A stretch of 64,000 nt of DNA from Candidatus Latescibacterota bacterium (GCA_965243025.1 CBDETY010000003.1:2688001-2752000); one strand, 5' to 3'; shown: positions 1-64,000, numbered from the stretch's first letter. The notes: generated from the letters alone by a model not told the origin. Made by a program: numbers and translations.

Positions 1-420
1 GGCCTCGACGGTTGCCCGGCCGCCGGCGGTCTCCTCCCCCCGGTACTCGATGCCCCCCTCGCGGTAGTAGCGCACGAAGCTGTCGAAGTTCCGCTCCTCG
101 ACGATGCGCCGGAAGGTCTCGACGAACTCGGTCCGCTCGGCTTCGCTGCGCCCCTCCCAGTGGTCCCCCAGCGACAGGCGGGCGAGCTCCACGAAGTCGA
201 AGGCGAGGTTGATGCGCTCCTTCACCCGCAGGCGGTGTTCGGCGGAGAGGCTGTCTGACGGGCTCGCAGCCAGTATGTCGCGGACCGCCCGGTCCTGGGC
301 CTCCAGGAAGGCGATGGCGTTTCCCGGCTCCGCCGCATCTCCGGCCGGTTCCTCCGCTCCCCCGGCGGTCCAGGCGGCCAGGACGAGGCCGGGCAGCAAC
401 AGCAGCATTCTCGATGACAT
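1..420 (-). CDS. MlaC/Ttg2D/HpnM-family periplasmic lipid-binding protein (runs off the window edge)
   Basis: Not in the ORF track. Manual translation from ATG at 420 gives MSSRMLLLLPGLVLAAWTAGG (signal peptide) ... RINLAFDFVELARLSLGDHWEGRSEAERTEFVETFRRIV, matching the MlaC FD-x3-AR-x2-LG-x2-W signature. GAGGGG RBS upstream. Confidence 0.85.
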   Translation of the reverse strand, partial: MSSRMLLLLPGLVLAAWTAGGAEEPAGDAAEPGNAIAFLEAQDRAVRDILAASPSDSLSAEHRLRVKERINLAFDFVELARLSLGDHWEGRSEAERTEFVETFRRIVEERNFDSFVRYYREGGIEYRGEETAGGRATVEA

Positions 421-431
421 GTAAACCCCCT

Positions 432-1823
432 CTATGGCCCCGGGGCGGCCCGGCCCGCGGCCGTCTCGGCAGGTCCCCGGCCCGCCGTGGGGGGCGGGTC
501 GGGCAGGCACTCGCAGTGGTTGCGCACTTCCCCCCTCTCGAGCGCCTCGCGCGTCCACACCCGCAGGTCGGCGTAGTGCGCCTCGGCGTAGGAATGGGTG
601 GAGTTGGCGTCTGTCAGTATGCCGAGACCGCGCGTCCGGCTTTTCGGTTCCCCCCCGTAGACGCGGTCGTAGTCGGCGAGCAGGTCGACCTGCTCGAACA
701 CCCAGCGCCCGAGGTTGTCCGCACCCGTCTCGACGACGAAGAACCAGGGTCTTGCAAAGCGCTTGCGGCGGTCGACCGTCCCCTCCGGCAGGGTCGTGCT
801 CCACACGTACTTGATCTGCCGGGGAATGCCCAGCCAGTTCTGGGAGAAGAAGACGTAGAGGCCGGCGGCGCTGTCGTTCGTGGGGCCGTAGCGCTCGTCG
901 CCTCCCGGGGGCAGCGACTCGGCCCGCCAGCACCAGGTCAGGATCGGGAACTTCCGGGGATTCCAGTGCGAAACCTTGAGGATGATTATCGAGCTGCCTG
1001 AATCCCGGGCCGCGAGGAAGCGCTGATCGCCGGCCGCGAGCACCGCGTACGGCTTGGGCTTGTCGCGGTCCTTGTCTCTCCAACCCCAGCCCTCGGGCAC
1101 GCGGCCGGACTCGGTGGTCGAGAAATCCTCGAGGACGACGTACGGCCGCTGCCGCATGCGCGCCTCGAGCACCGGCAGGGAGTACTCCTTTTCCAGGATC
1201 TCTTCGAAACGTCCCCGCAGCAGTTTGCTGGCGCTCCCGTCCCCGGTCTCGACGTCGACCAGCCGCCAGTCCCGCCCCTCGGCCCGCAGCTTCAGGGTCA
1301 GGGAGAGCGGCTCCCGGCCGGGCCCGGTCTCGGCTGCGACCTCCACCTCGGCGTCGCTGCCGCCCTGGTCGATCTCCACCAGGTGAAGGGAGGCCATCGG
1401 CGCCTCGCGGAGCCAGGCGGCGAGAGCGGAAATCCAGTAGGCGCGGAATTTCCCCTGCAGGCGCTCTTCGTGGCGGGCGACGAAGTCCTCGAGCTTCTCT
1501 TCGGACATGAACTTGCCGTACTCCTCAAGGGTTTCTTCGCAGTAGTCGCGGAACACCCGCCTGGTGAAGCGCTCGTGATCGACGCGGCGGCCGGCGAATT
1601 CGTCGAGGAAGCCGTCGAGGGAGGCGGTGGAATCGGCGAGGGCGGCGTTGAACCGCGCCAGGTCCTCTCGCAGCTCCACCCAGGCGGCCCGATCCGGTTG
1701 CCCCCCGGCGACGTCGCAACAGAGGGCGAGGGCTCCGCAAAGGGCGGCCCCCCTGCGCAGTGCCGGGTACACGAGGGCAAAAAGGCCGGAGCGACGGCGG
1801 GAATCCACGGCTGTCACGGTCAT
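432..1823 (-). CDS. MlaC-like domain fused to a C-terminal DUF3047 domain
   Basis: Start reassigned to MTVTAVD, which overlaps the TolC stop (ATGA). The N-half ends in MlaC-like LKLRAEGRDWRLVDVETGDGSASKLLRGRF. The C-half has DUF3047 motifs PILTWCWR, DDSAA-like NDSAAGLYV, IKYVWS, DLLADY and GILTDANST. Confidence 0.75.
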   Translation of the reverse strand: MTVTAVDSRRRSGLFALVYPALRRGAALCGALALCCDVAGGQPDRAAWVELREDLARFNAALADSTASLDGFLDEFAGRRVDHERFTRRVFRDYCEETLEEYGKFMSEEKLEDFVARHEERLQGKFRAYWISALAAWLREAPMASLHLVEIDQGGSDAEVEVAAETGPGREPLSLTLKLRAEGRDWRLVDVETGDGSASKLLRGRFEEILEKEYSLPVLEARMRQRPYVVLEDFSTTESGRVPEGWGWRDKDRDKPKPYAVLAAGDQRFLAARDSGSSIIILKVSHWNPRKFPILTWCWRAESLPPGGDERYGPTNDSAAGLYVFFSQNWLGIPRQIKYVWSTTLPEGTVDRRKRFARPWFFVVETGADNLGRWVFEQVDLLADYDRVYGGEPKSRTRGLGILTDANSTHSYAEAHYADLRVWTREALERGEVRNHCECLPDPPPTAGRGPAETAAGRAAPGP

Positions 1824-3181
1824 TCGAACGACGAGGTCATTCCCGCGGTCCGCTCCAGGCGGGCGACTGCAATGTTGAATTCGTACACCGCCTCGTAGAA
1901 CCCCTGCTCCGCCCCGGCGAAGGCCTCGAAAGCGCTGACCAGCTCCTTTACCTGCCCCGGGTCGAGCTCGTACTCGTCGCGGGCGGTCCGCAGCCAGCGG
2001 CGCGCGATGCTGCGCGCTTCCCGCGCCGACTCCAGTCCGTCCCGAGCGCGCTCCCAGTCGGCGAAAGCCCGCTCGATTTCCAGCCGGATACCCTGGACCG
2101 CTCCCCTCTCCTTGGCGCGCAACTGGTAGAGATCGGCCCGCGCCCGGGCCGCTTCCGCCTTCAGCAGTCCCCACTCGAACGACTGCCGCAGCCCGAGGAA
2201 GACCCCGCCGTTGAAATAGTTGAACTCGTCCTTGACGAAGGGATTGCGCTGGTCGGTGCGATTCGGGGCGACGGCGTAGCGCATCCCCCCGGTCAGGAAC
2301 AACTGCGGCAGGTAGGCTTTGGCGGTCGCCTCCTGCACAGCCTCCCTGGCGGCGATTCCCGCCCGCAACCGGCGCCAGTCGGGCCGCTTCCCGAAGGCGA
2401 GGGCGAACAGCGAATCCCGGGGCGGCACCTCGGACCGGGCCGGCTCGATCCACTCCTGCTCGAGCTCCAGCGGCGCATCCTCCGGGAGGCCGGCGGTCCA
2501 GGCGAGGGCCCGGCGCGCCAGCGCCTCCTGGTCGACGGCTTCCCGCCGGCGCCGCTCCAGCTCGATCAGGGCGAGCTCGAGCTTGTACGGCGCCGACAGC
2601 GGAATCGAGGGATCGTCCGGCGACACCCCCTCCCGGTGCGTGCGCAGCTCTTCACCCAGACGTTCGGCGAGGGCGGCGAGATCCCGGGCCGCGAGAAGGC
2701 CGTGGTACAGCTCCTTCACCTGCAGGGCGACGTCGAGCTCGACGCCGGCGAGCGACGACTCCTCCACCTCGACCCCGGCGGCGGCGGCTTCCCGCAGACT
2801 GCGCAGGTAGCCGAAGGTGTAGAGCGGTTGCACGAACTGCAGCTCGGTGCGGTTGAAGACCCCGAGGGAACGGAACCCGGTGGTGTCCTGCGGGGGGTTG
2901 AAAACGTCACCTTCGGCGTCCGGCGCCAGTCCCGAGGCGCTCTCGAGCCGCAGCCTCGGCAGCAGCCCGGACGCCCGGGCTTCGTCGAGACGGGCCTCTG
3001 CGCCGCGCACCCGCCATCTCCCCTCGGCGACTTCCGGGTTCTCCTCGAGGGCGCGCGCCACCAGTGCTTCCAGGGACCAGGGGGCCGCAGAAGGTGCCCG
3101 GGGAGGCTCCGGCCCCGAGGCCGACCCCGGACGCCCGGACATGGCGAGCGCCACCAGCCAGAAGAGAAGACGCGCCGGCAT
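1820..3181 (-). CDS. TolC-family outer membrane efflux protein
   Basis: Start MPARLLFW with signal peptide. SLEALVARALEENP, QPLYTFG, AYLPQLFL and C-terminal YEFNIAVARLERTAG are typical OEP repeats. Confidence 0.9.
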   Translation of the reverse strand: MPARLLFWLVALAMSGRPGSASGPEPPRAPSAAPWSLEALVARALEENPEVAEGRWRVRGAEARLDEARASGLLPRLRLESASGLAPDAEGDVFNPPQDTTGFRSLGVFNRTELQFVQPLYTFGYLRSLREAAAAGVEVEESSLAGVELDVALQVKELYHGLLAARDLAALAERLGEELRTHREGVSPDDPSIPLSAPYKLELALIELERRRREAVDQEALARRALAWTAGLPEDAPLELEQEWIEPARSEVPPRDSLFALAFGKRPDWRRLRAGIAAREAVQEATAKAYLPQLFLTGGMRYAVAPNRTDQRNPFVKDEFNYFNGGVFLGLRQSFEWGLLKAEAARARADLYQLRAKERGAVQGIRLEIERAFADWERARDGLESAREARSIARRWLRTARDEYELDPGQVKELVSAFEAFAGAEQGFYEAVYEFNIAVARLERTAGMTSSFE

Positions 3182-3183
3182 CG

Positions 3184-4242
3184 CTACCGCGGGGCGAGGT
3201 TGCCGCCGAGCCCCTCCGCCGTCCCGGCGGCGGACTCCCGGTCTTCGCCGAGGTGGACGCGAACCGAGGCGCTGGCGGCGCGGCCGAGGTACGTGAGAAA
3301 CAGCCAGCCGATCGAGATCCAGATGATCTTGCGCATGCGCTTGACGATGCCGAGGGAGAGTCCGAGAGCCGGGTTGAGTCCGAGGGTGATGAACAGGAAC
3401 ACCCCCCCTCCCTCGAGGACGCCGATGTTGGACGGCATGAAGAAGAAGAGGCTGTTGATGAGGACGGTGAGGGCCGTGATCAGGAAGGCGATCTCGAAAT
3501 CGGTTCCCGCTCCGAGGACCTCGAGAATGAGGTAGGTCTCGCAGGCTCCGAGCATCCAGCCGAGGGCGTGGAAGAACATCACCAGGGCGAAGCGCGTTTT
3601 GTGCTCCCCGTAGAAGCGGCCGATGCTGGCGTCGGTGCGGACCGCGCTGTCCATCTGGCGCGCCGCGAACTGGCCGAGGCCGACCGCCCGGAAGACCGCC
3701 AGCAGCGACGAGAACATGCTGCGGCGCTTGAGATAGAGGGCGGCCGTCAACACCGCGGCCAGCAGCCCGAGGCCGGCGAGGCCGGCCTTGACCGGAAGCG
3801 GCAGGGCCTGAGGCAGGTCCCAGTGGGCGACTACGAGGCCGAGGCCGACCAGGGTGAACATCAGGCCGGTGAAGATCTGCGCCGTCTTGTTGACCACTAC
3901 CGCGGCCAGGGACCGCGACACCGGGGACTGCTGCTTGAGCAGGAAAGCCTTGACAGGTTCGCCGCCGAGGTTGGCCAGGGGGGTCAGCTGGTTGACCGCC
4001 TCGCCGGCGAGCTTGGCCATGAACAGGGTGCGCAGGCGCGGCCGGAAGGCGTCCGGCGGGAAGGCGAAGCCCCAGGCGATGGAGTTGGTCACGTGCCACA
4101 GCAGGGCCAGCCCGAGGACGGCGGGGAACCACCCCCTCATCACCAGGAGGTTGTCGAGGATCTGTTGCAGGCCGAGAGTGCCGACGAGGTAACCGAGCAG
4201 CAGCAGGCCTAATCCCGGCAGCAGCAGGCGCAGGATCTTCAC
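3184..4242 (-). CDS. Lysylphosphatidylglycerol-synthase TM / flippase-like (UPF0104/HpnL-type) membrane protein
   Basis: GTG start overlapping the upstream stop. Multi-pass TM protein with GEAVNQLTPLANLGGEPVK and FMPSNIGVLEG motifs. Confidence 0.85.
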   Translation of the reverse strand: MKILRLLLPGLGLLLLGYLVGTLGLQQILDNLLVMRGWFPAVLGLALLWHVTNSIAWGFAFPPDAFRPRLRTLFMAKLAGEAVNQLTPLANLGGEPVKAFLLKQQSPVSRSLAAVVVNKTAQIFTGLMFTLVGLGLVVAHWDLPQALPLPVKAGLAGLGLLAAVLTAALYLKRRSMFSSLLAVFRAVGLGQFAARQMDSAVRTDASIGRFYGEHKTRFALVMFFHALGWMLGACETYLILEVLGAGTDFEIAFLITALTVLINSLFFFMPSNIGVLEGGGVFLFITLGLNPALGLSLGIVKRMRKIIWISIGWLFLTYLGRAASASVRVHLGEDRESAAGTAEGLGGNLAPR

Positions 4243-5642
4243 GGAGCCGGCTCCTCGTACCCCGGTGCGCCCTCGACCTGCAGGCGGTGGGCGCTCAGCA
4301 TCTTGCGCAGGGAGATAAGCACCCCCAGGGCCAGCAGGTGGAGACCGCCCACGGTGTACCAGTAGAGGACGGCGAAGGCGTCCGCCAGGCAGCAGACGAG
4401 GAACACGAAGGAGAAGGAATCGCGCTTGGCAATGAAGGCGGAGGGCTCGAGAAGGCGATACATGAAACCCTTCTCGCTGTCGGGAACGTCCCTCGAGTAC
4501 CCGACCAGGTATTTCTGCAGCGACCCGCTGCGGGTCTTGAGGGCGTAGGTGTACATGACACCGAGAATGACGAACAGGGCTCCGACCGCGGAGAGGGCAA
4601 GGTATAGATAGAGGGGCTGGTCTCCGTAGATGCGCTGAATCCCGAACAGGAATCCGAGGTAGGCGCACAGGTAGGCGAAGTTGTCGGTCAGGGTGTCGAA
4701 CCAGGCGCCGAACTTCGACTCGGACAGCTGCACCCGGGCGATCTCCCCGTCGCAGCGGTCGAGGACCGCGGCCAGCTGCCACAGCACCCCCGCCAGGGCG
4801 AAACCGGGGTATTCGTCCGGCCGCGATATCAGCCAGGCCCCGGCAAGCCCGGGCGGCATGACGAACAGGACGGTCACGAGGTGGGGGGAGATCCCGGTTT
4901 CGATCAGCAGCTTGCTGACCGGAATCGACATGCGGGCGTTGAGGTGCCGGGATACGGGGCCGCTGGTCGCCTTGGTGACCTGGGAGAACAGCATCCCCTT
5001 GGCCTGCCGCGAGGAGCGGGAGTCGACCACCCGCCTCCACAGCGGCTCGGCCCTGGACACCGGGGCCGTTTCCACTTTCCGGCCGGCGCAGCGGCCGGCG
5101 AGGAAATCGGTCACCGCGGGGATGGCTGCCCGGTCCGCGGCCCCCGTGCCCGCGGCGGTCAGATCCGCGGCCCCGACCTCCGCACTGCAGAGAAAAGCTC
5201 CCGTCGCCACCGGACCGCCGGCGCCGTTGAGCGGTCGCAGCCGCGCCGTTCCGCTTTCGACCGCAAGGTGGAGAGCCGGATCCTGCCGGGGGGGAAGGGG
5301 GCTGGTCTGCACCACGAGGTCGGCCCCCTGCAGGCCGCGCCCGGTCAGCCGGGAAAGCGAGGTGTGGTGGTGGACGCAATCCCCCAGCAGGAGGAGAATC
5401 CCTTCGCCGGACGGGAATGGGAGGTCGGTCCCGGTGCCCCAGGACACGATCTTCAGCTGCAGGTCGAGCCGGCGGGTGACCTTTCCCAGCTTCGTCGCGG
5501 CGCCGGCGGGGACGAGGACCACGAGTCGCTCGATCCCGGCGCGCGCCATGGTGCGGATGCCGCGCTCGAGGAGGCTCAGTCCTGCGCAGCGGCGCTCCGG
5601 CCGCACTCCCCGGTCGAAAGCGAGAATGCCGTTGCGGATCAC
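4239..5642 (-). CDS. CDP-alcohol phosphotransferase with degenerate N-terminal nucleotidyltransferase-like domain
   Basis: Complete motif DRCDGEIAR-x8-GAWFDTLTD. N-terminal AGLSLLERGIRTMARAGIERLVV resembles an NTP-transferase fold but lacks GxGxR. Confidence 0.9.
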   Translation of the reverse strand: MIRNGILAFDRGVRPERRCAGLSLLERGIRTMARAGIERLVVLVPAGAATKLGKVTRRLDLQLKIVSWGTGTDLPFPSGEGILLLLGDCVHHHTSLSRLTGRGLQGADLVVQTSPLPPRQDPALHLAVESGTARLRPLNGAGGPVATGAFLCSAEVGAADLTAAGTGAADRAAIPAVTDFLAGRCAGRKVETAPVSRAEPLWRRVVDSRSSRQAKGMLFSQVTKATSGPVSRHLNARMSIPVSKLLIETGISPHLVTVLFVMPPGLAGAWLISRPDEYPGFALAGVLWQLAAVLDRCDGEIARVQLSESKFGAWFDTLTDNFAYLCAYLGFLFGIQRIYGDQPLYLYLALSAVGALFVILGVMYTYALKTRSGSLQKYLVGYSRDVPDSEKGFMYRLLEPSAFIAKRDSFSFVFLVCCLADAFAVLYWYTVGGLHLLALGVLISLRKMLSAHRLQVEGAPGYEEPAP

Positions 5643-6412
5643 GCCGGCTCCCGCGGGGGGGCGGATTCGGCGACCGCGGCCTCGAGCCGGGTGTAGCGGT
5701 CCAGCTGGCTGCGCACGTGGTCGAGGTCCGCGGCGGTGTCGACGTCGGCGCAGGGAAGGCGGCCGATGTCGCAGTAGCTGACGTGGCGGCCCTGGTCAAT
5801 TATGCCCTGTATGGCGCTCGGGAACAGGGACTGCATGGCGCCGTCGGCCATGACGCACTCTTCGAGTATGCCGCGAATCCAGTCCGCGCCGCGGCCGCTG
5901 AACCTCATGATGCCGACCGACTCCGCGGTGGTCTCGACGGCGCTGAGGTCCTTGCCGATGCGGACGATGCCGTCGCCCTCGATGGCGACCTTCATGTCCT
6001 CGTCGTCACAGGATTCCCGCCGGCGCACCATCAGGCAGCAGGGGGAATCGGAGTGCGCCAGCAGCGGCAGCGCCGCGGGACTGAAGACGTTGTCCCCGTT
6101 GATGAGCAGGAAGTCCCCGTCCATGTGCGAGCGCGCCGCCCACAGGGAGACCAGGTTGTCGGCCACCTCGTGGAAGGGATTGGAGACCAGGTGAATCCCG
6201 ATGCTCCCCGGGTAGGCCTCCGCCGCCCGGCGAACCTGGTTCATGCGGTAGCCGCAGACCAGCACCGCCTCGCCGACTCCTGCGGTCTCGAGATTGCGCA
6301 GAAGGCGCTCGAGAATGGTGGCGTCCCCGATGGGCAGCAGGCACTTGGGCAGGCTGTCGGTGAGCGGCCGGAGCCGGCTTCCGCGGCCGGCTGCGAGAAT
6401 GATCGCTTTCAC
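5639..6412 (-). CDS. Phosphocholine/inositol-phosphate cytidylyltransferase family (LicC/IPCT-like)
   Basis: GTG start. KAIILAAGRGSRL...PKCLL, INGD, EDMKV, ESVGIMRF and ADVDT motifs. Confidence 0.9.
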   Translation of the reverse strand: MKAIILAAGRGSRLRPLTDSLPKCLLPIGDATILERLLRNLETAGVGEAVLVCGYRMNQVRRAAEAYPGSIGIHLVSNPFHEVADNLVSLWAARSHMDGDFLLINGDNVFSPAALPLLAHSDSPCCLMVRRRESCDDEDMKVAIEGDGIVRIGKDLSAVETTAESVGIMRFSGRGADWIRGILEECVMADGAMQSLFPSAIQGIIDQGRHVSYCDIGRLPCADVDTAADLDHVRSQLDRYTRLEAAVAESAPPREPA

Positions 6413-6776
6413 ACTACCGTGTCGGCGGGGCGAAGCTGAGGTTCGGAACGGAGGTCTGACAGCCGGTGAAAAACACACTCGAAGAAGGCCGAAAAACCGC
6501 CGCAACCCGGATGGACCAGGCGCCGGTGAGCGCTACCGTGGGCTGGTGAAATAAAGGGCCGCTCCTCTTTCGAAGCAGCCCCGGGCTCATGTTTGAATAA
6601 GCCAATAAAATGACGGCGGGTCAATGAGATAGCCGGAATCGAAAGGCTCATTCGGGGAGGGGTCCGAACAGCCGGGCGACCCCCTCAAAGCGGCCTGGAA
6701 CGGGATTCGAGAGACAGCCCCGGAAAGCTCGCCGCCTGTCCGTATATTTTTATCCTGCGCTTCCGGAAAGGCATGC

Positions 6777-7964
6777 TTGAACCGGGAAGAACACAGACTG
6801 CTGATCTTCGGAACCGACTTCCCCCCCGAGTCGGTCGGAACCGCTTCGTACGCCCATGCTCTCGCCACGGGAATGCAGCGACGCGGCGTGCAGGTGACCG
6901 TTCTGACCCGGGATTGCTCCGTGGCCGCGAGCGAGGCGTTCGACCGCGCCCAGCCCTTCTCGGTGATCCGCATGCGGCGGCCCCGGGGCGTTCCCGAGGC
7001 CTACCTCGCCGCCTGGGGCGGCCTCAGGCGAGCCCTGGCGGCAACCCGGCCCCACTGCCTGTGGACGACCAACGGCATGGCGGCGCGGGTCGCCGGCCTG
7101 CCGGGAATAGACCGCCGCCTGCCGGTAATCTCATCGATTCGCGGCACCGACATCCGCACCCGGCTGCCGGGGAGAGGTCCCTGGCGCAGGCTGGAGAGCA
7201 TACCCCAGCGCCGCTGCTACCGGCGCTCGGCCGCCATTGCCGCGGCGAGCGGGTACCTGCGCGAAGCCGCCATCTCCAAGGGGGTCGCCGGCGAACGCAT
7301 CTTCGTCTCCTTCTCGGCGGTCCCGGAGGAGCTGCAACAAATCGCCGACGCAGGCCCTGCCTCCCCCACCCTGGCCGAACGGGGTGCCACGGGCGCCTCC
7401 ATTCTGACCGTCGCGCGCCTTACCGATCAGAAGAAGCTCAATGTGGCGATCGCCGCCATGGAGATCGTGCAGCGCCGCTTTCCCGGAGCCGGCTACACCA
7501 TCGTCGGCGACGGCCCGGAACGCCCCCGCCTGGAGGAGCAGGCGCGGCGCCGGGGGGTGGGCGTCCGCTTCGCCGGGCAGGTCCCGGCCATGTCCGCCGG
7601 CCTGTGGCAATTCTACCGCTGCGCGGACCTGTTCCTGCTGACCAGCAGCGGCGAAGGGCTGGCCAACGTCCTGCTCGAGGCCGGGGCCTTCGGCCTCGCC
7701 AGCGTCGGCCCCTGCTCCGGGGGGGTGCCGGAAGCTCTGGTGGACGGCGAAACCGGCCTGCTCGCCGACGCGGAGGATCCCCGGCAGGTGGCCGGCAAGG
7801 TCATGCAGCTGCTCGCCGACGGCGGCGAGCGCCGCCGCATGGGGGACCGCGCCAGGCGCCGGGTGCGCTCCCTGTTCAGCGTCGACGCCCTCGCCGACCG
7901 CTGCCATCCCGTCCTCGAGTCCGTGCTCGCAGGGGCCCCGCGGGCCGTTGCAGGCAGCCGCTGA
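6777..7964 (+). CDS. Glycosyltransferase family 4
   Basis: DFPPESVG, ILTVARL..KK, IVGDGP, EGLANVLLEA (Ex7E) and GGVPEAL.DGETG. Confidence 0.93.
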   Translation: MNREEHRLLIFGTDFPPESVGTASYAHALATGMQRRGVQVTVLTRDCSVAASEAFDRAQPFSVIRMRRPRGVPEAYLAAWGGLRRALAATRPHCLWTTNGMAARVAGLPGIDRRLPVISSIRGTDIRTRLPGRGPWRRLESIPQRRCYRRSAAIAAASGYLREAAISKGVAGERIFVSFSAVPEELQQIADAGPASPTLAERGATGASILTVARLTDQKKLNVAIAAMEIVQRRFPGAGYTIVGDGPERPRLEEQARRRGVGVRFAGQVPAMSAGLWQFYRCADLFLLTSSGEGLANVLLEAGAFGLASVGPCSGGVPEALVDGETGLLADAEDPRQVAGKVMQLLADGGERRRMGDRARRRVRSLFSVDALADRCHPVLESVLAGAPRAVAGSR

Positions 7965-8829
7965 ATTGGCCGATCCCGACGCCGGCCCCGGCCTCCGCCT
8001 GAAAGCCGCCCTGCTCAAGAGAGCCCCGGTACGGAGGGCCGCGGCGGTGCTCGGACGCGACCTCGAACCCCGGCGGTGGATCTTCGTCATCGGCTGCTAC
8101 AACTCCGGCACCACCCTGCTGAGCCGCATGCTCTCCCGCCACCCCGGAATCGCCGCGCTCCCGAGCGAAGGGGTGCGGTTCGCGGACGGACTGCCCCGCC
8201 CCGAGGAGTTCGGCTGGAACCGGATGTGGTGCCGCTGCCTCGACCGGGTGCGGCTCGCCGGGGATCCGGGGGCGGCGCAGCGGGCGCGGCGGATCAAGCG
8301 GCAGTGGTCGCTGCTATACCCCAGGAACGCCCCCAACCTGCTGGAGAAGTCGATCGCCAACAGCGCCAGGATCCCCTTTCTCCACCAGTTCTTCCAGCCT
8401 GCCTTCTTCGTCTACATCATCCGCAACGGGTACGCTGTTGCCGAGGGGATCCGGCGCAAGGCGCTTCCGGGCAAGTGGGGAAACCCCGAATACCCGGAGC
8501 GCTACCCGATCGAGCTGTGCGCCGAGCAGTGGCGGGCATCCGACGACCTCGTCGAGGCGGACCGCGTCCATACGGAGCGGTTCCTCCGCATCCGCTACGA
8601 GGAGCTGACCGCGGCCCCGGAGGCAACCGCGGGAAAGGTGACCGGCTTCCTCGGACTGGAGCCGCTGCCGGCAGGGGCGCTGCTGTCGCGGTGGCGCATC
8701 CACGGGGTCGAAGCAGAGATCCGCGACATGAACCGCGACAGCATCGGCAGGCTTTCCGCCGACGACATCGCCGCCATCGACCGGGTCGCCGGAGCAGCCC
8801 TGGCGAGGAACGGGTACCAGGCGGAATGA
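7948..8829 (+). CDS. PAPS-dependent sulfotransferase
   Basis: 5'-PSB loop FVIGCYNSGTTLL, LLEKS, 3'-PB IIRNGYAVAEG and RYEEL. Overlaps the GT4 stop. Confidence 0.9.
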   Translation: MQAAAELADPDAGPGLRLKAALLKRAPVRRAAAVLGRDLEPRRWIFVIGCYNSGTTLLSRMLSRHPGIAALPSEGVRFADGLPRPEEFGWNRMWCRCLDRVRLAGDPGAAQRARRIKRQWSLLYPRNAPNLLEKSIANSARIPFLHQFFQPAFFVYIIRNGYAVAEGIRRKALPGKWGNPEYPERYPIELCAEQWRASDDLVEADRVHTERFLRIRYEELTAAPEATAGKVTGFLGLEPLPAGALLSRWRIHGVEAEIRDMNRDSIGRLSADDIAAIDRVAGAALARNGYQAE

Positions 8830-8956
8830 GGAGCCTGAATGCCCGGGACGCCGCTCCCCCCGGAGGGCTCCGTCGTGGAAGGGACCTGCCGCGGCGGAGA
8901 CGGGACACTCGAGGATCCCGGGTCCGCTCCATGCCTGGAAACGGGATGGTCGCCTG

Positions 8957-10585
8957 ATGCGGGACAGCATGGAGCGCGGAACCGGGATGCCCGTGAAGGA
9001 GGGGGCCAGGCTCAAGGTCGGCCTGCTGCTGCCGGCGAACGGCTCCGTAGCCTGGGTCGAACACCTGGTCCGCGAGATCGCCGCCGCCCCGGTCGCCGGG
9101 ATCGGCCTGATCGGTGTAGCGGAACGGATGGGCGCCGGGCTCGGGCCGCGGGCGGCCTTCTTGTGGCGCTTGTACACCGCGCTCGACCGCGCTGGCGCCC
9201 GCATCCGCCCGGACGCCTTCGCCATGGCTGACCTTTCCGCATCCGTCCCCGTGGAGATCCAGCGCTTCGATCCGCGGGAGCCCCTGCCTTCCAGCGACGG
9301 TCTCGACGTCCTCCTGCTGCTGGGGGAGGCGGCCGGGATACGCGGGCAACTGCACCCCCCTCGCTACGGCCTCTGGTGGTTCGCCGGCGGCTGCGGCGCG
9401 GGAACGGCTGAGGTGGTCTCGGGGGCGGCCGCGACCGCGACCACCCTCTGGGCGGCGCTGCCGGACAAAAGGAAGCATCCGATCTGCCGCTCCTGGTCTC
9501 GAACCAACGACAAGTCGGTCTGGAGAAACCGCCAGCGCCACTGCTGGAAGGCCGCCCACATGCCGGCGCGCAAGCTCAGGGAGCTCCACCACCTGGGCGC
9601 CGCTGCCCTCGCCTGTGCGGGTGGACCGCCAGGGAAGTCAGCGGAGGCAGCTTCCGACAGCGAGGAGGTTGCCGGCCCCGGGAACCTCGAGACCGCGGCG
9701 TTCGCTTTCAGGCTGGCGCGGCGCGCCCTGCGCGGCGCCGTCGAGACAACCCTCTACCGGCCCCAGTGGTGCCTCGCGTACGAGCGCGACCCGGAGCCGG
9801 CACGCCTGAGCCCGGGCCGGTTGCGGCGTTTGATTCCCCCTGGGGACCGCTTCTGGGCCGACCCGTTCCCGGTCGAGGTCGACGGGCGCTGCTTCGTCTT
9901 CGTCGAGGAATGGCTGTACCGCCGTGGCAAAGGGCGCATCTCCGTGCTCGAGCTCGAGGGGGAAAACGTCAGGGAGGCCGGGACCGCCCTCGAGGCGAGC
10001 TTCCATCTATCGCACCCGTTCCTGTTCCGATGGAATGACGAGTTCTACATGATTCCGGAGAGCGGCCGCAACCGGCGCGTCGAGCTGTACCGCTGCCTGT
10101 CCTTCCCTTTGCGCTGGGAGCGGGAAAGGGTGCTCCTCGACGGCCTGTGCGGAGTGGACGCCACCCTCGAGGAGATCGACCGCACCTGGTGGATGTTTCT
10201 CAACATCGGCAAGCGCGGGATCTCCAACCACGACGAGCTGCACCTGTACTACGCGGAAAGCCCTCTCGGTCCCTGGCGGGAGCACGCCGGCAACCCGGTC
10301 AAGTCGGACGTGCGCTCGTCGCGGCCCGCCGGGCGGCTGATCAGGGACAACGGGCAACTGCTGCGTCCGGCCCAGGACTGCACGCCGCGCTACGGCAGCG
10401 CCATCTGCCTCCACCGCATCCTCGAGCTCACCCCCGACCGCTTCGCCGAGGAGCCGGTGGCCCGCCTCGAGGCCGATGCCGTCCCGGGGGCGGACCGCAT
10501 CCACACCCTGAACGGCTGCGGCGGCATCAGGTTCATCGACTTCCAGCGCCGGCGCCCGCGTATCGGCTGGAATTCGCATGACTGA
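8957..10585 (+). CDS. Degenerate formyltransferase-like domain plus GINT1-N-like five-bladed beta-propeller
   Basis: FWADPF, FVFVEE, HLSHPFLF, YMIPES, VDATL, HAGNPV, RPAG, RPAQDC and HTLN are characteristic of the glucosamine inositolphosphorylceramide transferase N-terminal propeller family. The start could be the second Met. Confidence 0.75.
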   Translation: MRDSMERGTGMPVKEGARLKVGLLLPANGSVAWVEHLVREIAAAPVAGIGLIGVAERMGAGLGPRAAFLWRLYTALDRAGARIRPDAFAMADLSASVPVEIQRFDPREPLPSSDGLDVLLLLGEAAGIRGQLHPPRYGLWWFAGGCGAGTAEVVSGAAATATTLWAALPDKRKHPICRSWSRTNDKSVWRNRQRHCWKAAHMPARKLRELHHLGAAALACAGGPPGKSAEAASDSEEVAGPGNLETAAFAFRLARRALRGAVETTLYRPQWCLAYERDPEPARLSPGRLRRLIPPGDRFWADPFPVEVDGRCFVFVEEWLYRRGKGRISVLELEGENVREAGTALEASFHLSHPFLFRWNDEFYMIPESGRNRRVELYRCLSFPLRWERERVLLDGLCGVDATLEEIDRTWWMFLNIGKRGISNHDELHLYYAESPLGPWREHAGNPVKSDVRSSRPAGRLIRDNGQLLRPAQDCTPRYGSAICLHRILELTPDRFAEEPVARLEADAVPGADRIHTLNGCGGIRFIDFQRRRPRIGWNSHD

Positions 10586-12269
10586 AGGGGAGGGCAGCGG
10601 AAAACGGCCGCCCGCGGCAACGGACCAAGAGGCGGCGCACCGGGATCCCGACACTTCCTTCGGCGACATCAGGGACCTCGCCGGCGGCGCCCTGGTGACC
10701 TTCGTCGGCAAGGCGGGCCGCCTGTCGCGGGCCGCCTTCCTCGCCGTGGTCGCCCTCTTCTGCGGCCTCGAGGTGGTCGGAGCCTACTCGGTCGCCTGGG
10801 GGTTCGTCGCCACGGTGAACCGGGTGGCGCGCTTCGGGCTGCAGCGCGGCGTCGTGCGCTTCCTGATCGCCGGCGGGGTCCGCGGCGGGGCCCAGTCGGG
10901 GCGGGCCGCTTCCGGCCCCGCGATCGACGCCGCCCTCGCCGCTTCGCTGCTGATCGGGGCCCTGGCGAGCGCCGCGGTGGTCGCCGCCCTGCTGCTGGCG
11001 ACCGGGCAGGTCGCCGCCTTCTACCACAAGCCAGGGCAGCTGCCCCTGCAGGAACCGCTGCGCATCCTCGCCTGGTCCGCCCCCTTCGTCACCGCCACAT
11101 GGATCTTCCTCTCGGCGACGCGGGCACTTCGCATCATGCGCTACGCCGTGTACGTCTTCTCGATCGCCGGCCCCCTGCTGCTGCTGGCCGGGAGCCTGGG
11201 GATCGCCCTGATCGGCGGTGGGGCGGAGTGGACGAGCCCCGGGCAGCAGCGCGCCGCCCAGTCCGGTTTCGCCGTCGCCGTCGCCTGGGTGCAGCTCGGC
11301 ACCGCGGCGGCATCGGGCGTCCTGGCCGCCGGCTGCTTCAGCCGGCATTTCTCGCTGCGGCGGAGCCTGACCCGGCTGCGGGGAGCGCCGGTCGCGGCCA
11401 TGGCCCGCTTCTCGGCGCCGGTCATGGCCGCCGACGTGATGGTCGCCGTCCTGACTCAGCTCGACGTGCTGATGCTCGGCAAGCTCGTCAGCCTCACGGA
11501 GGTGGGGATCTACTCGGTGGCGCGCCGGGTCGCCAGCTCGATGCTGAAGGCGGTTCAGGCCTTCGACCCGGTTTTCAGCTCCGTGGTCAGCGAGCTGTCC
11601 CACCTGCGCCGGGAGGAGGAGGTCGCCCGCCGCTTCGTCGTCATATCGCGCTGGCTGCTGACCGTCAACCTGCCGATTTTCGCCATCTTGTTTATCGTTG
11701 GTGACAGCCTTCTGGGCTGGGCCGGCGAAAAATGGGTGGGCGAGCCGTCGCAGCTGGCGGTCGGGCTGAAGATCCTCTACGTCCTCGCCGTGGGGATGCT
11801 GCTCCAGGGCACCTTCGCCCTCATCGAGCCGCTGCTGGCCATGACCGGCCGCCCCGGTCTCAACACCTTCAACAACAGTCTCTGGCTGCTGGCGAACTTC
11901 GCGCTGAATCTCTGGTTCATAACAGAATTCGGGGTTGTCGGAGCGGCCTACGGAGCGACCCTGTCGATGTTCTTCGTCAACTCCCTGCGGGTGCTGCAGG
12001 TCTGGCGACTCCACCGCATCCGCCCCCTCGACCGCAGCCAGGTCAAACCGCTCGCGGCGGCCGCCGCCGCGGCCGGAGCGGCCTGGCTCGCATCTGCGGC
12101 CTCGGCCCCCGGATCCCTGCCCGGTGTCGCGCTCGCGTGTGCAACCTTCATCGCCGCCTACGGACTGCTTTTGTGGAGGTTGGGCCTCGAGCAGGAGGAC
12201 CGTCAGCTCCTGCAGCGCGCCGTCCGCAGCCTCGGCTCGAAGCTGGCGGGCCCCCGGAGCTCCCGGTGA
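10578..12269 (+). CDS. MOP-superfamily (Wzx-like) polysaccharide/lipid flippase
   Basis: About 13-14 hydrophobic segments. FGLQRGVVRF, DVLMLG..EVGIYSVA and FGVVGAAYGA. Confidence 0.88.
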   Translation: MTEGEGSGKRPPAATDQEAAHRDPDTSFGDIRDLAGGALVTFVGKAGRLSRAAFLAVVALFCGLEVVGAYSVAWGFVATVNRVARFGLQRGVVRFLIAGGVRGGAQSGRAASGPAIDAALAASLLIGALASAAVVAALLLATGQVAAFYHKPGQLPLQEPLRILAWSAPFVTATWIFLSATRALRIMRYAVYVFSIAGPLLLLAGSLGIALIGGGAEWTSPGQQRAAQSGFAVAVAWVQLGTAAASGVLAAGCFSRHFSLRRSLTRLRGAPVAAMARFSAPVMAADVMVAVLTQLDVLMLGKLVSLTEVGIYSVARRVASSMLKAVQAFDPVFSSVVSELSHLRREEEVARRFVVISRWLLTVNLPIFAILFIVGDSLLGWAGEKWVGEPSQLAVGLKILYVLAVGMLLQGTFALIEPLLAMTGRPGLNTFNNSLWLLANFALNLWFITEFGVVGAAYGATLSMFFVNSLRVLQVWRLHRIRPLDRSQVKPLAAAAAAAGAAWLASAASAPGSLPGVALACATFIAAYGLLLWRLGLEQEDRQLLQRAVRSLGSKLAGPRSSR

Positions 12270-12985
12270 CGCGGCGGGCCATCGTCCTGGCGGCCGGGGC
12301 CGGCACCCGGCTCAACCCGATGACCAACGGACTGCCCAAGTGCCTGGTGCCGTTCGGAGAGCGGCGCCTCGTCGATCTGCAGGTGGCGGCGCTGCAGGCC
12401 GCCGGGGTCGAGGAGATCGTCCTCGTGGTCGGCTTCGAGGCCGACCAGGTCCGGCGCCACTGCCGGGCCCTGCCCGCGGTCCGCTTCGTCGACAACCCCG
12501 ACTTCGGCTCGACCAACAGCATCTACTCCCTCTGGCTCGCCCGCGCCTTTCTCGACCGCGAGACCTTCCTGTTCAACTGCGACATCGTCTTTCACCCGGC
12601 CCTGCTCGAACGGATGCTTGAGGACGGGATGCCGAACGCCGTCGCCGTCGACTCGCGGGTGCGCCGCGTCGCCGGGGAGATGAACGTCCGCATCCGCGAG
12701 TCGGGCGCGGTCGCGGCCATCGGCAAGGACCTCGACCCGTCGAGCTGCCAGGCGCAGAGCGTGCAGCTGGCGAGGTTCGACGCCGCCGGGGCGCGCTCCG
12801 TGGCCGCCGAGGTCGAGCGCCTGGTGGCCGGACGGCGGAAGGACGCGTTCCCGACCTCGGCGTACGGCCCCCTGATCGAGCGCGGCGAGCTGTTCGCGGT
12901 GGAGGGAGGGGACCTGCCCTGGGCGGAGATCGACTCGGTCGACGACTACAACGCCGCAATCTCCACGGTGCTGCCGCGGTTGTGA
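12266..12985 (+). CDS. Second LicC/IPCT-like cytidylyltransferase
   Basis: GTG start overlapping the flippase stop. AIVLAAGAGTRL...PKCL, TNSIYSL, FNCD and WAEIDSVDD. Confidence 0.9.
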   Translation: MTRRAIVLAAGAGTRLNPMTNGLPKCLVPFGERRLVDLQVAALQAAGVEEIVLVVGFEADQVRRHCRALPAVRFVDNPDFGSTNSIYSLWLARAFLDRETFLFNCDIVFHPALLERMLEDGMPNAVAVDSRVRRVAGEMNVRIRESGAVAAIGKDLDPSSCQAQSVQLARFDAAGARSVAAEVERLVAGRRKDAFPTSAYGPLIERGELFAVEGGDLPWAEIDSVDDYNAAISTVLPRL

Positions 12986-13004
12986 CCCGCCCCGGGGGCT
13001 TGCG

Positions 13005-14255
13005 ATGATCACCGCCTGGATCGACGCCACCCGGCCGGCGGCCTGCTGGCACCTTTGGGGGATGTCGCTGGTCGAGAGGCAGCTGCGCCAGCTCGCCCTC
13101 AGGGGGGCGGCCACGGCCCGAGTTGCCGTTGTCGAAAACGGCGCGCCCCAGATCCGCGCCGATTTCGCGAGACGCTGCGACCTCGACATCCGTTTCCACC
13201 GGGTGAGCCCCGACGCCGGCTTCGGGGCATCTCTGGCAGCGGTCGAATCCCCTTTGCTCCTGCTCGAAGGAGACGGGGTGTACGACGACCGCGTCCTCGA
13301 CCACCTGCTGGCGGCCGGTCCGGGGAACTCGGTGGCGGGAGGCGGTCTCTGCGCCGCCTGGGCCGATACCGGGCTCGCCGCCGAGCTGGCGCGGGTGCCG
13401 CCCGAAGAGGGCGGGTTTCCCGGGCCTGCCCTGTGGAAGGCGATCTCGGAACAGACACGAGTGACCGACGCCGCCCGGCTCGACTCCTACGTACCGGAGC
13501 TCAGGCTCACCATGCCCCCGGTTGTGTTTCGGCTCGAGCGCCCCGGACAGCTGGGCGAGGTCGAACGGCTGATGTACCGCCGCACCTTCAAGGGGGTCAT
13601 CGACATCGTCGCCAGCCGCGGCTACTACCACCCGGTCCGCTGGATCACCCGCCTCCTGGCCCCCACCGCGGTCTCCCCCAACAGCGTCACCGCCCTGTCG
13701 ATCGCCGCCATCTGGCTGGCGGCACCCTGCTTCGCCCTGGGAATGCCGGGGGCCGGAATCGCCCTGGGCTGGGCCGGCGTGGTCGCCGACAGCGTCGACG
13801 GCAAGCTGGCGCGCCTGACCCTGAACCTCAGCGACCGCATGGGTGCGGTCGAGCACGTCTCCGCGGTCCCCGCCCTGGGGCTCTGGCTCCTCGCTTTCGG
13901 GGGCTGGGTGAGCGACTGGAAGCTGCTGACCTCCTCAGTTCCGGCGGTCGCGACCTGGGTGCTGCTCGCCTGCTTCGCCCTGGACAAGGGGGTCAGCGGC
14001 GGCTTCCGCAGGCTCACCGGCAGGGAGATCTTCGACTACGGCCGCGGCGACGCCCTGTTCCACCCTTTCGCCGCCCGGCGCAACATCCTCCTGCTCATGA
14101 TGACCGCCGGGGTGGCCGCGGACGCGGCCGGAGCCGCTCTCGCGGCGATGTCGGCCTGGATGGCGGCGACCCTTCTGTTTCACGGGCTGCGGGCGCTCCA
14201 GGTGGCAGCTGCCCGGATCGGGAAGCGGCCGGAAGGGAGGGCATCCGAGGGGTGA
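13005..14255 (+). CDS. Second CDP-alcohol phosphotransferase-like protein with degenerate N-terminal domain and incomplete motif
   Basis: SPNSVT and DSVDGKLAR are present, but the distal part reads GAVEHVSA. N-terminus LWGMSLVERQLRQL. Confidence 0.8.
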   Translation: MITAWIDATRPAACWHLWGMSLVERQLRQLALRGAATARVAVVENGAPQIRADFARRCDLDIRFHRVSPDAGFGASLAAVESPLLLLEGDGVYDDRVLDHLLAAGPGNSVAGGGLCAAWADTGLAAELARVPPEEGGFPGPALWKAISEQTRVTDAARLDSYVPELRLTMPPVVFRLERPGQLGEVERLMYRRTFKGVIDIVASRGYYHPVRWITRLLAPTAVSPNSVTALSIAAIWLAAPCFALGMPGAGIALGWAGVVADSVDGKLARLTLNLSDRMGAVEHVSAVPALGLWLLAFGGWVSDWKLLTSSVPAVATWVLLACFALDKGVSGGFRRLTGREIFDYGRGDALFHPFAARRNILLLMMTAGVAADAAGAALAAMSAWMAATLLFHGLRALQVAAARIGKRPEGRASEG

Positions 14256-14379
14256 TCCCTGGCTGCAATACCCCATTCCAGGTCCCGTTCAAGAACGGAA
14301 GGTGCCATCCCCGCTGGACCGGTCATGGCCGCAAGGCCCGAGGAATGGAGGAATTGTCGAAACCAGGCATCCCCATTCG

Positions 14380-17189
14380 ATGACCTCTGAAGAGAACGGC
14401 GCCGTCGCCATCCGCGGGGCCGCGGAGAACAACCTCCGCGAGATCGACGTCGACCTCCCGCACCGGCGGCTCGTGGCCGTCAGCGGAGTCTCCGGCTCGG
14501 GGAAATCCTCGCTGGTGTTCGACACCCTCTACGCAGAGGCGCGGCGGCGTTTCCTCGCGGCGCTCGATACAGCCCGGCCGGGGGCCTCTCCGGCCCGGTT
14601 GCGCCGCCCCCGGGTCGCCCGCATCGACGGCCTGGCCCCCGCCCTGGCCACCGACCAGGCCCGCTCCGGGGGAAGCAATCCCCGCTCGACCGCGGCGACC
14701 GCGGCCGGCATCCACGACTACGTCCGCGCTCTTTTCGCCCAGGTCGGCAAGCCCCACTGCCTTGGGTGCGGCTCCCCGGTGCACTCGCACCGCTTCGAGG
14801 AGCTGCTCGAAACCGCCTCCGCCCTGCCCGCGGGCACCCGTCTCGTCGTCCTGGCGCCGCTGCCGTTCCGGTTGCGTCAGGGAGAGGAAGACCCGCTGCA
14901 GGCAGTGGAAACAACGGGGTACACGCGGCTGCGGCTGCGCGGCGAGACCCCCGCTCTCGAGGAGGTCGACCCGCAGGTGCTCGCCGCGGCGGTCGCATCG
15001 GGGGAAGCGGTCGACATCGTCGTCGACCGGATGGTAGTCAAGCCTGAAACCACGGAACGCCTGCGCGGCTCCCTCGAAGCCGCGGTGGAGACGGGCGAGG
15101 GACGGGTGGGCCTGTTGGAGCCCGGAAAGGAGCCCCAACGCTTCTCGGTCCGCCCATCCTGTTCCGACTGCGGGCGCCCTTTCAAGGCGGTTACCCCTTC
15201 CCTCTTCTCCTTCAACAGCGCCCACGGCGCCTGCGGTGAATGCCGCGGGCTCGGGGCCCGCCGGGGCTCCGGCCCGGACCTGCTGCTGGGGCCCGAACCG
15301 GTCAACGGGACCCTCTCCCCCCTGTGGGACGAGTTCGGCCACGACGACCTGCGCGCCGAGGTGGTCCGGTTCTGCGAGCGCCGCGAGGTCGATCCCGAGG
15401 AGCCGGCGCGGACCTGGCCAACCGGGATCCTCGAGCGGTTCTGGGGCGGAGAGCGTGGCCGCGGCCGCTTCCGGGGAGTCGGCGCCTGGCTCGACCGGCT
15501 GGCGGCGAAAGCCGAAGGAGAGGAGCTGGCCTGGATCGAGGAGCTGACCGCCGACACTGTCTGCTCCGCCTGCGCCGGCAGGCGGCTGAACCCCGACGCC
15601 CTTGCGGTCGAGGTGGCCGGTCTCGACATCGCTTCCTTCCTGGCGCTGACCGTGGACGAGGCCGGGGAGCTCGCGAGGGCTGCTTCGTTCGAAGGAGTCG
15701 ACGGAATGGCTGCGGCCCCCCTGCTCGAACAGATCTCCGGCAGGGCGGCGGTTCTCGGCGATCTGGGCCTCGGCTACCTCACCCTCGACCGGCCTGCCGA
15801 CACCCTGTCGAGCGGCGAGTTCCAGCGCCTGCGCCTGGCCGGGGGCCTCGGCTCGGGCCTTACCCAGGTGCTCTACCTGATCGACGAGCCGAGCGCCGGC
15901 CTCCACGCCCGCGACGCCGGACGCCTCGGGCGCGCTCTGCGCGGCCTGACCGAAGCTGGGAACACCGCGGTGTTCGTCGAGCACGACCCGGCCCTGATCC
16001 GGCTGGCGGATTTCGCCGTCGATCTCGGTCCGGGAGCCGGGTCGCAAGGGGGAGAGGTGGTTGCGGCGGGAACTCCTGAAGAGTTGGCGGCTGCCCGGTC
16101 CCCCACCGGCCGCTACCTGGCCTCCGGGTTCCGCTGGCCCTCGACAAGACCCCAGCGGGACCCGGATGCGGCTTCGGTCCTGCGCATCGAGGAAGCCGCC
16201 GGCAACAACCTCAAGGGTATTTCCGTCGACATTCCCCTGGGACTGTTCCTCTGCGTGACCGGGGTGTCGGGATCCGGCAAGAGCAGCCTGGTCCAGCACA
16301 CCCTCTACCCCGCCCTGGCCGGCAAGCTGCAGCATGCCCGGCAGCGGCCGCTCCACCATGAGGCCATCTCCGGGAGCGAGCACCTCGAGCGGGTGATCGC
16401 CGTCGACCAGCGGCCCCTCGGCCGCGGCTCGCGCTCGAACGCGGCGACCTGCACCGGAATCCTCACCGACCTGAGGGGCCTGTTCGCCAGGACCCGAGAG
16501 GCGCGCGTGCGCGGGTACCGCCCTTCCCACTTCAGCTTCAACGCCGCCGAGGGAGCCTGCGCCTCCTGCCGGGGCAGCGGGCTGGCCGCGGGCGGCGGCC
16601 TGCTTCTGGGTGGCATGCGGAATCCCTGCCCGGGCTGCGGCGGCCGGCGCTACAATCCCGAGGTGCTCCAGGTCCGCTACCGCGGCCTCTCCATCGCCGA
16701 CGTTCTCGACCTGACCGTGGCCGAGTCCCTTTCCTTCTTCGAGTCGGTCCCCGGCCTCGAACGGCGCCTGCGCCTCCTCGCCGAGCTCGGCCTCGGGTAC
16801 CTTCCCCTGCGGCAGTCCGCCTCGCAGCTGTCGGGGGGCGAAGCGCAGCGCGTCAAGCTCGCCTCCGAGCTGAGCCGGCCGCAGCGGCAGCGGACCCTCT
16901 ACATCCTCGACGAGCCGACGACCGGCCTGCACCTCGACGACGTCGGTTTCCTGGTCGAGCTGCTGCAGCGGCTCGTCGACCGCGGCAACACGGTGCTGGT
17001 GGTCGAGCACTGCATCGAGCTGATCGCCGCCGCCGACTGGGTGATCGACATCGGCCCGGAGGCCGGGGCCGGCGGCGGAGAACTCGTCGCGGCGGGGACG
17101 CCGGAGCAGGTGGCCGCGGCGGAGGGTTCCTGGACGGGGCGCTTCCTTCGCACCCATCTCGAGTCTCGCGAAACCGACGGAGACCGGAA

Positions 17190-17193
<4 letters not shown>
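14380..17193 (+). CDS. uvrA: UvrA-family excinuclease ATPase (divergent, possibly a paralogue)
   Basis: Two [10 protein letters not shown] Walker A motifs, LSSGE and LSGGE signatures, two DEP Walker B motifs, three CxxC pairs and ENNLREIDV. Confidence 0.88.
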
Positions 17194-20328
<3,135 letters not shown>

Positions 20329-20353
20329 GAAGCAATGCACCCGGAGGCACCTG

Positions 20354-20383
20354 TTGAGAAAAGCCGGGGGCCGGCGGTATAAT
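20354..20383 (+). promoter_or_regulatory. Putative sigma70 promoter TTGAGA-N18-TATAAT for the downstream oxidoreductase
   Basis: Near-consensus hexamers ending 35 bp before the ATG at 20419. Confidence 0.6.
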
Positions 20384-20401
20384 TCGGCCCCCCTTTTTTT
20401 T
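20366..20401 (+). terminator. Rho-independent terminator after metG
   Basis: GGGGGCCG-11nt-CGGCCCCC hairpin followed by C and T8. Confidence 0.7.
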
Positions 20402-20418
20402 GCCGCGGGAAAACTGGA

Positions 20419-21408
20419 ATGAATAGGATCAGGATGGGCTTCATCGGCTGCGGGGGCAACGCCTCCAGCCACATCGGGAGAGTTCTCGGCTTTCCCGAGG
20501 TCGAGGTCGCCGCCCTCGCCGACGTCAGCGGCGAAGCCATCGACCGCGTGCGCGACCGCCACGGCGAGCTGGCGGAGACGCCGGCTTTCGGCGGCTACCG
20601 CGAGCTGCTCGCCGGCGCCGACCTCGACGCCGTCGAGATCTCCACTCCCCACACCCTGCACTACGAGCAGATCATGGCGAGCCTCGACCGCGGCCTGCAC
20701 GTGCTGACCGAAAAGCCGATGGTCTGCCGCGTCGACCACGCGCACGACGTCATCGCCGCTTCCGAGCGGGCCGGCAAGCTGCTGATGGTTTCCTACCAGC
20801 GGCACCTGGCCGCCGAGTTCCGCTTCGTGCGCAACCAGGTGCGCTGCGGCGAGCTCGGGGAGATCCAGTTCGTTTCCGCCCTGCAGGACCAGGGCTGGTA
20901 CCGGGGGTCGCGGGGCACCTGGCGCCAGCAGCTCGCCCTCAGCGGCGGCGGCCAGCTCAACGACTCCGGCAGCCACCTGCTCGACATCGTGCTGTGGATG
21001 ACCGGCCTCCAAGCCGCCGAGGTCCACGCCTTCATGGAGAACTTCGAGGCCGAGGTCGACATCAACTCGGCGATGAACGTCAGGTTCGCCAACGGCGCCC
21101 TCGGGAACATAGCGATCGTCGGCAACTCTCCCGCATCGGGGATCTGGGAGGACATCACCATCTGGGGAACCCGGGCCGCGGTGATGATGCGCAACGGCCG
21201 CATCACCTGGAGACAAGCCGGCGCCGAGCCGTGCGAGCCGGCCAACCTGCCCGGGGGCAGCACCCCGGACCGCAACTTCGTCGACGCCATCCTCGGCCGC
21301 GACGAGATCCAGGTGCCGCCGGAGTGCGGCCTGCGCGTCATCGAGCTGACCGAGGCCGCCTGGGAATCGGCGCGCACCGGCGGGCCGGCCGCGGTGGCGG
21401 CCCCGTAG
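20419..21408 (+). CDS. Gfo/Idh/MocA oxidoreductase
   Basis: GFIGCG, STPHTLH, HVLTEKP and GGGQLNDSGSHLLD. Confidence 0.93.
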   Translation: MNRIRMGFIGCGGNASSHIGRVLGFPEVEVAALADVSGEAIDRVRDRHGELAETPAFGGYRELLAGADLDAVEISTPHTLHYEQIMASLDRGLHVLTEKPMVCRVDHAHDVIAASERAGKLLMVSYQRHLAAEFRFVRNQVRCGELGEIQFVSALQDQGWYRGSRGTWRQQLALSGGGQLNDSGSHLLDIVLWMTGLQAAEVHAFMENFEAEVDINSAMNVRFANGALGNIAIVGNSPASGIWEDITIWGTRAAVMMRNGRITWRQAGAEPCEPANLPGGSTPDRNFVDAILGRDEIQVPPECGLRVIELTEAAWESARTGGPAAVAAP

Positions 21409-21413
21409 CGGCG

Positions 21414-22118
21414 ATGGCGTACGAAATCGAGAAGCTGTTCCGCGCCCCATACGGGGTCCCGAACGGCCTCCAGGTCACCGCCGAGGGCCTGTGGATCGCC
21501 GACCAGATCACCGACAGGGTCGCCCTCGTCGAGATCGCCGAGCCGTCGATCTACGGGGTCACGCGGTGGCTGCGCGAGGTGCCGAGCGAGAGCTCGAACA
21601 CCAGCGGCCTGGCCTACGGCGACGGCTCCCTGTGGCTGGCGGCCAACGGCGACGGGGGCATGTGGCGTCCCCTGCGGGAAACCGACGCGAAAAAGGGCGA
21701 GATTCTCAGGATCGACCCGCGTACGGGAGATACCCTTGCCCGCTTCCCCGTCCCCGGGGGCGGCGGCGTCCACGGCATCGAGTACGATCGCTTCGAAAGC
21801 GGCTGCCTGTGGGTGACCACCCTGGGCGAGCAGACCCTCAGCAAGGTCGCCGTCGACGGCTGGGAGGTGGCGCACGCCATCCCCCTTCCCCTGAACCGCG
21901 CCCACGGGGTCGTGCGCACCGCCGACGGCGTCTGGGTGGTGTTCACCAGCGACCGCGTCATCCTCAAGCTCGACCTCGAGGACGGCACCGAGCTCGAGCG
22001 CATAGTCGTGCCCGAGTCCGCACCCGAGCCCCATGGACTCTCCATCTGCGGCGGCGGCCTGCTCTACTGCGACGCGACGTCGGGGTGGATCACCCGAGTT
22101 TCCGGAGAGCGGATATGA
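21414..22118 (+). CDS. Cytoplasmic NHL/Vgb-like beta-propeller repeat protein
   Basis: Start reassigned to MAYEIEK. Five blade-like repeats: PNGL..GLWIAD, TSGLAYG..LWL, VHGIEYD..LWV, AHGV..GVWV, PHGL..LLYCD. Confidence 0.65.
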   Translation: MAYEIEKLFRAPYGVPNGLQVTAEGLWIADQITDRVALVEIAEPSIYGVTRWLREVPSESSNTSGLAYGDGSLWLAANGDGGMWRPLRETDAKKGEILRIDPRTGDTLARFPVPGGGGVHGIEYDRFESGCLWVTTLGEQTLSKVAVDGWEVAHAIPLPLNRAHGVVRTADGVWVVFTSDRVILKLDLEDGTELERIVVPESAPEPHGLSICGGGLLYCDATSGWITRVSGERI

Positions 22119-22636
22119 ACTGCGAAGGACAGCATTGCCACCCATCCCGCCGGCGCTGGCGCGGGGCGGCCCGGGCGGGGCTGGCCGGGGCGGCGGCATG
22201 GCTTCTTGCCTGCGACTCCACCAATCCATCCTCGGAGCCGGAAGCCGCCCCCGAAGCAGTGATCTTCGACATCGACGAGGAGGCCATGGCCAATCCCGAA
22301 ACCACCCCCAGCGGCCTGCAGTTCATCGTCGTCGAGGAGGGCAGCGGCGAGCCCCCTGCCCCCGGCAGCAGGGTGCGCGTCCACTACACCGGCATGCTCG
22401 AGGACGGATCCGTGTTCGACAGCTCCTACAAGCGCGACGAGCCGTTCGAGTTCTACCTCGGCGAGGGCCGGGTGATCGCCGGCTGGGACGAGGGCATCGC
22501 CCTGATGAAGACTGGGGCGAAATACCGGCTGATCATTCCCCCGGAGCTGGGATACGGCGAGCGCGGCGCCGGCGGCGGGTTGATCCCCCCGAACGCAATC
22601 CTGCTCTTCGACGTCGAGCTGCTGGGGTTCTCGTAG
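22115..22636 (+). CDS. FKBP-type peptidyl-prolyl isomerase, probable lipoprotein
   Basis: LLAC lipobox. TTPSGL, VHYTG, FDSS, VIAGWDEG, IPPELGYG and FDVEL. Confidence 0.93.
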   Translation: MNCEGQHCHPSRRRWRGAARAGLAGAAAWLLACDSTNPSSEPEAAPEAVIFDIDEEAMANPETTPSGLQFIVVEEGSGEPPAPGSRVRVHYTGMLEDGSVFDSSYKRDEPFEFYLGEGRVIAGWDEGIALMKTGAKYRLIIPPELGYGERGAGGGLIPPNAILLFDVELLGFS

Positions 22637-22825
22637 GTTCGGCCGGAAAGCGTGGCCCTTGCGGGCGAGGCCGGTTGCCTGCCTGCTTGCGCGGCCGGCC
22701 TGAGCGATACTCGCCCGCCTGCGCGCAGCGCGCCGACAGGCAGACAGGCCAATCAGGCAGCCCGGATGGAGTTGGCCCCCGGCTCGAAGGCCGGGACCCC
22801 GGCTGCAGGAGCTTTTTGCAACTTC

Positions 22826-23764
22826 ATGCCTGACGAAGAACTGACCTGTCCACGGCGCGGCTGGGGAAAGACGAAGCTCTCGATACCGGTCGTCCCCTTC
22901 GGCACCCAGGGATTCGGCAATCACTTCGGACCGGTGAGCGAGGCCGAGGCGGCGGGACTGATCCGCCGCGCCGTCGACATCGGGGTCAACCACTTCGACT
23001 GCGCGCGCTGCTACGGCGACTCGCTCCGCAAGCTCGGGGAGGCGATCAAGCGGGAAGTGGTGGCCCGGGACGAAATCGTCCTCAGCGGGCGCGTCTGCTG
23101 CCACAGCGCCGAACCCTGGGGCGGGTACGGAAAAGGAGACCCGGACTACTCCCGCGGCCGCGTCCTCGCCGACGTCGAGGACCAGCTCGGCATCCTGGGA
23201 ACCGGCCATTTCGACGTGCTCTTCATCCACGACCCGCCGGCCATGGAACCGACCCTCGCCGCCGGGGGCGCCCTCGAGGGCCTGGAAGCGGCGCGCGAGC
23301 GCGGTTGGGTACGCTGGCTCGGGTACGGGATGCGCCCCCACGATTTCCATTGCGCCGCCATCGCTTCGGGGCGCATCGACGCGCTGCTGACCTTCAGCGA
23401 CTACAACCTCCTCAACCAGAGCGCGGGGGCCCGGCTCCTGGGGGCCGCGGCCGACAGCGACATCGGGGTGCTCAACGGCTGGTCGATCATGCGGGGGTGG
23501 CTGACGGGAACCCCGGGAGAGGCGATCGCCCCCCGGGAGCGGTGGAGCGAAAATCACCATCGCGCCGAGGCGATGCGGCTGTGGTGCGAGAAGCGGGGGC
23601 TTTCGCTGCTGCAGCTGGCCCTTCAGTTCTGCCTGCGCGAGCCGCGCATTCACGGGAACCCGATCGGCAGTCTCACAATCGAGCAGCTGGAGATGAACGT
23701 GCGCGCCGCGGCCACGTCGATTGACGACGGCACCATCGCCGAATTCGAGCGCGCCGCCCTGTAG
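22826..23764 (+). CDS. Aldo/keto reductase family
   Basis: Start MPDEEL. GVNHFDCARCYG, FIHDP and LALQFCLR. Confidence 0.88.
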   Translation: MPDEELTCPRRGWGKTKLSIPVVPFGTQGFGNHFGPVSEAEAAGLIRRAVDIGVNHFDCARCYGDSLRKLGEAIKREVVARDEIVLSGRVCCHSAEPWGGYGKGDPDYSRGRVLADVEDQLGILGTGHFDVLFIHDPPAMEPTLAAGGALEGLEAARERGWVRWLGYGMRPHDFHCAAIASGRIDALLTFSDYNLLNQSAGARLLGAAADSDIGVLNGWSIMRGWLTGTPGEAIAPRERWSENHHRAEAMRLWCEKRGLSLLQLALQFCLREPRIHGNPIGSLTIEQLEMNVRAAATSIDDGTIAEFERAAL

Positions 23765-23855
23765 GCTGTCCGACAAGCGAGGTTACTCCGCCGTAGGGAG
23801 GGAACCTCTCACATGCGCAGGCACCGGCCTGCCGACAGAGAAAGAGGGAAGACTC

Positions 23856-24875
23856 ATGAAACTGGCGATGCTCTACGGTCCGCAGGACCTCCGAATCGAG
23901 GAACACGAGCTGGACACCGCGAACCTCGGGCCCACCGAAATCCATGTGCGCACCCTGATCTCCGCCCTCAAGATCGGGACCGACAGGGGGAACTACGAGG
24001 GTGCGGAGCGGGTTCCCGGGGCCCCGGACTACCCCCGCCAGGTCGGCGACAGCAACCTCGGCGTCGTCGAGGCGGTCGGCTCGCAGGTTACGAGGTTCAG
24101 TCCCGGCGACCGTGTCGTGTCGCGGATCTGGCACCAGTCGGAGTACGTCGCCGAGGAGGACAGCCGCTGGCAGATCGTCAAGGTGCCCGACGGGGTCGAC
24201 CCCGAAGACGCGGTATGGTCGCAGCTGTACACCCTGAGCGCCCACTGCTACCGCAAGGCCTGGTTCACCCCCGGAGAGACGGTCGCCGTGGTCGGCCTCG
24301 GAATCCTCGGCATCGGGGCGGTGGCGCTTGGGCCCTGCTTCGGGGCGCGCGTCATCGGCCTGGGGAACAGCCCGGAGCGCATGGACATGGCGCGCAGGAT
24401 GGGCGCCCACACCTGCTTCGCATCGGACGACCCGGAACTGGCCGGAAAGATCGACGCCTTCACCGACGGCATCGGGGTCGACCTCGTGATCCTGACCGCC
24501 AACCCGTGGCCGGCCCTGCGCACGTCGCTCGACGTGGTGCGCAGCAACGGACGCGTCGCCATCGTCAGCCTCCCCGGCCGCGGGGAGCCGCCGCTGGACC
24601 ACAACCCGCTGGCGATGGAGCGCTTCTACTTCAAGGGGTTGGCGCTGATCGCGGTTTCCGAACAGGGGGGCTATCTCTTTCCCACCGGCGGGGACCGCTT
24701 CGCCTGGAGCACCGCCTGCGCCCACACCCTGTCGCTGATGGCCGACGGCAGGCTGGAACCCCGGCACACGATCACGCACCGGCTGAGCTATGCCGGGATG
24801 AAGACCGCCTACGACAAGATCTACACCCGCGACAAGGACATGCTGGGGGTGATCTTCGATTGGCGCGGCGCCTGA
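23856..24875 (+). CDS. Medium-chain (threonine-dehydrogenase-like) dehydrogenase
   Basis: MKLAMLYGPQDLRIEE, GVVEAVG..VT..GDRV and Rossmann GLGILG. GAGGGA RBS. Confidence 0.85.
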   Translation: MKLAMLYGPQDLRIEEHELDTANLGPTEIHVRTLISALKIGTDRGNYEGAERVPGAPDYPRQVGDSNLGVVEAVGSQVTRFSPGDRVVSRIWHQSEYVAEEDSRWQIVKVPDGVDPEDAVWSQLYTLSAHCYRKAWFTPGETVAVVGLGILGIGAVALGPCFGARVIGLGNSPERMDMARRMGAHTCFASDDPELAGKIDAFTDGIGVDLVILTANPWPALRTSLDVVRSNGRVAIVSLPGRGEPPLDHNPLAMERFYFKGLALIAVSEQGGYLFPTGGDRFAWSTACAHTLSLMADGRLEPRHTITHRLSYAGMKTAYDKIYTRDKDMLGVIFDWRGA

Positions 24876-24909
24876 GAGGACTGCCGCGATTCGCGGTGCT
24901 GCCGGGAGG

Positions 24910-25707
24910 CTACCGGTAGGCGGCGACCGCCTGCGCCGCCCCGTGGGCGATCAGCTCGACCTCGGTTTCCATCTCGAAATAGCGGCAGCCTTTCTTAATC
25001 CAGCGCCTGCCGGCCCCGGGGCTCGAGGCGGTGGTGCCGAAAGCAATGCCGCGCGCGAGGCAGACCTGCAGGATCCGGTCCATCCCCGCGACCACGTCCG
25101 GGTGGTCGTAGTCCCCGGGATGACCCAATTCGATAGCGAAGTCGTAGGGGCCGACGTAGATGACGTCGAGATGGGGGGTCCCGGCGATCTCCTCGATGTT
25201 CTCCAGCCCCAGCGCCGTCTCGATGTGGGCGACGACGACGGTCGACTGGTTTGCCTTGCGCAGCCAGGCGGCGTGGTCGTCGGGAAGGGCGTAGTCGGTG
25301 TTCCCGTATCCGGGCGCGCCTGCCCGGGTTCCGAGGGGCGGGAACTTGACGTAGTCGACGAGCGCGGCCAGTTGCTCGCGGCTCTCGCTTCTCGGCAGCT
25401 GAATGCCGGTTGCCCCGGCCTCGAGGAGACGCCCGACTTCGGCGCGGTTGAGCTCGCCGAGCTTCGAGACCGCCGGCAGGCCGTTGTCGCGGCAGGCGAG
25501 GACGAAATCGGTCAGCTCGGGGCCGTCGAAGAGCCCGTGTTCCTTCTCGATGTAGACGAAGTCCATTCCGGCCAGGGCGTACAGCTTGGCGAGCGAAGGC
25601 CGCAGGTACTCCATCGCCGTAAGGCCGAGAGAAACGTCCTCCGACCGGAGGCGGCGCTTGAAGGCGCGGCCGAGGGCTGTCGGGTCCGAGCGTCTGGTTG
25701 CGGCCAT
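24910..25707 (-). CDS. HpcH/HpaI aldolase family
   Basis: DFVYIEKEHG, KFPPLGTRAG, HIET and YVGPYD. Confidence 0.9.
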   Translation of the reverse strand: MAATRRSDPTALGRAFKRRLRSEDVSLGLTAMEYLRPSLAKLYALAGMDFVYIEKEHGLFDGPELTDFVLACRDNGLPAVSKLGELNRAEVGRLLEAGATGIQLPRSESREQLAALVDYVKFPPLGTRAGAPGYGNTDYALPDDHAAWLRKANQSTVVVAHIETALGLENIEEIAGTPHLDVIYVGPYDFAIELGHPGDYDHPDVVAGMDRILQVCLARGIAFGTTASSPGAGRRWIKKGCRYFEMETEVELIAHGAAQAVAAYR

Positions 25708-25724
25708 CGGTTCTTTCTCCCGGG

Positions 25725-26555
25725 TCAGTACGCTTCAGGAACGAAGGTCTGGTCTCCCACCGGCGTGCGCACGTAGCTGTCGTCCTCCTGCAGGGGCGGC
25801 ACCTCGAGCTTGCTGGGCAGCACGTTCTTGTAGGGGATCATGCTCAGCAGGTGGGAAATGCAGTTGAGGCGGGCGCGGCGCTTGTTGTTGGAGTCGACGA
25901 CGTACCAGGGCGCCTGCTTGATGTCGGTATGCCGGAACATGTCGTCCTTGGCGCGCGAGTAGTCGACCCAGCGCCGGCGCGACTCCAGGTCCATGCCGCT
26001 GAGCTTCCAGCGCCGGGTCGGGTCGGAGATGCGCCGCCGGAAGCGCAGTTCCTGCTCCTCCTCGGAAACCGAGAACCAGTACTTGATCAGGATGATCCCC
26101 GAGCGCACCAGCATGCGCTCGAACTCGGGGCAGGTGCGGAAGAACTCCTCCACCTCGTCCTCGGTGCAGAACCCCATCACCCTCTCGACGCCGGCGCGGT
26201 TGTACCAGCTGCGGTCGAAGAGAACCATCTCCCCGGCCGCGGGCAGCTCCTCGACGTAACGCTGGAAATACCACTGCGTCTTCTGCCGTTCGGTGGGGGT
26301 TCCGAGGGCGACCACCCGGCAGATGCGGGGGTTGAGCGACTCGGTGATGCGCCGGATGACGCCCCCCTTCCCCGCGGCGTCGCGCCCCTCGAAGACGACG
26401 ACCACCTTGAGGCCGTTCTGGCGTATCCACTCCTGCAGCTTGGCCAGCTCGACCTGGAGCTTGGCCAGCTCCTTATCGTAGTACTCGCGGCCCAGCCTCC
26501 TTTTATTCCCACCGGAGGAATTGGAGGGGGAATCCCCGCTGCTCGCCTTCGCCAT
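25725..26555 (-). CDS. ppk2: Polyphosphate kinase 2 (single-domain)
   Basis: FEGRDAAGKGG, QWYFQRY, FDRSWYNRAGVE and WKLSGMD. Confidence 0.97.
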   Translation of the reverse strand: MAKASSGDSPSNSSGGNKRRLGREYYDKELAKLQVELAKLQEWIRQNGLKVVVVFEGRDAAGKGGVIRRITESLNPRICRVVALGTPTERQKTQWYFQRYVEELPAAGEMVLFDRSWYNRAGVERVMGFCTEDEVEEFFRTCPEFERMLVRSGIILIKYWFSVSEEEQELRFRRRISDPTRRWKLSGMDLESRRRWVDYSRAKDDMFRHTDIKQAPWYVVDSNNKRRARLNCISHLLSMIPYKNVLPSKLEVPPLQEDDSYVRTPVGDQTFVPEAY

Positions 26556-26716
26556 TGCTGCGCTCCCTGTCGTTTTCGCGGCCCGGGAATTTGGCGCTAT
26601 CCGGGCGCCTCATCAAGAAAAGCAGGACGACTTGCCCCGGTACCGGGCATGCCATTAGTTGGTTCGCAGGCGCCGCACCGAGGCCCCGAGCAGCTCCCGA
26701 CCCCCCTTTTCACGAC

Positions 26717-29560
26717 ATGACCGAATCCGATACAGCCAGCGGTCCCGCTTCCGCCCGGACTGCGGCCCTGCCCGGCCTGGAACTGGAGGGCCCGACCCTC
26801 TACCTGCTCGACGGCATGGCGCTGGCCTACCGCGGTTACTTCGCCATGATCAACAACCCGCCGACGACCGCGGCGGGGGTCAACACCGCGGCGCCGTTCG
26901 TGTTCACCTCGACGCTGCTGGAAATCCTCGACAAGTACCACCCGACCCACATCGCCGTCGTCTTCGACGCCCCCGGCCCGACCCACCGCCACGAGGAGTA
27001 CGCCGAATACAAGGCGCAGCGCGAGGCCATGCCGGACGATCTCGGACAGGCGATGCCGTTCGTTTTCCGGATCTGCGAGGGCTTCCGCATTCCCGTGATC
27101 AGCGAGCCGGGGTGGGAGGCCGACGACGTCATCGGGACCCTGGCAAAGCGCGCCGAAGCGGCCGGGGCGACGACCTACATGGTGACCCCGGACAAGGACT
27201 TCGCCCAGCTGGTCTCGGAGCGCACCTACCTGTACCGGCCCGGGCGTTCCGGCAGCGGCACGGAAATCCTCGGGGACGCCGAGGTGCGGGAGAAATGGCA
27301 GGTCGAGTCGGCCGACCAGGTGCGGGACATCCTCGGACTGATGGGGGACGCGATCGACAACGTTCCCGGCGTCCCGGGGATCGGCCAGAAAACAGCTGCC
27401 AAGCTCGTCCAGGAGTTCGGCTCGGTCGAGAACCTCCTCGGGCGGCTGGATGAGGTCAGGGGAAAACGCCGCGCCGTGCTGGAGGAGCACCGCGAGCAGG
27501 CCCTGCTCTCGAAGAAGCTGGTCACCATCGTCAGGGACGTTCCGGTTGACGGGTCGCTGGCCGACTTCGAGCGCAAGCCGATCGACGCGGAGGTTCTCAA
27601 GGGGATCTTCGTCGAGCTCGAGTTCAACATGTTCGGCAAACGCCTGTTCGGTGACGGCTTTCACGCGGCGCCGCGGCAGGTGCGGACCGCTTCCCCGGCG
27701 CCGGGCGACGGAGTCCAGCTGGGAGTCGATGAGGCGGGGGAGCTCAAGACCATCGCCGACGTCGAGCACGACTACCGCCCGGTGTCCGGCCCGGAGGAGC
27801 GCGCCGAGCTGATCTCCGCGCTTCTCGACAGCTCGAGGATCAGCATCGATCTCGAGACCACCGGCCTCGACGCCAAGTCCTGCGACATCGTCGGAATCGC
27901 CTTTGCCCTCCAGCCCCGGTCCGGGTTCTACGTGCCCCTTCCCGCAGCGCGCGAGGAAGCTTCCGCGACATTGGAGGAATTCCGCCCGGTCCTCGAAAAC
28001 AGCGGGATCGCCAAGGTCGGCCACAACCTGAAGTTCGACGTCGTCACCCTTCTCTGGCACGGCATCGAGGTCCGGGGGAAGCTGTTCGACACCATGGTCG
28101 CCGCCTTCCTTGCGGTTCCCGACATGAGACGGAGCCTCGACTACCTGTCGCAGGCCCTGCTCGGCTACCGCCCGATTCCGATTTCCGAGCTGATCGGGGA
28201 AAAGGGCAGCGAGCAGCGCAGCATCCGCGACGTGCCGCTCGAGGAGCTCGTCGAGTACGCCGTCGAGGACGCCGACGTCGCCCTGCAGCTCGCCGGCCTG
28301 CTCGAGGGTCTGCTGGAGGAGAAGAACCAGACCGCGGTATACGACCGGGTGGAGGCGCCGCTGATCCCGGTGCTCGCCCGCATGGAGACCGCCGGCATCC
28401 GCGTCGACGCCGGATCCCTCGACCAGCTGTCCGGGGAGATGGAGGCGGACATCGAGACGGCGGCGCGGCGCATCGAGGAGCTCGCCGGAGAGCCGTTCAA
28501 CCTCAATTCCCCCAGCCAGCTCGGCAACATCCTGTTCGACAAGCTCAAGCTCGATCCCCACGCGCGCCGCACGCAGAAATCCAAGCAGTACAAGACCGAC
28601 GAGCTGGTGCTTACGCGGCTGTCGCACGAGCACGAGATCGCGCGCCAGATCCTCGACTACCGGCTGTGCACGAAGCTGAAGTCGACCTACCTCGACATGC
28701 TTCCCGGGGCGGTGTTCGACCGCACCGGGCGCATCCACACCTACTACGAGCAGGCGGTCGCGGCCACCGGCCGCATGCAGTCGAGCGGTCCGAACCTGCA
28801 GAACATCCCGATACGCACCGAAAGGGGAAGGGAGATCCGCAGGGCCTTCGTCCCCAGCCCCGGCGGCTACACCCTGCTGTCGGCCGACTACTCGCAGATC
28901 GAGCTGCGGGTCATCGCCGAGATCAGCCGGGACGAGCGCATGAACAGGGCCTTCGCCACCGGGGAAGACATCCACACGGTGACGGCGAGCCGCGTCTACG
29001 GCGTCCCTGCGGAGATGGTGACCGCCGACATGCGGCGCAAGTCGAAGACCGTCAACTTCGGCATCATCTACGGGATTTCCGCCTTCGGCCTGTCCGAGCG
29101 CCTGGGATTGCCGCGCAAGCTGGCGGGGGAAATGATCGAGCAGTACTTCGAGGAATACCCCGGGGTACGGACCTACATGGACGAGACCGTCGAATTCGCC
29201 CGCGAAAACGGTTTCGTCGAGACGATGATGGGACGGCGCCGCTACCTGAGGGACATCAACTCCCGCAGCGTCGCGGCGCGCAAGGCCGCCGAGCGCAACG
29301 CCATCAACTCCCCGATTCAGGGATCGGCCGCCGACATGATCAAGGTCGCCATGGCGAGAATCCACCGCGAGCAGCAGGAGCGCGGCTGGAAGACGAGGAT
29401 GCTGCTGCAGGTCCACGACGAGCTGGTCTTCGACCTCTTCCTCGAGGAGGAGGCGGAGGTCCGGAGCGTCGTCGGGGAGGCGATGAAAACGGCGATCCCG
29501 ATGAAGGTGCCCGTCGTCGTCGAGATGGGGACCGGTCCCACCTGGCTCGACGCTCATTGA
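26717..29560 (+). CDS. polA: DNA polymerase I
   Basis: 5'-3' exonuclease (LLDG, EADD, DKD, GDAIDN), intact 3'-5' exonuclease (DLETT, HNLKFD, YAVED) and polymerase motifs DYSQIELR, KTVNFGIIYG, QVHDE. Confidence 0.98.
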   Translation: MTESDTASGPASARTAALPGLELEGPTLYLLDGMALAYRGYFAMINNPPTTAAGVNTAAPFVFTSTLLEILDKYHPTHIAVVFDAPGPTHRHEEYAEYKAQREAMPDDLGQAMPFVFRICEGFRIPVISEPGWEADDVIGTLAKRAEAAGATTYMVTPDKDFAQLVSERTYLYRPGRSGSGTEILGDAEVREKWQVESADQVRDILGLMGDAIDNVPGVPGIGQKTAAKLVQEFGSVENLLGRLDEVRGKRRAVLEEHREQALLSKKLVTIVRDVPVDGSLADFERKPIDAEVLKGIFVELEFNMFGKRLFGDGFHAAPRQVRTASPAPGDGVQLGVDEAGELKTIADVEHDYRPVSGPEERAELISALLDSSRISIDLETTGLDAKSCDIVGIAFALQPRSGFYVPLPAAREEASATLEEFRPVLENSGIAKVGHNLKFDVVTLLWHGIEVRGKLFDTMVAAFLAVPDMRRSLDYLSQALLGYRPIPISELIGEKGSEQRSIRDVPLEELVEYAVEDADVALQLAGLLEGLLEEKNQTAVYDRVEAPLIPVLARMETAGIRVDAGSLDQLSGEMEADIETAARRIEELAGEPFNLNSPSQLGNILFDKLKLDPHARRTQKSKQYKTDELVLTRLSHEHEIARQILDYRLCTKLKSTYLDMLPGAVFDRTGRIHTYYEQAVAATGRMQSSGPNLQNIPIRTERGREIRRAFVPSPGGYTLLSADYSQIELRVIAEISRDERMNRAFATGEDIHTVTASRVYGVPAEMVTADMRRKSKTVNFGIIYGISAFGLSERLGLPRKLAGEMIEQYFEEYPGVRTYMDETVEFARENGFVETMMGRRRYLRDINSRSVAARKAAERNAINSPIQGSAADMIKVAMARIHREQQERGWKTRMLLQVHDELVFDLFLEEEAEVRSVVGEAMKTAIPMKVPVVVEMGTGPTWLDAH

Positions 29561-29859
29561 GCGAAACCAGACCGAGCCATTCGGGAACACCCGTCGAGAA
29601 CCTGACTGGAATCGGCGGGGTGTCGGCCGCCTGGCTGCACGCCGCCGGTATTCGCACCCGCTCCGACCTGGAACGCCGGGGAGCGGCGCGCGCTTTTCTC
29701 GAATTCAGGAAGGCGGGCTTCAGACCTACCCGCAATCTGCTGTGGGCGCTGCAGGGGGCCATCATGGACCTGGACTGGCGCCTCGTTCCGGACGCCGTCA
29801 AGGAACAGATCGACGGAGAGGTCAACACCCTGACAGACCAGCAAGGAGCCGCACGATGA
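29557..29859 (+). CDS. TfoX/Sxy C-terminal domain protein
   Basis: TTG start overlapping the polA stop. HhH-like NLTGIGGVSAAWLHAAGIRT and NLLWALQGAI..DW. Confidence 0.8.
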   Translation: MSETRPSHSGTPVENLTGIGGVSAAWLHAAGIRTRSDLERRGAARAFLEFRKAGFRPTRNLLWALQGAIMDLDWRLVPDAVKEQIDGEVNTLTDQQGAAR

Positions 29860-30707
29860 TCATCGATACCCACACCCACTTCTACGACCCCGCCCGCCCC
29901 CAGGGAGTGCCCTGGCCGGGCGCCGGAGACGCCCTCCTCTACCGCACCGTGCTGCCGGAACACCACCGCGAGCTCGCCGTTCCCGAGGGGGTGACCGGAA
30001 CCGTCGTCGTCGAGGCCAGCGCCTGGCTGGAGGACAACCAGTGGGTGCTCGATCTCGCTGCCGCCGATCCCTGGATCGTCGGCCTGGTCGGACACGTCGA
30101 CCCCGACCGGGCCGGGTTCGCCGCCGACATCGAGCGCTTCGCCGGCAACCCCCTGTTCCGCGGGATCAGGGTCGCCGGCGGCTCGTTCGCGGAGATCGAT
30201 TCCGGCAGCTTCATGGCCGACATGGAGCTGCTGGCCCACCGCGACCTCGAGCTCGACGTGCTGATGGACACCGGCAACTTCGAGGGCCTCTGCTCCCTTG
30301 CGGAACGGATACCCGACCTGCGCATCGTCCTCAACCACCTCGTCAGCGTGCCGATCGACGGCAACGCCCCCGAGCCGCGCTGGGCCGACTGCATGCACCG
30401 TGCCGGGGCGCTGCCACAGGTGTACATGAAAGTCTCCGGGCTGGTGGAGCAGGCGGCGGTCAAGCCGGCGCCAACCGACCTCGCCTACTACGAGCCGACC
30501 CTCGACCTGGTCTGGGAGACTTTCGGAGAAGACCGTCTGATATACGGCAGCAACTGGCCCGTATCCGACATCGGGGGGGACTACGGAACGGTGATCGGCC
30601 TCGTGCGCAGCTATTTCGAGAGCAAGGGGAAAGCGGCCGCGGCCAAGTACTGGTCGGAGAACGCCAGGGCGGCATACAAGTGGGTCGACAGGTCATCTGA
30701 ACTGTAG
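29856..30707 (+). CDS. Amidohydrolase_2 family (L-fuconolactonase-like)
   Basis: IDTHTH, VLNH, MKVSGL and FGEDRLIYGSNWPV. Confidence 0.9.
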   Translation: MIIDTHTHFYDPARPQGVPWPGAGDALLYRTVLPEHHRELAVPEGVTGTVVVEASAWLEDNQWVLDLAAADPWIVGLVGHVDPDRAGFAADIERFAGNPLFRGIRVAGGSFAEIDSGSFMADMELLAHRDLELDVLMDTGNFEGLCSLAERIPDLRIVLNHLVSVPIDGNAPEPRWADCMHRAGALPQVYMKVSGLVEQAAVKPAPTDLAYYEPTLDLVWETFGEDRLIYGSNWPVSDIGGDYGTVIGLVRSYFESKGKAAAAKYWSENARAAYKWVDRSSEL

Positions 30708-30852
30708 GGTCCCCTCGAAAAAGCCCATCCGTGCTCCGGGCAACTTCGGCAACGGGCCGTTTGTTGACCGATCCGGGGATTTCCCTTTGGTTTGCCGGCC
30801 TGCACCCTGAGACCGGGAGTCCATGATCAACCATATCACAAGGGAGGGAGAT

Positions 30853-32226
30853 ATGGAATCGCCTCGCGCCGTTCAGGCGTACCGCGGCCCCCGGAGTTCC
30901 CGGAGGTTGCAAAGCCGGGGGTTCCTCGTTTTTGCGGCCCTGGCCCTGCTTCTGGCCCTGCCGGGGGCGGCCAGCGCAGACGAGCTCGACTCCGGCGACA
31001 CCGCGTGGATGCTGACGTCGACGGTGCTGGTCCTGTTCATGACCATTCCGGGGCTGTCGCTGTTCTACGGCGGGCTGGTGCGCACCAAGAACGTGCTGTC
31101 CGTACTGATGCAGTGCTTCGCCATCACCGGCCTGATGTCGATCGTCTGGGTCCTGTGGGGCTACAGCATCGCCTTCGACACCACCGGCATGGAAGCGGGG
31201 GTGATCAACTTCTCCTCGTTCGCCGGCGGCCTGTCCAAGGCATTCCTGTCCGGCGTCGGCGCGGACTCGATGTCCGGAACGATACCGGAGACGGTTTTCG
31301 TCACTTTTCAGATGACCTTCGCCATCATAACCCCGGCCCTGATCGTCGGGGCCTTCGCCGAGCGCATGAAGTTCACCGCGACGCTGCTGTTCATGGCGAT
31401 CTGGTCGACGGTCGTGTACGCCCCGGTCTGCCACATGGCCTGGAGCGGCGACGGTTCCTTCTTCGGCGACCGCGGGGTGCTCGACTTCGCCGGCGGCACC
31501 GTCGTTCACATCAACGCCGGTGTAGCGGCCCTCGTCGCCGCCCTCGTCGTCGGCAAGCGCCAGGGATACCCCGACAAGGTGATACCGCCTCACAGCACGG
31601 TGCTGACCGTCGTCGGCGCCTCGATGCTGTGGGTCGGCTGGTTCGGCTTCAACGCCGGAAGCGCGGTGGCCGCCGACGGCGCCGCGGGCATGGCGATGCT
31701 GGTGACCCAGGTTGCCACCGCTTCGGCCGCCCTCGGCTGGATGATCGCCGAGTGGATCAAACACGGCAAAGCCAGCGTGCTGGGCATGGCAACGGGAGCG
31801 GTCGCCGGGCTGGTGGCGATCACCCCTGCCTCGGGCAGCGTCGGCCCCATGGGAGCCATCGCAATCGGGCTGGCTTCCGGACTCATCTGCTTCTGGGCCG
31901 CCACGAGTCTCAAGCAGTCGCTCGGCTACGACGATTCGCTCGATGCTTTCGGCGTGCACGCGGTCGGCGGTATCGTCGGTGCCCTGCTGACCGGTATCTT
32001 CGCCGCCGAGAGCCTCGGAGGCATGGGGCTCGCAAAGGATTCGGTGGGAAGTCAGCTCGGCGCTCAGATCCTCGGCGTCGTGTTCACCATCGTCTACTGT
32101 GCGGTGCTGTCTTTCATCATCCTCAAGATCGTGGACGCCGTCGTGGGATTGCGCGTCTCCGACGAGGACGAGGATCGCGGACTCGATATCTCGCTGCACA
32201 ACGAGCAGGGATATTACCCGGACTGA
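30853..32226 (+). CDS. amtB: Ammonium transporter
   Basis: FYGGLVR.KN, FQMTFAIITPAL, DFAGGTVVH, WFGFNAGS and DDSLDAFGVH. AGGGAGG RBS before MESP. Confidence 0.97.
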   Translation: MESPRAVQAYRGPRSSRRLQSRGFLVFAALALLLALPGAASADELDSGDTAWMLTSTVLVLFMTIPGLSLFYGGLVRTKNVLSVLMQCFAITGLMSIVWVLWGYSIAFDTTGMEAGVINFSSFAGGLSKAFLSGVGADSMSGTIPETVFVTFQMTFAIITPALIVGAFAERMKFTATLLFMAIWSTVVYAPVCHMAWSGDGSFFGDRGVLDFAGGTVVHINAGVAALVAALVVGKRQGYPDKVIPPHSTVLTVVGASMLWVGWFGFNAGSAVAADGAAGMAMLVTQVATASAALGWMIAEWIKHGKASVLGMATGAVAGLVAITPASGSVGPMGAIAIGLASGLICFWAATSLKQSLGYDDSLDAFGVHAVGGIVGALLTGIFAAESLGGMGLAKDSVGSQLGAQILGVVFTIVYCAVLSFIILKIVDAVVGLRVSDEDEDRGLDISLHNEQGYYPD

Positions 32227-32338
32227 TCTCCGCGGGGAGCGCTGGCGTTGACGGGTCTCCCCCGGGTGTCACCCACGGATAGCACCAACAGGAAGCTCAC
32301 TCGCAAGTTGACGAGCGACGCAGGAAGGAAGGCAATAG

Positions 32339-32677
32339 ATGAAGCTGTTGAAATGCATCGTCCGGCCGAACGCCCTGGACAAGGTCAAGGAAGCCCTGAG
32401 CTCCCTCGGCGTCGTCGGCATGACCGTCAGTGAAGTAAAGGGCTTCGGACGGCAGAAAGGTCACCAGGAAGTCTACCGCGGCGCCGAATACCACATCGAC
32501 TTCACGCCCAAGCTCGAGATCGAGGTGGTCGTCGGCGACGGCACCGCCTCGCAGGCGATCGATGCCGTCAAGGAGGCGGCGAATACCGGCAACATCGGCG
32601 ACGGCAAGATTTTCGTCATGTCGGTCGACGAGGTTGTGAGGATTCGCACCGGCGAGACCGGCGAATCCGCCATATAG
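32339..32677 (+). CDS. glnK: P-II nitrogen regulator
   Basis: GFGRQKG, YRGAEY, GDGKIF and RIRTGE. Directly follows amtB. Confidence 0.95.
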
Positions 32678-32700
32678 CAGAAGCGGCCTGCGGTAAAGCG

Positions 32701-32737
32701 AGAGCGGCTGCATCTTCGATGCGGCCGCTCTTTTTTT
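32701..32737 (+). terminator. Rho-independent terminator after glnK
   Basis: AGAGCGGCTGCATC-TTC-GATGCGGCCGCTCT followed by a T run. Confidence 0.85.
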
Positions 32738-32834
32738 GGCCCTCCCGGAGGGTCTCGTGGAACGCCAACAGCCTTCTCCCGGGCTATCCAGGGGCCCGGG
32801 CAGGAGTTATATTCAGCCTCCTCCAGCCCTCGAC

Positions 32835-34301
32835 ATGTCCGACAGCGTTCGCCACAACTGCGGTTTCTGCGTCGCCCACACCCTTCACGACGCCTACTCC
32901 TTCATACGCTCCCTCCAGCACCGGGGCCGGGAGGCGGCGGGCATCGCGGCAGTCGGAGAATCCAGCATCGATGTAATCAAGTGGGAAGGGCCGGTCGACC
33001 GGTTCGACGTCACCGACCTGCACAAGATCTTCCCCAGCCCGCGCTATCACACCTACATGGCCCACATCCGCTACGCCACCAGCGGGCGCAAGGACGAGAT
33101 CCTCAAGGACGCGCATCCCCACACTCTCGGCGGCTACGCCGAAGACCGCGGGACCCACCTGTTGATACGGGGATGCGAGATCGTCGCCGTGCACAACGGA
33201 CAGGTCGAAGAGGGCTATTTCTCGGAAGTCGACCTGTCGGCGATGAGTTCCCGGTGCGACACGGAAGCCCTGCTCTACCTCTACCGCCGCGACGGCGAGC
33301 ACAACCTCCTCAAGGACGTCCCCGGGGCCTACACCATGGCGCTTGCCGACTGGCGCAAGCGGGACGTGCTCGTCATGAGGGATCGAACCGGCATAAAGCC
33401 CGGGGTTCTGGGATGGAAGGACGGCAAGTACGGCGTGGCATCCGAGGACATCGCCTTCCGCAAGAACGGCGGCGAATACATAGAAGACCTCGAACCGGGC
33501 TCGATCTACTACCTGACACCGGAAGGGGACTACAGCAAGGAAACCCTCGTCGAATCGAGTCCGTCCTACTGTTTCTTCGAGTGGAACTACATCGTAAACG
33601 TCGACTCGATCATCAACCACGTCGGCGCCCGCAAGATCCGCGAGTCCCTCGGGGAGATGCTGGCCGGGGAGTTCCGTCCCGAGGATGCCGACATCGTCAC
33701 CTTCCTGCCCAGATGTCCCGAGGTCGCCGGGCGCAGCTACGCCAAGAAGGCGGGACTGCCGTTCATGCACGTTTTTTACAAAATGCGGGGGGAGCGCTCT
33801 TTTCAGGGGTCGACCGCGGACGACCGCAGGAAGTCGATCGACGACAACCTTCACCTGCTCCCAGGCCTCAAACCGCAGCTGCAGGGGAAGACGGTCGTCA
33901 TGATCGACGACAGCATCATCCGCGGCAACAACTCGATTCGCGCCCGACAGCTACTCTATGAAGACCTGGAAGTAAAGAAGGCGTACCTGGCCAGCTACAC
34001 CCCGCCAATCGGCATTACAGGAGAGGACGATGTCCGCCGCGGTTGCATGTTCGGAGTGGACATGCCGCCCGACCCGCCCGAGGGAGAGGAGTTCATCGCC
34101 AGGGGGCGAACCCCCGAGCAGATCAGCGCGAAGATGGGGATGCCGGTGGTCTACCTCTCACCGCAAAGCATGCTGGCGGCCTTCCGTCAGGCCGGTATCC
34201 CGGAGACGAACCTGTGCACCTTCTGCATCGGGGGGTGTCACCCGTTCGCCAGGTTCGCCGCGCAAGCCGAGGCGAGCGACGGTCAGCTAGGCCTGCTTTA
34301 G
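32835..34301 (+). CDS. purF: Amidophosphoribosyltransferase-like protein (divergent PurF)
   Basis: Short propeptide then Ntn Cys (HN-CG). LQHRG, HIRYAT, HNG, PRPP loop IDDSIIRG and four putative Fe-S cysteines (CFFE, CMFG, CTFC). Confidence 0.8.
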   Translation: MSDSVRHNCGFCVAHTLHDAYSFIRSLQHRGREAAGIAAVGESSIDVIKWEGPVDRFDVTDLHKIFPSPRYHTYMAHIRYATSGRKDEILKDAHPHTLGGYAEDRGTHLLIRGCEIVAVHNGQVEEGYFSEVDLSAMSSRCDTEALLYLYRRDGEHNLLKDVPGAYTMALADWRKRDVLVMRDRTGIKPGVLGWKDGKYGVASEDIAFRKNGGEYIEDLEPGSIYYLTPEGDYSKETLVESSPSYCFFEWNYIVNVDSIINHVGARKIRESLGEMLAGEFRPEDADIVTFLPRCPEVAGRSYAKKAGLPFMHVFYKMRGERSFQGSTADDRRKSIDDNLHLLPGLKPQLQGKTVVMIDDSIIRGNNSIRARQLLYEDLEVKKAYLASYTPPIGITGEDDVRRGCMFGVDMPPDPPEGEEFIARGRTPEQISAKMGMPVVYLSPQSMLAAFRQAGIPETNLCTFCIGGCHPFARFAAQAEASDGQLGLL

Positions 34302-34328
34302 CCGAGGTTCCGCGGCCCGGTTTCCTTT

Positions 34329-34556
34329 TTACAAGTGCGCCTTGATCTCGCCGTGTTCCGGGAAGCGGTTCTCGGCGAGCTTCGAGAATACGAGCACACC
34401 GTCGACCGTCACCTCGAAACGGCCGCCGTCCGAGGGCAGGATCGCCACCTGAGACAGGTTCATCTTCCCTTCCTCGAGGATATCTTCCGCCAAACTGACG
34501 GCTGATTTGAGATACCCTCAAGAAGTGCAGTACTGAATCGATACTTCCCTGGCCAC
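34329..34556 (-). CDS. SelW/SelT/SelH (Rdx family) selenoprotein, 75 aa, UGA read as Sec
   Basis: Manual translation MAREVSIQYCTS-U-GYLKSAVSLAEDIL...LPSDGGRFEVTVDGVLVFSKLAENRFPEHGEIKAHL. AAGGAGG RBS. In-frame TGA at 34520-34518. Confidence 0.92.
34476..34520 (-). promoter_or_regulatory. Bacterial SECIS-like hairpin at and after the Sec UGA
   Basis: Lower stem GAGGGUAUCU/AGAUAUCCUC and upper stem CCGUCA-GUU-UGGCGG, with a G-starting apical loop 22 nt after the UGA. Confidence 0.75.
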
Positions 34557-34615
34557 GATTTCCTCCTTCGCGATTCGCGAGCTGCTCAACTGCGGATATG
34601 GCGGTTTGAACCTAA

Positions 34616-35671
<1,056 letters not shown>

Positions 35672-35951
35672 GTTCGGAGGGCCTTACCGGGCAATCCCGA
35701 AACCGCCGCTGCAAGCGGCCGGCCGGTATTGTCCGAGGGAATGATGCGTTGCAAGCCGGGTCCCGGCCGGCGCAAACGGTCCGGTTTGATTGGGGTATTC
35801 CGTGCGTCCTGGAGATGCCCTTGCGCCGCCCCTTCCCGTCGCCGCAGACGCCAATCTGAAAGGGCGGGCAATCCACCCGGTTTGAACAGCCGGAGGGAAT
35901 CCGGGAAGGAGCGCCAAGGTACCGCCTTTTCGGCGAACGACCGAAGGGGGA

Positions 35952-36806
35952 TCAGCAGGTGGCGCCGCGGACGTCGCCGCCGAAAACAGCCATTCTGTCC
36001 TCGGTCGTGGTCTCGGCGGTACCCCGAGGCCTGAAATGCAGCTGCAATGCCCTTCGCCGTTGACCGGACCGGTTCCGGGGACTGCCGTGGTGGGTCATGC
36101 CGTGCCAGAAGAGAACGCCGCCCGGTTTCAGGGGCACGGCGACGTCGCGCTCCACGGCGATTTCGGAATCGCATATCTGCCAGTCGCGGCGCCGGAAGTG
36201 GTTCAGCGGGCCCTCGCGGTGCGATCCGGGAATGACGTGCAGAGCGCCGTTGGCGATGGTCGCCTCGTCGAGGGCGATCCAGACCCCGACGACGGGAGTT
36301 CCGAGGGGCAGGTTGAAGTAGGCACAGTCCTGGTGCCACGGTTTTTCCCGCCCGATTTCCGGCGGCTTGAGGAGGGCCATCTCCTGGAACCGCTCCGGCT
36401 CGTCCCCCACCAGTCCGCGCACCACGTCGAGAATCGGGGGGTACTCCGCAAGAGTCTGCAAACGCCGGTCGTAGGAGACGAAGCTCATCAGTTTGCGGAC
36501 GCCCAGATGGCGCTGCTCCCGGCTCAGCTTCTTCTTGTCCCCGAGGCCGGCCTCGAACTGCAGGCCGCGAAAATCGGGGCGGCTTCCCTCGATCAGGTCG
36601 TCGATGGCGGTGCGGGCCGCAACTATCATCTCTTCCGGGCAGGTTCTCGCCACCGCGAGGTACCCGTTCGTCTCGAAAAACCGGCACTCCTCATCGCCGA
36701 CTTCCGAGATTTCGTCCGCGATTTCCGCTACCCGCGTTTCGGTGTAGAGGCCAGGGTTATGGTCGCGTATGCGCGATTCCCCTGGAAGTGCCGCCGCTCC
36801 TGCCAT
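35952..36806 (-). CDS. Phytanoyl-CoA dioxygenase (PhyH) family Fe/2OG enzyme
   Basis: KPWHQD, WIALD, NGAL..IPGSH and HHGS..N.S..RR. Confidence 0.92.
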   Translation of the reverse strand: MAGAAALPGESRIRDHNPGLYTETRVAEIADEISEVGDEECRFFETNGYLAVARTCPEEMIVAARTAIDDLIEGSRPDFRGLQFEAGLGDKKKLSREQRHLGVRKLMSFVSYDRRLQTLAEYPPILDVVRGLVGDEPERFQEMALLKPPEIGREKPWHQDCAYFNLPLGTPVVGVWIALDEATIANGALHVIPGSHREGPLNHFRRRDWQICDSEIAVERDVAVPLKPGGVLFWHGMTHHGSPRNRSGQRRRALQLHFRPRGTAETTTEDRMAVFGGDVRGATC

Positions 36807-36820
36807 CCGGACTGCCCGGT

Positions 36821-37057
36821 TCAGCCGGCCTCCCGGTCGACCGCCGGAGATTCCCTCGCTCCGGGGTCCCTGTACAGGATGGCCCAGGGGATGACGACAC
36901 AGTAGCCGAGGACCAGCAGGATGGGGGCCATGGTCAGAGAGAGGAATCCGTCCGCCGGCGGAATGCTCAGCAGGCCATACCCCACGGCGATGACAGCCAC
37001 TCCCCCGCCGAAGATGATCCAGTTCCGGTTCGTAAACGGCAGGTCGCGCCGGGCCAC
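36821..37057 (-). CDS. DUF3098-like small two-TM protein
   Basis: PFTNRNWIIF..G..LL and SLTMAPILLVLGY..IP.AIL. Confidence 0.7.
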   Translation of the reverse strand: MARRDLPFTNRNWIIFGGGVAVIAVGYGLLSIPPADGFLSLTMAPILLVLGYCVVIPWAILYRDPGARESPAVDREAG

Positions 37058-37063
37058 GGGACT

Positions 37064-37411
37064 CTACCTCTTTTCCTTGATCCGTGCCGAACGACCTTTG
37101 CGGGCCCGGAGGTAGAACAGGCGGGCGCGCCTCACTTTGCCCCTGCGGATCGGTTCGATCCTCGCAATCCTCGGAGAGTGCAGCGGGAAGATCCTTTCCA
37201 CCGCGATTCCCTGTGTAACCTTGCGCACCGTGAAAGTCTCGCTGATTCCCCCGCCGCGGCGCTGGATGACGTCCCCCTCGAAAACCTGGGTGCGCTCCTT
37301 CTCCCCCTCGATCACGCGCACGTGAACCCTCAGGGTGTCGCCGGGGCCGAAGTCCGGGATATCCGTCCTCATCTGCGATGCAGTGATTTCGCGCAGTATG
37401 TTCGTGTCCAT
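37064..37411 (-). CDS. rplS: 50S ribosomal protein L19
   Basis: [25 protein letters not shown] and [12 protein letters not shown]. Confidence 0.98.
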
Positions 37412-37460
37412 GACGATCCTCCTACTCCTTTCGAAAAATACGGCCGGTTTGCAAATCGAA

Positions 37461-38225
37461 TCAGTCGGTCCGCTCGGGCCGGGTTGACGCCTGAGTCGAA
37501 CCGCCCGATTCCCGGCGCCATTCGTCGACCAACCGCCGTTCCTCCGGATCCAGCTCCGCCCGGGCGAGAATTTCGGGGCGGCGGTCGAAAGTGCGCCGCA
37601 GCGACTGCCGGCGGCGCCATTCCATGACCTTTTCGTGGTTGCCGCTCAGCAGAACCGCGGGAACCCCGTCGCCGCGGAACTCCGCCGGCCGCGTGTACCA
37701 CGGGCAGTCGAGCAGGCCGTCGTGGAACGAGTCGGAGAGGGCGGAGGTGAAGTTTCCGAGCACCCCCGGAATCAGGCGCACGACGGCGTCGATCAGCACC
37801 AGTGCAGCCGGTTCACCGCCGGTGAGAACGTAGTCGCCGATCGACACTTCGCGATCGACGAAACGGCGCGCTCTCTCGTCGATCCCCTTGTAGTGGCCGC
37901 ACAGGAGCACGAGCCGCTGTTCCAGCGACAGTCGTTCCGCCAGGGATTGGTTCAAGGGCTCCCCGTCGGCGGTCAGGTAGATGCAGTGACCCCGCCCGAG
38001 GTCCAGGGCTTCCCAGGCCGCCGCAACAGGCTCCGGTTTCACCACCATGCCGCCGCCCCCGCCGAAGGGGGCGTCATCGACCGTCCTGTGGCGGTCCCCG
38101 GCGTACTGCCTCAGGTCGTGCACGCATATCTCCGCACATCCTGCCGCGACCGCCCGCTGCAGCATGCTCGTCTCCAGGGGCGTCCTGAAGAACTCGGGAA
38201 AAATCGTGACGACGTCGATTCTCAT
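37461..38225 (-). CDS. trmD: tRNA (guanine-N1)-methyltransferase
   Basis: Start [44 protein letters not shown] and YTRP. Confidence 0.97.
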
Positions 38226-38797
38226 TTTCTGTTGCGGCCGGTCCTGACCAGATCCTCGACCCCGGCTACCACCACGCGGCGCTCCGACACGAGCACCTCG
38301 GTGACGAAATCGCCCACCAGAGGAATCAGAACCTCTTTCTGACCGTTGCGGATCACCAGCAAGTCGGCCGAGGGCATCTCCTGCACGTCCGCAACCTTCC
38401 CCAGTTCGGAACCGTCTTCGTCCTCTACCCGGCAGCCGACGAGATCGAACACGTAGTAGCTGCCTTCGGGAGGATCGGGAACCTCCTCCCGCGGAATCGT
38501 CAGGTACCCCTTGGAGAGCTCCCCGGCTACTCTCTCGGGGCTGTCGATGCCGGCGAACTTCACCAGGATTCCGCGTCCGTCGATACGCCATCCCGCGATC
38601 CGCAGCCGCTTCGGTGGCTGTCCGGAACGCTCCAGGGTGACCTCTTCGACCTCGTCGAAGCGGTCGACATCCCCGGTCAGGGGCTCGACCACCGCTTCGC
38701 CGCGAACTCCTTTTGGTCGCACCACGTAGCCGATGGCAACGCGCTGCTGGACGGCTCCTCCCGCCTCCGTCCCTGCCTGGCCTTTGTCCGAGTCCAC
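38222..38797 (-). CDS. rimM: 16S rRNA processing protein
   Basis: IG.V..PKGVRGE, YYVFDLVG and EVLIP. Lies between rpsP and trmD. Confidence 0.95.
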   Translation of the reverse strand: MDSDKGQAGTEAGGAVQQRVAIGYVVRPKGVRGEAVVEPLTGDVDRFDEVEEVTLERSGQPPKRLRIAGWRIDGRGILVKFAGIDSPERVAGELSKGYLTIPREEVPDPPEGSYYVFDLVGCRVEDEDGSELGKVADVQEMPSADLLVIRNGQKEVLIPLVGDFVTEVLVSERRVVVAGVEDLVRTGRNRK

Positions 38798-38909
38798 GAT
38801 GGCCGCTATATCCGCTTACCGCCTGGCCGACACAGCGGCCCGGCCAACCCGCGCCAGCAGTCCGGCCACCCGGGAACGCCTCGCCCTCACCCCGGCGGGG
38901 CCCCTCGCC

Positions 38910-39308
38910 TCATTCGGCGCTGTCCGGCTCCTCCTGTTCAGCCTCGCCCCCGGGAGCCGCCTCGGCCACCGCAGCCGCCTCGACCTGCTCCGCCTGCGCG
39001 AGATTCCGGCGCCGTTTCGGCTTGTCCCTGGTCAGGGCTCCTTCCCGGACGGACCCTTCGAAACCGCGGAAACGGGCGAGTATTCCCTGGCTTTTCAACA
39101 GGTCCTGGACGGTTTTCGTCATCTGCGCTCCCTGTTTCAGCCAGTTGACGGCCGCTTCTTCGTCGACCTCGACGCGTGAGTGGACGGGATCGTACGTGCC
39201 CACCTGCGAAAGCGACCGGCCGCCGCGCGGAAGCGTCGAATGGATCGCCACTATCCTGTAAAAGGGCCGCCCCTTGCGACCTGTTCTTTTCAAACGAAGC
39301 TTGACCAA
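38910..39308 (-). CDS. rpsP: 30S ribosomal protein S16 with C-terminal extension
   Basis: VKLRLKR.G.K.RPFYRIV, GTYDP and WL..GAQ. AAGGAG RBS with TTG start. Confidence 0.97.
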   Translation of the reverse strand: MVKLRLKRTGRKGRPFYRIVAIHSTLPRGGRSLSQVGTYDPVHSRVEVDEEAAVNWLKQGAQMTKTVQDLLKSQGILARFRGFEGSVREGALTRDKPKRRRNLAQAEQVEAAAVAEAAPGGEAEQEEPDSAE

Positions 39309-39369
39309 ACGGATCTCCTTTTCTGCGATGGCGCGCCGCTCTCCATGGGGACGGCGCCAGGTGTATTCA

Positions 39370-40716
39370 TCACGCGAACCCTGCGGGCATCCGGAATCTG
39401 GCGGCGCCGCGCCGGGCGCGGCCCGGGCGGGTGGCCTGCCTCATCATTTTCTGCATCGCCTGGAACTGTTTCAGAAGCCGGTTCACGTCCTGGATCTTCG
39501 TGCCGCTGCCGCGTGCGATGCGCCGCCGGCGGCTGCCGTTGAGTATCTGAGGCTGCGCCCGTTCGGACCGGGTCATCGAGTTGATGATCGCCTCTACCTG
39601 AACGAACGCCTTGTCGTCAACCTGCGCCTCCTTGAGGGCATTGCCGGCCCCGGGAATCATTCCCAGCAACTGGTCGAGGGGGCCCATCTTCCTGATCGCC
39701 AGCAGCTGTTCCCGGAAGTCGTCGAAGGTGAACGCGTTCTGCCGGAGCTTCGCCTCCATCTTGCGCGCCTGGTGCTGATCGAAGGCCTGTTGCGCCTTCT
39801 CGACCAGGGAAACCACGTCTCCCATCCCGAGGATCCGGGACGCCACGCGCTGCGGATGGAACGGCTCCAGCGCCTCGACCCCCTCGCCGGCAGCGATGAA
39901 TTTGACCGGCCTCCCGGTGACCTCCCGGATGGACAGGGCGGCGCCGCCGCGGGCGTCGCCATCCATCTTGGTGAGAACACATCCGGTGAATTCCAGCCGT
40001 TCGCAAAACCGCGACGCGGTCTCGACGGCGTCCTGCCCGAGCATTGCGTCGGCGACGAACAGGATCTCGTCCGGCTCCGTCGCGGAGCGGATCGCAATCA
40101 GTTCGTCCATCATCCCGTCGTCGATGGCGAGACGCCCGGCGGTGTCGAGGATTGCGGCGCTGCGGTTTCCGGACCGCGCCCTTTCCACCCCCAGCCGGCA
40201 GATCTCGACCGGATCCCCGTTCCCTTCGGAAGGGCCGCCGAACACCGGCACGGAGAGCCCTTCGGCGAGGGTGCGCAACTGGTCGAAAGCCGCGGGGCGG
40301 TACACGTCCGCCCCGACGAGGAAGGGAGGCCGCTGTCTTCCCCGCAGGTGCGACGCCAACTTGGCCGCCGCCGTCGTTTTGCCGCACCCCTGCAGGCCGA
40401 CCAGCAGGATTACCGTCGGCGGCCGTTCCGACTGGGCCAGGGGGGCGCTGTCCCCTCCCAGCAGGGACACGAGCTCGTCGTGAACGATCTTTATCACCTG
40501 CTGGCCGGGGGTGAGGCTGCGCAACACCTCGCTGCCGACAGCCTGCTCGCGGACTCGTTTCAGGAAGCTCCTGGCGACGTTGAAATTGACGTCCGCCTCG
40601 AGCAGGGCGCGGCGGATTTCCCGCAGGGAGTCGTCGAGATCGCGGTCGCTCAGGCGCCCCTGCCCCCGCAGTTTGCGGAAGGCGTCGTCCAAGCGCTCTG
40701 TCAATCGGTCGAACAT
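39370..40716 (-). CDS. ffh: Signal recognition particle protein
   Basis: Start MFDRLTE. ALLEADV, GLQGCGKTT, DTAGR, TKMDGDARGG, RILGMGD and SRRRRIARGSG. Confidence 0.98.
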   Translation of the reverse strand: MFDRLTERLDDAFRKLRGQGRLSDRDLDDSLREIRRALLEADVNFNVARSFLKRVREQAVGSEVLRSLTPGQQVIKIVHDELVSLLGGDSAPLAQSERPPTVILLVGLQGCGKTTAAAKLASHLRGRQRPPFLVGADVYRPAAFDQLRTLAEGLSVPVFGGPSEGNGDPVEICRLGVERARSGNRSAAILDTAGRLAIDDGMMDELIAIRSATEPDEILFVADAMLGQDAVETASRFCERLEFTGCVLTKMDGDARGGAALSIREVTGRPVKFIAAGEGVEALEPFHPQRVASRILGMGDVVSLVEKAQQAFDQHQARKMEAKLRQNAFTFDDFREQLLAIRKMGPLDQLLGMIPGAGNALKEAQVDDKAFVQVEAIINSMTRSERAQPQILNGSRRRRIARGSGTKIQDVNRLLKQFQAMQKMMRQATRPGRARRGAARFRMPAGFA

Positions 40717-40765
40717 CGACCAAACCGGTCCGGATGAGAGAAAAACGAACTGGCAAAAGCAGGTG

Positions 40766-40794
40766 AATGTACGAGCACCGGGGGCAACCGGCAA
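40766..40794 (-). promoter_or_regulatory. Putative sigma70 promoter TTGCCG-N17-TACATT for the ffh operon
   Basis: Correctly spaced hexamers about 50 bp upstream of the ffh ATG. Confidence 0.5.
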
Positions 40795-40823
40795 TCTGCC
40801 AACCGCCGGAACCGCGGCGGCGT

Positions 40824-41519
40824 TCAGCCGCTTCCGCGGATGGCTCGGATGGCTGCGGCGGCGTCGTCAGCCCCGAAAACCGAAGAGCCCGCGACCAGGA
40901 GGTTCACCCCGGCATCGCGGCACTCCGCGGCGTTTTGCGGCGAGATCCCCCCGTCCATTTCGATCGGCACCGTCAGGCTGCGGGCCCGCATCCAGGCGGA
41001 CAGGTCCCGGGTCTTGGGGAGGACCTCGCCGCGAAAGGACTGGCCGCCGAAACCGGGCATGACCGACATGATCAGGACGAGGTCGAGGTCGGGGACGAAC
41101 GGCAGCAGCGCTGCGATCGGGGTGGCTGGATTTACCGCGACTCCGCAGCCGAGTCCCAGATCCCGGATGGCTCCGATCAGCTCGGCGGGGTCGGGCGCGG
41201 CTTCGAGGTGAACGGTCAGGGAATCGGCGCCGGCGTCCCGGAAGGGTTGGAGGAACCGCTCGGGGGAGCTGAGCATCAGGTGGGTGTCGAGCTCGAGGTC
41301 CGTGGTTCGGCGCACGGCCTCGACCACGGGAATCCCGTAGCTGAGGTTGGGCACGAAATGGCCGTCCATGATGTCGAGATGAAGGAAATCGGCGCCGCCG
41401 TCCTCCACTCTGCGGATCTCGTCCCCCAGCCGGGAGAAATCCGCCGCCAGCAGGGACGGTCCCACCTTGACTCTCGCCGGCTTCACGGCTGCATTCGCTT
41501 CCCGGTTCCCGGTTGTCAC
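40824..41519 (-). CDS. rpe: Ribulose-phosphate 3-epimerase
   Basis: PSLLAADF, HLDIMDGHFVPN, MSVMPGFGGQ, DGG and VAGS. Confidence 0.97.
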   Translation of the reverse strand: MTTGNREANAAVKPARVKVGPSLLAADFSRLGDEIRRVEDGGADFLHLDIMDGHFVPNLSYGIPVVEAVRRTTDLELDTHLMLSSPERFLQPFRDAGADSLTVHLEAAPDPAELIGAIRDLGLGCGVAVNPATPIAALLPFVPDLDLVLIMSVMPGFGGQSFRGEVLPKTRDLSAWMRARSLTVPIEMDGGISPQNAAECRDAGVNLLVAGSSVFGADDAAAAIRAIRGSG

Positions 41520-42262
41520 TGCGGTCCGCCTGTTGTCCGGGCGCTGACAGTCAGCTCGACCGAGGTGTTCCGCCCGACTCGTTTCCCGGCCTCAGGCCGC
41601 TGGCCAAGCACGATCCCCGCCCGCCGTGCGTCGCCGGGGCGCTCGACGATCTCCCCCATGCTCATCTCGTACTTGCGGAGGGTGTCTCGCGCCGCGGCGA
41701 CCGACAGGCCTTTGAGGTCGGGCACCCGCCTGAGGGCTGACGGAGAGCCGCTGCTGATCTCCAGGCTCACCCGGCCTCCGCGGGGAAGGCTGGTGCCGGC
41801 GGCAGGTTCCTGGCGCACTACGACCCCTCTCGGGATCTCCACGGATGAGACGTACACCCAGTCGCCCAGCCGCAGCTGATTGCCCGCAATCTGCAGACGG
41901 GCCTCCCTGATGCTGCCTCCGGTTACGTTGGGAACCTCGTGGAGGCGCGGACCGCGGCTGAGATCGACGAACACCCGGCGCCCTTTCTTTATCAGCTCCC
42001 CCGTGTCGGGCGACTGCTCGACGACGTGTCCGCGGGGGAGAGCCTCGCTGAAGACGCTGTCGCGCACCGCCATTCGCAGGCCTTCCCGCTGAAGCCGCAG
42101 GGCGGCCTCGCTCGAAGGCTGGTCGTCGACGTCGGGCACGCTGACCCGCTCCACTTTCACCACGTAAGGCATGACGGCGTTGTCGAGAAGCAGGAGAAAC
42201 AGGACCAGGGAGGCGGCTGCGGTCGCCGCTGTCAGCATGACTTTGCGCAAGAGACCTCTCAT
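41516..42262 (-). CDS. Membrane-anchored triple PASTA domain protein (no kinase domain)
   Basis: N-terminal TM, then three repeats beginning VPDV, VPNVTG and VPDLKG, each with G.V..Q.P..G. Confidence 0.9.
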   Translation of the reverse strand: MRGLLRKVMLTAATAAASLVLFLLLLDNAVMPYVVKVERVSVPDVDDQPSSEAALRLQREGLRMAVRDSVFSEALPRGHVVEQSPDTGELIKKGRRVFVDLSRGPRLHEVPNVTGGSIREARLQIAGNQLRLGDWVYVSSVEIPRGVVVRQEPAAGTSLPRGGRVSLEISSGSPSALRRVPDLKGLSVAAARDTLRKYEMSMGEIVERPGDARRAGIVLGQRPEAGKRVGRNTSVELTVSARTTGGPQ

Positions 42263-43632
42263 TCGGCCGGGACCGGTTTCTTTCTGATGCGGGCGGCGAA
42301 GGCGCCATCGCCGATTTCGCGGCCTGGAACCGTCTGCACCCAGGCCGCGGCCCAGGGCGCTCTGAAAAAACGTTCGGCCGGTTCGAGTGCGGCGGTCGGG
42401 GTGCGTTCCAGGAAAGCTGCGACCAGATCCTCGTTTTCCTCGGATTCGAGCGAGCAGGTGCTGTAGACGAGGACGCCGCCAGGTTTCAGAACTTCATACC
42501 CCGATACGAGAATGTCGAGCTGGCGCGCGGCGTATCCCCCCAGGTCTCCCGGGCGGCGGCGCCAGCGGGCCTCGGGCAGGCGCGCCAGAACCCCGGTGCC
42601 GCTGCACGGTACGTCGAGGAGCACGCGGTCGAAACCGCCCGTCCCCGCGGCGCCCGGAAGAATGGCCGGGTTCGCCGCGTCCTGGGCGACGACGGCAACC
42701 GACTCGAGCCTCATGCGCCGGCAACTTTCCTCGACAAGCTTCAGCCTGGACGGCGCCGAGTCCGCTGCGACCAGCAATCCCCGGCCCCGCATCGCCAGGG
42801 CGATCTGCACCGACTTTCCCCCGGGAGCACTGCAGGCATCGAGCACCCTTTCCCCCGGCTGCGGGTCGAGCAGGGAAGCGGCGATGCCGGCGTTTGCATC
42901 CTGGATCCAGAACAGCCCGGCGCGAAAGGCGGGCGAGTCGAACAGTCCCTCGGCTTTCCTGACCATGTAACAGCCTTCGAAACCCGGCACCTGCCCGGGT
43001 TGAAACGCCCCCTCCGGAAGCTGCGCCGCCAAGTCGTCGGCCCGGCCCCCGTCGATCCTCGCGAACAGTGCCGGCGTGCGGTTGTTGGCCTCCAGAAGCG
43101 CTTCGGTTCGGGCTTCGCCCCAGCGTTGCAGCCAGCGCTCGACCAGCCAGCGGGGATGGGAGTGGGCAAGGGCGAGGTGCCCGGCAGGATCACTGCCGCG
43201 GTCGGGAAGGGGCAGCGACGCCGCTTCGGTCGAGGCCCTGCGCAGGACGGCGTTTACCAGTCCGGCGAGGTTTCCCCTGCCCCTGCTTTTGGCGAGCGCG
43301 ACGGCGGTGTGCACCGCCGCCCTTGCCGGCACGCGGTCGAGCCACAGCAGCTGGAACAGGCCCAGCCTGAGGAGGTTGCGGACATCCCGGGGGAGATCTT
43401 CGACAGGCTTCCTGGCGAACTGGTTGGCGGTCCAGTCGAGCCGCGCCCGCCATTTGACGACCCCGTTGACGAGCTGTCTGGCAAAGCGGCGGTCGCGGCT
43501 GTCGAGGTTGGCGGCGGCGGCCTCGAAGGCCTGTTCCAGGGCTCCCTTCCCGGCGTCGAAGGCGCACAGGACGGCAAGCGCCGCGGAGCGCCCCCCGCCT
43601 GCGGACCGGGAGGCGTCGGACCGGTGCTTCAC
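42259..43632 (-). CDS. rsmB: 16S rRNA m5C967 methyltransferase
   Basis: NusB-like N-domain (LVNAVLR), SHPRWL, IQD, DACSAPGGKS, DVPCSGTG and YSTCS..EEN. Confidence 0.95.
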   Translation of the reverse strand: MKHRSDASRSAGGGRSAALAVLCAFDAGKGALEQAFEAAAANLDSRDRRFARQLVNGVVKWRARLDWTANQFARKPVEDLPRDVRNLLRLGLFQLLWLDRVPARAAVHTAVALAKSRGRGNLAGLVNAVLRRASTEAASLPLPDRGSDPAGHLALAHSHPRWLVERWLQRWGEARTEALLEANNRTPALFARIDGGRADDLAAQLPEGAFQPGQVPGFEGCYMVRKAEGLFDSPAFRAGLFWIQDANAGIAASLLDPQPGERVLDACSAPGGKSVQIALAMRGRGLLVAADSAPSRLKLVEESCRRMRLESVAVVAQDAANPAILPGAAGTGGFDRVLLDVPCSGTGVLARLPEARWRRRPGDLGGYAARQLDILVSGYEVLKPGGVLVYSTCSLESEENEDLVAAFLERTPTAALEPAERFFRAPWAAAWVQTVPGREIGDGAFAARIRKKPVPAE

Positions 43633-43728
43633 GAAGGGGTTACAGGCAACATTGAGAGGGGGATTTGCGGGAAATCCGCAGGGGGGAGAGGTTGGGGAAG
43701 CGCGCGCAATCCCGGCTCCAATCTACTC

Positions 43729-43756
43729 TTGACCGGGTTCACCTCCAAAGTATATT
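43729..43756 (+). promoter_or_regulatory. Putative sigma70 promoter TTGACC-N16-TATATT for recJ
   Basis: Hexamers in the divergent rsmB/recJ gap, about 50 bp before the ATG. Confidence 0.55.
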
Positions 43757-43807
43757 GCCGCCCTCCCCAGGAAAATCTGTTCTCCCCGCGAAACACCGGT
43801 ACCGGAA

Positions 43808-45607
43808 ATGCGCCAATACGCTATCTGGGACATCCACCGCGAACCTCCCTATTCGTCTGTCCGCGAAGCCCTGCTGCAGTGCCGGGGACTTGAGGGGAGC
43901 GATCTCTCGGTGGGAGCGGAGACCCTGCACGCACCCGAGCTTCTCAAGGACCTGACCCGTGCCGTCGAACGGATCTCCCGGGCAATTCGCGACAAGGAGC
44001 TGATCCTCGTCTTCGGCGACTACGACGCCGACGGCATCACGAGCACCGCTCTGCTCCTCGATTTTCTCGAATCGGTCGGGGCCGAGTGCGACTACATGCT
44101 CCCCAACCGCCACCTCGACGGATACGGGATCAGTCCGCGCGCCGTCGCTGCCGCCCTGGAACGGGAGGCCGGACTGATCATCACCGTCGACAACGGCATC
44201 TCGGCCTTCGAGGCGCTGCAACTCGCCCAGTCCCGGGATCTCGACGTCGTCGTCCTCGACCACCACCGCCAGAACGAGGAACTTCCGCCTGCCCACAGCA
44301 TCGTCAATCCCAACCGCCGCGACTGCGACTACCCCTTCAAGGGCCTTGCCGGCGTCGGGGTGGCCTTCAAGGTCGTGCAGGCGCTCTGTTCCACCTTCAT
44401 GACGCCTGAGAATCGCAGGCCCTACCTCAACCAGCTGCTCGAGTTCGTCGCCCTCGGCTCGGTCGCCGACGTCGCTCCCGTCCTCGAAGAGAACCGCGTC
44501 CTGATCCGGCGCGGGCTGAGGGCCATGCAGCAGTCCTCCCGGCCTGGAATGAAGCAACTGAAAGCGGCAGCCCGTTGCGACAACGGCCCCGTCGACACCA
44601 CCTCGGTCGGCTTCTACCTGGGACCCAGGCTCAACTCCGCCGGCCGCCTGGCCTCCCCCGATCTCTCCCTGCGGCTCCTGCGCGCCAGGGACGAAGGCAC
44701 CGCAAAATCACTGGCAGCCGAGCTCGAGGAGCTCAACAGCCGCCGCCGGGAGCTTCAGCGCGAGGGCATGCGCGAAGCGCAGAGCCTTGTCTCCGAGGAC
44801 GACCTCGAGATCGATCGCATCCTCGTCCTCCTCGGAGAGGAATGGAACCCCGGGATCATCGGCCTGATCGCCGGCGCCGTGGTCGAGAAATACAACCGCC
44901 CCGCGGTCATCGTCACCGACGCGCGCCGCGACGGGACCTACGTCGGTTCGGCGCGCAGCATCGAGGCGTACGACATCAATGCCGGAATAAGCTCCTGCGC
45001 AAAACACCTCACCAAGTACGGAGGCCACCCGGGGGCGGCGGGATTCTCCCTGCAGGGAGAGAACTTCGAGGCTTTCCGGGCCGACCTCATCAGGCACGCC
45101 AACGAGCGCCTGACCGAAGCGGACATGGCACCGAAACTTCCCGTCGACCTTCTCCTCGACCCCTCCGATATCGGCATGCGGACCCTGGGGACCCTGGCGG
45201 AGATGGAGCCGTTCGGAAGCGGCAACGAATCGCCGGTGTTCGCCGCCCTCGATCTCGAGGTAGTCGCCCGGGGACGCATGGGACAGGGGGGGGAGCACCT
45301 CCGCGCCGTCCTGAACGTCGACGGCCGTCCGACTTCGGCAGTGTGGTGGAGGAACGGGATCGTCGCGGACCAGCTTGCCCCGGGAGACCGGGTGGCCGTG
45401 GCCTTCGAGCTCAAACCCGACCTGTACGAAGGGGCGGTCACCGGAGTGCAGATCGTGGTCCGCGACATGTACCACACTCACCGCTCCCCTTCCCCCGCCC
45501 CCGGACCGGCCCCTGAATCCGCGGCGGACGGCAGCGCGGAACCAGTAGTCGAAGTAGACGTCGTCAGTACTTCGGGAGAGCCGGCGAGGGGAGACTTCGC
45601 GTTCTGA
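43808..45607 (+). CDS. recJ: ssDNA exonuclease RecJ
   Basis: GDYDADG, ITVDNG, DHH, GSARS, GGHPGAAG and EPFGSGN. Confidence 0.96.
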   Translation: MRQYAIWDIHREPPYSSVREALLQCRGLEGSDLSVGAETLHAPELLKDLTRAVERISRAIRDKELILVFGDYDADGITSTALLLDFLESVGAECDYMLPNRHLDGYGISPRAVAAALEREAGLIITVDNGISAFEALQLAQSRDLDVVVLDHHRQNEELPPAHSIVNPNRRDCDYPFKGLAGVGVAFKVVQALCSTFMTPENRRPYLNQLLEFVALGSVADVAPVLEENRVLIRRGLRAMQQSSRPGMKQLKAAARCDNGPVDTTSVGFYLGPRLNSAGRLASPDLSLRLLRARDEGTAKSLAAELEELNSRRRELQREGMREAQSLVSEDDLEIDRILVLLGEEWNPGIIGLIAGAVVEKYNRPAVIVTDARRDGTYVGSARSIEAYDINAGISSCAKHLTKYGGHPGAAGFSLQGENFEAFRADLIRHANERLTEADMAPKLPVDLLLDPSDIGMRTLGTLAEMEPFGSGNESPVFAALDLEVVARGRMGQGGEHLRAVLNVDGRPTSAVWWRNGIVADQLAPGDRVAVAFELKPDLYEGAVTGVQIVVRDMYHTHRSPSPAPGPAPESAADGSAEPVVEVDVVSTSGEPARGDFAF

Positions 45608-45623
45608 GAAGCGGCCTCCGCCC

Positions 45624-46832
45624 ATGATCAGCTCGGACTTCACCCGGCCACTGCTGGTCCCCGAAAGCGACAGCAAGATCGTCCTGCTCGTGATCGACGG
45701 ACTCGGGGGTCTTCCCGACCCGGTCACGGGAAGGTCCGAGCTCGACTGCGCGGTGCTGCCGAACCTCGACCGCATCGCCCGCAGCGGGTCCTGCGGCGCG
45801 CTGACGCCGTTGGGACCGGGGTTCACACCGGGGAGCGGTCCCGCCCACCTGGCGCTGTTCGGCTACGACCCGTGGCGCTGGCGGATCGGGCGCGGGGCGC
45901 TGTCGGCCCTGGGAACAGGGATGGACTTCCGCCCGGGAGACCTTGCGGCGCGGCTCAATTTCTGCAGCCTCGATGCCGACGGCAGGGTGACCGACCGGCG
46001 CGCCGGGCGCATATCGACGGGCGAGTGCCGGCACCTGTGCGCGCTCCTTGAGGACATCGACGTTCCCGGCGTGGAGATCTCACTGGCTCCCGAGATGGAG
46101 TACCGGGCCGCCATCCTGTTTCGCGGCGAGGGTCTTTCCCCCCTCCTGACCGAGTCCGATCCCCAGAAGACGGGTGTTCCTCCAACGGCGGTGACCGCCC
46201 TCGAGGAGGCGGCTTCGTGGACGGCGGCCGCGGTGACAGGCTTCCTCTCCGAGGCCGAAAAGCGGCTGAAGGAGCAGTCGCCGGCAAACATGGTCCTGAT
46301 CAGGGGATTCGGCACCTTTCCCGAGATTCCGCGGTTCGGGGAGGTGTACGGACTCCGGGGGCTGGCGGTCGCCGCCTACCCGATGTACCGGGGGGTTTCC
46401 CAGGCGGTCGGCATGTCCGCGGTCCCGGGCGGAGACGACCTCTCTTCGTCGTGCGAGCTCGTGAGCCGGCATTGGGACCTTCACGACTTCTTCTTCATCC
46501 ACTTCAAGAAAACGGACAGCGCCGGGGAGGACGGCGATTTCGGCGATAAGGTCCGCCTCCTCGAAGAGGTGGACGCATCGGTGCCGCACCTGGAAGAACT
46601 CGAACCGGAGGTCTTCGCTGTCACCGGGGATCACTCCACCCCGTCGCTTGCCAAAAGCCACAGCTGGCATCCGGTTCCGGTCGCCGTTGCCAGTCGCTGG
46701 GCCCAACCTCACCTCGGGGCCGCATTCTCCGAACAGGGGTGCCGGAACGGCAGCATCGGGAACATTCCGAGCTCCAGCCTGATGGCCCTCCTCCTCGCCC
46801 ACGCCGGCAGGCTGCGAAGGTTCGGCCCCTAG
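45624..46832 (+). CDS. apgM: 2,3-bisphosphoglycerate-independent phosphoglycerate mutase (archaeal-type)
   Basis: IDGLGG, TPGSGPAHLALFGYDP, DRRAGRI, KKTDSAGEDG, TGDHSTP and HSWHPVP. Confidence 0.92.
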   Translation: MISSDFTRPLLVPESDSKIVLLVIDGLGGLPDPVTGRSELDCAVLPNLDRIARSGSCGALTPLGPGFTPGSGPAHLALFGYDPWRWRIGRGALSALGTGMDFRPGDLAARLNFCSLDADGRVTDRRAGRISTGECRHLCALLEDIDVPGVEISLAPEMEYRAAILFRGEGLSPLLTESDPQKTGVPPTAVTALEEAASWTAAAVTGFLSEAEKRLKEQSPANMVLIRGFGTFPEIPRFGEVYGLRGLAVAAYPMYRGVSQAVGMSAVPGGDDLSSSCELVSRHWDLHDFFFIHFKKTDSAGEDGDFGDKVRLLEEVDASVPHLEELEPEVFAVTGDHSTPSLAKSHSWHPVPVAVASRWAQPHLGAAFSEQGCRNGSIGNIPSSSLMALLLAHAGRLRRFGP

Positions 46833-46961
46833 CTCCGGGCCGGCATCCTACCCTGGCGGTTCGACCCTTTTTCCTGGCCGCCCCGGGGGTTAGCCCGCCA
46901 CCTTCACGGGCCCTATACTTCCCCGGTTCGAACACCGAGTCCACCACTGGAGCGAACGTAC

Positions 46962-47804
46962 ATGATTCACCCGGTGCGCATCGCCCACCGCGGAGCATCC
47001 GGTTCGGCTCCGGAAAACACCGCCGCCGCCTTCGAGCGCGCCATCCAGATCGGGGTGGACGCGATCGAGGTCGACGTTCACGGGACCAGCGACGGCCGGG
47101 TTGTGGTCATCCACGACCCGACACTCGACCGGACCACCGACCGCTGCGGCTGGGTTCGGGAACAGACGCTCGAGCAGATTCGCCATGCGGACGCCGGAGC
47201 CTGGTTCGGCCGCCAGTTCAGGGGAGAGCAGGTCCCCCTGCTGGAAGAGGCGATCGAGACGACCCGCCACCGCGCCCTCCTGCTCGTTGAAATCAAGGGG
47301 GAGTTCCTCGCCGAGAAGGTGCTGCAGATCGTCGGCGAAACGGACGCGGCGGACCAGGTCGTCATCCAGTCCTTCAACCCGGAGACGATCCGCCGCGTCA
47401 AGCTCCTCGATGCCGGCATTCCCACCGCCCTCCTGATCGGAAAGCTGCCGGCTGCTCCCTCGAGGGTCAGGGCGCGAAGGTTGGTGAAACAGGTTCTGGA
47501 GGTCGGGGCCAACGCCCTGGCCATCTGGCACACCACCCTCACACCCTCCTTCTTCGAGGAGACGCGCAAACGGGCGGTTTCGGTGTGGGCCTGGACGGTG
47601 GACGAGGAACTGGTGATGCGCGACATGGTGCAGATGGGGGTGCAGGGGATTATCACCAACCACCCGGAGAGGCTGAACGGCATTCTCGAGGACCTCGAGG
47701 AGGCAGGTCTCATCCAGACGCCGCTGGGTCGGCGGCAGCGCCTCAAACCGACCCGCTGGGGACGCCGGCGGCGTCTCAGAAAGCTGGGCAAATCCCGGTC
47801 CTGA
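46962..47804 (+). CDS. Glycerophosphodiester phosphodiesterase
   Basis: AHRGAS..APENT, EVDV, HD.TLDRTT, EIK, QSF, WTVD and IITNHP. Confidence 0.94.
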   Translation: MIHPVRIAHRGASGSAPENTAAAFERAIQIGVDAIEVDVHGTSDGRVVVIHDPTLDRTTDRCGWVREQTLEQIRHADAGAWFGRQFRGEQVPLLEEAIETTRHRALLLVEIKGEFLAEKVLQIVGETDAADQVVIQSFNPETIRRVKLLDAGIPTALLIGKLPAAPSRVRARRLVKQVLEVGANALAIWHTTLTPSFFEETRKRAVSVWAWTVDEELVMRDMVQMGVQGIITNHPERLNGILEDLEEAGLIQTPLGRRQRLKPTRWGRRRRLRKLGKSRS

Positions 47805-47903
47805 CCCATGTTCCCCCGGTCCATGGACACCATTCGCCGCGGCCGCCCTCGGACAGGTCGCCCCGGGCGGGCAACCAGGCGCCGGGGAAAGGCCTGAACT
47901 TCG

Positions 47904-48116
47904 GTGACAACGACGCTCTACCTGCTGTTCGCATGTCTGCTCCTGGTGGTCATCGCCGTTCGCTTCTTCGGCAAACGCCGGCAGCGATGCCCCCAGTGTT
48001 TCAGTCCCAGGGAGGGAGATCACCCGCTGTGCCGGGAGTGCGGCTGGATATACGATGACGATTCCTCCGAAGACGACGACTACGGGGAGCTCGAGGAGAC
48101 TGAAAACCAGCCGTGA
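47904..48116 (+). CDS. Small membrane protein with zinc ribbon and acidic tail
   Basis: TM helix, basic stop-transfer stretch, CPQC-x9-CREC, then a D/E-rich tail. Confidence 0.7.
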   Translation: MTTTLYLLFACLLLVVIAVRFFGKRRQRCPQCFSPREGDHPLCRECGWIYDDDSSEDDDYGELEETENQP

Positions 48117-48177
48117 CCGGGCCTGACCGGGAGGCGGGATCCTCTTGGGGGCCCAGGCTTTGCCGACAGGTTTCTGC

Positions 48178-48206
48178 TTGACAACCGCAAGGTCAAATTT
48201 TAGTTT
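48178..48206 (+). promoter_or_regulatory. Sigma70 promoter TTGACA-N17-TAGTTT for the lipoprotein gene
   Basis: Perfect -35, 17 nt spacer, AT-rich surroundings in a GC-rich genome. Confidence 0.7.
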
Positions 48207-48274
48207 GTTTTTACTCTATTTACGCCACTTTCAGGTTCGCTGAGCGGACCTGCCAAGCAGGGTCGGAGGAGGTT

Positions 48275-48907
48275 ATGAAAACGCGGGTATCTTCGTTGCT
48301 TGCAGTGCTTCTCGCCGTCGGACTGACACTTGGTTGCGGTGGCGACCCCCCCAAGGCGGATCTCGACGCCGCCAGTCAGGCCCTGCAAGCCGCCAGGGAT
48401 GCGGGGGCCGAAAAGTACGCCGGCGGCGAACTGGCCTCCGCCCAGCGAACCTTCGACGATGCCAAGACCGCCTACGACGCCGAAGCCGAGAAGTGGTTCA
48501 AGAACTGGGACAAGGTGGTCAAGCCCGGACTCGCCGACGCCACGAACAAGGCGAACGCCGCCGCCGCCTCGGCAACCGAGGCCAAGAACGCTGCCCGGAG
48601 CGCTGCTGAAGCGGCCATAGCCGGGGCTGCCGCCGCAGTCGAGGAAACGCGGGCGAGCCTGGACGCCGCTCCCGCGGGCAAGGGGACCGAAGTTGACATC
48701 GAGCAGCTGAGAACCGATCTCGGTGGTGCCGATTCAGATCTCGCTGCCGCGCGCGCCGCGGTCGAAGGTGAAGAGTTCGAGGAGGCCACTGCAAAGGCGA
48801 ACAGCGCCATGAGCACCGCCGAAGCGGTCGCCGGCGGAGTCGAGCAAGCCGTCGCCAGGTACCACGAGCTCGTCGAGAAGAACACACCCTGGTATCTCAA
48901 GATGTAG
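48275..48907 (+). CDS. Ala-rich coiled-coil lipoprotein (DUF4398-like)
   Basis: GGAGGAGG RBS, LTLG-C lipobox, A..A...AR.AGA..YA..L..A motif, all-helical pattern. Confidence 0.8.
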   Translation: MKTRVSSLLAVLLAVGLTLGCGGDPPKADLDAASQALQAARDAGAEKYAGGELASAQRTFDDAKTAYDAEAEKWFKNWDKVVKPGLADATNKANAAAASATEAKNAARSAAEAAIAGAAAAVEETRASLDAAPAGKGTEVDIEQLRTDLGGADSDLAAARAAVEGEEFEEATAKANSAMSTAEAVAGGVEQAVARYHELVEKNTPWYLKM

Positions 48908-48931
48908 GGACAGTCGACACGATCTGCCCAG

Positions 48932-48967
48932 AGGCCGGGGAGGGATTCCTCCCCGGCCTTTCTTGTT
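48932..48967 (+). terminator. Rho-independent terminator after the lipoprotein gene
   Basis: 12-bp stem AGGCCGGGGAGG-GATT-CCTCCCCGGCCT then TTCTTGTT. Confidence 0.8.
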
Positions 48968-48978
48968 CAGGTTCCTCA

Positions 48979-49587
48979 ATGTCTCGCTTACCCGTGGTTT
49001 CCCGCCTCCCCGTTCCCGGCCTCCTGGCAGCGGCAACCATTCTCGGCTTCCTGCCCCATCAGGCGGCGCCGGAAAGCCTGAAGGATTTGAGAAAGCGGCA
49101 GGCCGTTCTCCTGCACCAGCTCTCCAAGCGGGAGCCTGAGGCGCCGTACCTCGTCGTCGATACTCACGACAACCGCCTGCTGCTGCGTTCCCGGGGGCAC
49201 GAGATCATGCGCAGTGCCGTCTGCGCAACGGGTGCGGCCCGCAAGTTCGAAGGGGCCAAGGCGAGGTACCGTTGGAATTTCGCCACTCCCAGCGGGCGCT
49301 TCTCCATCTTGCGCAAGGAACGCGACCCGATCTGGACCAAACCTGAGTGGGCGTTTGTCGAATCCAACGAGTCGGTGCCGGTTTTCGCGGAGGACCGCCG
49401 GCGCTTCCAACGAGGGGTGCTCGGAGAATACGCCCTGTATTTCGCCAGGGACTACATGATCCACGGCACCCTGTACGAAACCAACCTCGGCAGAAACATC
49501 ACCCACGGCTGCGTGCGGGTCGGTGCGGAAGATCTGTCCTACCTGTTCGAAAACGTCGAGCTCGGGACCCAGGTCTTCATCTACTGA
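48979..49587 (+). CDS. L,D-transpeptidase (YkuD family)
   Basis: YLVVD, TPSGRF, DPIW..PEW and catalytic HGT-x10-HGCVR. Confidence 0.93.
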   Translation: MSRLPVVSRLPVPGLLAAATILGFLPHQAAPESLKDLRKRQAVLLHQLSKREPEAPYLVVDTHDNRLLLRSRGHEIMRSAVCATGAARKFEGAKARYRWNFATPSGRFSILRKERDPIWTKPEWAFVESNESVPVFAEDRRRFQRGVLGEYALYFARDYMIHGTLYETNLGRNITHGCVRVGAEDLSYLFENVELGTQVFIY

Positions 49588-49626
49588 CCCGTTTTCCACC
49601 TCTTCGGAAACCCTCCTGAACCGACC

Positions 49627-50580
49627 GTGATCGGGTTGTGGCTCGAGGAGCAAAAGCTCACCCTGCGCAACGATCTCCCGAGGCCCGACCCCGGCCCGGG
49701 TGAGAGCCTGGTCCGGGTCCTCGTCGCCGGCATCTGCAACACCGACATCGAGCTGACCAGGGGCTACTACCCATTCCGCGGCGTACCTGGCCACGAGTTC
49801 GTCGGGGTCGTCGAGTCCGGTCCCCTTGAAGGGAAACGGGTGGTCGGCGAGATAAACGCCGCCTGTGAGGCATGCTGCCGCTGCCGTTCCGGCATGCGGG
49901 CCCACTGCGGCAACCGCACCGTTCTGGGGATCGCCGGCCGCGACGGCGCCTTCGCCGAACACCTCGTGCTGCCCTCGCGGAACCTGCACGCGGTCCCGGA
50001 AACGGTCGACTCCTCGGCGGCGGTCTTCACCGAGCCCCTGGCTGCGGCCCTGCAGATCCAGGAACAGGTACGGGTCGCAGAGGACGACCGGGTGCTGGTG
50101 GTGGGGGACGGCAAGCTCGGACAGCTCATCGCCCAGACGCTTGCCCTGGCCCGGTGCCGCCTGTTCGTCGCGGGACGTCACGAAAACAAGCTCGAGCTGC
50201 TGCGCCGGCGCGGCATCGCCACGGTAACTGCCGGGGAGGTGGAAGAGGGCAGCTTCGACCTGTCCGTCGAATGCACCGGCTCTCCCGGGGGGTTCGAACT
50301 CGCCCGCTCCGCCCTCCGGCCGCGCGGGACCCTGGTGATGAAAAGCACCTATGCCGGCCGCCTCGACCTCGACGCCGCCCCGGTGGTCGTGGACGAGCTG
50401 ACGATCCTCGGTTCGCGCTGCGGTCCCTTTGCACCCGCGGTCGACCTGTTGGCCTCGGGAGCGGTCGATGTCGCGCCCCTGGTCAGCGGCCGCCTCCCCA
50501 TCGCCGACGGGCTGGAGGCATTCGAGCGGGCGACCCGGCGCGGTACCCTGAAAATCCTCCTCGATATCGCCGGAGGCTGA
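49627..50580 (+). CDS. Zn-dependent alcohol dehydrogenase
   Basis: GICNTD, GHEFVG, CxxCxxC-x7-C and GDGKLG. Confidence 0.93.
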   Translation: MIGLWLEEQKLTLRNDLPRPDPGPGESLVRVLVAGICNTDIELTRGYYPFRGVPGHEFVGVVESGPLEGKRVVGEINAACEACCRCRSGMRAHCGNRTVLGIAGRDGAFAEHLVLPSRNLHAVPETVDSSAAVFTEPLAAALQIQEQVRVAEDDRVLVVGDGKLGQLIAQTLALARCRLFVAGRHENKLELLRRRGIATVTAGEVEEGSFDLSVECTGSPGGFELARSALRPRGTLVMKSTYAGRLDLDAAPVVVDELTILGSRCGPFAPAVDLLASGAVDVAPLVSGRLPIADGLEAFERATRRGTLKILLDIAGG

Positions 50581-50584
50581 TCCC

Positions 50585-51526
50585 GTGCGCTATCGCTTTC
50601 TGGGCCGCACCGGGTTGCGGGTCTCGCTCCTCAGCCTGGGAACGGGCGGCCCGAGCCAGTTCGGCCAGGCCTCCGGCGTCGGGGAGGAGGCCGCGGCCCG
50701 CATGCTGCGCAGGGCCCTGGAGCTCGGGGTCAACTTCATCGACTCGTCTTCGCAATACGGCGACAGCGAGTCCCTCCTCGGCAGGATGCTCGCCGACGTG
50801 CCCCGCGACCAGTACCTGATCGCGACGAAGTTTCCCTCGGCGATCGACGGACGGGTGCCGTCGGGTGCTGAAGTGACTGCGTCGGTGGAGAGCAGTCTCG
50901 AGCGGCTCGGGGTCGACGCCATCGACCTGCTGCAGTTCCACGGCGTGATCCCGGAGCTGTTCGACGAGGTCATGGAAACCCAGCTGCCAACCGCCACCCG
51001 CCTGCTCGAGCAGGGCAAGTGCCGCTTCCTCGGCATGTCGGAGAACTACAGCAGGGACCACCACCACGAAGCCGTCCGGCGAGGTCTCGAGGTCGAAGCC
51101 ATCGACGCGATGATGATCGCCTACAGCATCCTCAGTCCCTCGGCCGGGGAGCTCGCCTTCGACAGCTGCCTCGAACGGAATGTCGGGGTCATCGACATGG
51201 TGGCGGTCCGTCGCGGCCTCAGCCGTCCGGACCACCTGCGCCCGCGCATCCGGGACGCGGTGGAACGGGGCGTAATCGACTCCGGTTCCGTCGATCTGGG
51301 CGATCCCCTCGGATGGCTCCTCGGGGGGGACGTTCCGTCCCTGCCGGCTGCGGGGTACAAGTTCGCCGCCTCGCATCCGGCGGTGTCGACGGTTCTCACC
51401 GGGACCGCGAACATCCGCCACCTCGAGGCCAACGCCGCAGCCGTAAACGGCCCCCCGCTGGATGCCGAAGCGATGGCGCGAATCGGCCGGATTTTCGGCC
51501 GCGTTCGCGAGAATCTCGGGGATTGA
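50585..51526 (+). CDS. Aldo/keto reductase
   Basis: LGRTGLRVS, FIDSSSQYG, IATKF, SLERL and LQFH. Confidence 0.92.
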   Translation: MRYRFLGRTGLRVSLLSLGTGGPSQFGQASGVGEEAAARMLRRALELGVNFIDSSSQYGDSESLLGRMLADVPRDQYLIATKFPSAIDGRVPSGAEVTASVESSLERLGVDAIDLLQFHGVIPELFDEVMETQLPTATRLLEQGKCRFLGMSENYSRDHHHEAVRRGLEVEAIDAMMIAYSILSPSAGELAFDSCLERNVGVIDMVAVRRGLSRPDHLRPRIRDAVERGVIDSGSVDLGDPLGWLLGGDVPSLPAAGYKFAASHPAVSTVLTGTANIRHLEANAAAVNGPPLDAEAMARIGRIFGRVRENLGD

Positions 51527-51532
51527 TCCCGC

Positions 51533-52090
51533 ATGAAGGACTTCCTGATGTCCGCGGCGATCGCCTCCGCGGCGGTGCTGCCGTTGCCAGCCTCGGACAC
51601 GCCCCCCGAGATCGCGGAACTCGAAGCGATCAACAGCGCCCTGCAGGCCTGGGTGCGGGCGATCGATGCCGGCGAGCCCTATCTCCTGCTCGATGTCGAG
51701 GCTGAGGAATTGCGGCTGATGCAGCAGAAGGCCCTGCTGCGCAGCTGCCCGGCGGACGCAGACTCCCTCACCGGAGACGGCGGGGAGCGGGAGGTGCTGG
51801 AGAAGATCCGGCGTTACTGGCGCGCCCCGGGAGGCGGCGGGAACTCCCAGCCCCTCGATTGGGAGGACTACCTCGCCGAGGACGGCGACAGGGACTGCGC
51901 CGTGTGGCTTTCGGGTGGCCTGCTGATCTACGCAGCCCCGGAATGGGGGGTGGTCCGGGCTCCTGGCGTGCGTCTGAACGAAGGGGACATCCGCGCCCTC
52001 TACAACGCCGCCCGGCCGGGGATGCGGCTGATCGTGCTGCCGCGCGGATGGAACCCCCGAGCCGACGGCCCGGCTTCCCATGTCCGGTGA
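51533..52090 (+). CDS. Secreted protein resembling a degenerate YkuD/L,D-transpeptidase fold
   Basis: Signal peptide. PYLLLD...LRL start and VRLNEGDIRALYNAARPGMRLIV end mirror YkuD termini, but the His/Cys motif is absent. Confidence 0.5.
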   Translation: MKDFLMSAAIASAAVLPLPASDTPPEIAELEAINSALQAWVRAIDAGEPYLLLDVEAEELRLMQQKALLRSCPADADSLTGDGGEREVLEKIRRYWRAPGGGGNSQPLDWEDYLAEDGDRDCAVWLSGGLLIYAAPEWGVVRAPGVRLNEGDIRALYNAARPGMRLIVLPRGWNPRADGPASHVR

Positions 52091-52195
52091 AACGACCCGC
52101 GATCATCCGCCCCTTACTGCAGCTGTAGCCATCCGGCGGCAAGGAGTTCACCGGAAACTTCGCGGGAGCGGCGGCCTGCCGTCCCGCGGTGACGC

Positions 52196-53350
52196 TTACA
52201 AGTGGACGCTGACAACCCCCGAACCCATGAGGGTTTTGACGGTTATCCCGAGGCCGACAGCGATAATGACCACGGAACTGATGACCGGCAGGCGTTGAAT
52301 CCACTTGCTGTCCCCGGAGAAACGGTCGACGAGGGGACGCGCCTTGACCATGAGCACGCCGATGGCGATCAGGACCGCGGCCAGCCCGAAGCTGAAAGCG
52401 AGGAGCAGAAGCAGCCCGAAGGCGATGCGATGCAGGGCCACGGCCAGCAGCAGGATCACCAGCGCCCCATGGCACGGGACGATGCCGCCGGAAATCCCGA
52501 GGGCAAGGAGACTTCCCAGGGTCACCCTGTCGGGTATCTCGTGGCTGTGGGTATGGCCATGGTGGTGGTCCTCTTCGCGGCCGTGGTCGTGGTGGTCGTG
52601 GTCGTGATCATGGCCGTGGCCGTGATCCCCGTGGTGGTGGTGATGATGAGGGCGACCATGTCCGCCCAGCCTCTTCACATGACCGGCGAACAGCCATATG
52701 CCGAGGGCCATGATCAGAACCCCGGAAGCCGTGCCGAGCCAGGGATAGATCTGCTCCGGCTGGACGTACCGGGTTGCGAAGAGCGCCACCAGTCCGAGCA
52801 GGATCACGCTGAAGGTGTGCGTGAAGGTGACTACCCCGCCCAGGAACATGGCGTTCCCCACGGTACCCCGCGAGCCGACGAGGTAGGCTGCCACCACGGT
52901 CTTGCCGTGTCCCGGTTCCAGGCCGTGGGCGGCCCCCAGAAACAGGGCGAGGGCAAGCGCCCCCAGAATCAGGCCCAGGCTCAGCTCTTCAGAGCGCAGC
53001 ATGGCACTGAGAGCATCCGTTTCTTCCCCCTCCCCGGCCGGGGCGGCTGTCCCCACCCCCTCCTCCTTCCAGACGACGGGAACAGCTGTGGCCCCGGCCC
53101 TGGCCGGAGGGGGGCCTGCCACGCCCGAGCCGACATTCGGGAGGGCCGTCCCTTCTGCCTGAACGCCTGGAAGATCCGCGGCCGTCACCTCGACCCGAGC
53201 CGGTGAAATCCCGGTGCAATCCGGCGCACCTTCCTTTCCAGAGGCGGTCGACCCGCCGGGAAGATTCCCCCGGGACTGGGTGAGGTAGTCGCCCTGGACC
53301 TGGGCAGCGCTCATCAGCCCTGCGAGCATCAGACACAATCGAATCAGCAT
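52196..53350 (-). CDS. RcnA/NiCoT-family nickel/cobalt transporter with His-rich loop
   Basis: GAAHGLEPGHGKTVVAAY, TFTHT, poly-His loop, GIVPC and FSFGLA. Confidence 0.9.
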   Translation of the reverse strand: MLIRLCLMLAGLMSAAQVQGDYLTQSRGNLPGGSTASGKEGAPDCTGISPARVEVTAADLPGVQAEGTALPNVGSGVAGPPPARAGATAVPVVWKEEGVGTAAPAGEGEETDALSAMLRSEELSLGLILGALALALFLGAAHGLEPGHGKTVVAAYLVGSRGTVGNAMFLGGVVTFTHTFSVILLGLVALFATRYVQPEQIYPWLGTASGVLIMALGIWLFAGHVKRLGGHGRPHHHHHHGDHGHGHDHDHDHHDHGREEDHHHGHTHSHEIPDRVTLGSLLALGISGGIVPCHGALVILLLAVALHRIAFGLLLLLAFSFGLAAVLIAIGVLMVKARPLVDRFSGDSKWIQRLPVISSVVIIAVGLGITVKTLMGSGVVSVHL

Positions 53351-53461
53351 CGTTTTCCTCTACCGTAACTGCCGGTTCCAGAAGTAAGAGTACGGCAACA
53401 CGGCGGCGCAGGCATCCGATTCGGGATGGGCTCCAGAAAAAAACTGGATCTGCCTTCAGAA

Positions 53462-53489
53462 ATAGTATACTATATAAATAGTACACTAT
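53462..53489. promoter_or_regulatory. YtrA-type GntR operator palindrome
   Basis: ATAGTATACTAT-ATAA-ATAGTACACTAT, an 11/12 inverted repeat upstream of a YtrA-like GntR gene. Confidence 0.8.
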
Positions 53490-53627
53490 GACACCAACCG
53501 GTTGATGTTCGAATCGAACCGGATTTCCCCACTGAAAACCAGACTGGCAGCTCACCGGCCGCGAGAAAACAGGGCCGACCGGGAACGGATGCCGGCGTTG
53601 TGAATCAGATCGGAATGGGGCGAACCG

Positions 53628-53999
53628 ATGGGCCTCGATTTTGACCCTGCCCGTCCCATCTACCTGCAGATCATCGAGGCGGTGAAAAAGCGAACCGCCC
53701 AGGGGGTCTATCGGGCCGGGGATCGTTTGCCGTCGGTGCGGGAAATGGCCGCGGAGATGGGGGTGAATCCCAACACCCTGTCAAGAGCCTACATGGAGCT
53801 GGAGCGCGAGGGTTTCATAACGACCCGGCGCGGAGAGGGATCGTCGATTACCGGCAGCGCCGAAAGGATCGACAGCGAGCACCGCGCCCTGGCCCGGTCG
53901 GCCCGCGACCGCTTCATCTCCGAGGTCCGCGGCCTGGCGCTCTCGAGGGAACAGATCGAGGCACTGATGCGCGAAATCCTCGAGGAGGTCGATTCGTGA
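53628..53999 (+). CDS. GntR-family regulator, YtrA subfamily
   Basis: PIYLQI, LPSVREMA..GVNPNT..RAY..LEREG and a short C-terminal helix. Confidence 0.93.
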   Translation: MGLDFDPARPIYLQIIEAVKKRTAQGVYRAGDRLPSVREMAAEMGVNPNTLSRAYMELEREGFITTRRGEGSSITGSAERIDSEHRALARSARDRFISEVRGLALSREQIEALMREILEEVDS

Positions 54000-54685
54000 T
54001 TGAAGTGAAAAACCTGTGGAAGCGATACCCCGGGGTGACCGCCCTCGGGGGGGTCTCCCTGTCCGTCGCACGGGGCCGGGTCATGGGCATACTCGGAGAG
54101 AACGGCAGCGGCAAGAGCACACTGTTGAAGATCCTCGCCGGGGTCGCCCGCCCCAGCGAAGGCAGCGTTTCCGTTTCGGGGCGCCCGGTGGGCGTCGAAA
54201 CCCGCCGCATCACCGCCTACCTGCCGGAGGTCAACCCGTTCTACGACTGGATGGGGGTAACCGAGCAGCTGGAGTTCCTGGCCGCGTTCTTCCCGGGATG
54301 GAACATGGAGAAGTCGCGCCGGCTGCTCGCCCTCATGAACGTCGACGCCAACCGGAAGATCGGCTCCCTTTCCGACGGCCAGAGGGCGCGGCTGAAGGTG
54401 GCTGCCGCCTTCTCCTGGCCGAGCGAACTGGTGCTGATGGACGAACCTCTCGGGCGCATCGATCCGCCGTCCAGACGGCGGATCCTCGAGACCTTGCTGA
54501 GCGAGTTCCGCTTCGGCGAGCAGACGATCCTGATTTCGACCCATCTCGTCAGCGAGGTGGAAGAGCTGATAGAGGAGGTCGCCTTTCTCCGCGGCGGCGA
54601 GGTAGCGGTAAGCGGCGACGTCGACGAGCTGAGGAAGATTCGCGGGATGTCGCTCGACGACATCTTCGAGGAGGTGGTGGCGTGA
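53996..54685 (+). CDS. ABC transporter ATP-binding protein (YtrB-like)
   Basis: GENGSGKST, LSDGQ, LMDEP and STH. Confidence 0.93.
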   Translation: MIEVKNLWKRYPGVTALGGVSLSVARGRVMGILGENGSGKSTLLKILAGVARPSEGSVSVSGRPVGVETRRITAYLPEVNPFYDWMGVTEQLEFLAAFFPGWNMEKSRRLLALMNVDANRKIGSLSDGQRARLKVAAAFSWPSELVLMDEPLGRIDPPSRRRILETLLSEFRFGEQTILISTHLVSEVEELIEEVAFLRGGEVAVSGDVDELRKIRGMSLDDIFEEVVA

Positions 54686-55452
54686 ACGCCTGGAAGAGCC
54701 TGTACCTGAAAGAGATCAGGGAGCACCGCACCCTTTTCATCCTGCTGCCGCTGGTAACCGCTTTTCTCGAAACAATGGCGGTGCTCTCTTTCGACGATGA
54801 TCAGATCCTCCCATCCATCCACCTTGTCTGGAGCTTCGTCCCCTACGCCTGGCTGCTGGTCCTGCCTTTCGTGCTCGGCCACTCGTTCACCCAGGAAGTG
54901 AAAGGGCAGACCCATTACCTGCTCCTCTCCCTGCCGGTTCCCCGGGCCCGGGTCTTCGCCGCCAAGGCGGCGATGGCGGCGACGCTCGGCATCATCCTGT
55001 ACGCCTTGACCAGCGCCGGTCTCATCGCCGTTCTGGGCGAACTGCGCGCCCTCGCCGCCCGGGCCGCCAATGTCAGCATCTCTCCCTTTAACGCCGTGGA
55101 CGTTCTCGTGCTCAACGGGGTCGTCTACCTGTCGGCAATGGGGATTCTGCTGGGTATTGCCGGCGGTATCGCCGGCCTCAGGCTGGTGGTGAGACGCTTC
55201 ACCGGGCTGGCGTCTGCCGCCTTCGCCATCTTCGTCCTCTACTGGTATCTCCGCACCCTGCCCGAGGTCCTCGCCCTGCCGGCGGTTCTCGGCACCTACG
55301 AGCTGTCGCTGGGGATCGAATCCCCCAGCGTGCTGAGCGTCGGCCCGGATCCCATCGAGGTCAATCTCATGTTCCCCGCCTACACGATCGCGGTCGGGCT
55401 CGCTTCCATGGGGTTGGGAATGTGGCTCTTCGAGAGGCAGGCCGAAGCGTGA
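54682..55452 (+). CDS. ABC-2 type permease
   Basis: GTG start overlapping the ATPase stop. KEIRE, LLLSLPVPRARVFAAK and six TMs. Confidence 0.85.
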   Translation: MNAWKSLYLKEIREHRTLFILLPLVTAFLETMAVLSFDDDQILPSIHLVWSFVPYAWLLVLPFVLGHSFTQEVKGQTHYLLLSLPVPRARVFAAKAAMAATLGIILYALTSAGLIAVLGELRALAARAANVSISPFNAVDVLVLNGVVYLSAMGILLGIAGGIAGLRLVVRRFTGLASAAFAIFVLYWYLRTLPEVLALPAVLGTYELSLGIESPSVLSVGPDPIEVNLMFPAYTIAVGLASMGLGMWLFERQAEA

Positions 55453-55522
55453 ACGGGCGGGCCCGGGCCCGATTCGGCTGACGGGAGGTGAAGTGAGGAC
55501 TGCCCGAGGGGCAGAGGTGCTG

Positions 55523-57298
55523 CTAAGGGACGAAGAAAACGAAGAAGAGTCCCCCGACGATCAGGCCCGAGATCCCGATCTCGACCGCCTTGTTTCCCGG
55601 ATCCACGGAAACCCGGTCCACGGTTTCCGAGCCGCCCAGCCACTGGGTCCCTTCCGAGGGAACGTTCTCGGAACCGTACCCCTGGATTCTCCTGATCCAG
55701 GACAGCTCGCGATCGGGGTTCTCGAAAGCGAGAAAGAGATCGCCTATCGCCTCCCGGCGGCGCTTTGGCGCCAGCGGGTTCCACCCCTTCTGTGTGTACA
55801 CCACGCGGGCATCGACCACCCGGTAGCTGAGGGAAGCCCCCGAGTCCTCATCCTCGTCCGCAGAATCCACCGCAACGCGGTACCCTTTCCGGATCAACTC
55901 CGCGGTCAGAACGTCCTCGGCAATCCAGTTCCTGTCGTCCTTTTTCGCGGCCTCGAGGTCGACCCGGGACCCGGCCGCCAGGGGAAGATCGGCAAGTTCC
56001 CTGCGGACCTGCGCCTGAAGCGCTCCCTGGACGGCCTCGAGGTCGGTCCTTGCTTCTGACTTCGCATCCCCCGCCTGTTTCCCGGCCTGCGGCCCTTCCT
56101 CGACCACCCTCACCGCGACCTCTCCCGGCAGGGGAATGGGATCTCCCCCGGCTTCGGGATAGAACGCGCTTTCGCACGCGAACAGGCCGGAGCGGGTCGG
56201 CCGCACCACCAGGGTAACCTGCACCCTGCCCCCCGGGGCCAGTTCACCGGATTCGGGACGGACCACCAGGTGCGGCCAGAGGGAGGGCCAGCCAAGGGAG
56301 ACCTGCTCGGAAGGAGTGGATTCGACCGCAGCTCGCGCCGCCTCTGCAGAACCGTCCTTTACGGAAATGTCCCTGAAGCTGTCGGGAATCGGGGCGCGCA
56401 ACTCCTCCACCGGAATCGAGGCCTGCGAGTCGTTTCGCCAGGTGAACCGCAGCTCGCTGGTGCTGCCTTTCAGCGCCCGCCCCCCGGGAAATGCCGCCGA
56501 AGCCAGGGGCACGGGCAGAAGGTCGAGCTCCACCGCGGGCAGCGGCGACCCGTAGACCGCCCGGGAACCCGCCATACCTTCCAGAGCAACCGTTTCCGAC
56601 GCCCCGGTGCGGACCCGCAGATCCAAGGTAACCGCAACACTGTCCCCCCCTTCCACGGGGGCCGCGAGGTCCGCTTCCCGGGCACCGTCGAGCAACTGCA
56701 GTGCCTCGGGCCACTCCCACAACAGGGACTCGACCCGGCGCCCACCCGGATCGAGATTGCGGATGCTCATGGCCAGCTCGACCGGAACTCCCGGGTACAC
56801 CGCCGTCGGCCGGGCGGTTATGGCGACGGGAATGGGAGATCCCACGGCGAGGGAGAAGCGGCTTGCGTGCGCCGGCTCGGCCTTCCCTTCACGCGAAGAG
56901 TATGTCCGCAGATCGAATTCCAGGGACTCCCCGGGAGTGGCTGTAATCCGCAGGGTGTCCTCCGCAACTTGCGCGAGCGGGGCACTGCTGTAATCGATCT
57001 CGATCCGGCCCGAATGCAGGGCCGCGGCGCCGGCTGTCGAGGTTGCGCCCGCCACTGCAAGCACCTTCGGATCGAAATCGACTTTTGTCAGCAGGACAGC
57101 CTCGCCGTCCCCGGGAAAGTAGCTCACGAAAAGCGTGAGGACGTGTTCCAGGCCCGGTCCGGCGACTGCGGCGTAGTCGGACCTCACCGAGAAAGTGGTT
57201 CGCGCCTCAACCGCCCCGAGCCAACAAATCAGAAGGGCGAGCGGCAGCCCGACCCGCCCTTTGGGCAATGCCATGATCGTCTTCCGGAAATCGTTCAA
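55523..57298 (-). CDS. Hypothetical exported multidomain protein with C-terminal membrane anchor
   Basis: Signal-like N-terminus (start may be 57274), beta-rich Ig/CARDB-like segments and a hydrophobic C-terminus IGISGLIVGGLFFVFFVP. Confidence 0.65.
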   Translation of the reverse strand: MNDFRKTIMALPKGRVGLPLALLICWLGAVEARTTFSVRSDYAAVAGPGLEHVLTLFVSYFPGDGEAVLLTKVDFDPKVLAVAGATSTAGAAALHSGRIEIDYSSAPLAQVAEDTLRITATPGESLEFDLRTYSSREGKAEPAHASRFSLAVGSPIPVAITARPTAVYPGVPVELAMSIRNLDPGGRRVESLLWEWPEALQLLDGAREADLAAPVEGGDSVAVTLDLRVRTGASETVALEGMAGSRAVYGSPLPAVELDLLPVPLASAAFPGGRALKGSTSELRFTWRNDSQASIPVEELRAPIPDSFRDISVKDGSAEAARAAVESTPSEQVSLGWPSLWPHLVVRPESGELAPGGRVQVTLVVRPTRSGLFACESAFYPEAGGDPIPLPGEVAVRVVEEGPQAGKQAGDAKSEARTDLEAVQGALQAQVRRELADLPLAAGSRVDLEAAKKDDRNWIAEDVLTAELIRKGYRVAVDSADEDEDSGASLSYRVVDARVVYTQKGWNPLAPKRRREAIGDLFLAFENPDRELSWIRRIQGYGSENVPSEGTQWLGGSETVDRVSVDPGNKAVEIGISGLIVGGLFFVFFVP

Positions 57299-57330
57299 GT
57301 GACTTTTTTTCCTGCACTTGCGTCAATTCT

Positions 57331-57432
57331 ACCTTAACCGGGGAAATCCCTGGCTGTCAAGCTCTCCGGCGGTTTGCGGCCAACTCTCCGGACCTGAGTT
57401 TTCTTGACGCTCCCGGACCCGGGTTTCATGTT
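57331..57432. promoter_or_regulatory. Putative back-to-back sigma70 promoters
   Basis: Minus strand TTGACA(57360)-N18-TAAGGT and plus strand TTGACG(57404)-N17-CATGTT, in the divergent gap. Confidence 0.45.
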
Positions 57433-57468
57433 TCTCCGAATCGACAGCAAACACCGGTTCTGATTCAC

Positions 57469-58194
57469 ATGTGGGAATTTGTCCTGTACCTGTCTGGCGC
57501 CGCCCTCGCTTTGCTCGCGGTCCCCGTGGCCTTGCGCATGCGGTTCGACCGGCCCCTGCCCGGGGGAGCGATCTCGATGCGGGCCGAGGCAGGCCTGCTC
57601 TCCGGGCTCGTGGGAGTCGCCGTCACCGGTCCGGGCGCCTGGAGATGGGGCCCAACCCTTGGCGGGCGCTCCCTGGGAGGCATCTCCTTTCCCCTGAGGA
57701 CCCGGGGCAGACCCGGGCGCCGGAAGGGACCGCTTCCCGGACAGCCGGTGAGGCCTTCGGAAACCGCTTCCGGGGCCGGGCTTGAGCAAAAGGCCCCACG
57801 GAGGCAGACTCCCTCGAGGCGCCTGCTGCGGTTCCCCATAGAGCCCGGGCTGCGGCTGCTCGGATCGCTGGGGCGGGCCGTCAATCTGCGCGCGGTCCGC
57901 GTCAACGGACGCCTCGGACTGGGCGACCCGGCGAAGACCGGGTACATGTACGGTGTCATCCAAGCCGTTGAAGCGAGCCTCCCGAAGCGGCGGAAACAGC
58001 TGCAGATCCGGCTCGAACCCGATTTCGGCGAGCAGGTGTTCTGCGGCCGCCTGGAGATCTGCCTGCATCTGTCTCTGGTGCGTATGGCCGCCTCCCTTCT
58101 CCGGTTCGGGCTGGAGGTGGGAATCAGACGGGTCTCCGACAACCTGGAGTCGGTTCGATGGATTCCCTTCCTGCCTGGCTGGAAAGCTTCGTGA
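57469..58194 (+). CDS. DUF2953 (YtfI-like) membrane protein
   Basis: N-terminal TM, GLGDPAKTGYMYG and IRLEPDF. Precedes a YtfJ-like gene. Confidence 0.8.
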   Translation: MWEFVLYLSGAALALLAVPVALRMRFDRPLPGGAISMRAEAGLLSGLVGVAVTGPGAWRWGPTLGGRSLGGISFPLRTRGRPGRRKGPLPGQPVRPSETASGAGLEQKAPRRQTPSRRLLRFPIEPGLRLLGSLGRAVNLRAVRVNGRLGLGDPAKTGYMYGVIQAVEASLPKRRKQLQIRLEPDFGEQVFCGRLEICLHLSLVRMAASLLRFGLEVGIRRVSDNLESVRWIPFLPGWKAS

Positions 58195-58222
58195 CTGCAA
58201 CCTGTAACCGGAAAACGGGCCA

Positions 58223-58609
58223 GTGACCTCAGTAGAAGGGCTTATCGAGCGGGTGATGGGGGAACTGCACCGGATTGTGCAGACCAAGACCGTGGTCGGC
58301 GAGCCCTTGGTGGCCGGCGACCTGACCTTGATTCCCGTGAGCAGGATCACCTTCGGCTTCGGGGCCGGGGGCGGGCAGGAAGGCAAGGGCCAGAGCGGCA
58401 CCGGCGGCGGCGCCACGGTCGAGCCGATCGCCTTCGTCGTCATCGACCCCGACGGCAAGGCCCAGATTCTCACTCTTTCCGACAAGGACGTCTCCTGGAG
58501 CCAGGTCCTCGGCCTGATGCCGGAGGCGGTGTCGAAAATCAAGTCGTTCGTCGACCGCAAGAGCCGGAAAGAAGAAGCTGAGGAAGAAGGGGAAGCTTCC
58601 TCGAAGTGA
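58223..58609 (+). CDS. GerW/YtfJ family protein
   Basis: TVVGEP, LIPVSRITFGFGAGGG and GGGATVEPIAFVVI. Confidence 0.9.
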   Translation: MTSVEGLIERVMGELHRIVQTKTVVGEPLVAGDLTLIPVSRITFGFGAGGGQEGKGQSGTGGGATVEPIAFVVIDPDGKAQILTLSDKDVSWSQVLGLMPEAVSKIKSFVDRKSRKEEAEEEGEASSK

Positions 58610-58704
58610 GAGCGCCATCCTCCCCTGCGGAGGCTGAGAACCGCCGCGGACGCTTCAGCTGAAGCCGCCCGCCGGCGACCGGGAACGGTCCCGATCGACA
58701 GGGA

Positions 58705-59211
58705 TCAGGGTTCGTTCTCCTGCGGAAACACCCGGAACAGCCCATCGAGAATCAGGTGGGTGTACCAGCCGGCGAGGGCGGCCCCGGCGAACTGCATCTC
58801 CAGGCCGTGCGGCAACTCGCGCAGGACCGCCAGCCACTCCCCCGGCCCGGCCCCTTCCAGCTTCCACCAGGCATACCCCGCGGCGGCAACCACGGCCGCC
58901 GCGAGCGGACTCAGGCGACAATGGGTCCAGCCGCGGTGGTGATCGAGCACCGGCAGAAGCGCAAGCACGGCCACTGCGGTCGCGGTTCGGTACTCTCCTG
59001 CCCAGGCGAGGTACAGCAAGCCGGCAAAGACGAACTTGAAGAACCAGCGCTGCGGGCGGGAAGAGGTGTCGAGATCGGGAAACAGCGAAAAGAACAAGGC
59101 GGTTGCGAACAGGCCCATGGTGGTTTCGGGACGCGCCCCGCTTCCCTCCGCCACTGCCGCCACCGCGGCAGCGACGAGAAGACCCCCTGCCAGGTGGCCT
59201 TTGTAGCTCAC
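58705..59211 (-). CDS. YdjM-like membrane metal-dependent hydrolase
   Basis: GH, PDLD, HRGWTH and HLILD. Confidence 0.85.
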   Translation of the reverse strand: MSYKGHLAGGLLVAAAVAAVAEGSGARPETTMGLFATALFFSLFPDLDTSSRPQRWFFKFVFAGLLYLAWAGEYRTATAVAVLALLPVLDHHRGWTHCRLSPLAAAVVAAAGYAWWKLEGAGPGEWLAVLRELPHGLEMQFAGAALAGWYTHLILDGLFRVFPQENEP

Positions 59212-59242
59212 TTCCCCTCGAAGCGTCCGGGCCGGGCTGTTC

Positions 59243-60418
59243 TCACCCCGGGGACCGGCGGCGGGCGGGCCTTTCGATGCGCCGGTAGAGCTGCCCGCAG
59301 GCCGCGTCGATATCCCCGCCGCGGCTTTCGCGGACAGTGACCGCAGTTTCGGTGTTGGCCCTCACGAGCTCGGCAAAGCGCCTGACTCGCAGCCGCGAAG
59401 GGCGTTCGAAGGCCTCCTCGCCCGGGGGAAGCTCGCTCAGCTCGTTGTAGGGAATGAGGTTGATCTTGCACGGCAGCTGCCGCGACAGCGAGGCCAGGCG
59501 CACGGCATCTCTGTCGCTGTCGGTGACCCCGGCCATCAGCACGTACTCGAAAGTCACCCGGCGGCCGCGGCGCTGGTAGTAGAGACGCCCCGCCTCCAGC
59601 AGCTCGGCAATCGGGAACTTACGGTTGATCGGCATCAGACGGGTCCGGGTTTCGTCGTCCGTGGCGTTGAGGGAAATCGCCAGGCCGACGTTGAGGTCCT
59701 CGTCGGCCAGCCGCCGAATCCCGGGAACGTACCCCGCGGTCGATACCGTGATGCGGCGCCCCCCGATCCCGCCTTCCCGGGAGCGGATGATGCGCAGCGC
59801 CCGCACCACCTGATCGTAGTTGAGCAGGGGCTCCCCCATCCCCATCATGACGATGTGGGTTACCCTTTCCCCGAGGGACCGGGCGAAATCCTGAAGCTGC
59901 AGGAACTGATCGACGATCTCGCCGGCGCCGAGGTTGCTCAGGAAACCCATCTTCGCGGTGGCGCAGAAGCGGCAGTCCAGGGGACACCCCACCTGGGAGG
60001 ACAGGCATGCGGTCCGCCTCGTTCCGTCGGAGATGTAGACCGCCTCGACCAGCCCCCCTCCCGGAACCTCGAAGAGGAACTTCACCGCCTTCCCCGCCGG
60101 GGACCCCACGCGCTCCTGCAGGGACATCCCGGCAACGCTCGCGCGCTCCTCCAACCGTTCCCTGAAGCTCCGGGGCAGGTCGGTCATGGCGGCGAAGTCC
60201 GCGGCGCCGCGGTCGTGGATCCACGACCAGAGCTGCCGCCCCCGGTACGGTTTCTCCCCCAATTCGGCGACCAGGCCGGCCAGCTCCTCCCGCGTCAGGC
60301 CCCTGAGGTCGACACGGGGTCCGGTTCCGGCCCCGGCAGGGAGTGTCGAGACCGCGGCAGCGGGGGGTTCGGCAGGGCCGTGGCGGGCCGGCGAATCGTG
60401 CAGTTTTTCTTGACGCAT
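59243..60418 (-). CDS. rlmN: Radical SAM 23S rRNA/tRNA m2A methyltransferase
   Basis: CLSSQVGCPLDCRFC, MGMGEP, ITVSTAG, FEYV, NLIPYN and DIDAACGQL. Confidence 0.96.
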   Translation of the reverse strand: MRQEKLHDSPARHGPAEPPAAAVSTLPAGAGTGPRVDLRGLTREELAGLVAELGEKPYRGRQLWSWIHDRGAADFAAMTDLPRSFRERLEERASVAGMSLQERVGSPAGKAVKFLFEVPGGGLVEAVYISDGTRRTACLSSQVGCPLDCRFCATAKMGFLSNLGAGEIVDQFLQLQDFARSLGERVTHIVMMGMGEPLLNYDQVVRALRIIRSREGGIGGRRITVSTAGYVPGIRRLADEDLNVGLAISLNATDDETRTRLMPINRKFPIAELLEAGRLYYQRRGRRVTFEYVLMAGVTDSDRDAVRLASLSRQLPCKINLIPYNELSELPPGEEAFERPSRLRVRRFAELVRANTETAVTVRESRGGDIDAACGQLYRRIERPARRRSPG

Positions 60419-60438
60419 TTTTTACGTAGGTGTATAAT
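60410..60438 (+). promoter_or_regulatory. Near-consensus sigma70 promoter TTGACG-N17-TATAAT for the M23 operon
   Basis: 5/6 and 6/6 hexamer matches with a 17 nt spacer. Confidence 0.75.
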
Positions 60439-60535
60439 AACGAACATGTTACGACAATTGCAAAGAACTCCCGATCGCTGCGTTTCTCCCCGCCGTCGGC
60501 GGCGTACCCGCTCCCCTTCCGACCGCCCCCCGATC

Positions 60536-61831
60536 ATGACCCGTTCCCCCTATTCGCTCTGGCTCTGGCCGGTGATTTCGGTGCTGATCGCCCTGACCGC
60601 GGCCGCCGCGGTTATCCGGCTCGACCGCCCGCCGGGGGAACCGCGCGCGGCCGTCCCCGAGGCGACCGTCGAACCGGCCCCTGCGCCTCCCCCGGACCCG
60701 GCAGCAGCGAGGGTGGAGGCCAGCGCCCTGCTCGATACCATCGGCCGGGACGACTCCATATACCTGTCTCTCAAAAGGCACGGGGTCGCCGATCTCGAGC
60801 TTGCGCACATGACGGAAGCGATGGGGGCCGTTTTCGATGCATCGAGGTCCAAACCCGGCGACAGCTACCGGCTCGTCGTCGGCCGGGACGGGGAGATAAC
60901 CAGCTTTTCCTACGTGCAGCGCAACCAGCCGGAGCAGGTTCTGCGCGTCGAGCGCGCCCCGGCCGGCGGTTTTTCGGTGCGGCGGGTCGCCGAACCTCTC
61001 GACACCACGGTTGTCGCGCTGCAGGTGACCATAGAAGACAACCTGTCGAACGCCATTGCCGGCGCCGGGGAGAGCGTGCTCCTTACCGACCTGCTCGCCG
61101 ACCGCATCTTCGGGTCGGTAATCGACTTCAACAAGGACCCCAGAAAGGGGGACCGGCTCGGCCTCGTGCTTCGCAAGCTCTTCAAGGACGGGGACTTCGT
61201 GCGCGTCGACCGCGTCCTGCTGGCCCGCTACGAAGGCGAGATCGTGAAGCAGCTTGCGGTGTTCTACGAGACCGGGGAAGGCTCGGGGTACTACGACGAG
61301 AACGGCAAGTCGGTCGAGCGCATGTTCCTGCTTAGCCCCCTCTCCTACCGCCGCATAAGCTCGGGTTTCAGCCACAAGCGCTTTCACCCCATCCTCAAGC
61401 GCAACATGCCCCATCTCGGCATGGACTTCGCCGCGGACACGGGAACCAGGGTGTGGGCCACGGCGCGCGGGACGGTCAGCTACGCCGGCCGCAAGGGCGC
61501 CTACGGAAAGCTGGTGGAGATCGAACATCCCAACGGCTACAGGACCCGCTACGCCCACCTCAGCCGCATTTCCGTGCGCAAGGGCCAGCGGGTCGACAAG
61601 TACGAAATCGTCGGCCGCGTCGGGTCCACGGGGCGCTCGACCGGCCCTCACCTGCACTACGAGCTGCTGCGCAACGGACGCCACCGCAATCCGGCCAATG
61701 TCAACAGGGAGGCCAAGGTCACACCCCTTCCGGAGGATCGGAAGACCCACTTCTTCGCCCACCGCGACCGCCTCGTCGCCCGGGCAGCGGCAGCCGGCCC
61801 GGCGGTCGCGCTTCAGAACCCGGGGCGCTGA
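60536..61831 (+). CDS. M23 peptidoglycan DD-endopeptidase (MepM-like)
   Basis: Start MTRSP. N-terminal TM, RISSGF..RFHPIL, HLGMD, YAHL and TGRSTGPHLHYE. Confidence 0.93.
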   Translation: MTRSPYSLWLWPVISVLIALTAAAAVIRLDRPPGEPRAAVPEATVEPAPAPPPDPAAARVEASALLDTIGRDDSIYLSLKRHGVADLELAHMTEAMGAVFDASRSKPGDSYRLVVGRDGEITSFSYVQRNQPEQVLRVERAPAGGFSVRRVAEPLDTTVVALQVTIEDNLSNAIAGAGESVLLTDLLADRIFGSVIDFNKDPRKGDRLGLVLRKLFKDGDFVRVDRVLLARYEGEIVKQLAVFYETGEGSGYYDENGKSVERMFLLSPLSYRRISSGFSHKRFHPILKRNMPHLGMDFAADTGTRVWATARGTVSYAGRKGAYGKLVEIEHPNGYRTRYAHLSRISVRKGQRVDKYEIVGRVGSTGRSTGPHLHYELLRNGRHRNPANVNREAKVTPLPEDRKTHFFAHRDRLVARAAAAGPAVALQNPGR

Positions 61832-61832
61832 T

Positions 61833-62246
61833 ATGGGCGACAAGACCGCTCTCCCACCCAATCTCGACCGCGCCGTCGAGCGTCTGGTCGATCAGGACGG
61901 GCGCTATGCCAAGGAGGCGTACGTGTTCCTGTACGAGGCCCTGAACTACACGGTCAAGAGCCTCGGCAAGGCGGGCCTTCCCGATGACCAGCGGCACGTC
62001 TCGGGCACGGATCTGCTCAAGGGAATCAGCGAGTTCGGTCTCAGCCGGTTCGGTCCGCTGACGCGTACGGTTTTCGAGCACTGGGGCGTCCACAAGACCG
62101 AGGACTTCGGCATCATCGTCTTCAACCTGGTGTCGGCCAAGTTGATGGGAAAGACGGAAAAGGACTGCATCGAGGACTTCATCGACGTCTACGACTTCGC
62201 CTCCGAGTTCGACTGGAACAAGCGCAGGGCCGAATTCCGGAAGTAG
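61833..62246 (+). CDS. Minf_1886 family conserved hypothetical protein
   Basis: D.RY..EAY.F..EAL, HVSG..LL, FGPL...VF..WG...TEDFG.IVFNLV and EDF. Confidence 0.8.
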   Translation: MGDKTALPPNLDRAVERLVDQDGRYAKEAYVFLYEALNYTVKSLGKAGLPDDQRHVSGTDLLKGISEFGLSRFGPLTRTVFEHWGVHKTEDFGIIVFNLVSAKLMGKTEKDCIEDFIDVYDFASEFDWNKRRAEFRK

Positions 62247-62282
62247 AACCAACCCCTGACCCCGCCAGACCCGGCCTGCCCC

Positions 62283-63530
62283 ATGCGCCTAGCCCATTTC
62301 GACTGCTTCTCGGGGATCAGCGGTGACATGGTCCTCGGGGCCCTGGTCGACGCCGGCCTCGACGCCGATCTCCTGCGCGCGGAGATCGCCAAGCTCCGGC
62401 TGCCCGCAGACCTCCGGGTCGAAAGGGTCGAGCGCCGCGGACTGGGGGCGGCCCGCGTGGAGGTGCGTGTCCGCGGAGAGGCGGTCGCCCACGCCGACGA
62501 GCACCACATTCACCCGCATGCGGATGGAGAGGGCCACCACCGCCTGGAAGACCTCGTTGAACTGCTGGCGGCGAGCGACCTCGACGAGGAGGTTAGAACC
62601 GGTGCCATCCGGGTCTTTCGAAGACTCGCCCAGGCAGAGGCCCAGGTTCACGGCGTCGACGTCGAGAAGGTCCGCCTGCACGAAGCGGGGGCGATGGACG
62701 CCGTCGTCGACGTCGTCGGAGCGGTGGCCGGTCTGCGGCTGCTGGGAGTGGCCGCCGTGCACTCCTCTCCCCTGCGCTGCGGCACCGGGCTCGTCCAGTG
62801 CGCCCACGGCAGCTACCCCGTGCCGGTCCCCGGGGTCCTGGCGCTGTGCGCGGGCGTGCCCGGTCTGCGCCTGGTCCAGACCGAGGTCGAAGCGGAGCTG
62901 ATCACCCCTACCGGGGCGGCAATCATCACCACCCTTGCCGACTTCGACGCGCCACCGGAGTACCGCCTGCTCAAGGTCGGCTACGGCGCCGGATCGCGGG
63001 ATCTGCCCTCGGTCCCCAACGCCTTGCGAGTCCGCATCGGCGAGCTCGCGACAGCAGCCCCGCCGGAGGGACCCGCCCGGATCGAGCGCGACGACGCACT
63101 GCTCCTCGAGGCCAACATCGACGACATGAACCCCGAAGTGTACGGTTACCTGTTCGACCTGCTGCTCGAGCGCGGAGCCAAGGATGTGTACATCACCCCC
63201 GTCTACATGAAAAAGGGGCGGCCCGGCAGTCTTCTGAGCGTGCTCGTCGACCCGGAAGGGGCCCAGGCGGCCATCGAGACCGTTCTCGGGGAAACGACCA
63301 CCACGGGTGTGCGGTTTCACCCCGTCGAGCGGCGCAAGCTGCAACGCAGCTCGACCACGGTTTCGACCGAGCACGGTGAAGTCCGCGTCAAGGTCTGCCA
63401 CTTCGACGGCGGACGGCGCCTGGCGCCCGAATACGAGGACTGCGCGGCGCGCGCCCGCGAGCGCAAGGTGCCGATTCTCGCGGTGTACGAAGCGGCGAGA
63501 GCGGCGATAGGGGAGGAGATCGAGGAATGA
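62283..63530 (+). CDS. larC: Nickel-pincer cofactor biosynthesis nickel insertase
   Basis: FDCFSGISGDM, His-rich patch, CAHG..PVP.P, ELITPTGAA, LEANIDDMNP, MKKGRPG and PEYEDC. Confidence 0.94.
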   Translation: MRLAHFDCFSGISGDMVLGALVDAGLDADLLRAEIAKLRLPADLRVERVERRGLGAARVEVRVRGEAVAHADEHHIHPHADGEGHHRLEDLVELLAASDLDEEVRTGAIRVFRRLAQAEAQVHGVDVEKVRLHEAGAMDAVVDVVGAVAGLRLLGVAAVHSSPLRCGTGLVQCAHGSYPVPVPGVLALCAGVPGLRLVQTEVEAELITPTGAAIITTLADFDAPPEYRLLKVGYGAGSRDLPSVPNALRVRIGELATAAPPEGPARIERDDALLLEANIDDMNPEVYGYLFDLLLERGAKDVYITPVYMKKGRPGSLLSVLVDPEGAQAAIETVLGETTTTGVRFHPVERRKLQRSSTTVSTEHGEVRVKVCHFDGGRRLAPEYEDCAARARERKVPILAVYEAARAAIGEEIEE

Positions 63531-64000
63531 AACTGTCAGCCTTCGGGATTGCGGCAGCAGCCGCTCTGCTTGCAACTGCCCCGGCGGTCGCCACGGGTGA
63601 CTCCCTGTCGGCACAGCTCGCCGGCAACTGGTCGCTCGATGAATTCGACAACATCAGGCCGCTGCCGCGGGAAAAGCCGGAGGACCCGGCTCGACTCGTC
63701 CTGGGAGAAGCCCGGGGGTTCCTCCACGTGTACGAGGAACGGGACGAGGCCTTCGAGGAGGTCTGGAGCAGCGAGCATCTCGAAGGGCCCGTCGGCGGCC
63801 TCCACGTATCCGACCTGGACGCCGACGGCCTCTCGGAGCTCCTCGTGTACACCGAGGCCGGGCGCATCCACGTGCTCGACGCCGCCGATTACCGCACCCT
63901 GTGGAGCAACCCCCCCACCGAGTTCGCGGCGATCACCGCCATGGTCCTCCACAACGTCGACGATGACGAGCAGCTCGAGATGGTGTTCTGCGGCGACGGC
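63527..64000 (+). CDS. Secreted FG-GAP/VCBS-like repeat protein (partial)
   Basis: Not in the ORF track. MKLSAFGIAAAAALLA signal peptide and Ca-loop motifs DLDADGLSEL and NVDDDEQLEM. Overlaps the larC stop and is open to the window end. Confidence 0.7.
   Translation, partial: MKLSAFGIAAAAALLATAPAVATGDSLSAQLAGNWSLDEFDNIRPLPREKPEDPARLVLGEARGFLHVYEERDEAFEEVWSSEHLEGPVGGLHVSDLDADGLSELLVYTEAGRIHVLDAADYRTLWSNPPTEFAAITAMVLHNVDDDEQLEMVFCGDG

Follow-up and report, generated by a model that had tools for sequence, protein, structure and literature searches.

The IPCT/DIPPS enzyme type is known for heat-protective solutes. IPCT/DIPPS of A. fulgidus (AF0263, PDB 4MND) and AF2299 (PDB 4O6M) each combine a cytidylyltransferase-like N-domain with a CDP-alcohol phosphotransferase of the six-TM type that has the full signature motif. 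A putative CDP-inositol, Kennedy-like cluster for inositol lipids in Bacteroides vulgatus and Prevotella, which in the available excerpts of Heaver et al. (2022; PMC9246714) is itself unconfirmed, also contains an NTP transferase and a CDP-alcohol phosphatidyltransferase, with a lysyl-PG-synthase-like membrane protein nearby and genes for myo-inositol-1-phosphate synthase (MIPS) and a HAD hydrolase adjacent. In lipid transport, both the HpnN–HpnM(–HpnS) hopanoid trafficking model, as set out in the accessible part of a preprint (PMC12324291), and the Mla pathway place an HAE3/MMPL inner-membrane transporter beside a MlaC-fold periplasmic shuttle. Mycobacterial sulfolipid-1 with MmpL8 (PMC3318749, in excerpt) offers an analogy of concept only, in that a glycolipid is sulfated in the cytoplasm and its export depends on an MmpL protein; the enzymes are unrelated to those considered here, since sulfolipid-1 is built on trehalose and carries polyketide acyl chains, and the envelope is of a different type.

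In this study, a locus was analyzed within a window of 64,000 nucleotides (the whole stretch of DNA considered) from a Candidatus Latescibacterota bacterium (GCA_965243025.1 CBDETY010000003.1:2688001-2752000). The source is an uncultured sponge-associated bacterium; carriers of the cluster are sponge- and coral-associated, and the sequence is present in marine and sponge samples. Genes were called by GC3 phase, and their products were then searched with Pfam and NCBIfam profiles. Six minus-strand genes (the left arm) and six plus-strand genes (the right arm) point away from a common divergent intergenic region of 364 bp (6413–6776), in which no sigma-70-like site and no Rfam family was found. 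Neighbours within an arm overlap by 4–17 bp or are spaced by 11–127 bp; NTP-A starts with GTG at 6412, and the GTG start of the HpnL-like gene overlaps the upstream stop as GTGA. These observations bear out the 12 genes, order, tight coupling and gap described in an earlier sequence-only reading, and its family assignments stand for every gene except the last, which has no Pfam match and an incomplete catalytic motif. However, the extent given there (1–14255) was too short. The left arm runs on past position 1 of the window: 140 N-terminal codons of the MlaC gene lie inside and 206 bp beyond the left edge (full ORF 211 aa), a 792-aa MMPL gene, the kind of upstream MMPL/RND transporter that the reading had foreseen, lies 10 bp past it, and a 1093-aa TPR/FG-GAP/ASPIC gene comes after that, both outside the window. 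The cluster consists of two conserved modules, A and B. Module A is the left arm together with NTP-B and comprises the nucleotidyltransferase (NTase), an AF2299/DIPPS-like transferase, an HpnL-like flippase, an outer membrane factor (OMF), a MlaC–DUF3047 fusion, MlaC, MMPL and TPR. No paper on this combination was found in the literature searched, in keeping with the earlier failure to recognize it as a described pathway.

The two stand-alone nucleotidyltransferases, NTP-A (5639–6412, minus strand; NTP_transf_3, 53.5 bits) and its paralogue NTP-B (12266–12985, plus strand; NTP_transf_3, 62.6 bits), are 35% identical and both contain GxGxR. The best PDB match of both is the phosphocholine cytidylyltransferase LicC (50 and 59 bits) rather than IPCT (31–32 bits). 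CDPOH-A (4239–5642, minus strand) combines a degenerate cytidylyltransferase-like N-domain with a CDP-alcohol phosphotransferase domain (CDP-OH_P_transf, 34.5 bits; cut-off 22) that carries the complete D1xxD2GxxAR..GxxxD3xxxD4 motif; D295, D298, G299, A302, R303, G312, D316 and D320 are invariant in all 18 aligned sequences. Its nearest solved relatives are AF2299 and IPCT/DIPPS, the best PDB matches with 88 and 87 bits, and PIP synthases, while CEPT1/CHPT1 were unmatched in the PDB search at E ≤ 0.01. Given the full motif and the GxGxR of both NTases, CDPOH-A, NTP-A and NTP-B look catalytically competent. In contrast to IPCT/DIPPS and AF2299, GxGxR has been lost from the N-domain of CDPOH-A and from that of CDPOH-B, this activity being supplied by the separate NTase genes, and the genes share an operon with others of flippase type or for lipid transport. 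In the distant fusions L029, L035 and L043, GxGxR is on the same polypeptide as the transferase.

CDPOH-B (13005–14255, plus strand) is a divergent CDP-alcohol-transferase homologue without a Pfam match at E ≤ 0.01; its best PDB matches are again AF2299 and IPCT/DIPPS (38–54 bits). Aligned to AF2299, it retains DxxDGxxAR, with D3 replaced by Glu, D4 by Ala and an invariant His following D3, so that the PF01066 signature (D1xxD2GxxAR...GxxxD3xxxD4) is present in CDPOH-A and absent from CDPOH-B. Ala occupies the catalytic-base (D4) position in the window protein and in all six same-family homologues among 16 aligned sequences; the more remote L029 group keeps D4 (D3 being Glu), and L035 and L007 keep both D3 and D4. 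According to the available part of one study, a D-to-N exchange at the D4 position nearly abolishes the activity of a PIP synthase (PMC4634129). Of the two CDP-alcohol transferases named in the earlier reading, CDPOH-A is upheld, and CDPOH-B is a homologue that lacks the catalytic base.

These enzymes might instead produce a soluble polyol-phosphodiester osmolyte of the di-myo-inositol-phosphate or glycerophosphoinositol type in the manner of IPCT/DIPPS, with transport genes that are unrelated or that export the solute. IPCT/DIPPS (NF041135) is indeed the best family match of CDPOH-A (83 bits; NTP-A 59, NTP-B 49 and CDPOH-B 21 bits), and distant NTase–CDP-OH fusions match it over the full length with 240–243 bits. 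Furthermore, MIPS is encoded in the genome, the sequence occurs in marine and sponge samples, and the nearest characterized relatives of the transferase, Af2299 and AfDIPPS, are not lipid-processing enzymes according to the accessible text of PMC4634129, a point that also counts against a lipid product. However, none of the four enzymes reaches the equivalog cut-off of 580 bits and the distant fusions also fall far under it, and across many genomes CDPOH-A is linked to RND/OMF genes, DUF3047, carriers of the MlaC fold and a protein of flippase type. In locus L025, an 810-aa protein unites NTP_transf_3, CDP-OH_P_transf and LPG_synthase_TM, and its gene has OMF/RND genes on one side and a DUF3047 gene on the other; a transferase fused in this way to a flippase-type domain speaks for a product that is a lipid. 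An osmolyte is accordingly regarded as improbable. The balance tips modestly towards a Kennedy-type phospho-alcohol lipid that would be glycosylated and sulfated, then flipped and ferried to the outer membrane.

As the alcohol, inositol or glycerol is the probable choice. The genome encodes MIPS (PF07994, 342 bits; C3:4706161–4707381), as the sequence-only reading had suggested looking for, but in a monocistronic, unlinked gene ∼2 Mb from the cluster rather than beside it. MIPS is present in 62 of 63 family members, and in 6 of 80 loci it lies no more than 10 kb from shorter homologues; it was found in only two of five genomes with distant operons and in none of the 87 genomes that were sampled from other families, 49 of which carry a homologous fusion-type gene. 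Its presence is not specific evidence, because the genome also holds a PIP/AIP-synthase-like gene that stands alone (170, 153 and 136 bits, each under its cut-off). Choline, another candidate of the earlier reading, is unlikely, since no match to a choline kinase family was found. Compared with the B. vulgatus-type cluster in the excerpts available (PMC9246714), the locus has MIPS at a distance instead of adjacent, has no HAD gene in or beside the cluster, and adds MMPL, MlaC, DUF3047, the OMF and module B. No acyl- or lipid-anchor enzyme was present in the cluster.

The remainder of the left arm, all on the minus strand, is concerned with membrane and transport proteins: an HpnL-like/MprF-flippase-domain-like membrane protein (3184–4242; LPG_synthase_TM, 94 bits), a TolC-family OMF (1820–3187; Pfam OEP, 119 bits in two stretches), the MlaC–DUF3047 fusion (432–1823; a weak MlaC match and DUF3047 with 99 bits) and a MlaC/HpnM-like periplasmic lipid carrier (1–420, continuing beyond the edge; Pfam MlaC, 44 bits), in which a Sec signal peptide was read from the sequence. 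In the AF2 model of the fusion (pLDDT 85), the N-domain resembles MlaC/Ttg2D structures (Foldseek TMt 0.65–0.73), and the DUF3047 C-domain is a β-sandwich with fold matches to CBM16, GH11 and GH12-type sandwiches. Docking of MMPL with MlaC scored 0.39, against 0.00 for the best of three controls, with at least 84% of contacts agreeing between runs and partner pLDDT of at least 75; the docking mark was passed by 116 of 157 solved complexes and 2 of 215 mismatches, passes at ≤0.60 comprising just 18 of the 157 solved complexes and both passing mismatches, so that the model weakly supports an interaction. Hopanoid (HpnL/HpnM/HpnN) or sterol (Bst) trafficking would account for matches of the MMPL protein to HpnN (310 bits) and BstA (188 bits), of the full 211-aa MlaC ORF to HpnM (63.5 bits) and of the HpnL-like protein to HpnL (139 bits). 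However, all of these lie under the curated cut-offs (752, 1400, 160 and 196, respectively), and the squalene–hopene cyclase family PF13243 had no match in the 96%-complete genome, which makes such a role extremely unlikely. Unlike the HpnN–HpnM(–HpnS) model, as far as the available preprint text (PMC12324291) describes it, and the Mla pathway, the locus has a TolC-family protein and a DUF3047 fusion; neither the MlaFEDB ABC complex nor MlaA was found among the 14 cluster proteins.

The right arm, on the plus strand, begins with a GT4 glycosyltransferase (6777–7964; Glycos_transf_1, 99 bits, and Glyco_transf_4) and a PAPS-type sulfotransferase (7948–8829; Sulfotransfer_3, 82 bits) with an SGTT sequence that we take to be the 5'-phosphosulfate-binding loop; APS kinase is encoded in the genome. 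These are followed by a protein with a Rossmann-type N-domain and a five-bladed β-propeller (8957–10585; GINT1_N, 135 bits), the AF2 model of which (pLDDT 86.6) matches GH117, GH43 and GH130-type propellers and the family of which returned >2,000 homologues in the homologue search. A MOP/Wzx-type flippase (10578–12269; Polysacc_synt_3, 35 bits; cut-off 23) with ∼8 hydrophobic segments precedes NTP-B and CDPOH-B. The presence of a MOP flippase, GT4, sulfotransferase and OMF is also what a Wzx/Wzy-type capsule or exopolysaccharide locus would show, but there is a single glycosyltransferase, Wzy, Wzz and Wza/OPX are absent from the 14 cluster proteins scanned, and what is conserved at the core are lipid carriers and enzymes of CDP-alcohol chemistry; a capsule locus is thus very unlikely.

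For the favoured phospho-alcohol lipid, the following route can be proposed. NTP-A, and probably NTP-B likewise, would activate a phospho-alcohol with CTP, the likeliest substrates being myo-inositol-1-phosphate or glycerol phosphate. CDPOH-A would move the phospho-alcohol onto a lipid acceptor at the cytoplasmic membrane face, and the HpnL-like protein may flip its product. Still in the cytoplasm, the head group would gain a sugar and sulfate through CDPOH-B, GT4, the sulfotransferase and the propeller protein, before the MOP flippase carries it, thus extended, across the inner membrane. The HAE3-type MMPL pump would extract the lipid, and two MlaC-fold carriers, one of them fused to the lectin-like DUF3047 sandwich, would ferry it through the periplasm to the TolC-family protein. 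A bolder, doubtful extension is that the product corresponds, in bacteria, to the glycosyl-inositol-phosphoryl lipids of eukaryotes: a membrane lipid with a sulfated sugar and with phospho-inositol (or phospho-polyol) units, one or two in number, that derive from CDP-alcohols, delivered to the surface by an undescribed trans-envelope conveyor (HAE3 RND pump, MlaC carriers, DUF3047 lectin-like domain and TolC-family protein) kept in several phyla related to Bacteroidota, which in sponge symbionts might mimic or engage the host sulfated matrix. If the lipid reading is true, the locus would define a class of envelope lipids not described before and a new path by which lipids reach the outer membrane, both in this uncultured phylum and outside it, with the IPCT/DIPPS enzyme type recruited to membrane biogenesis. 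It would also provide the first functional context for DUF3047, for HpnL-like proteins outside hopanoid producers and for bacterial GINT1_N-type propeller proteins. A sulfated surface glycolipid would then be a candidate host-interaction molecule, as its carriers are sponge- and coral-associated.

The conservation of the two modules was compared in 80 fetched loci. The order NTP-A, CDPOH-A, HpnL, OMF, MlaC–DUF3047, MlaC, MMPL is the same in eight of them (L006, L008, L009, L010 and L015–L018), with the TPR gene next in seven of the eight. Of 151 genomes that represent the phylum in the sample, 121 have a CDPOH-A homologue, among them all 63 of the window's family, and the homologue lies within 6 kb of a DUF3047 match in at least 52 genomes of the phylum sample, relatives inside one family not being independent observations. 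NTP-B is divergent to the left arm in nine loci, and CDPOH-B adjoins NTP-B in seven. Module B was also found as an operon of its own in four other genomes, from three other genera (CDPOH-B, GT4, sulfotransferase, GINT1_N, MOP; 4/4 loci examined), with proteins 34–57% identical to those of the window.

The arms could be two unrelated systems that are neighbours in this genus alone, the left making and exporting a phospho-alcohol lipid and the right supplying a MOP-flipped, lipid-linked sulfated sugar that decorates another envelope molecule (protein, LPS or glycan). In line with this, the independent five-gene operon has unrelated neighbours (aldo-keto reductase, Lar_N, aminotransferase) in all four loci examined, several genera have the two modules far apart, and a sulfotransferase homologue was found in only 19 of 65 family genomes. 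CDPOH-B was found in none of 20 genomes of genus g8, which retains just CDPOH-A, HpnL and DUF3047. However, in seven distant loci CDPOH-B and MOP stand on one strand between a true NTase–CDP-OH fusion and OMF/DUF3047, NTP-B keeps its place next to the left arm in loci that have module B at another site (L009 and L010), and module B of L092–L095 has no nucleotidyltransferase of its own. Two unrelated systems are therefore considered unlikely, though less so than an osmolyte. The sequence-only reading is upheld in part: in its gene families apart from the last, in the MMPL transporter and in the co-occurrence of the arms, the cores of which adjoin in seven related loci and interleave in one operon in the seven remoter ones, contrary to the refuting outcome it had named, arms that never occur together. 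Its single 12-gene unit gives way to a separable right arm, choline is unlikely, and its second transferase lacks the catalytic base. By coordinates, the 1.2 kb spacing between the sulfotransferase and CDPOH-B genes of module B recurs in four further genomes.

The twelve genes that the sequence-only reading had arranged in two divergent arms were recovered in that order, together with the 364 bp gap between them (6413–6776), by gene calling from the third-position GC phase in this window of ∼70% G+C and subsequent checks against Pfam and NCBIfam. The left arm, on the reverse strand, comprises the stand-alone nucleotidyltransferase NTP-A (5639–6412, with a GTG start at 6412), the CDP-alcohol phosphotransferase CDPOH-A (4239–5642), an HpnL/LPG_synthase_TM-like protein (3184–4242, the GTG start of which overlaps the preceding stop as GTGA), a TolC-family OEP protein (1820–3187), an MlaC–DUF3047 fusion (432–1823) and an MlaC-like gene with its start at 420, which crosses the left edge of the window and stops 206 bp beyond it. 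The right arm, on the forward strand, comprises a GT4 glycosyltransferase (6777–7964), a Sulfotransfer_3 protein (7948–8829), a GINT1_N protein (8957–10585), an MOP flippase (10578–12269), a second stand-alone nucleotidyltransferase, NTP-B (12266–12985), and CDPOH-B, a divergent CDP-alcohol-transferase homologue of 416 amino acids (13005–14255). In the gap, a promoter scan returned no sigma-70-like sites, and the single terminator-like hairpin with a T-rich tail (6555–6582, reverse strand, upstream of NTP-A) is not above the chance expectation of 0.7. No Rfam families were found in positions 1–15000.

The 20 kb to the left of the window (G000:C3:2688001-2752000 in the source genome) was also read. 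A 792-amino-acid MMPL gene starts 10 bp after the MlaC gene, its product scoring 310 bits against HpnN (cut-off 752), 201 bits against HAE3 and 188 bits against BstA, and is followed by a 1093-amino-acid exported TPR/FG-GAP/ASPIC protein and then by PBP1A. The original observation is thus confirmed, and the cluster grows from 12 to 14 genes. Its right limit is at 14255, beyond which lie genes for a UvrA-like protein (a double ABC ATPase of 963 amino acids), an M24 peptidase and MetRS (14302–20328). The same housekeeping genes border the cluster in four of the loci fetched for comparison (L008, L009, L010 and L016), so its chromosomal position is conserved and, unlike a mobile island, it looks vertically inherited.

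The 14 cluster proteins were compared by tblastn with 80 fetched loci centred on CDPOH-A, and the two arms, proposed from the window to form one cluster, were indeed found together in other genomes. The seven left-arm genes occur in the same order and on the same strand in eight loci (L006, L008, L009, L010 and L015–L018), in seven of which the TPR protein comes next. Nine loci have NTP-B in divergent orientation relative to the left arm, seven have CDPOH-B next to NTP-B and four have the MOP flippase there. In L017, a BcrAD_BadFG/DUF2229 CoA-enzyme activase (1164 amino acids) and a 624-amino-acid protein without a Pfam match are inserted between the two arms (2649–8040).

Seven more distant loci (L026, L027, L029, L030, L035, L036 and L043) carry a CDPOH-A homologue, the MOP flippase, CDPOH-B, the TolC-family outer membrane factor (OMF) and DUF3047 on one strand. 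A Pfam scan of three of them (L029, L035 and L043) revealed a genuine fusion of NTP_transferase and CDP-OH_P_transf (483–522 amino acids), for which the best family is IPCT/DIPPS (240–243 bits across the full length), accompanied by CDPOH-B, MOP, MlaC–DUF3047 and OEP; in L029 and L035 only the DUF3047 part of MlaC–DUF3047 was detected, and L035 has a separate MlaC gene. MMPL is present in L035 and L043. Radical SAM proteins lie inside or at the end of these distant versions (L035:11442-12440, L043:11442-12464 and L029:19972-21081), with a SPASM domain on the L035 and L043 copies and a type I phosphodiesterase additionally in L029; the window's version has neither a radical SAM protein nor this phosphodiesterase. 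One genus of the window's family (g8) keeps only the trio of CDPOH-A, HpnL and DUF3047 (L011–L013 and L020). In L025, an 810-amino-acid protein that fuses a nucleotidyltransferase, a CDP-alcohol transferase and LPG_synthase_TM is encoded with OMF/AcrB-type RND genes on one side and a DUF3047 gene on the other, and this fusion provides the strongest argument that the transferase product would be a membrane lipid.

Homologues of CDPOH-A (∼460 amino acids) come from Candidatus Latescibacteria/Latescibacterota and Handelsmanbacteria MAGs, the nearest genome record being a Latescibacterota MAG at 85% identity. The CDPOH-A profile matched 121 of the 151 sampled genomes of the phylum: all 63 in the window's family (460–770 bits) and all of those in two sister families (30/30 and 19/19, mostly 207–234 bits), with no match among 28 genomes of seven other families. 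DUF3047 was found in 128 of the 151 genomes. Several MAGs labelled `Gemmatimonadetes' by NCBI (three counted) have genome coordinates identical to those of genomes that GTDB assigns to the same family as the window, so that the strong CDPOH-A matches represent one lineage rather than independent observations. Public record titles are thus an unreliable gauge of the spread of the cluster, as loci L009, L010 and L018 illustrate when set against genomes G043, G104 and others: their titles read `Gemmatimonadetes', and GTDB places them in a Latescibacterota family.

GT4, the sulfotransferase and GINT1_N are almost absent from the CDPOH-A-centred loci by tblastn. The view of these genes as recent strain-specific insertions was overturned by family-wide searches and by four fetched operons. 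CDPOH-B was found in 44 of 65 genomes of the family, spanning 16 of its 18 genera, and in none of the 20 genomes of g8. A sulfotransferase homologue was found in 19 of the 65 genomes, lying within 4.2 kb of CDPOH-B in ten of these 19, eight of the ten with a constant gap of 1.2–1.3 kb. At all four places fetched, an operon reads CDPOH-B, GT4, sulfotransferase, GINT1_N, MOP, with proteins 34–57% identical to those of the window and with unrelated flanks. The right arm is a separable module that joined the left arm in the window's genus; in genome G079 it is arranged as in the window. In L006, the closest MAG, an additional CDPOH-B paralogue (48% identical; 4521–5786) occupies the sulfotransferase position, and the right arm there also has a 291-amino-acid ORF without a Pfam match where the window has the sulfotransferase.

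In CDPOH-A the motif D1xxD2GxxAR..GxxxD3xxxD4 is complete, and its residues are invariant in 18 of 18 sequences. Among solved structures it matches AF2299 (88 bits) and IPCT/DIPPS (87 bits) best, and then PIP synthases; neither CEPT1 nor CHPT1 is among the PDB matches at E ≤ 0.01. The first ∼200 residues form a conserved cytidylyltransferase-like domain that lacks the GxGxR signature, which is present in NTP-A and NTP-B (paralogues with 35% identity) and in the distant fusions. CDPOH-B has the same two-domain build and retains DxxDGKLAR; in the window and its family, D3 is replaced by Glu and D4 by Ala. Among distant members, the L029 group retains D4 (with D3 replaced by Glu) and L035 and L007 retain both, and a His immediately after D3 is invariant throughout CDPOH-B. 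D4 has been described as the likely catalytic base, and a D-to-N substitution at this position in PIP synthase nearly abolished activity while retaining substrate binding (PMC4634129). Read against these data, the Ala at D4 suggests that CDPOH-B may be either a binding-competent pseudo-enzyme or an enzyme that uses the invariant His.

The nearest relatives of CDPOH-A all handle inositol phosphate or glycerol. In favour of inositol, a myo-inositol-1-phosphate synthase (MIPS) gene is present in the source genome and in 62 of 63 family genomes, and in six of 80 loci MIPS is no more than 10 kb from shorter homologues. These six include L066 and L081, where it accompanies a nucleotidyltransferase, joined in L081 by an HpnL-like gene. 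Against inositol, the MIPS gene of the source genome is monocistronic and ∼2 Mb from the cluster. Two observations weaken this co-distribution as proof of inositol. Firstly, a stand-alone PIP/AIP-synthase-like gene (206 amino acids; G000:C3:4916431-4917051, L090:1408-2028), scoring 170, 153 and 136 bits, all below the cut-offs, could consume the MIPS product; given this gene, the organism may also make ordinary phosphatidylinositol, which could serve as an acceptor for this cluster. Secondly, MIPS was found in none of the 87 sampled genomes of other families, of which 49 carry the homologous fusion-type gene. Further points against inositol are that MIPS was found in only two of the five genomes with distant operons and that LicC is the best PDB match of both nucleotidyltransferases. 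Glycerol phosphate, for which no special supply is needed, is a candidate alongside inositol; AF2299 binds CDP-glycerol (PMC4634129). Choline is disfavoured, despite LicC being the top PDB match of both nucleotidyltransferases, because the choline kinase family PF01633 has no match in the 96%-complete genome. The PEP-mutase family PF13714 has two matches in the genome and also matches in 11 of 14 control genomes, too widely to bear on the phosphonate idea.

A hopanoid reading of the Hpn-like genes was rejected: no squalene–hopene cyclase was found in the 96%-complete genome, so these genes do not serve hopanoids. The predicted structure of MlaC–DUF3047 (pLDDT 85) has an MlaC/Ttg2D-fold domain (TMt 0.65–0.73) and a β-sandwich resembling CBM16, GH11 and GH12 modules, which would suit a carrier of acyl chains that also recognizes a glycan head group. 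A second DUF3047 gene lies at G000:C3:1269582-1270082 and is not near any of the CDP-alcohol transferase genes detected. Docking of MMPL with MlaC scored 0.39 against 0.00 for the best control (run agreement of at least 84% and partner pLDDT of at least 75), which lends weak support to a possible pairing: 116 of 157 solved complexes reach the mark, as do two of 215 mismatches, but at scores of up to 0.60 it is reached by only 18 of the 157 together with both passing mismatches. The GINT1_N protein is predicted (pLDDT 86.6) to combine a Rossmann-type domain, homologues of which some sources name methionyl-tRNA formyltransferase, with a five-bladed GH117/GH43/GH130-type propeller. APS kinase is present in the genome, so that PAPS is available.

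Taken as a builder and exporter of a sulfated phospho-glycolipid or surface glycan, as first proposed, the cluster is partly supported: the two arms co-occur in other genomes, whereas the right arm is separable and we infer every substrate. It is best described as a conserved combination of a Kennedy-type head-group pathway, an RND/MlaC/OMF lipid route and a separable glycosylation–sulfation module. A full-text literature search (supplements aside) returned no description of this combination. Among the nearest published ideas are an unconfirmed `alternative' CDP-inositol cluster outlined for Bacteroides vulgatus (PMC9246714) and a hypothetical HpnN–HpnM–HpnS hopanoid route (PMC12324291); the pertinent passages of a paper on sponge Latescibacterota concern myo-inositol synthesis only (PMC12993501). 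The stretch, or parts of it, was traced to sequencing runs of 12 studies, among them metagenomes from sponge, coral and marine samples. Contigs from the RNA library of one sponge metatranscriptome span portions of the two arms and bridge several gene junctions, with ∼90–98% identity. Contigs do not prove transcription and reveal neither strand nor level, and the library may contain DNA, so they are only a hint that the cluster is transcribed.
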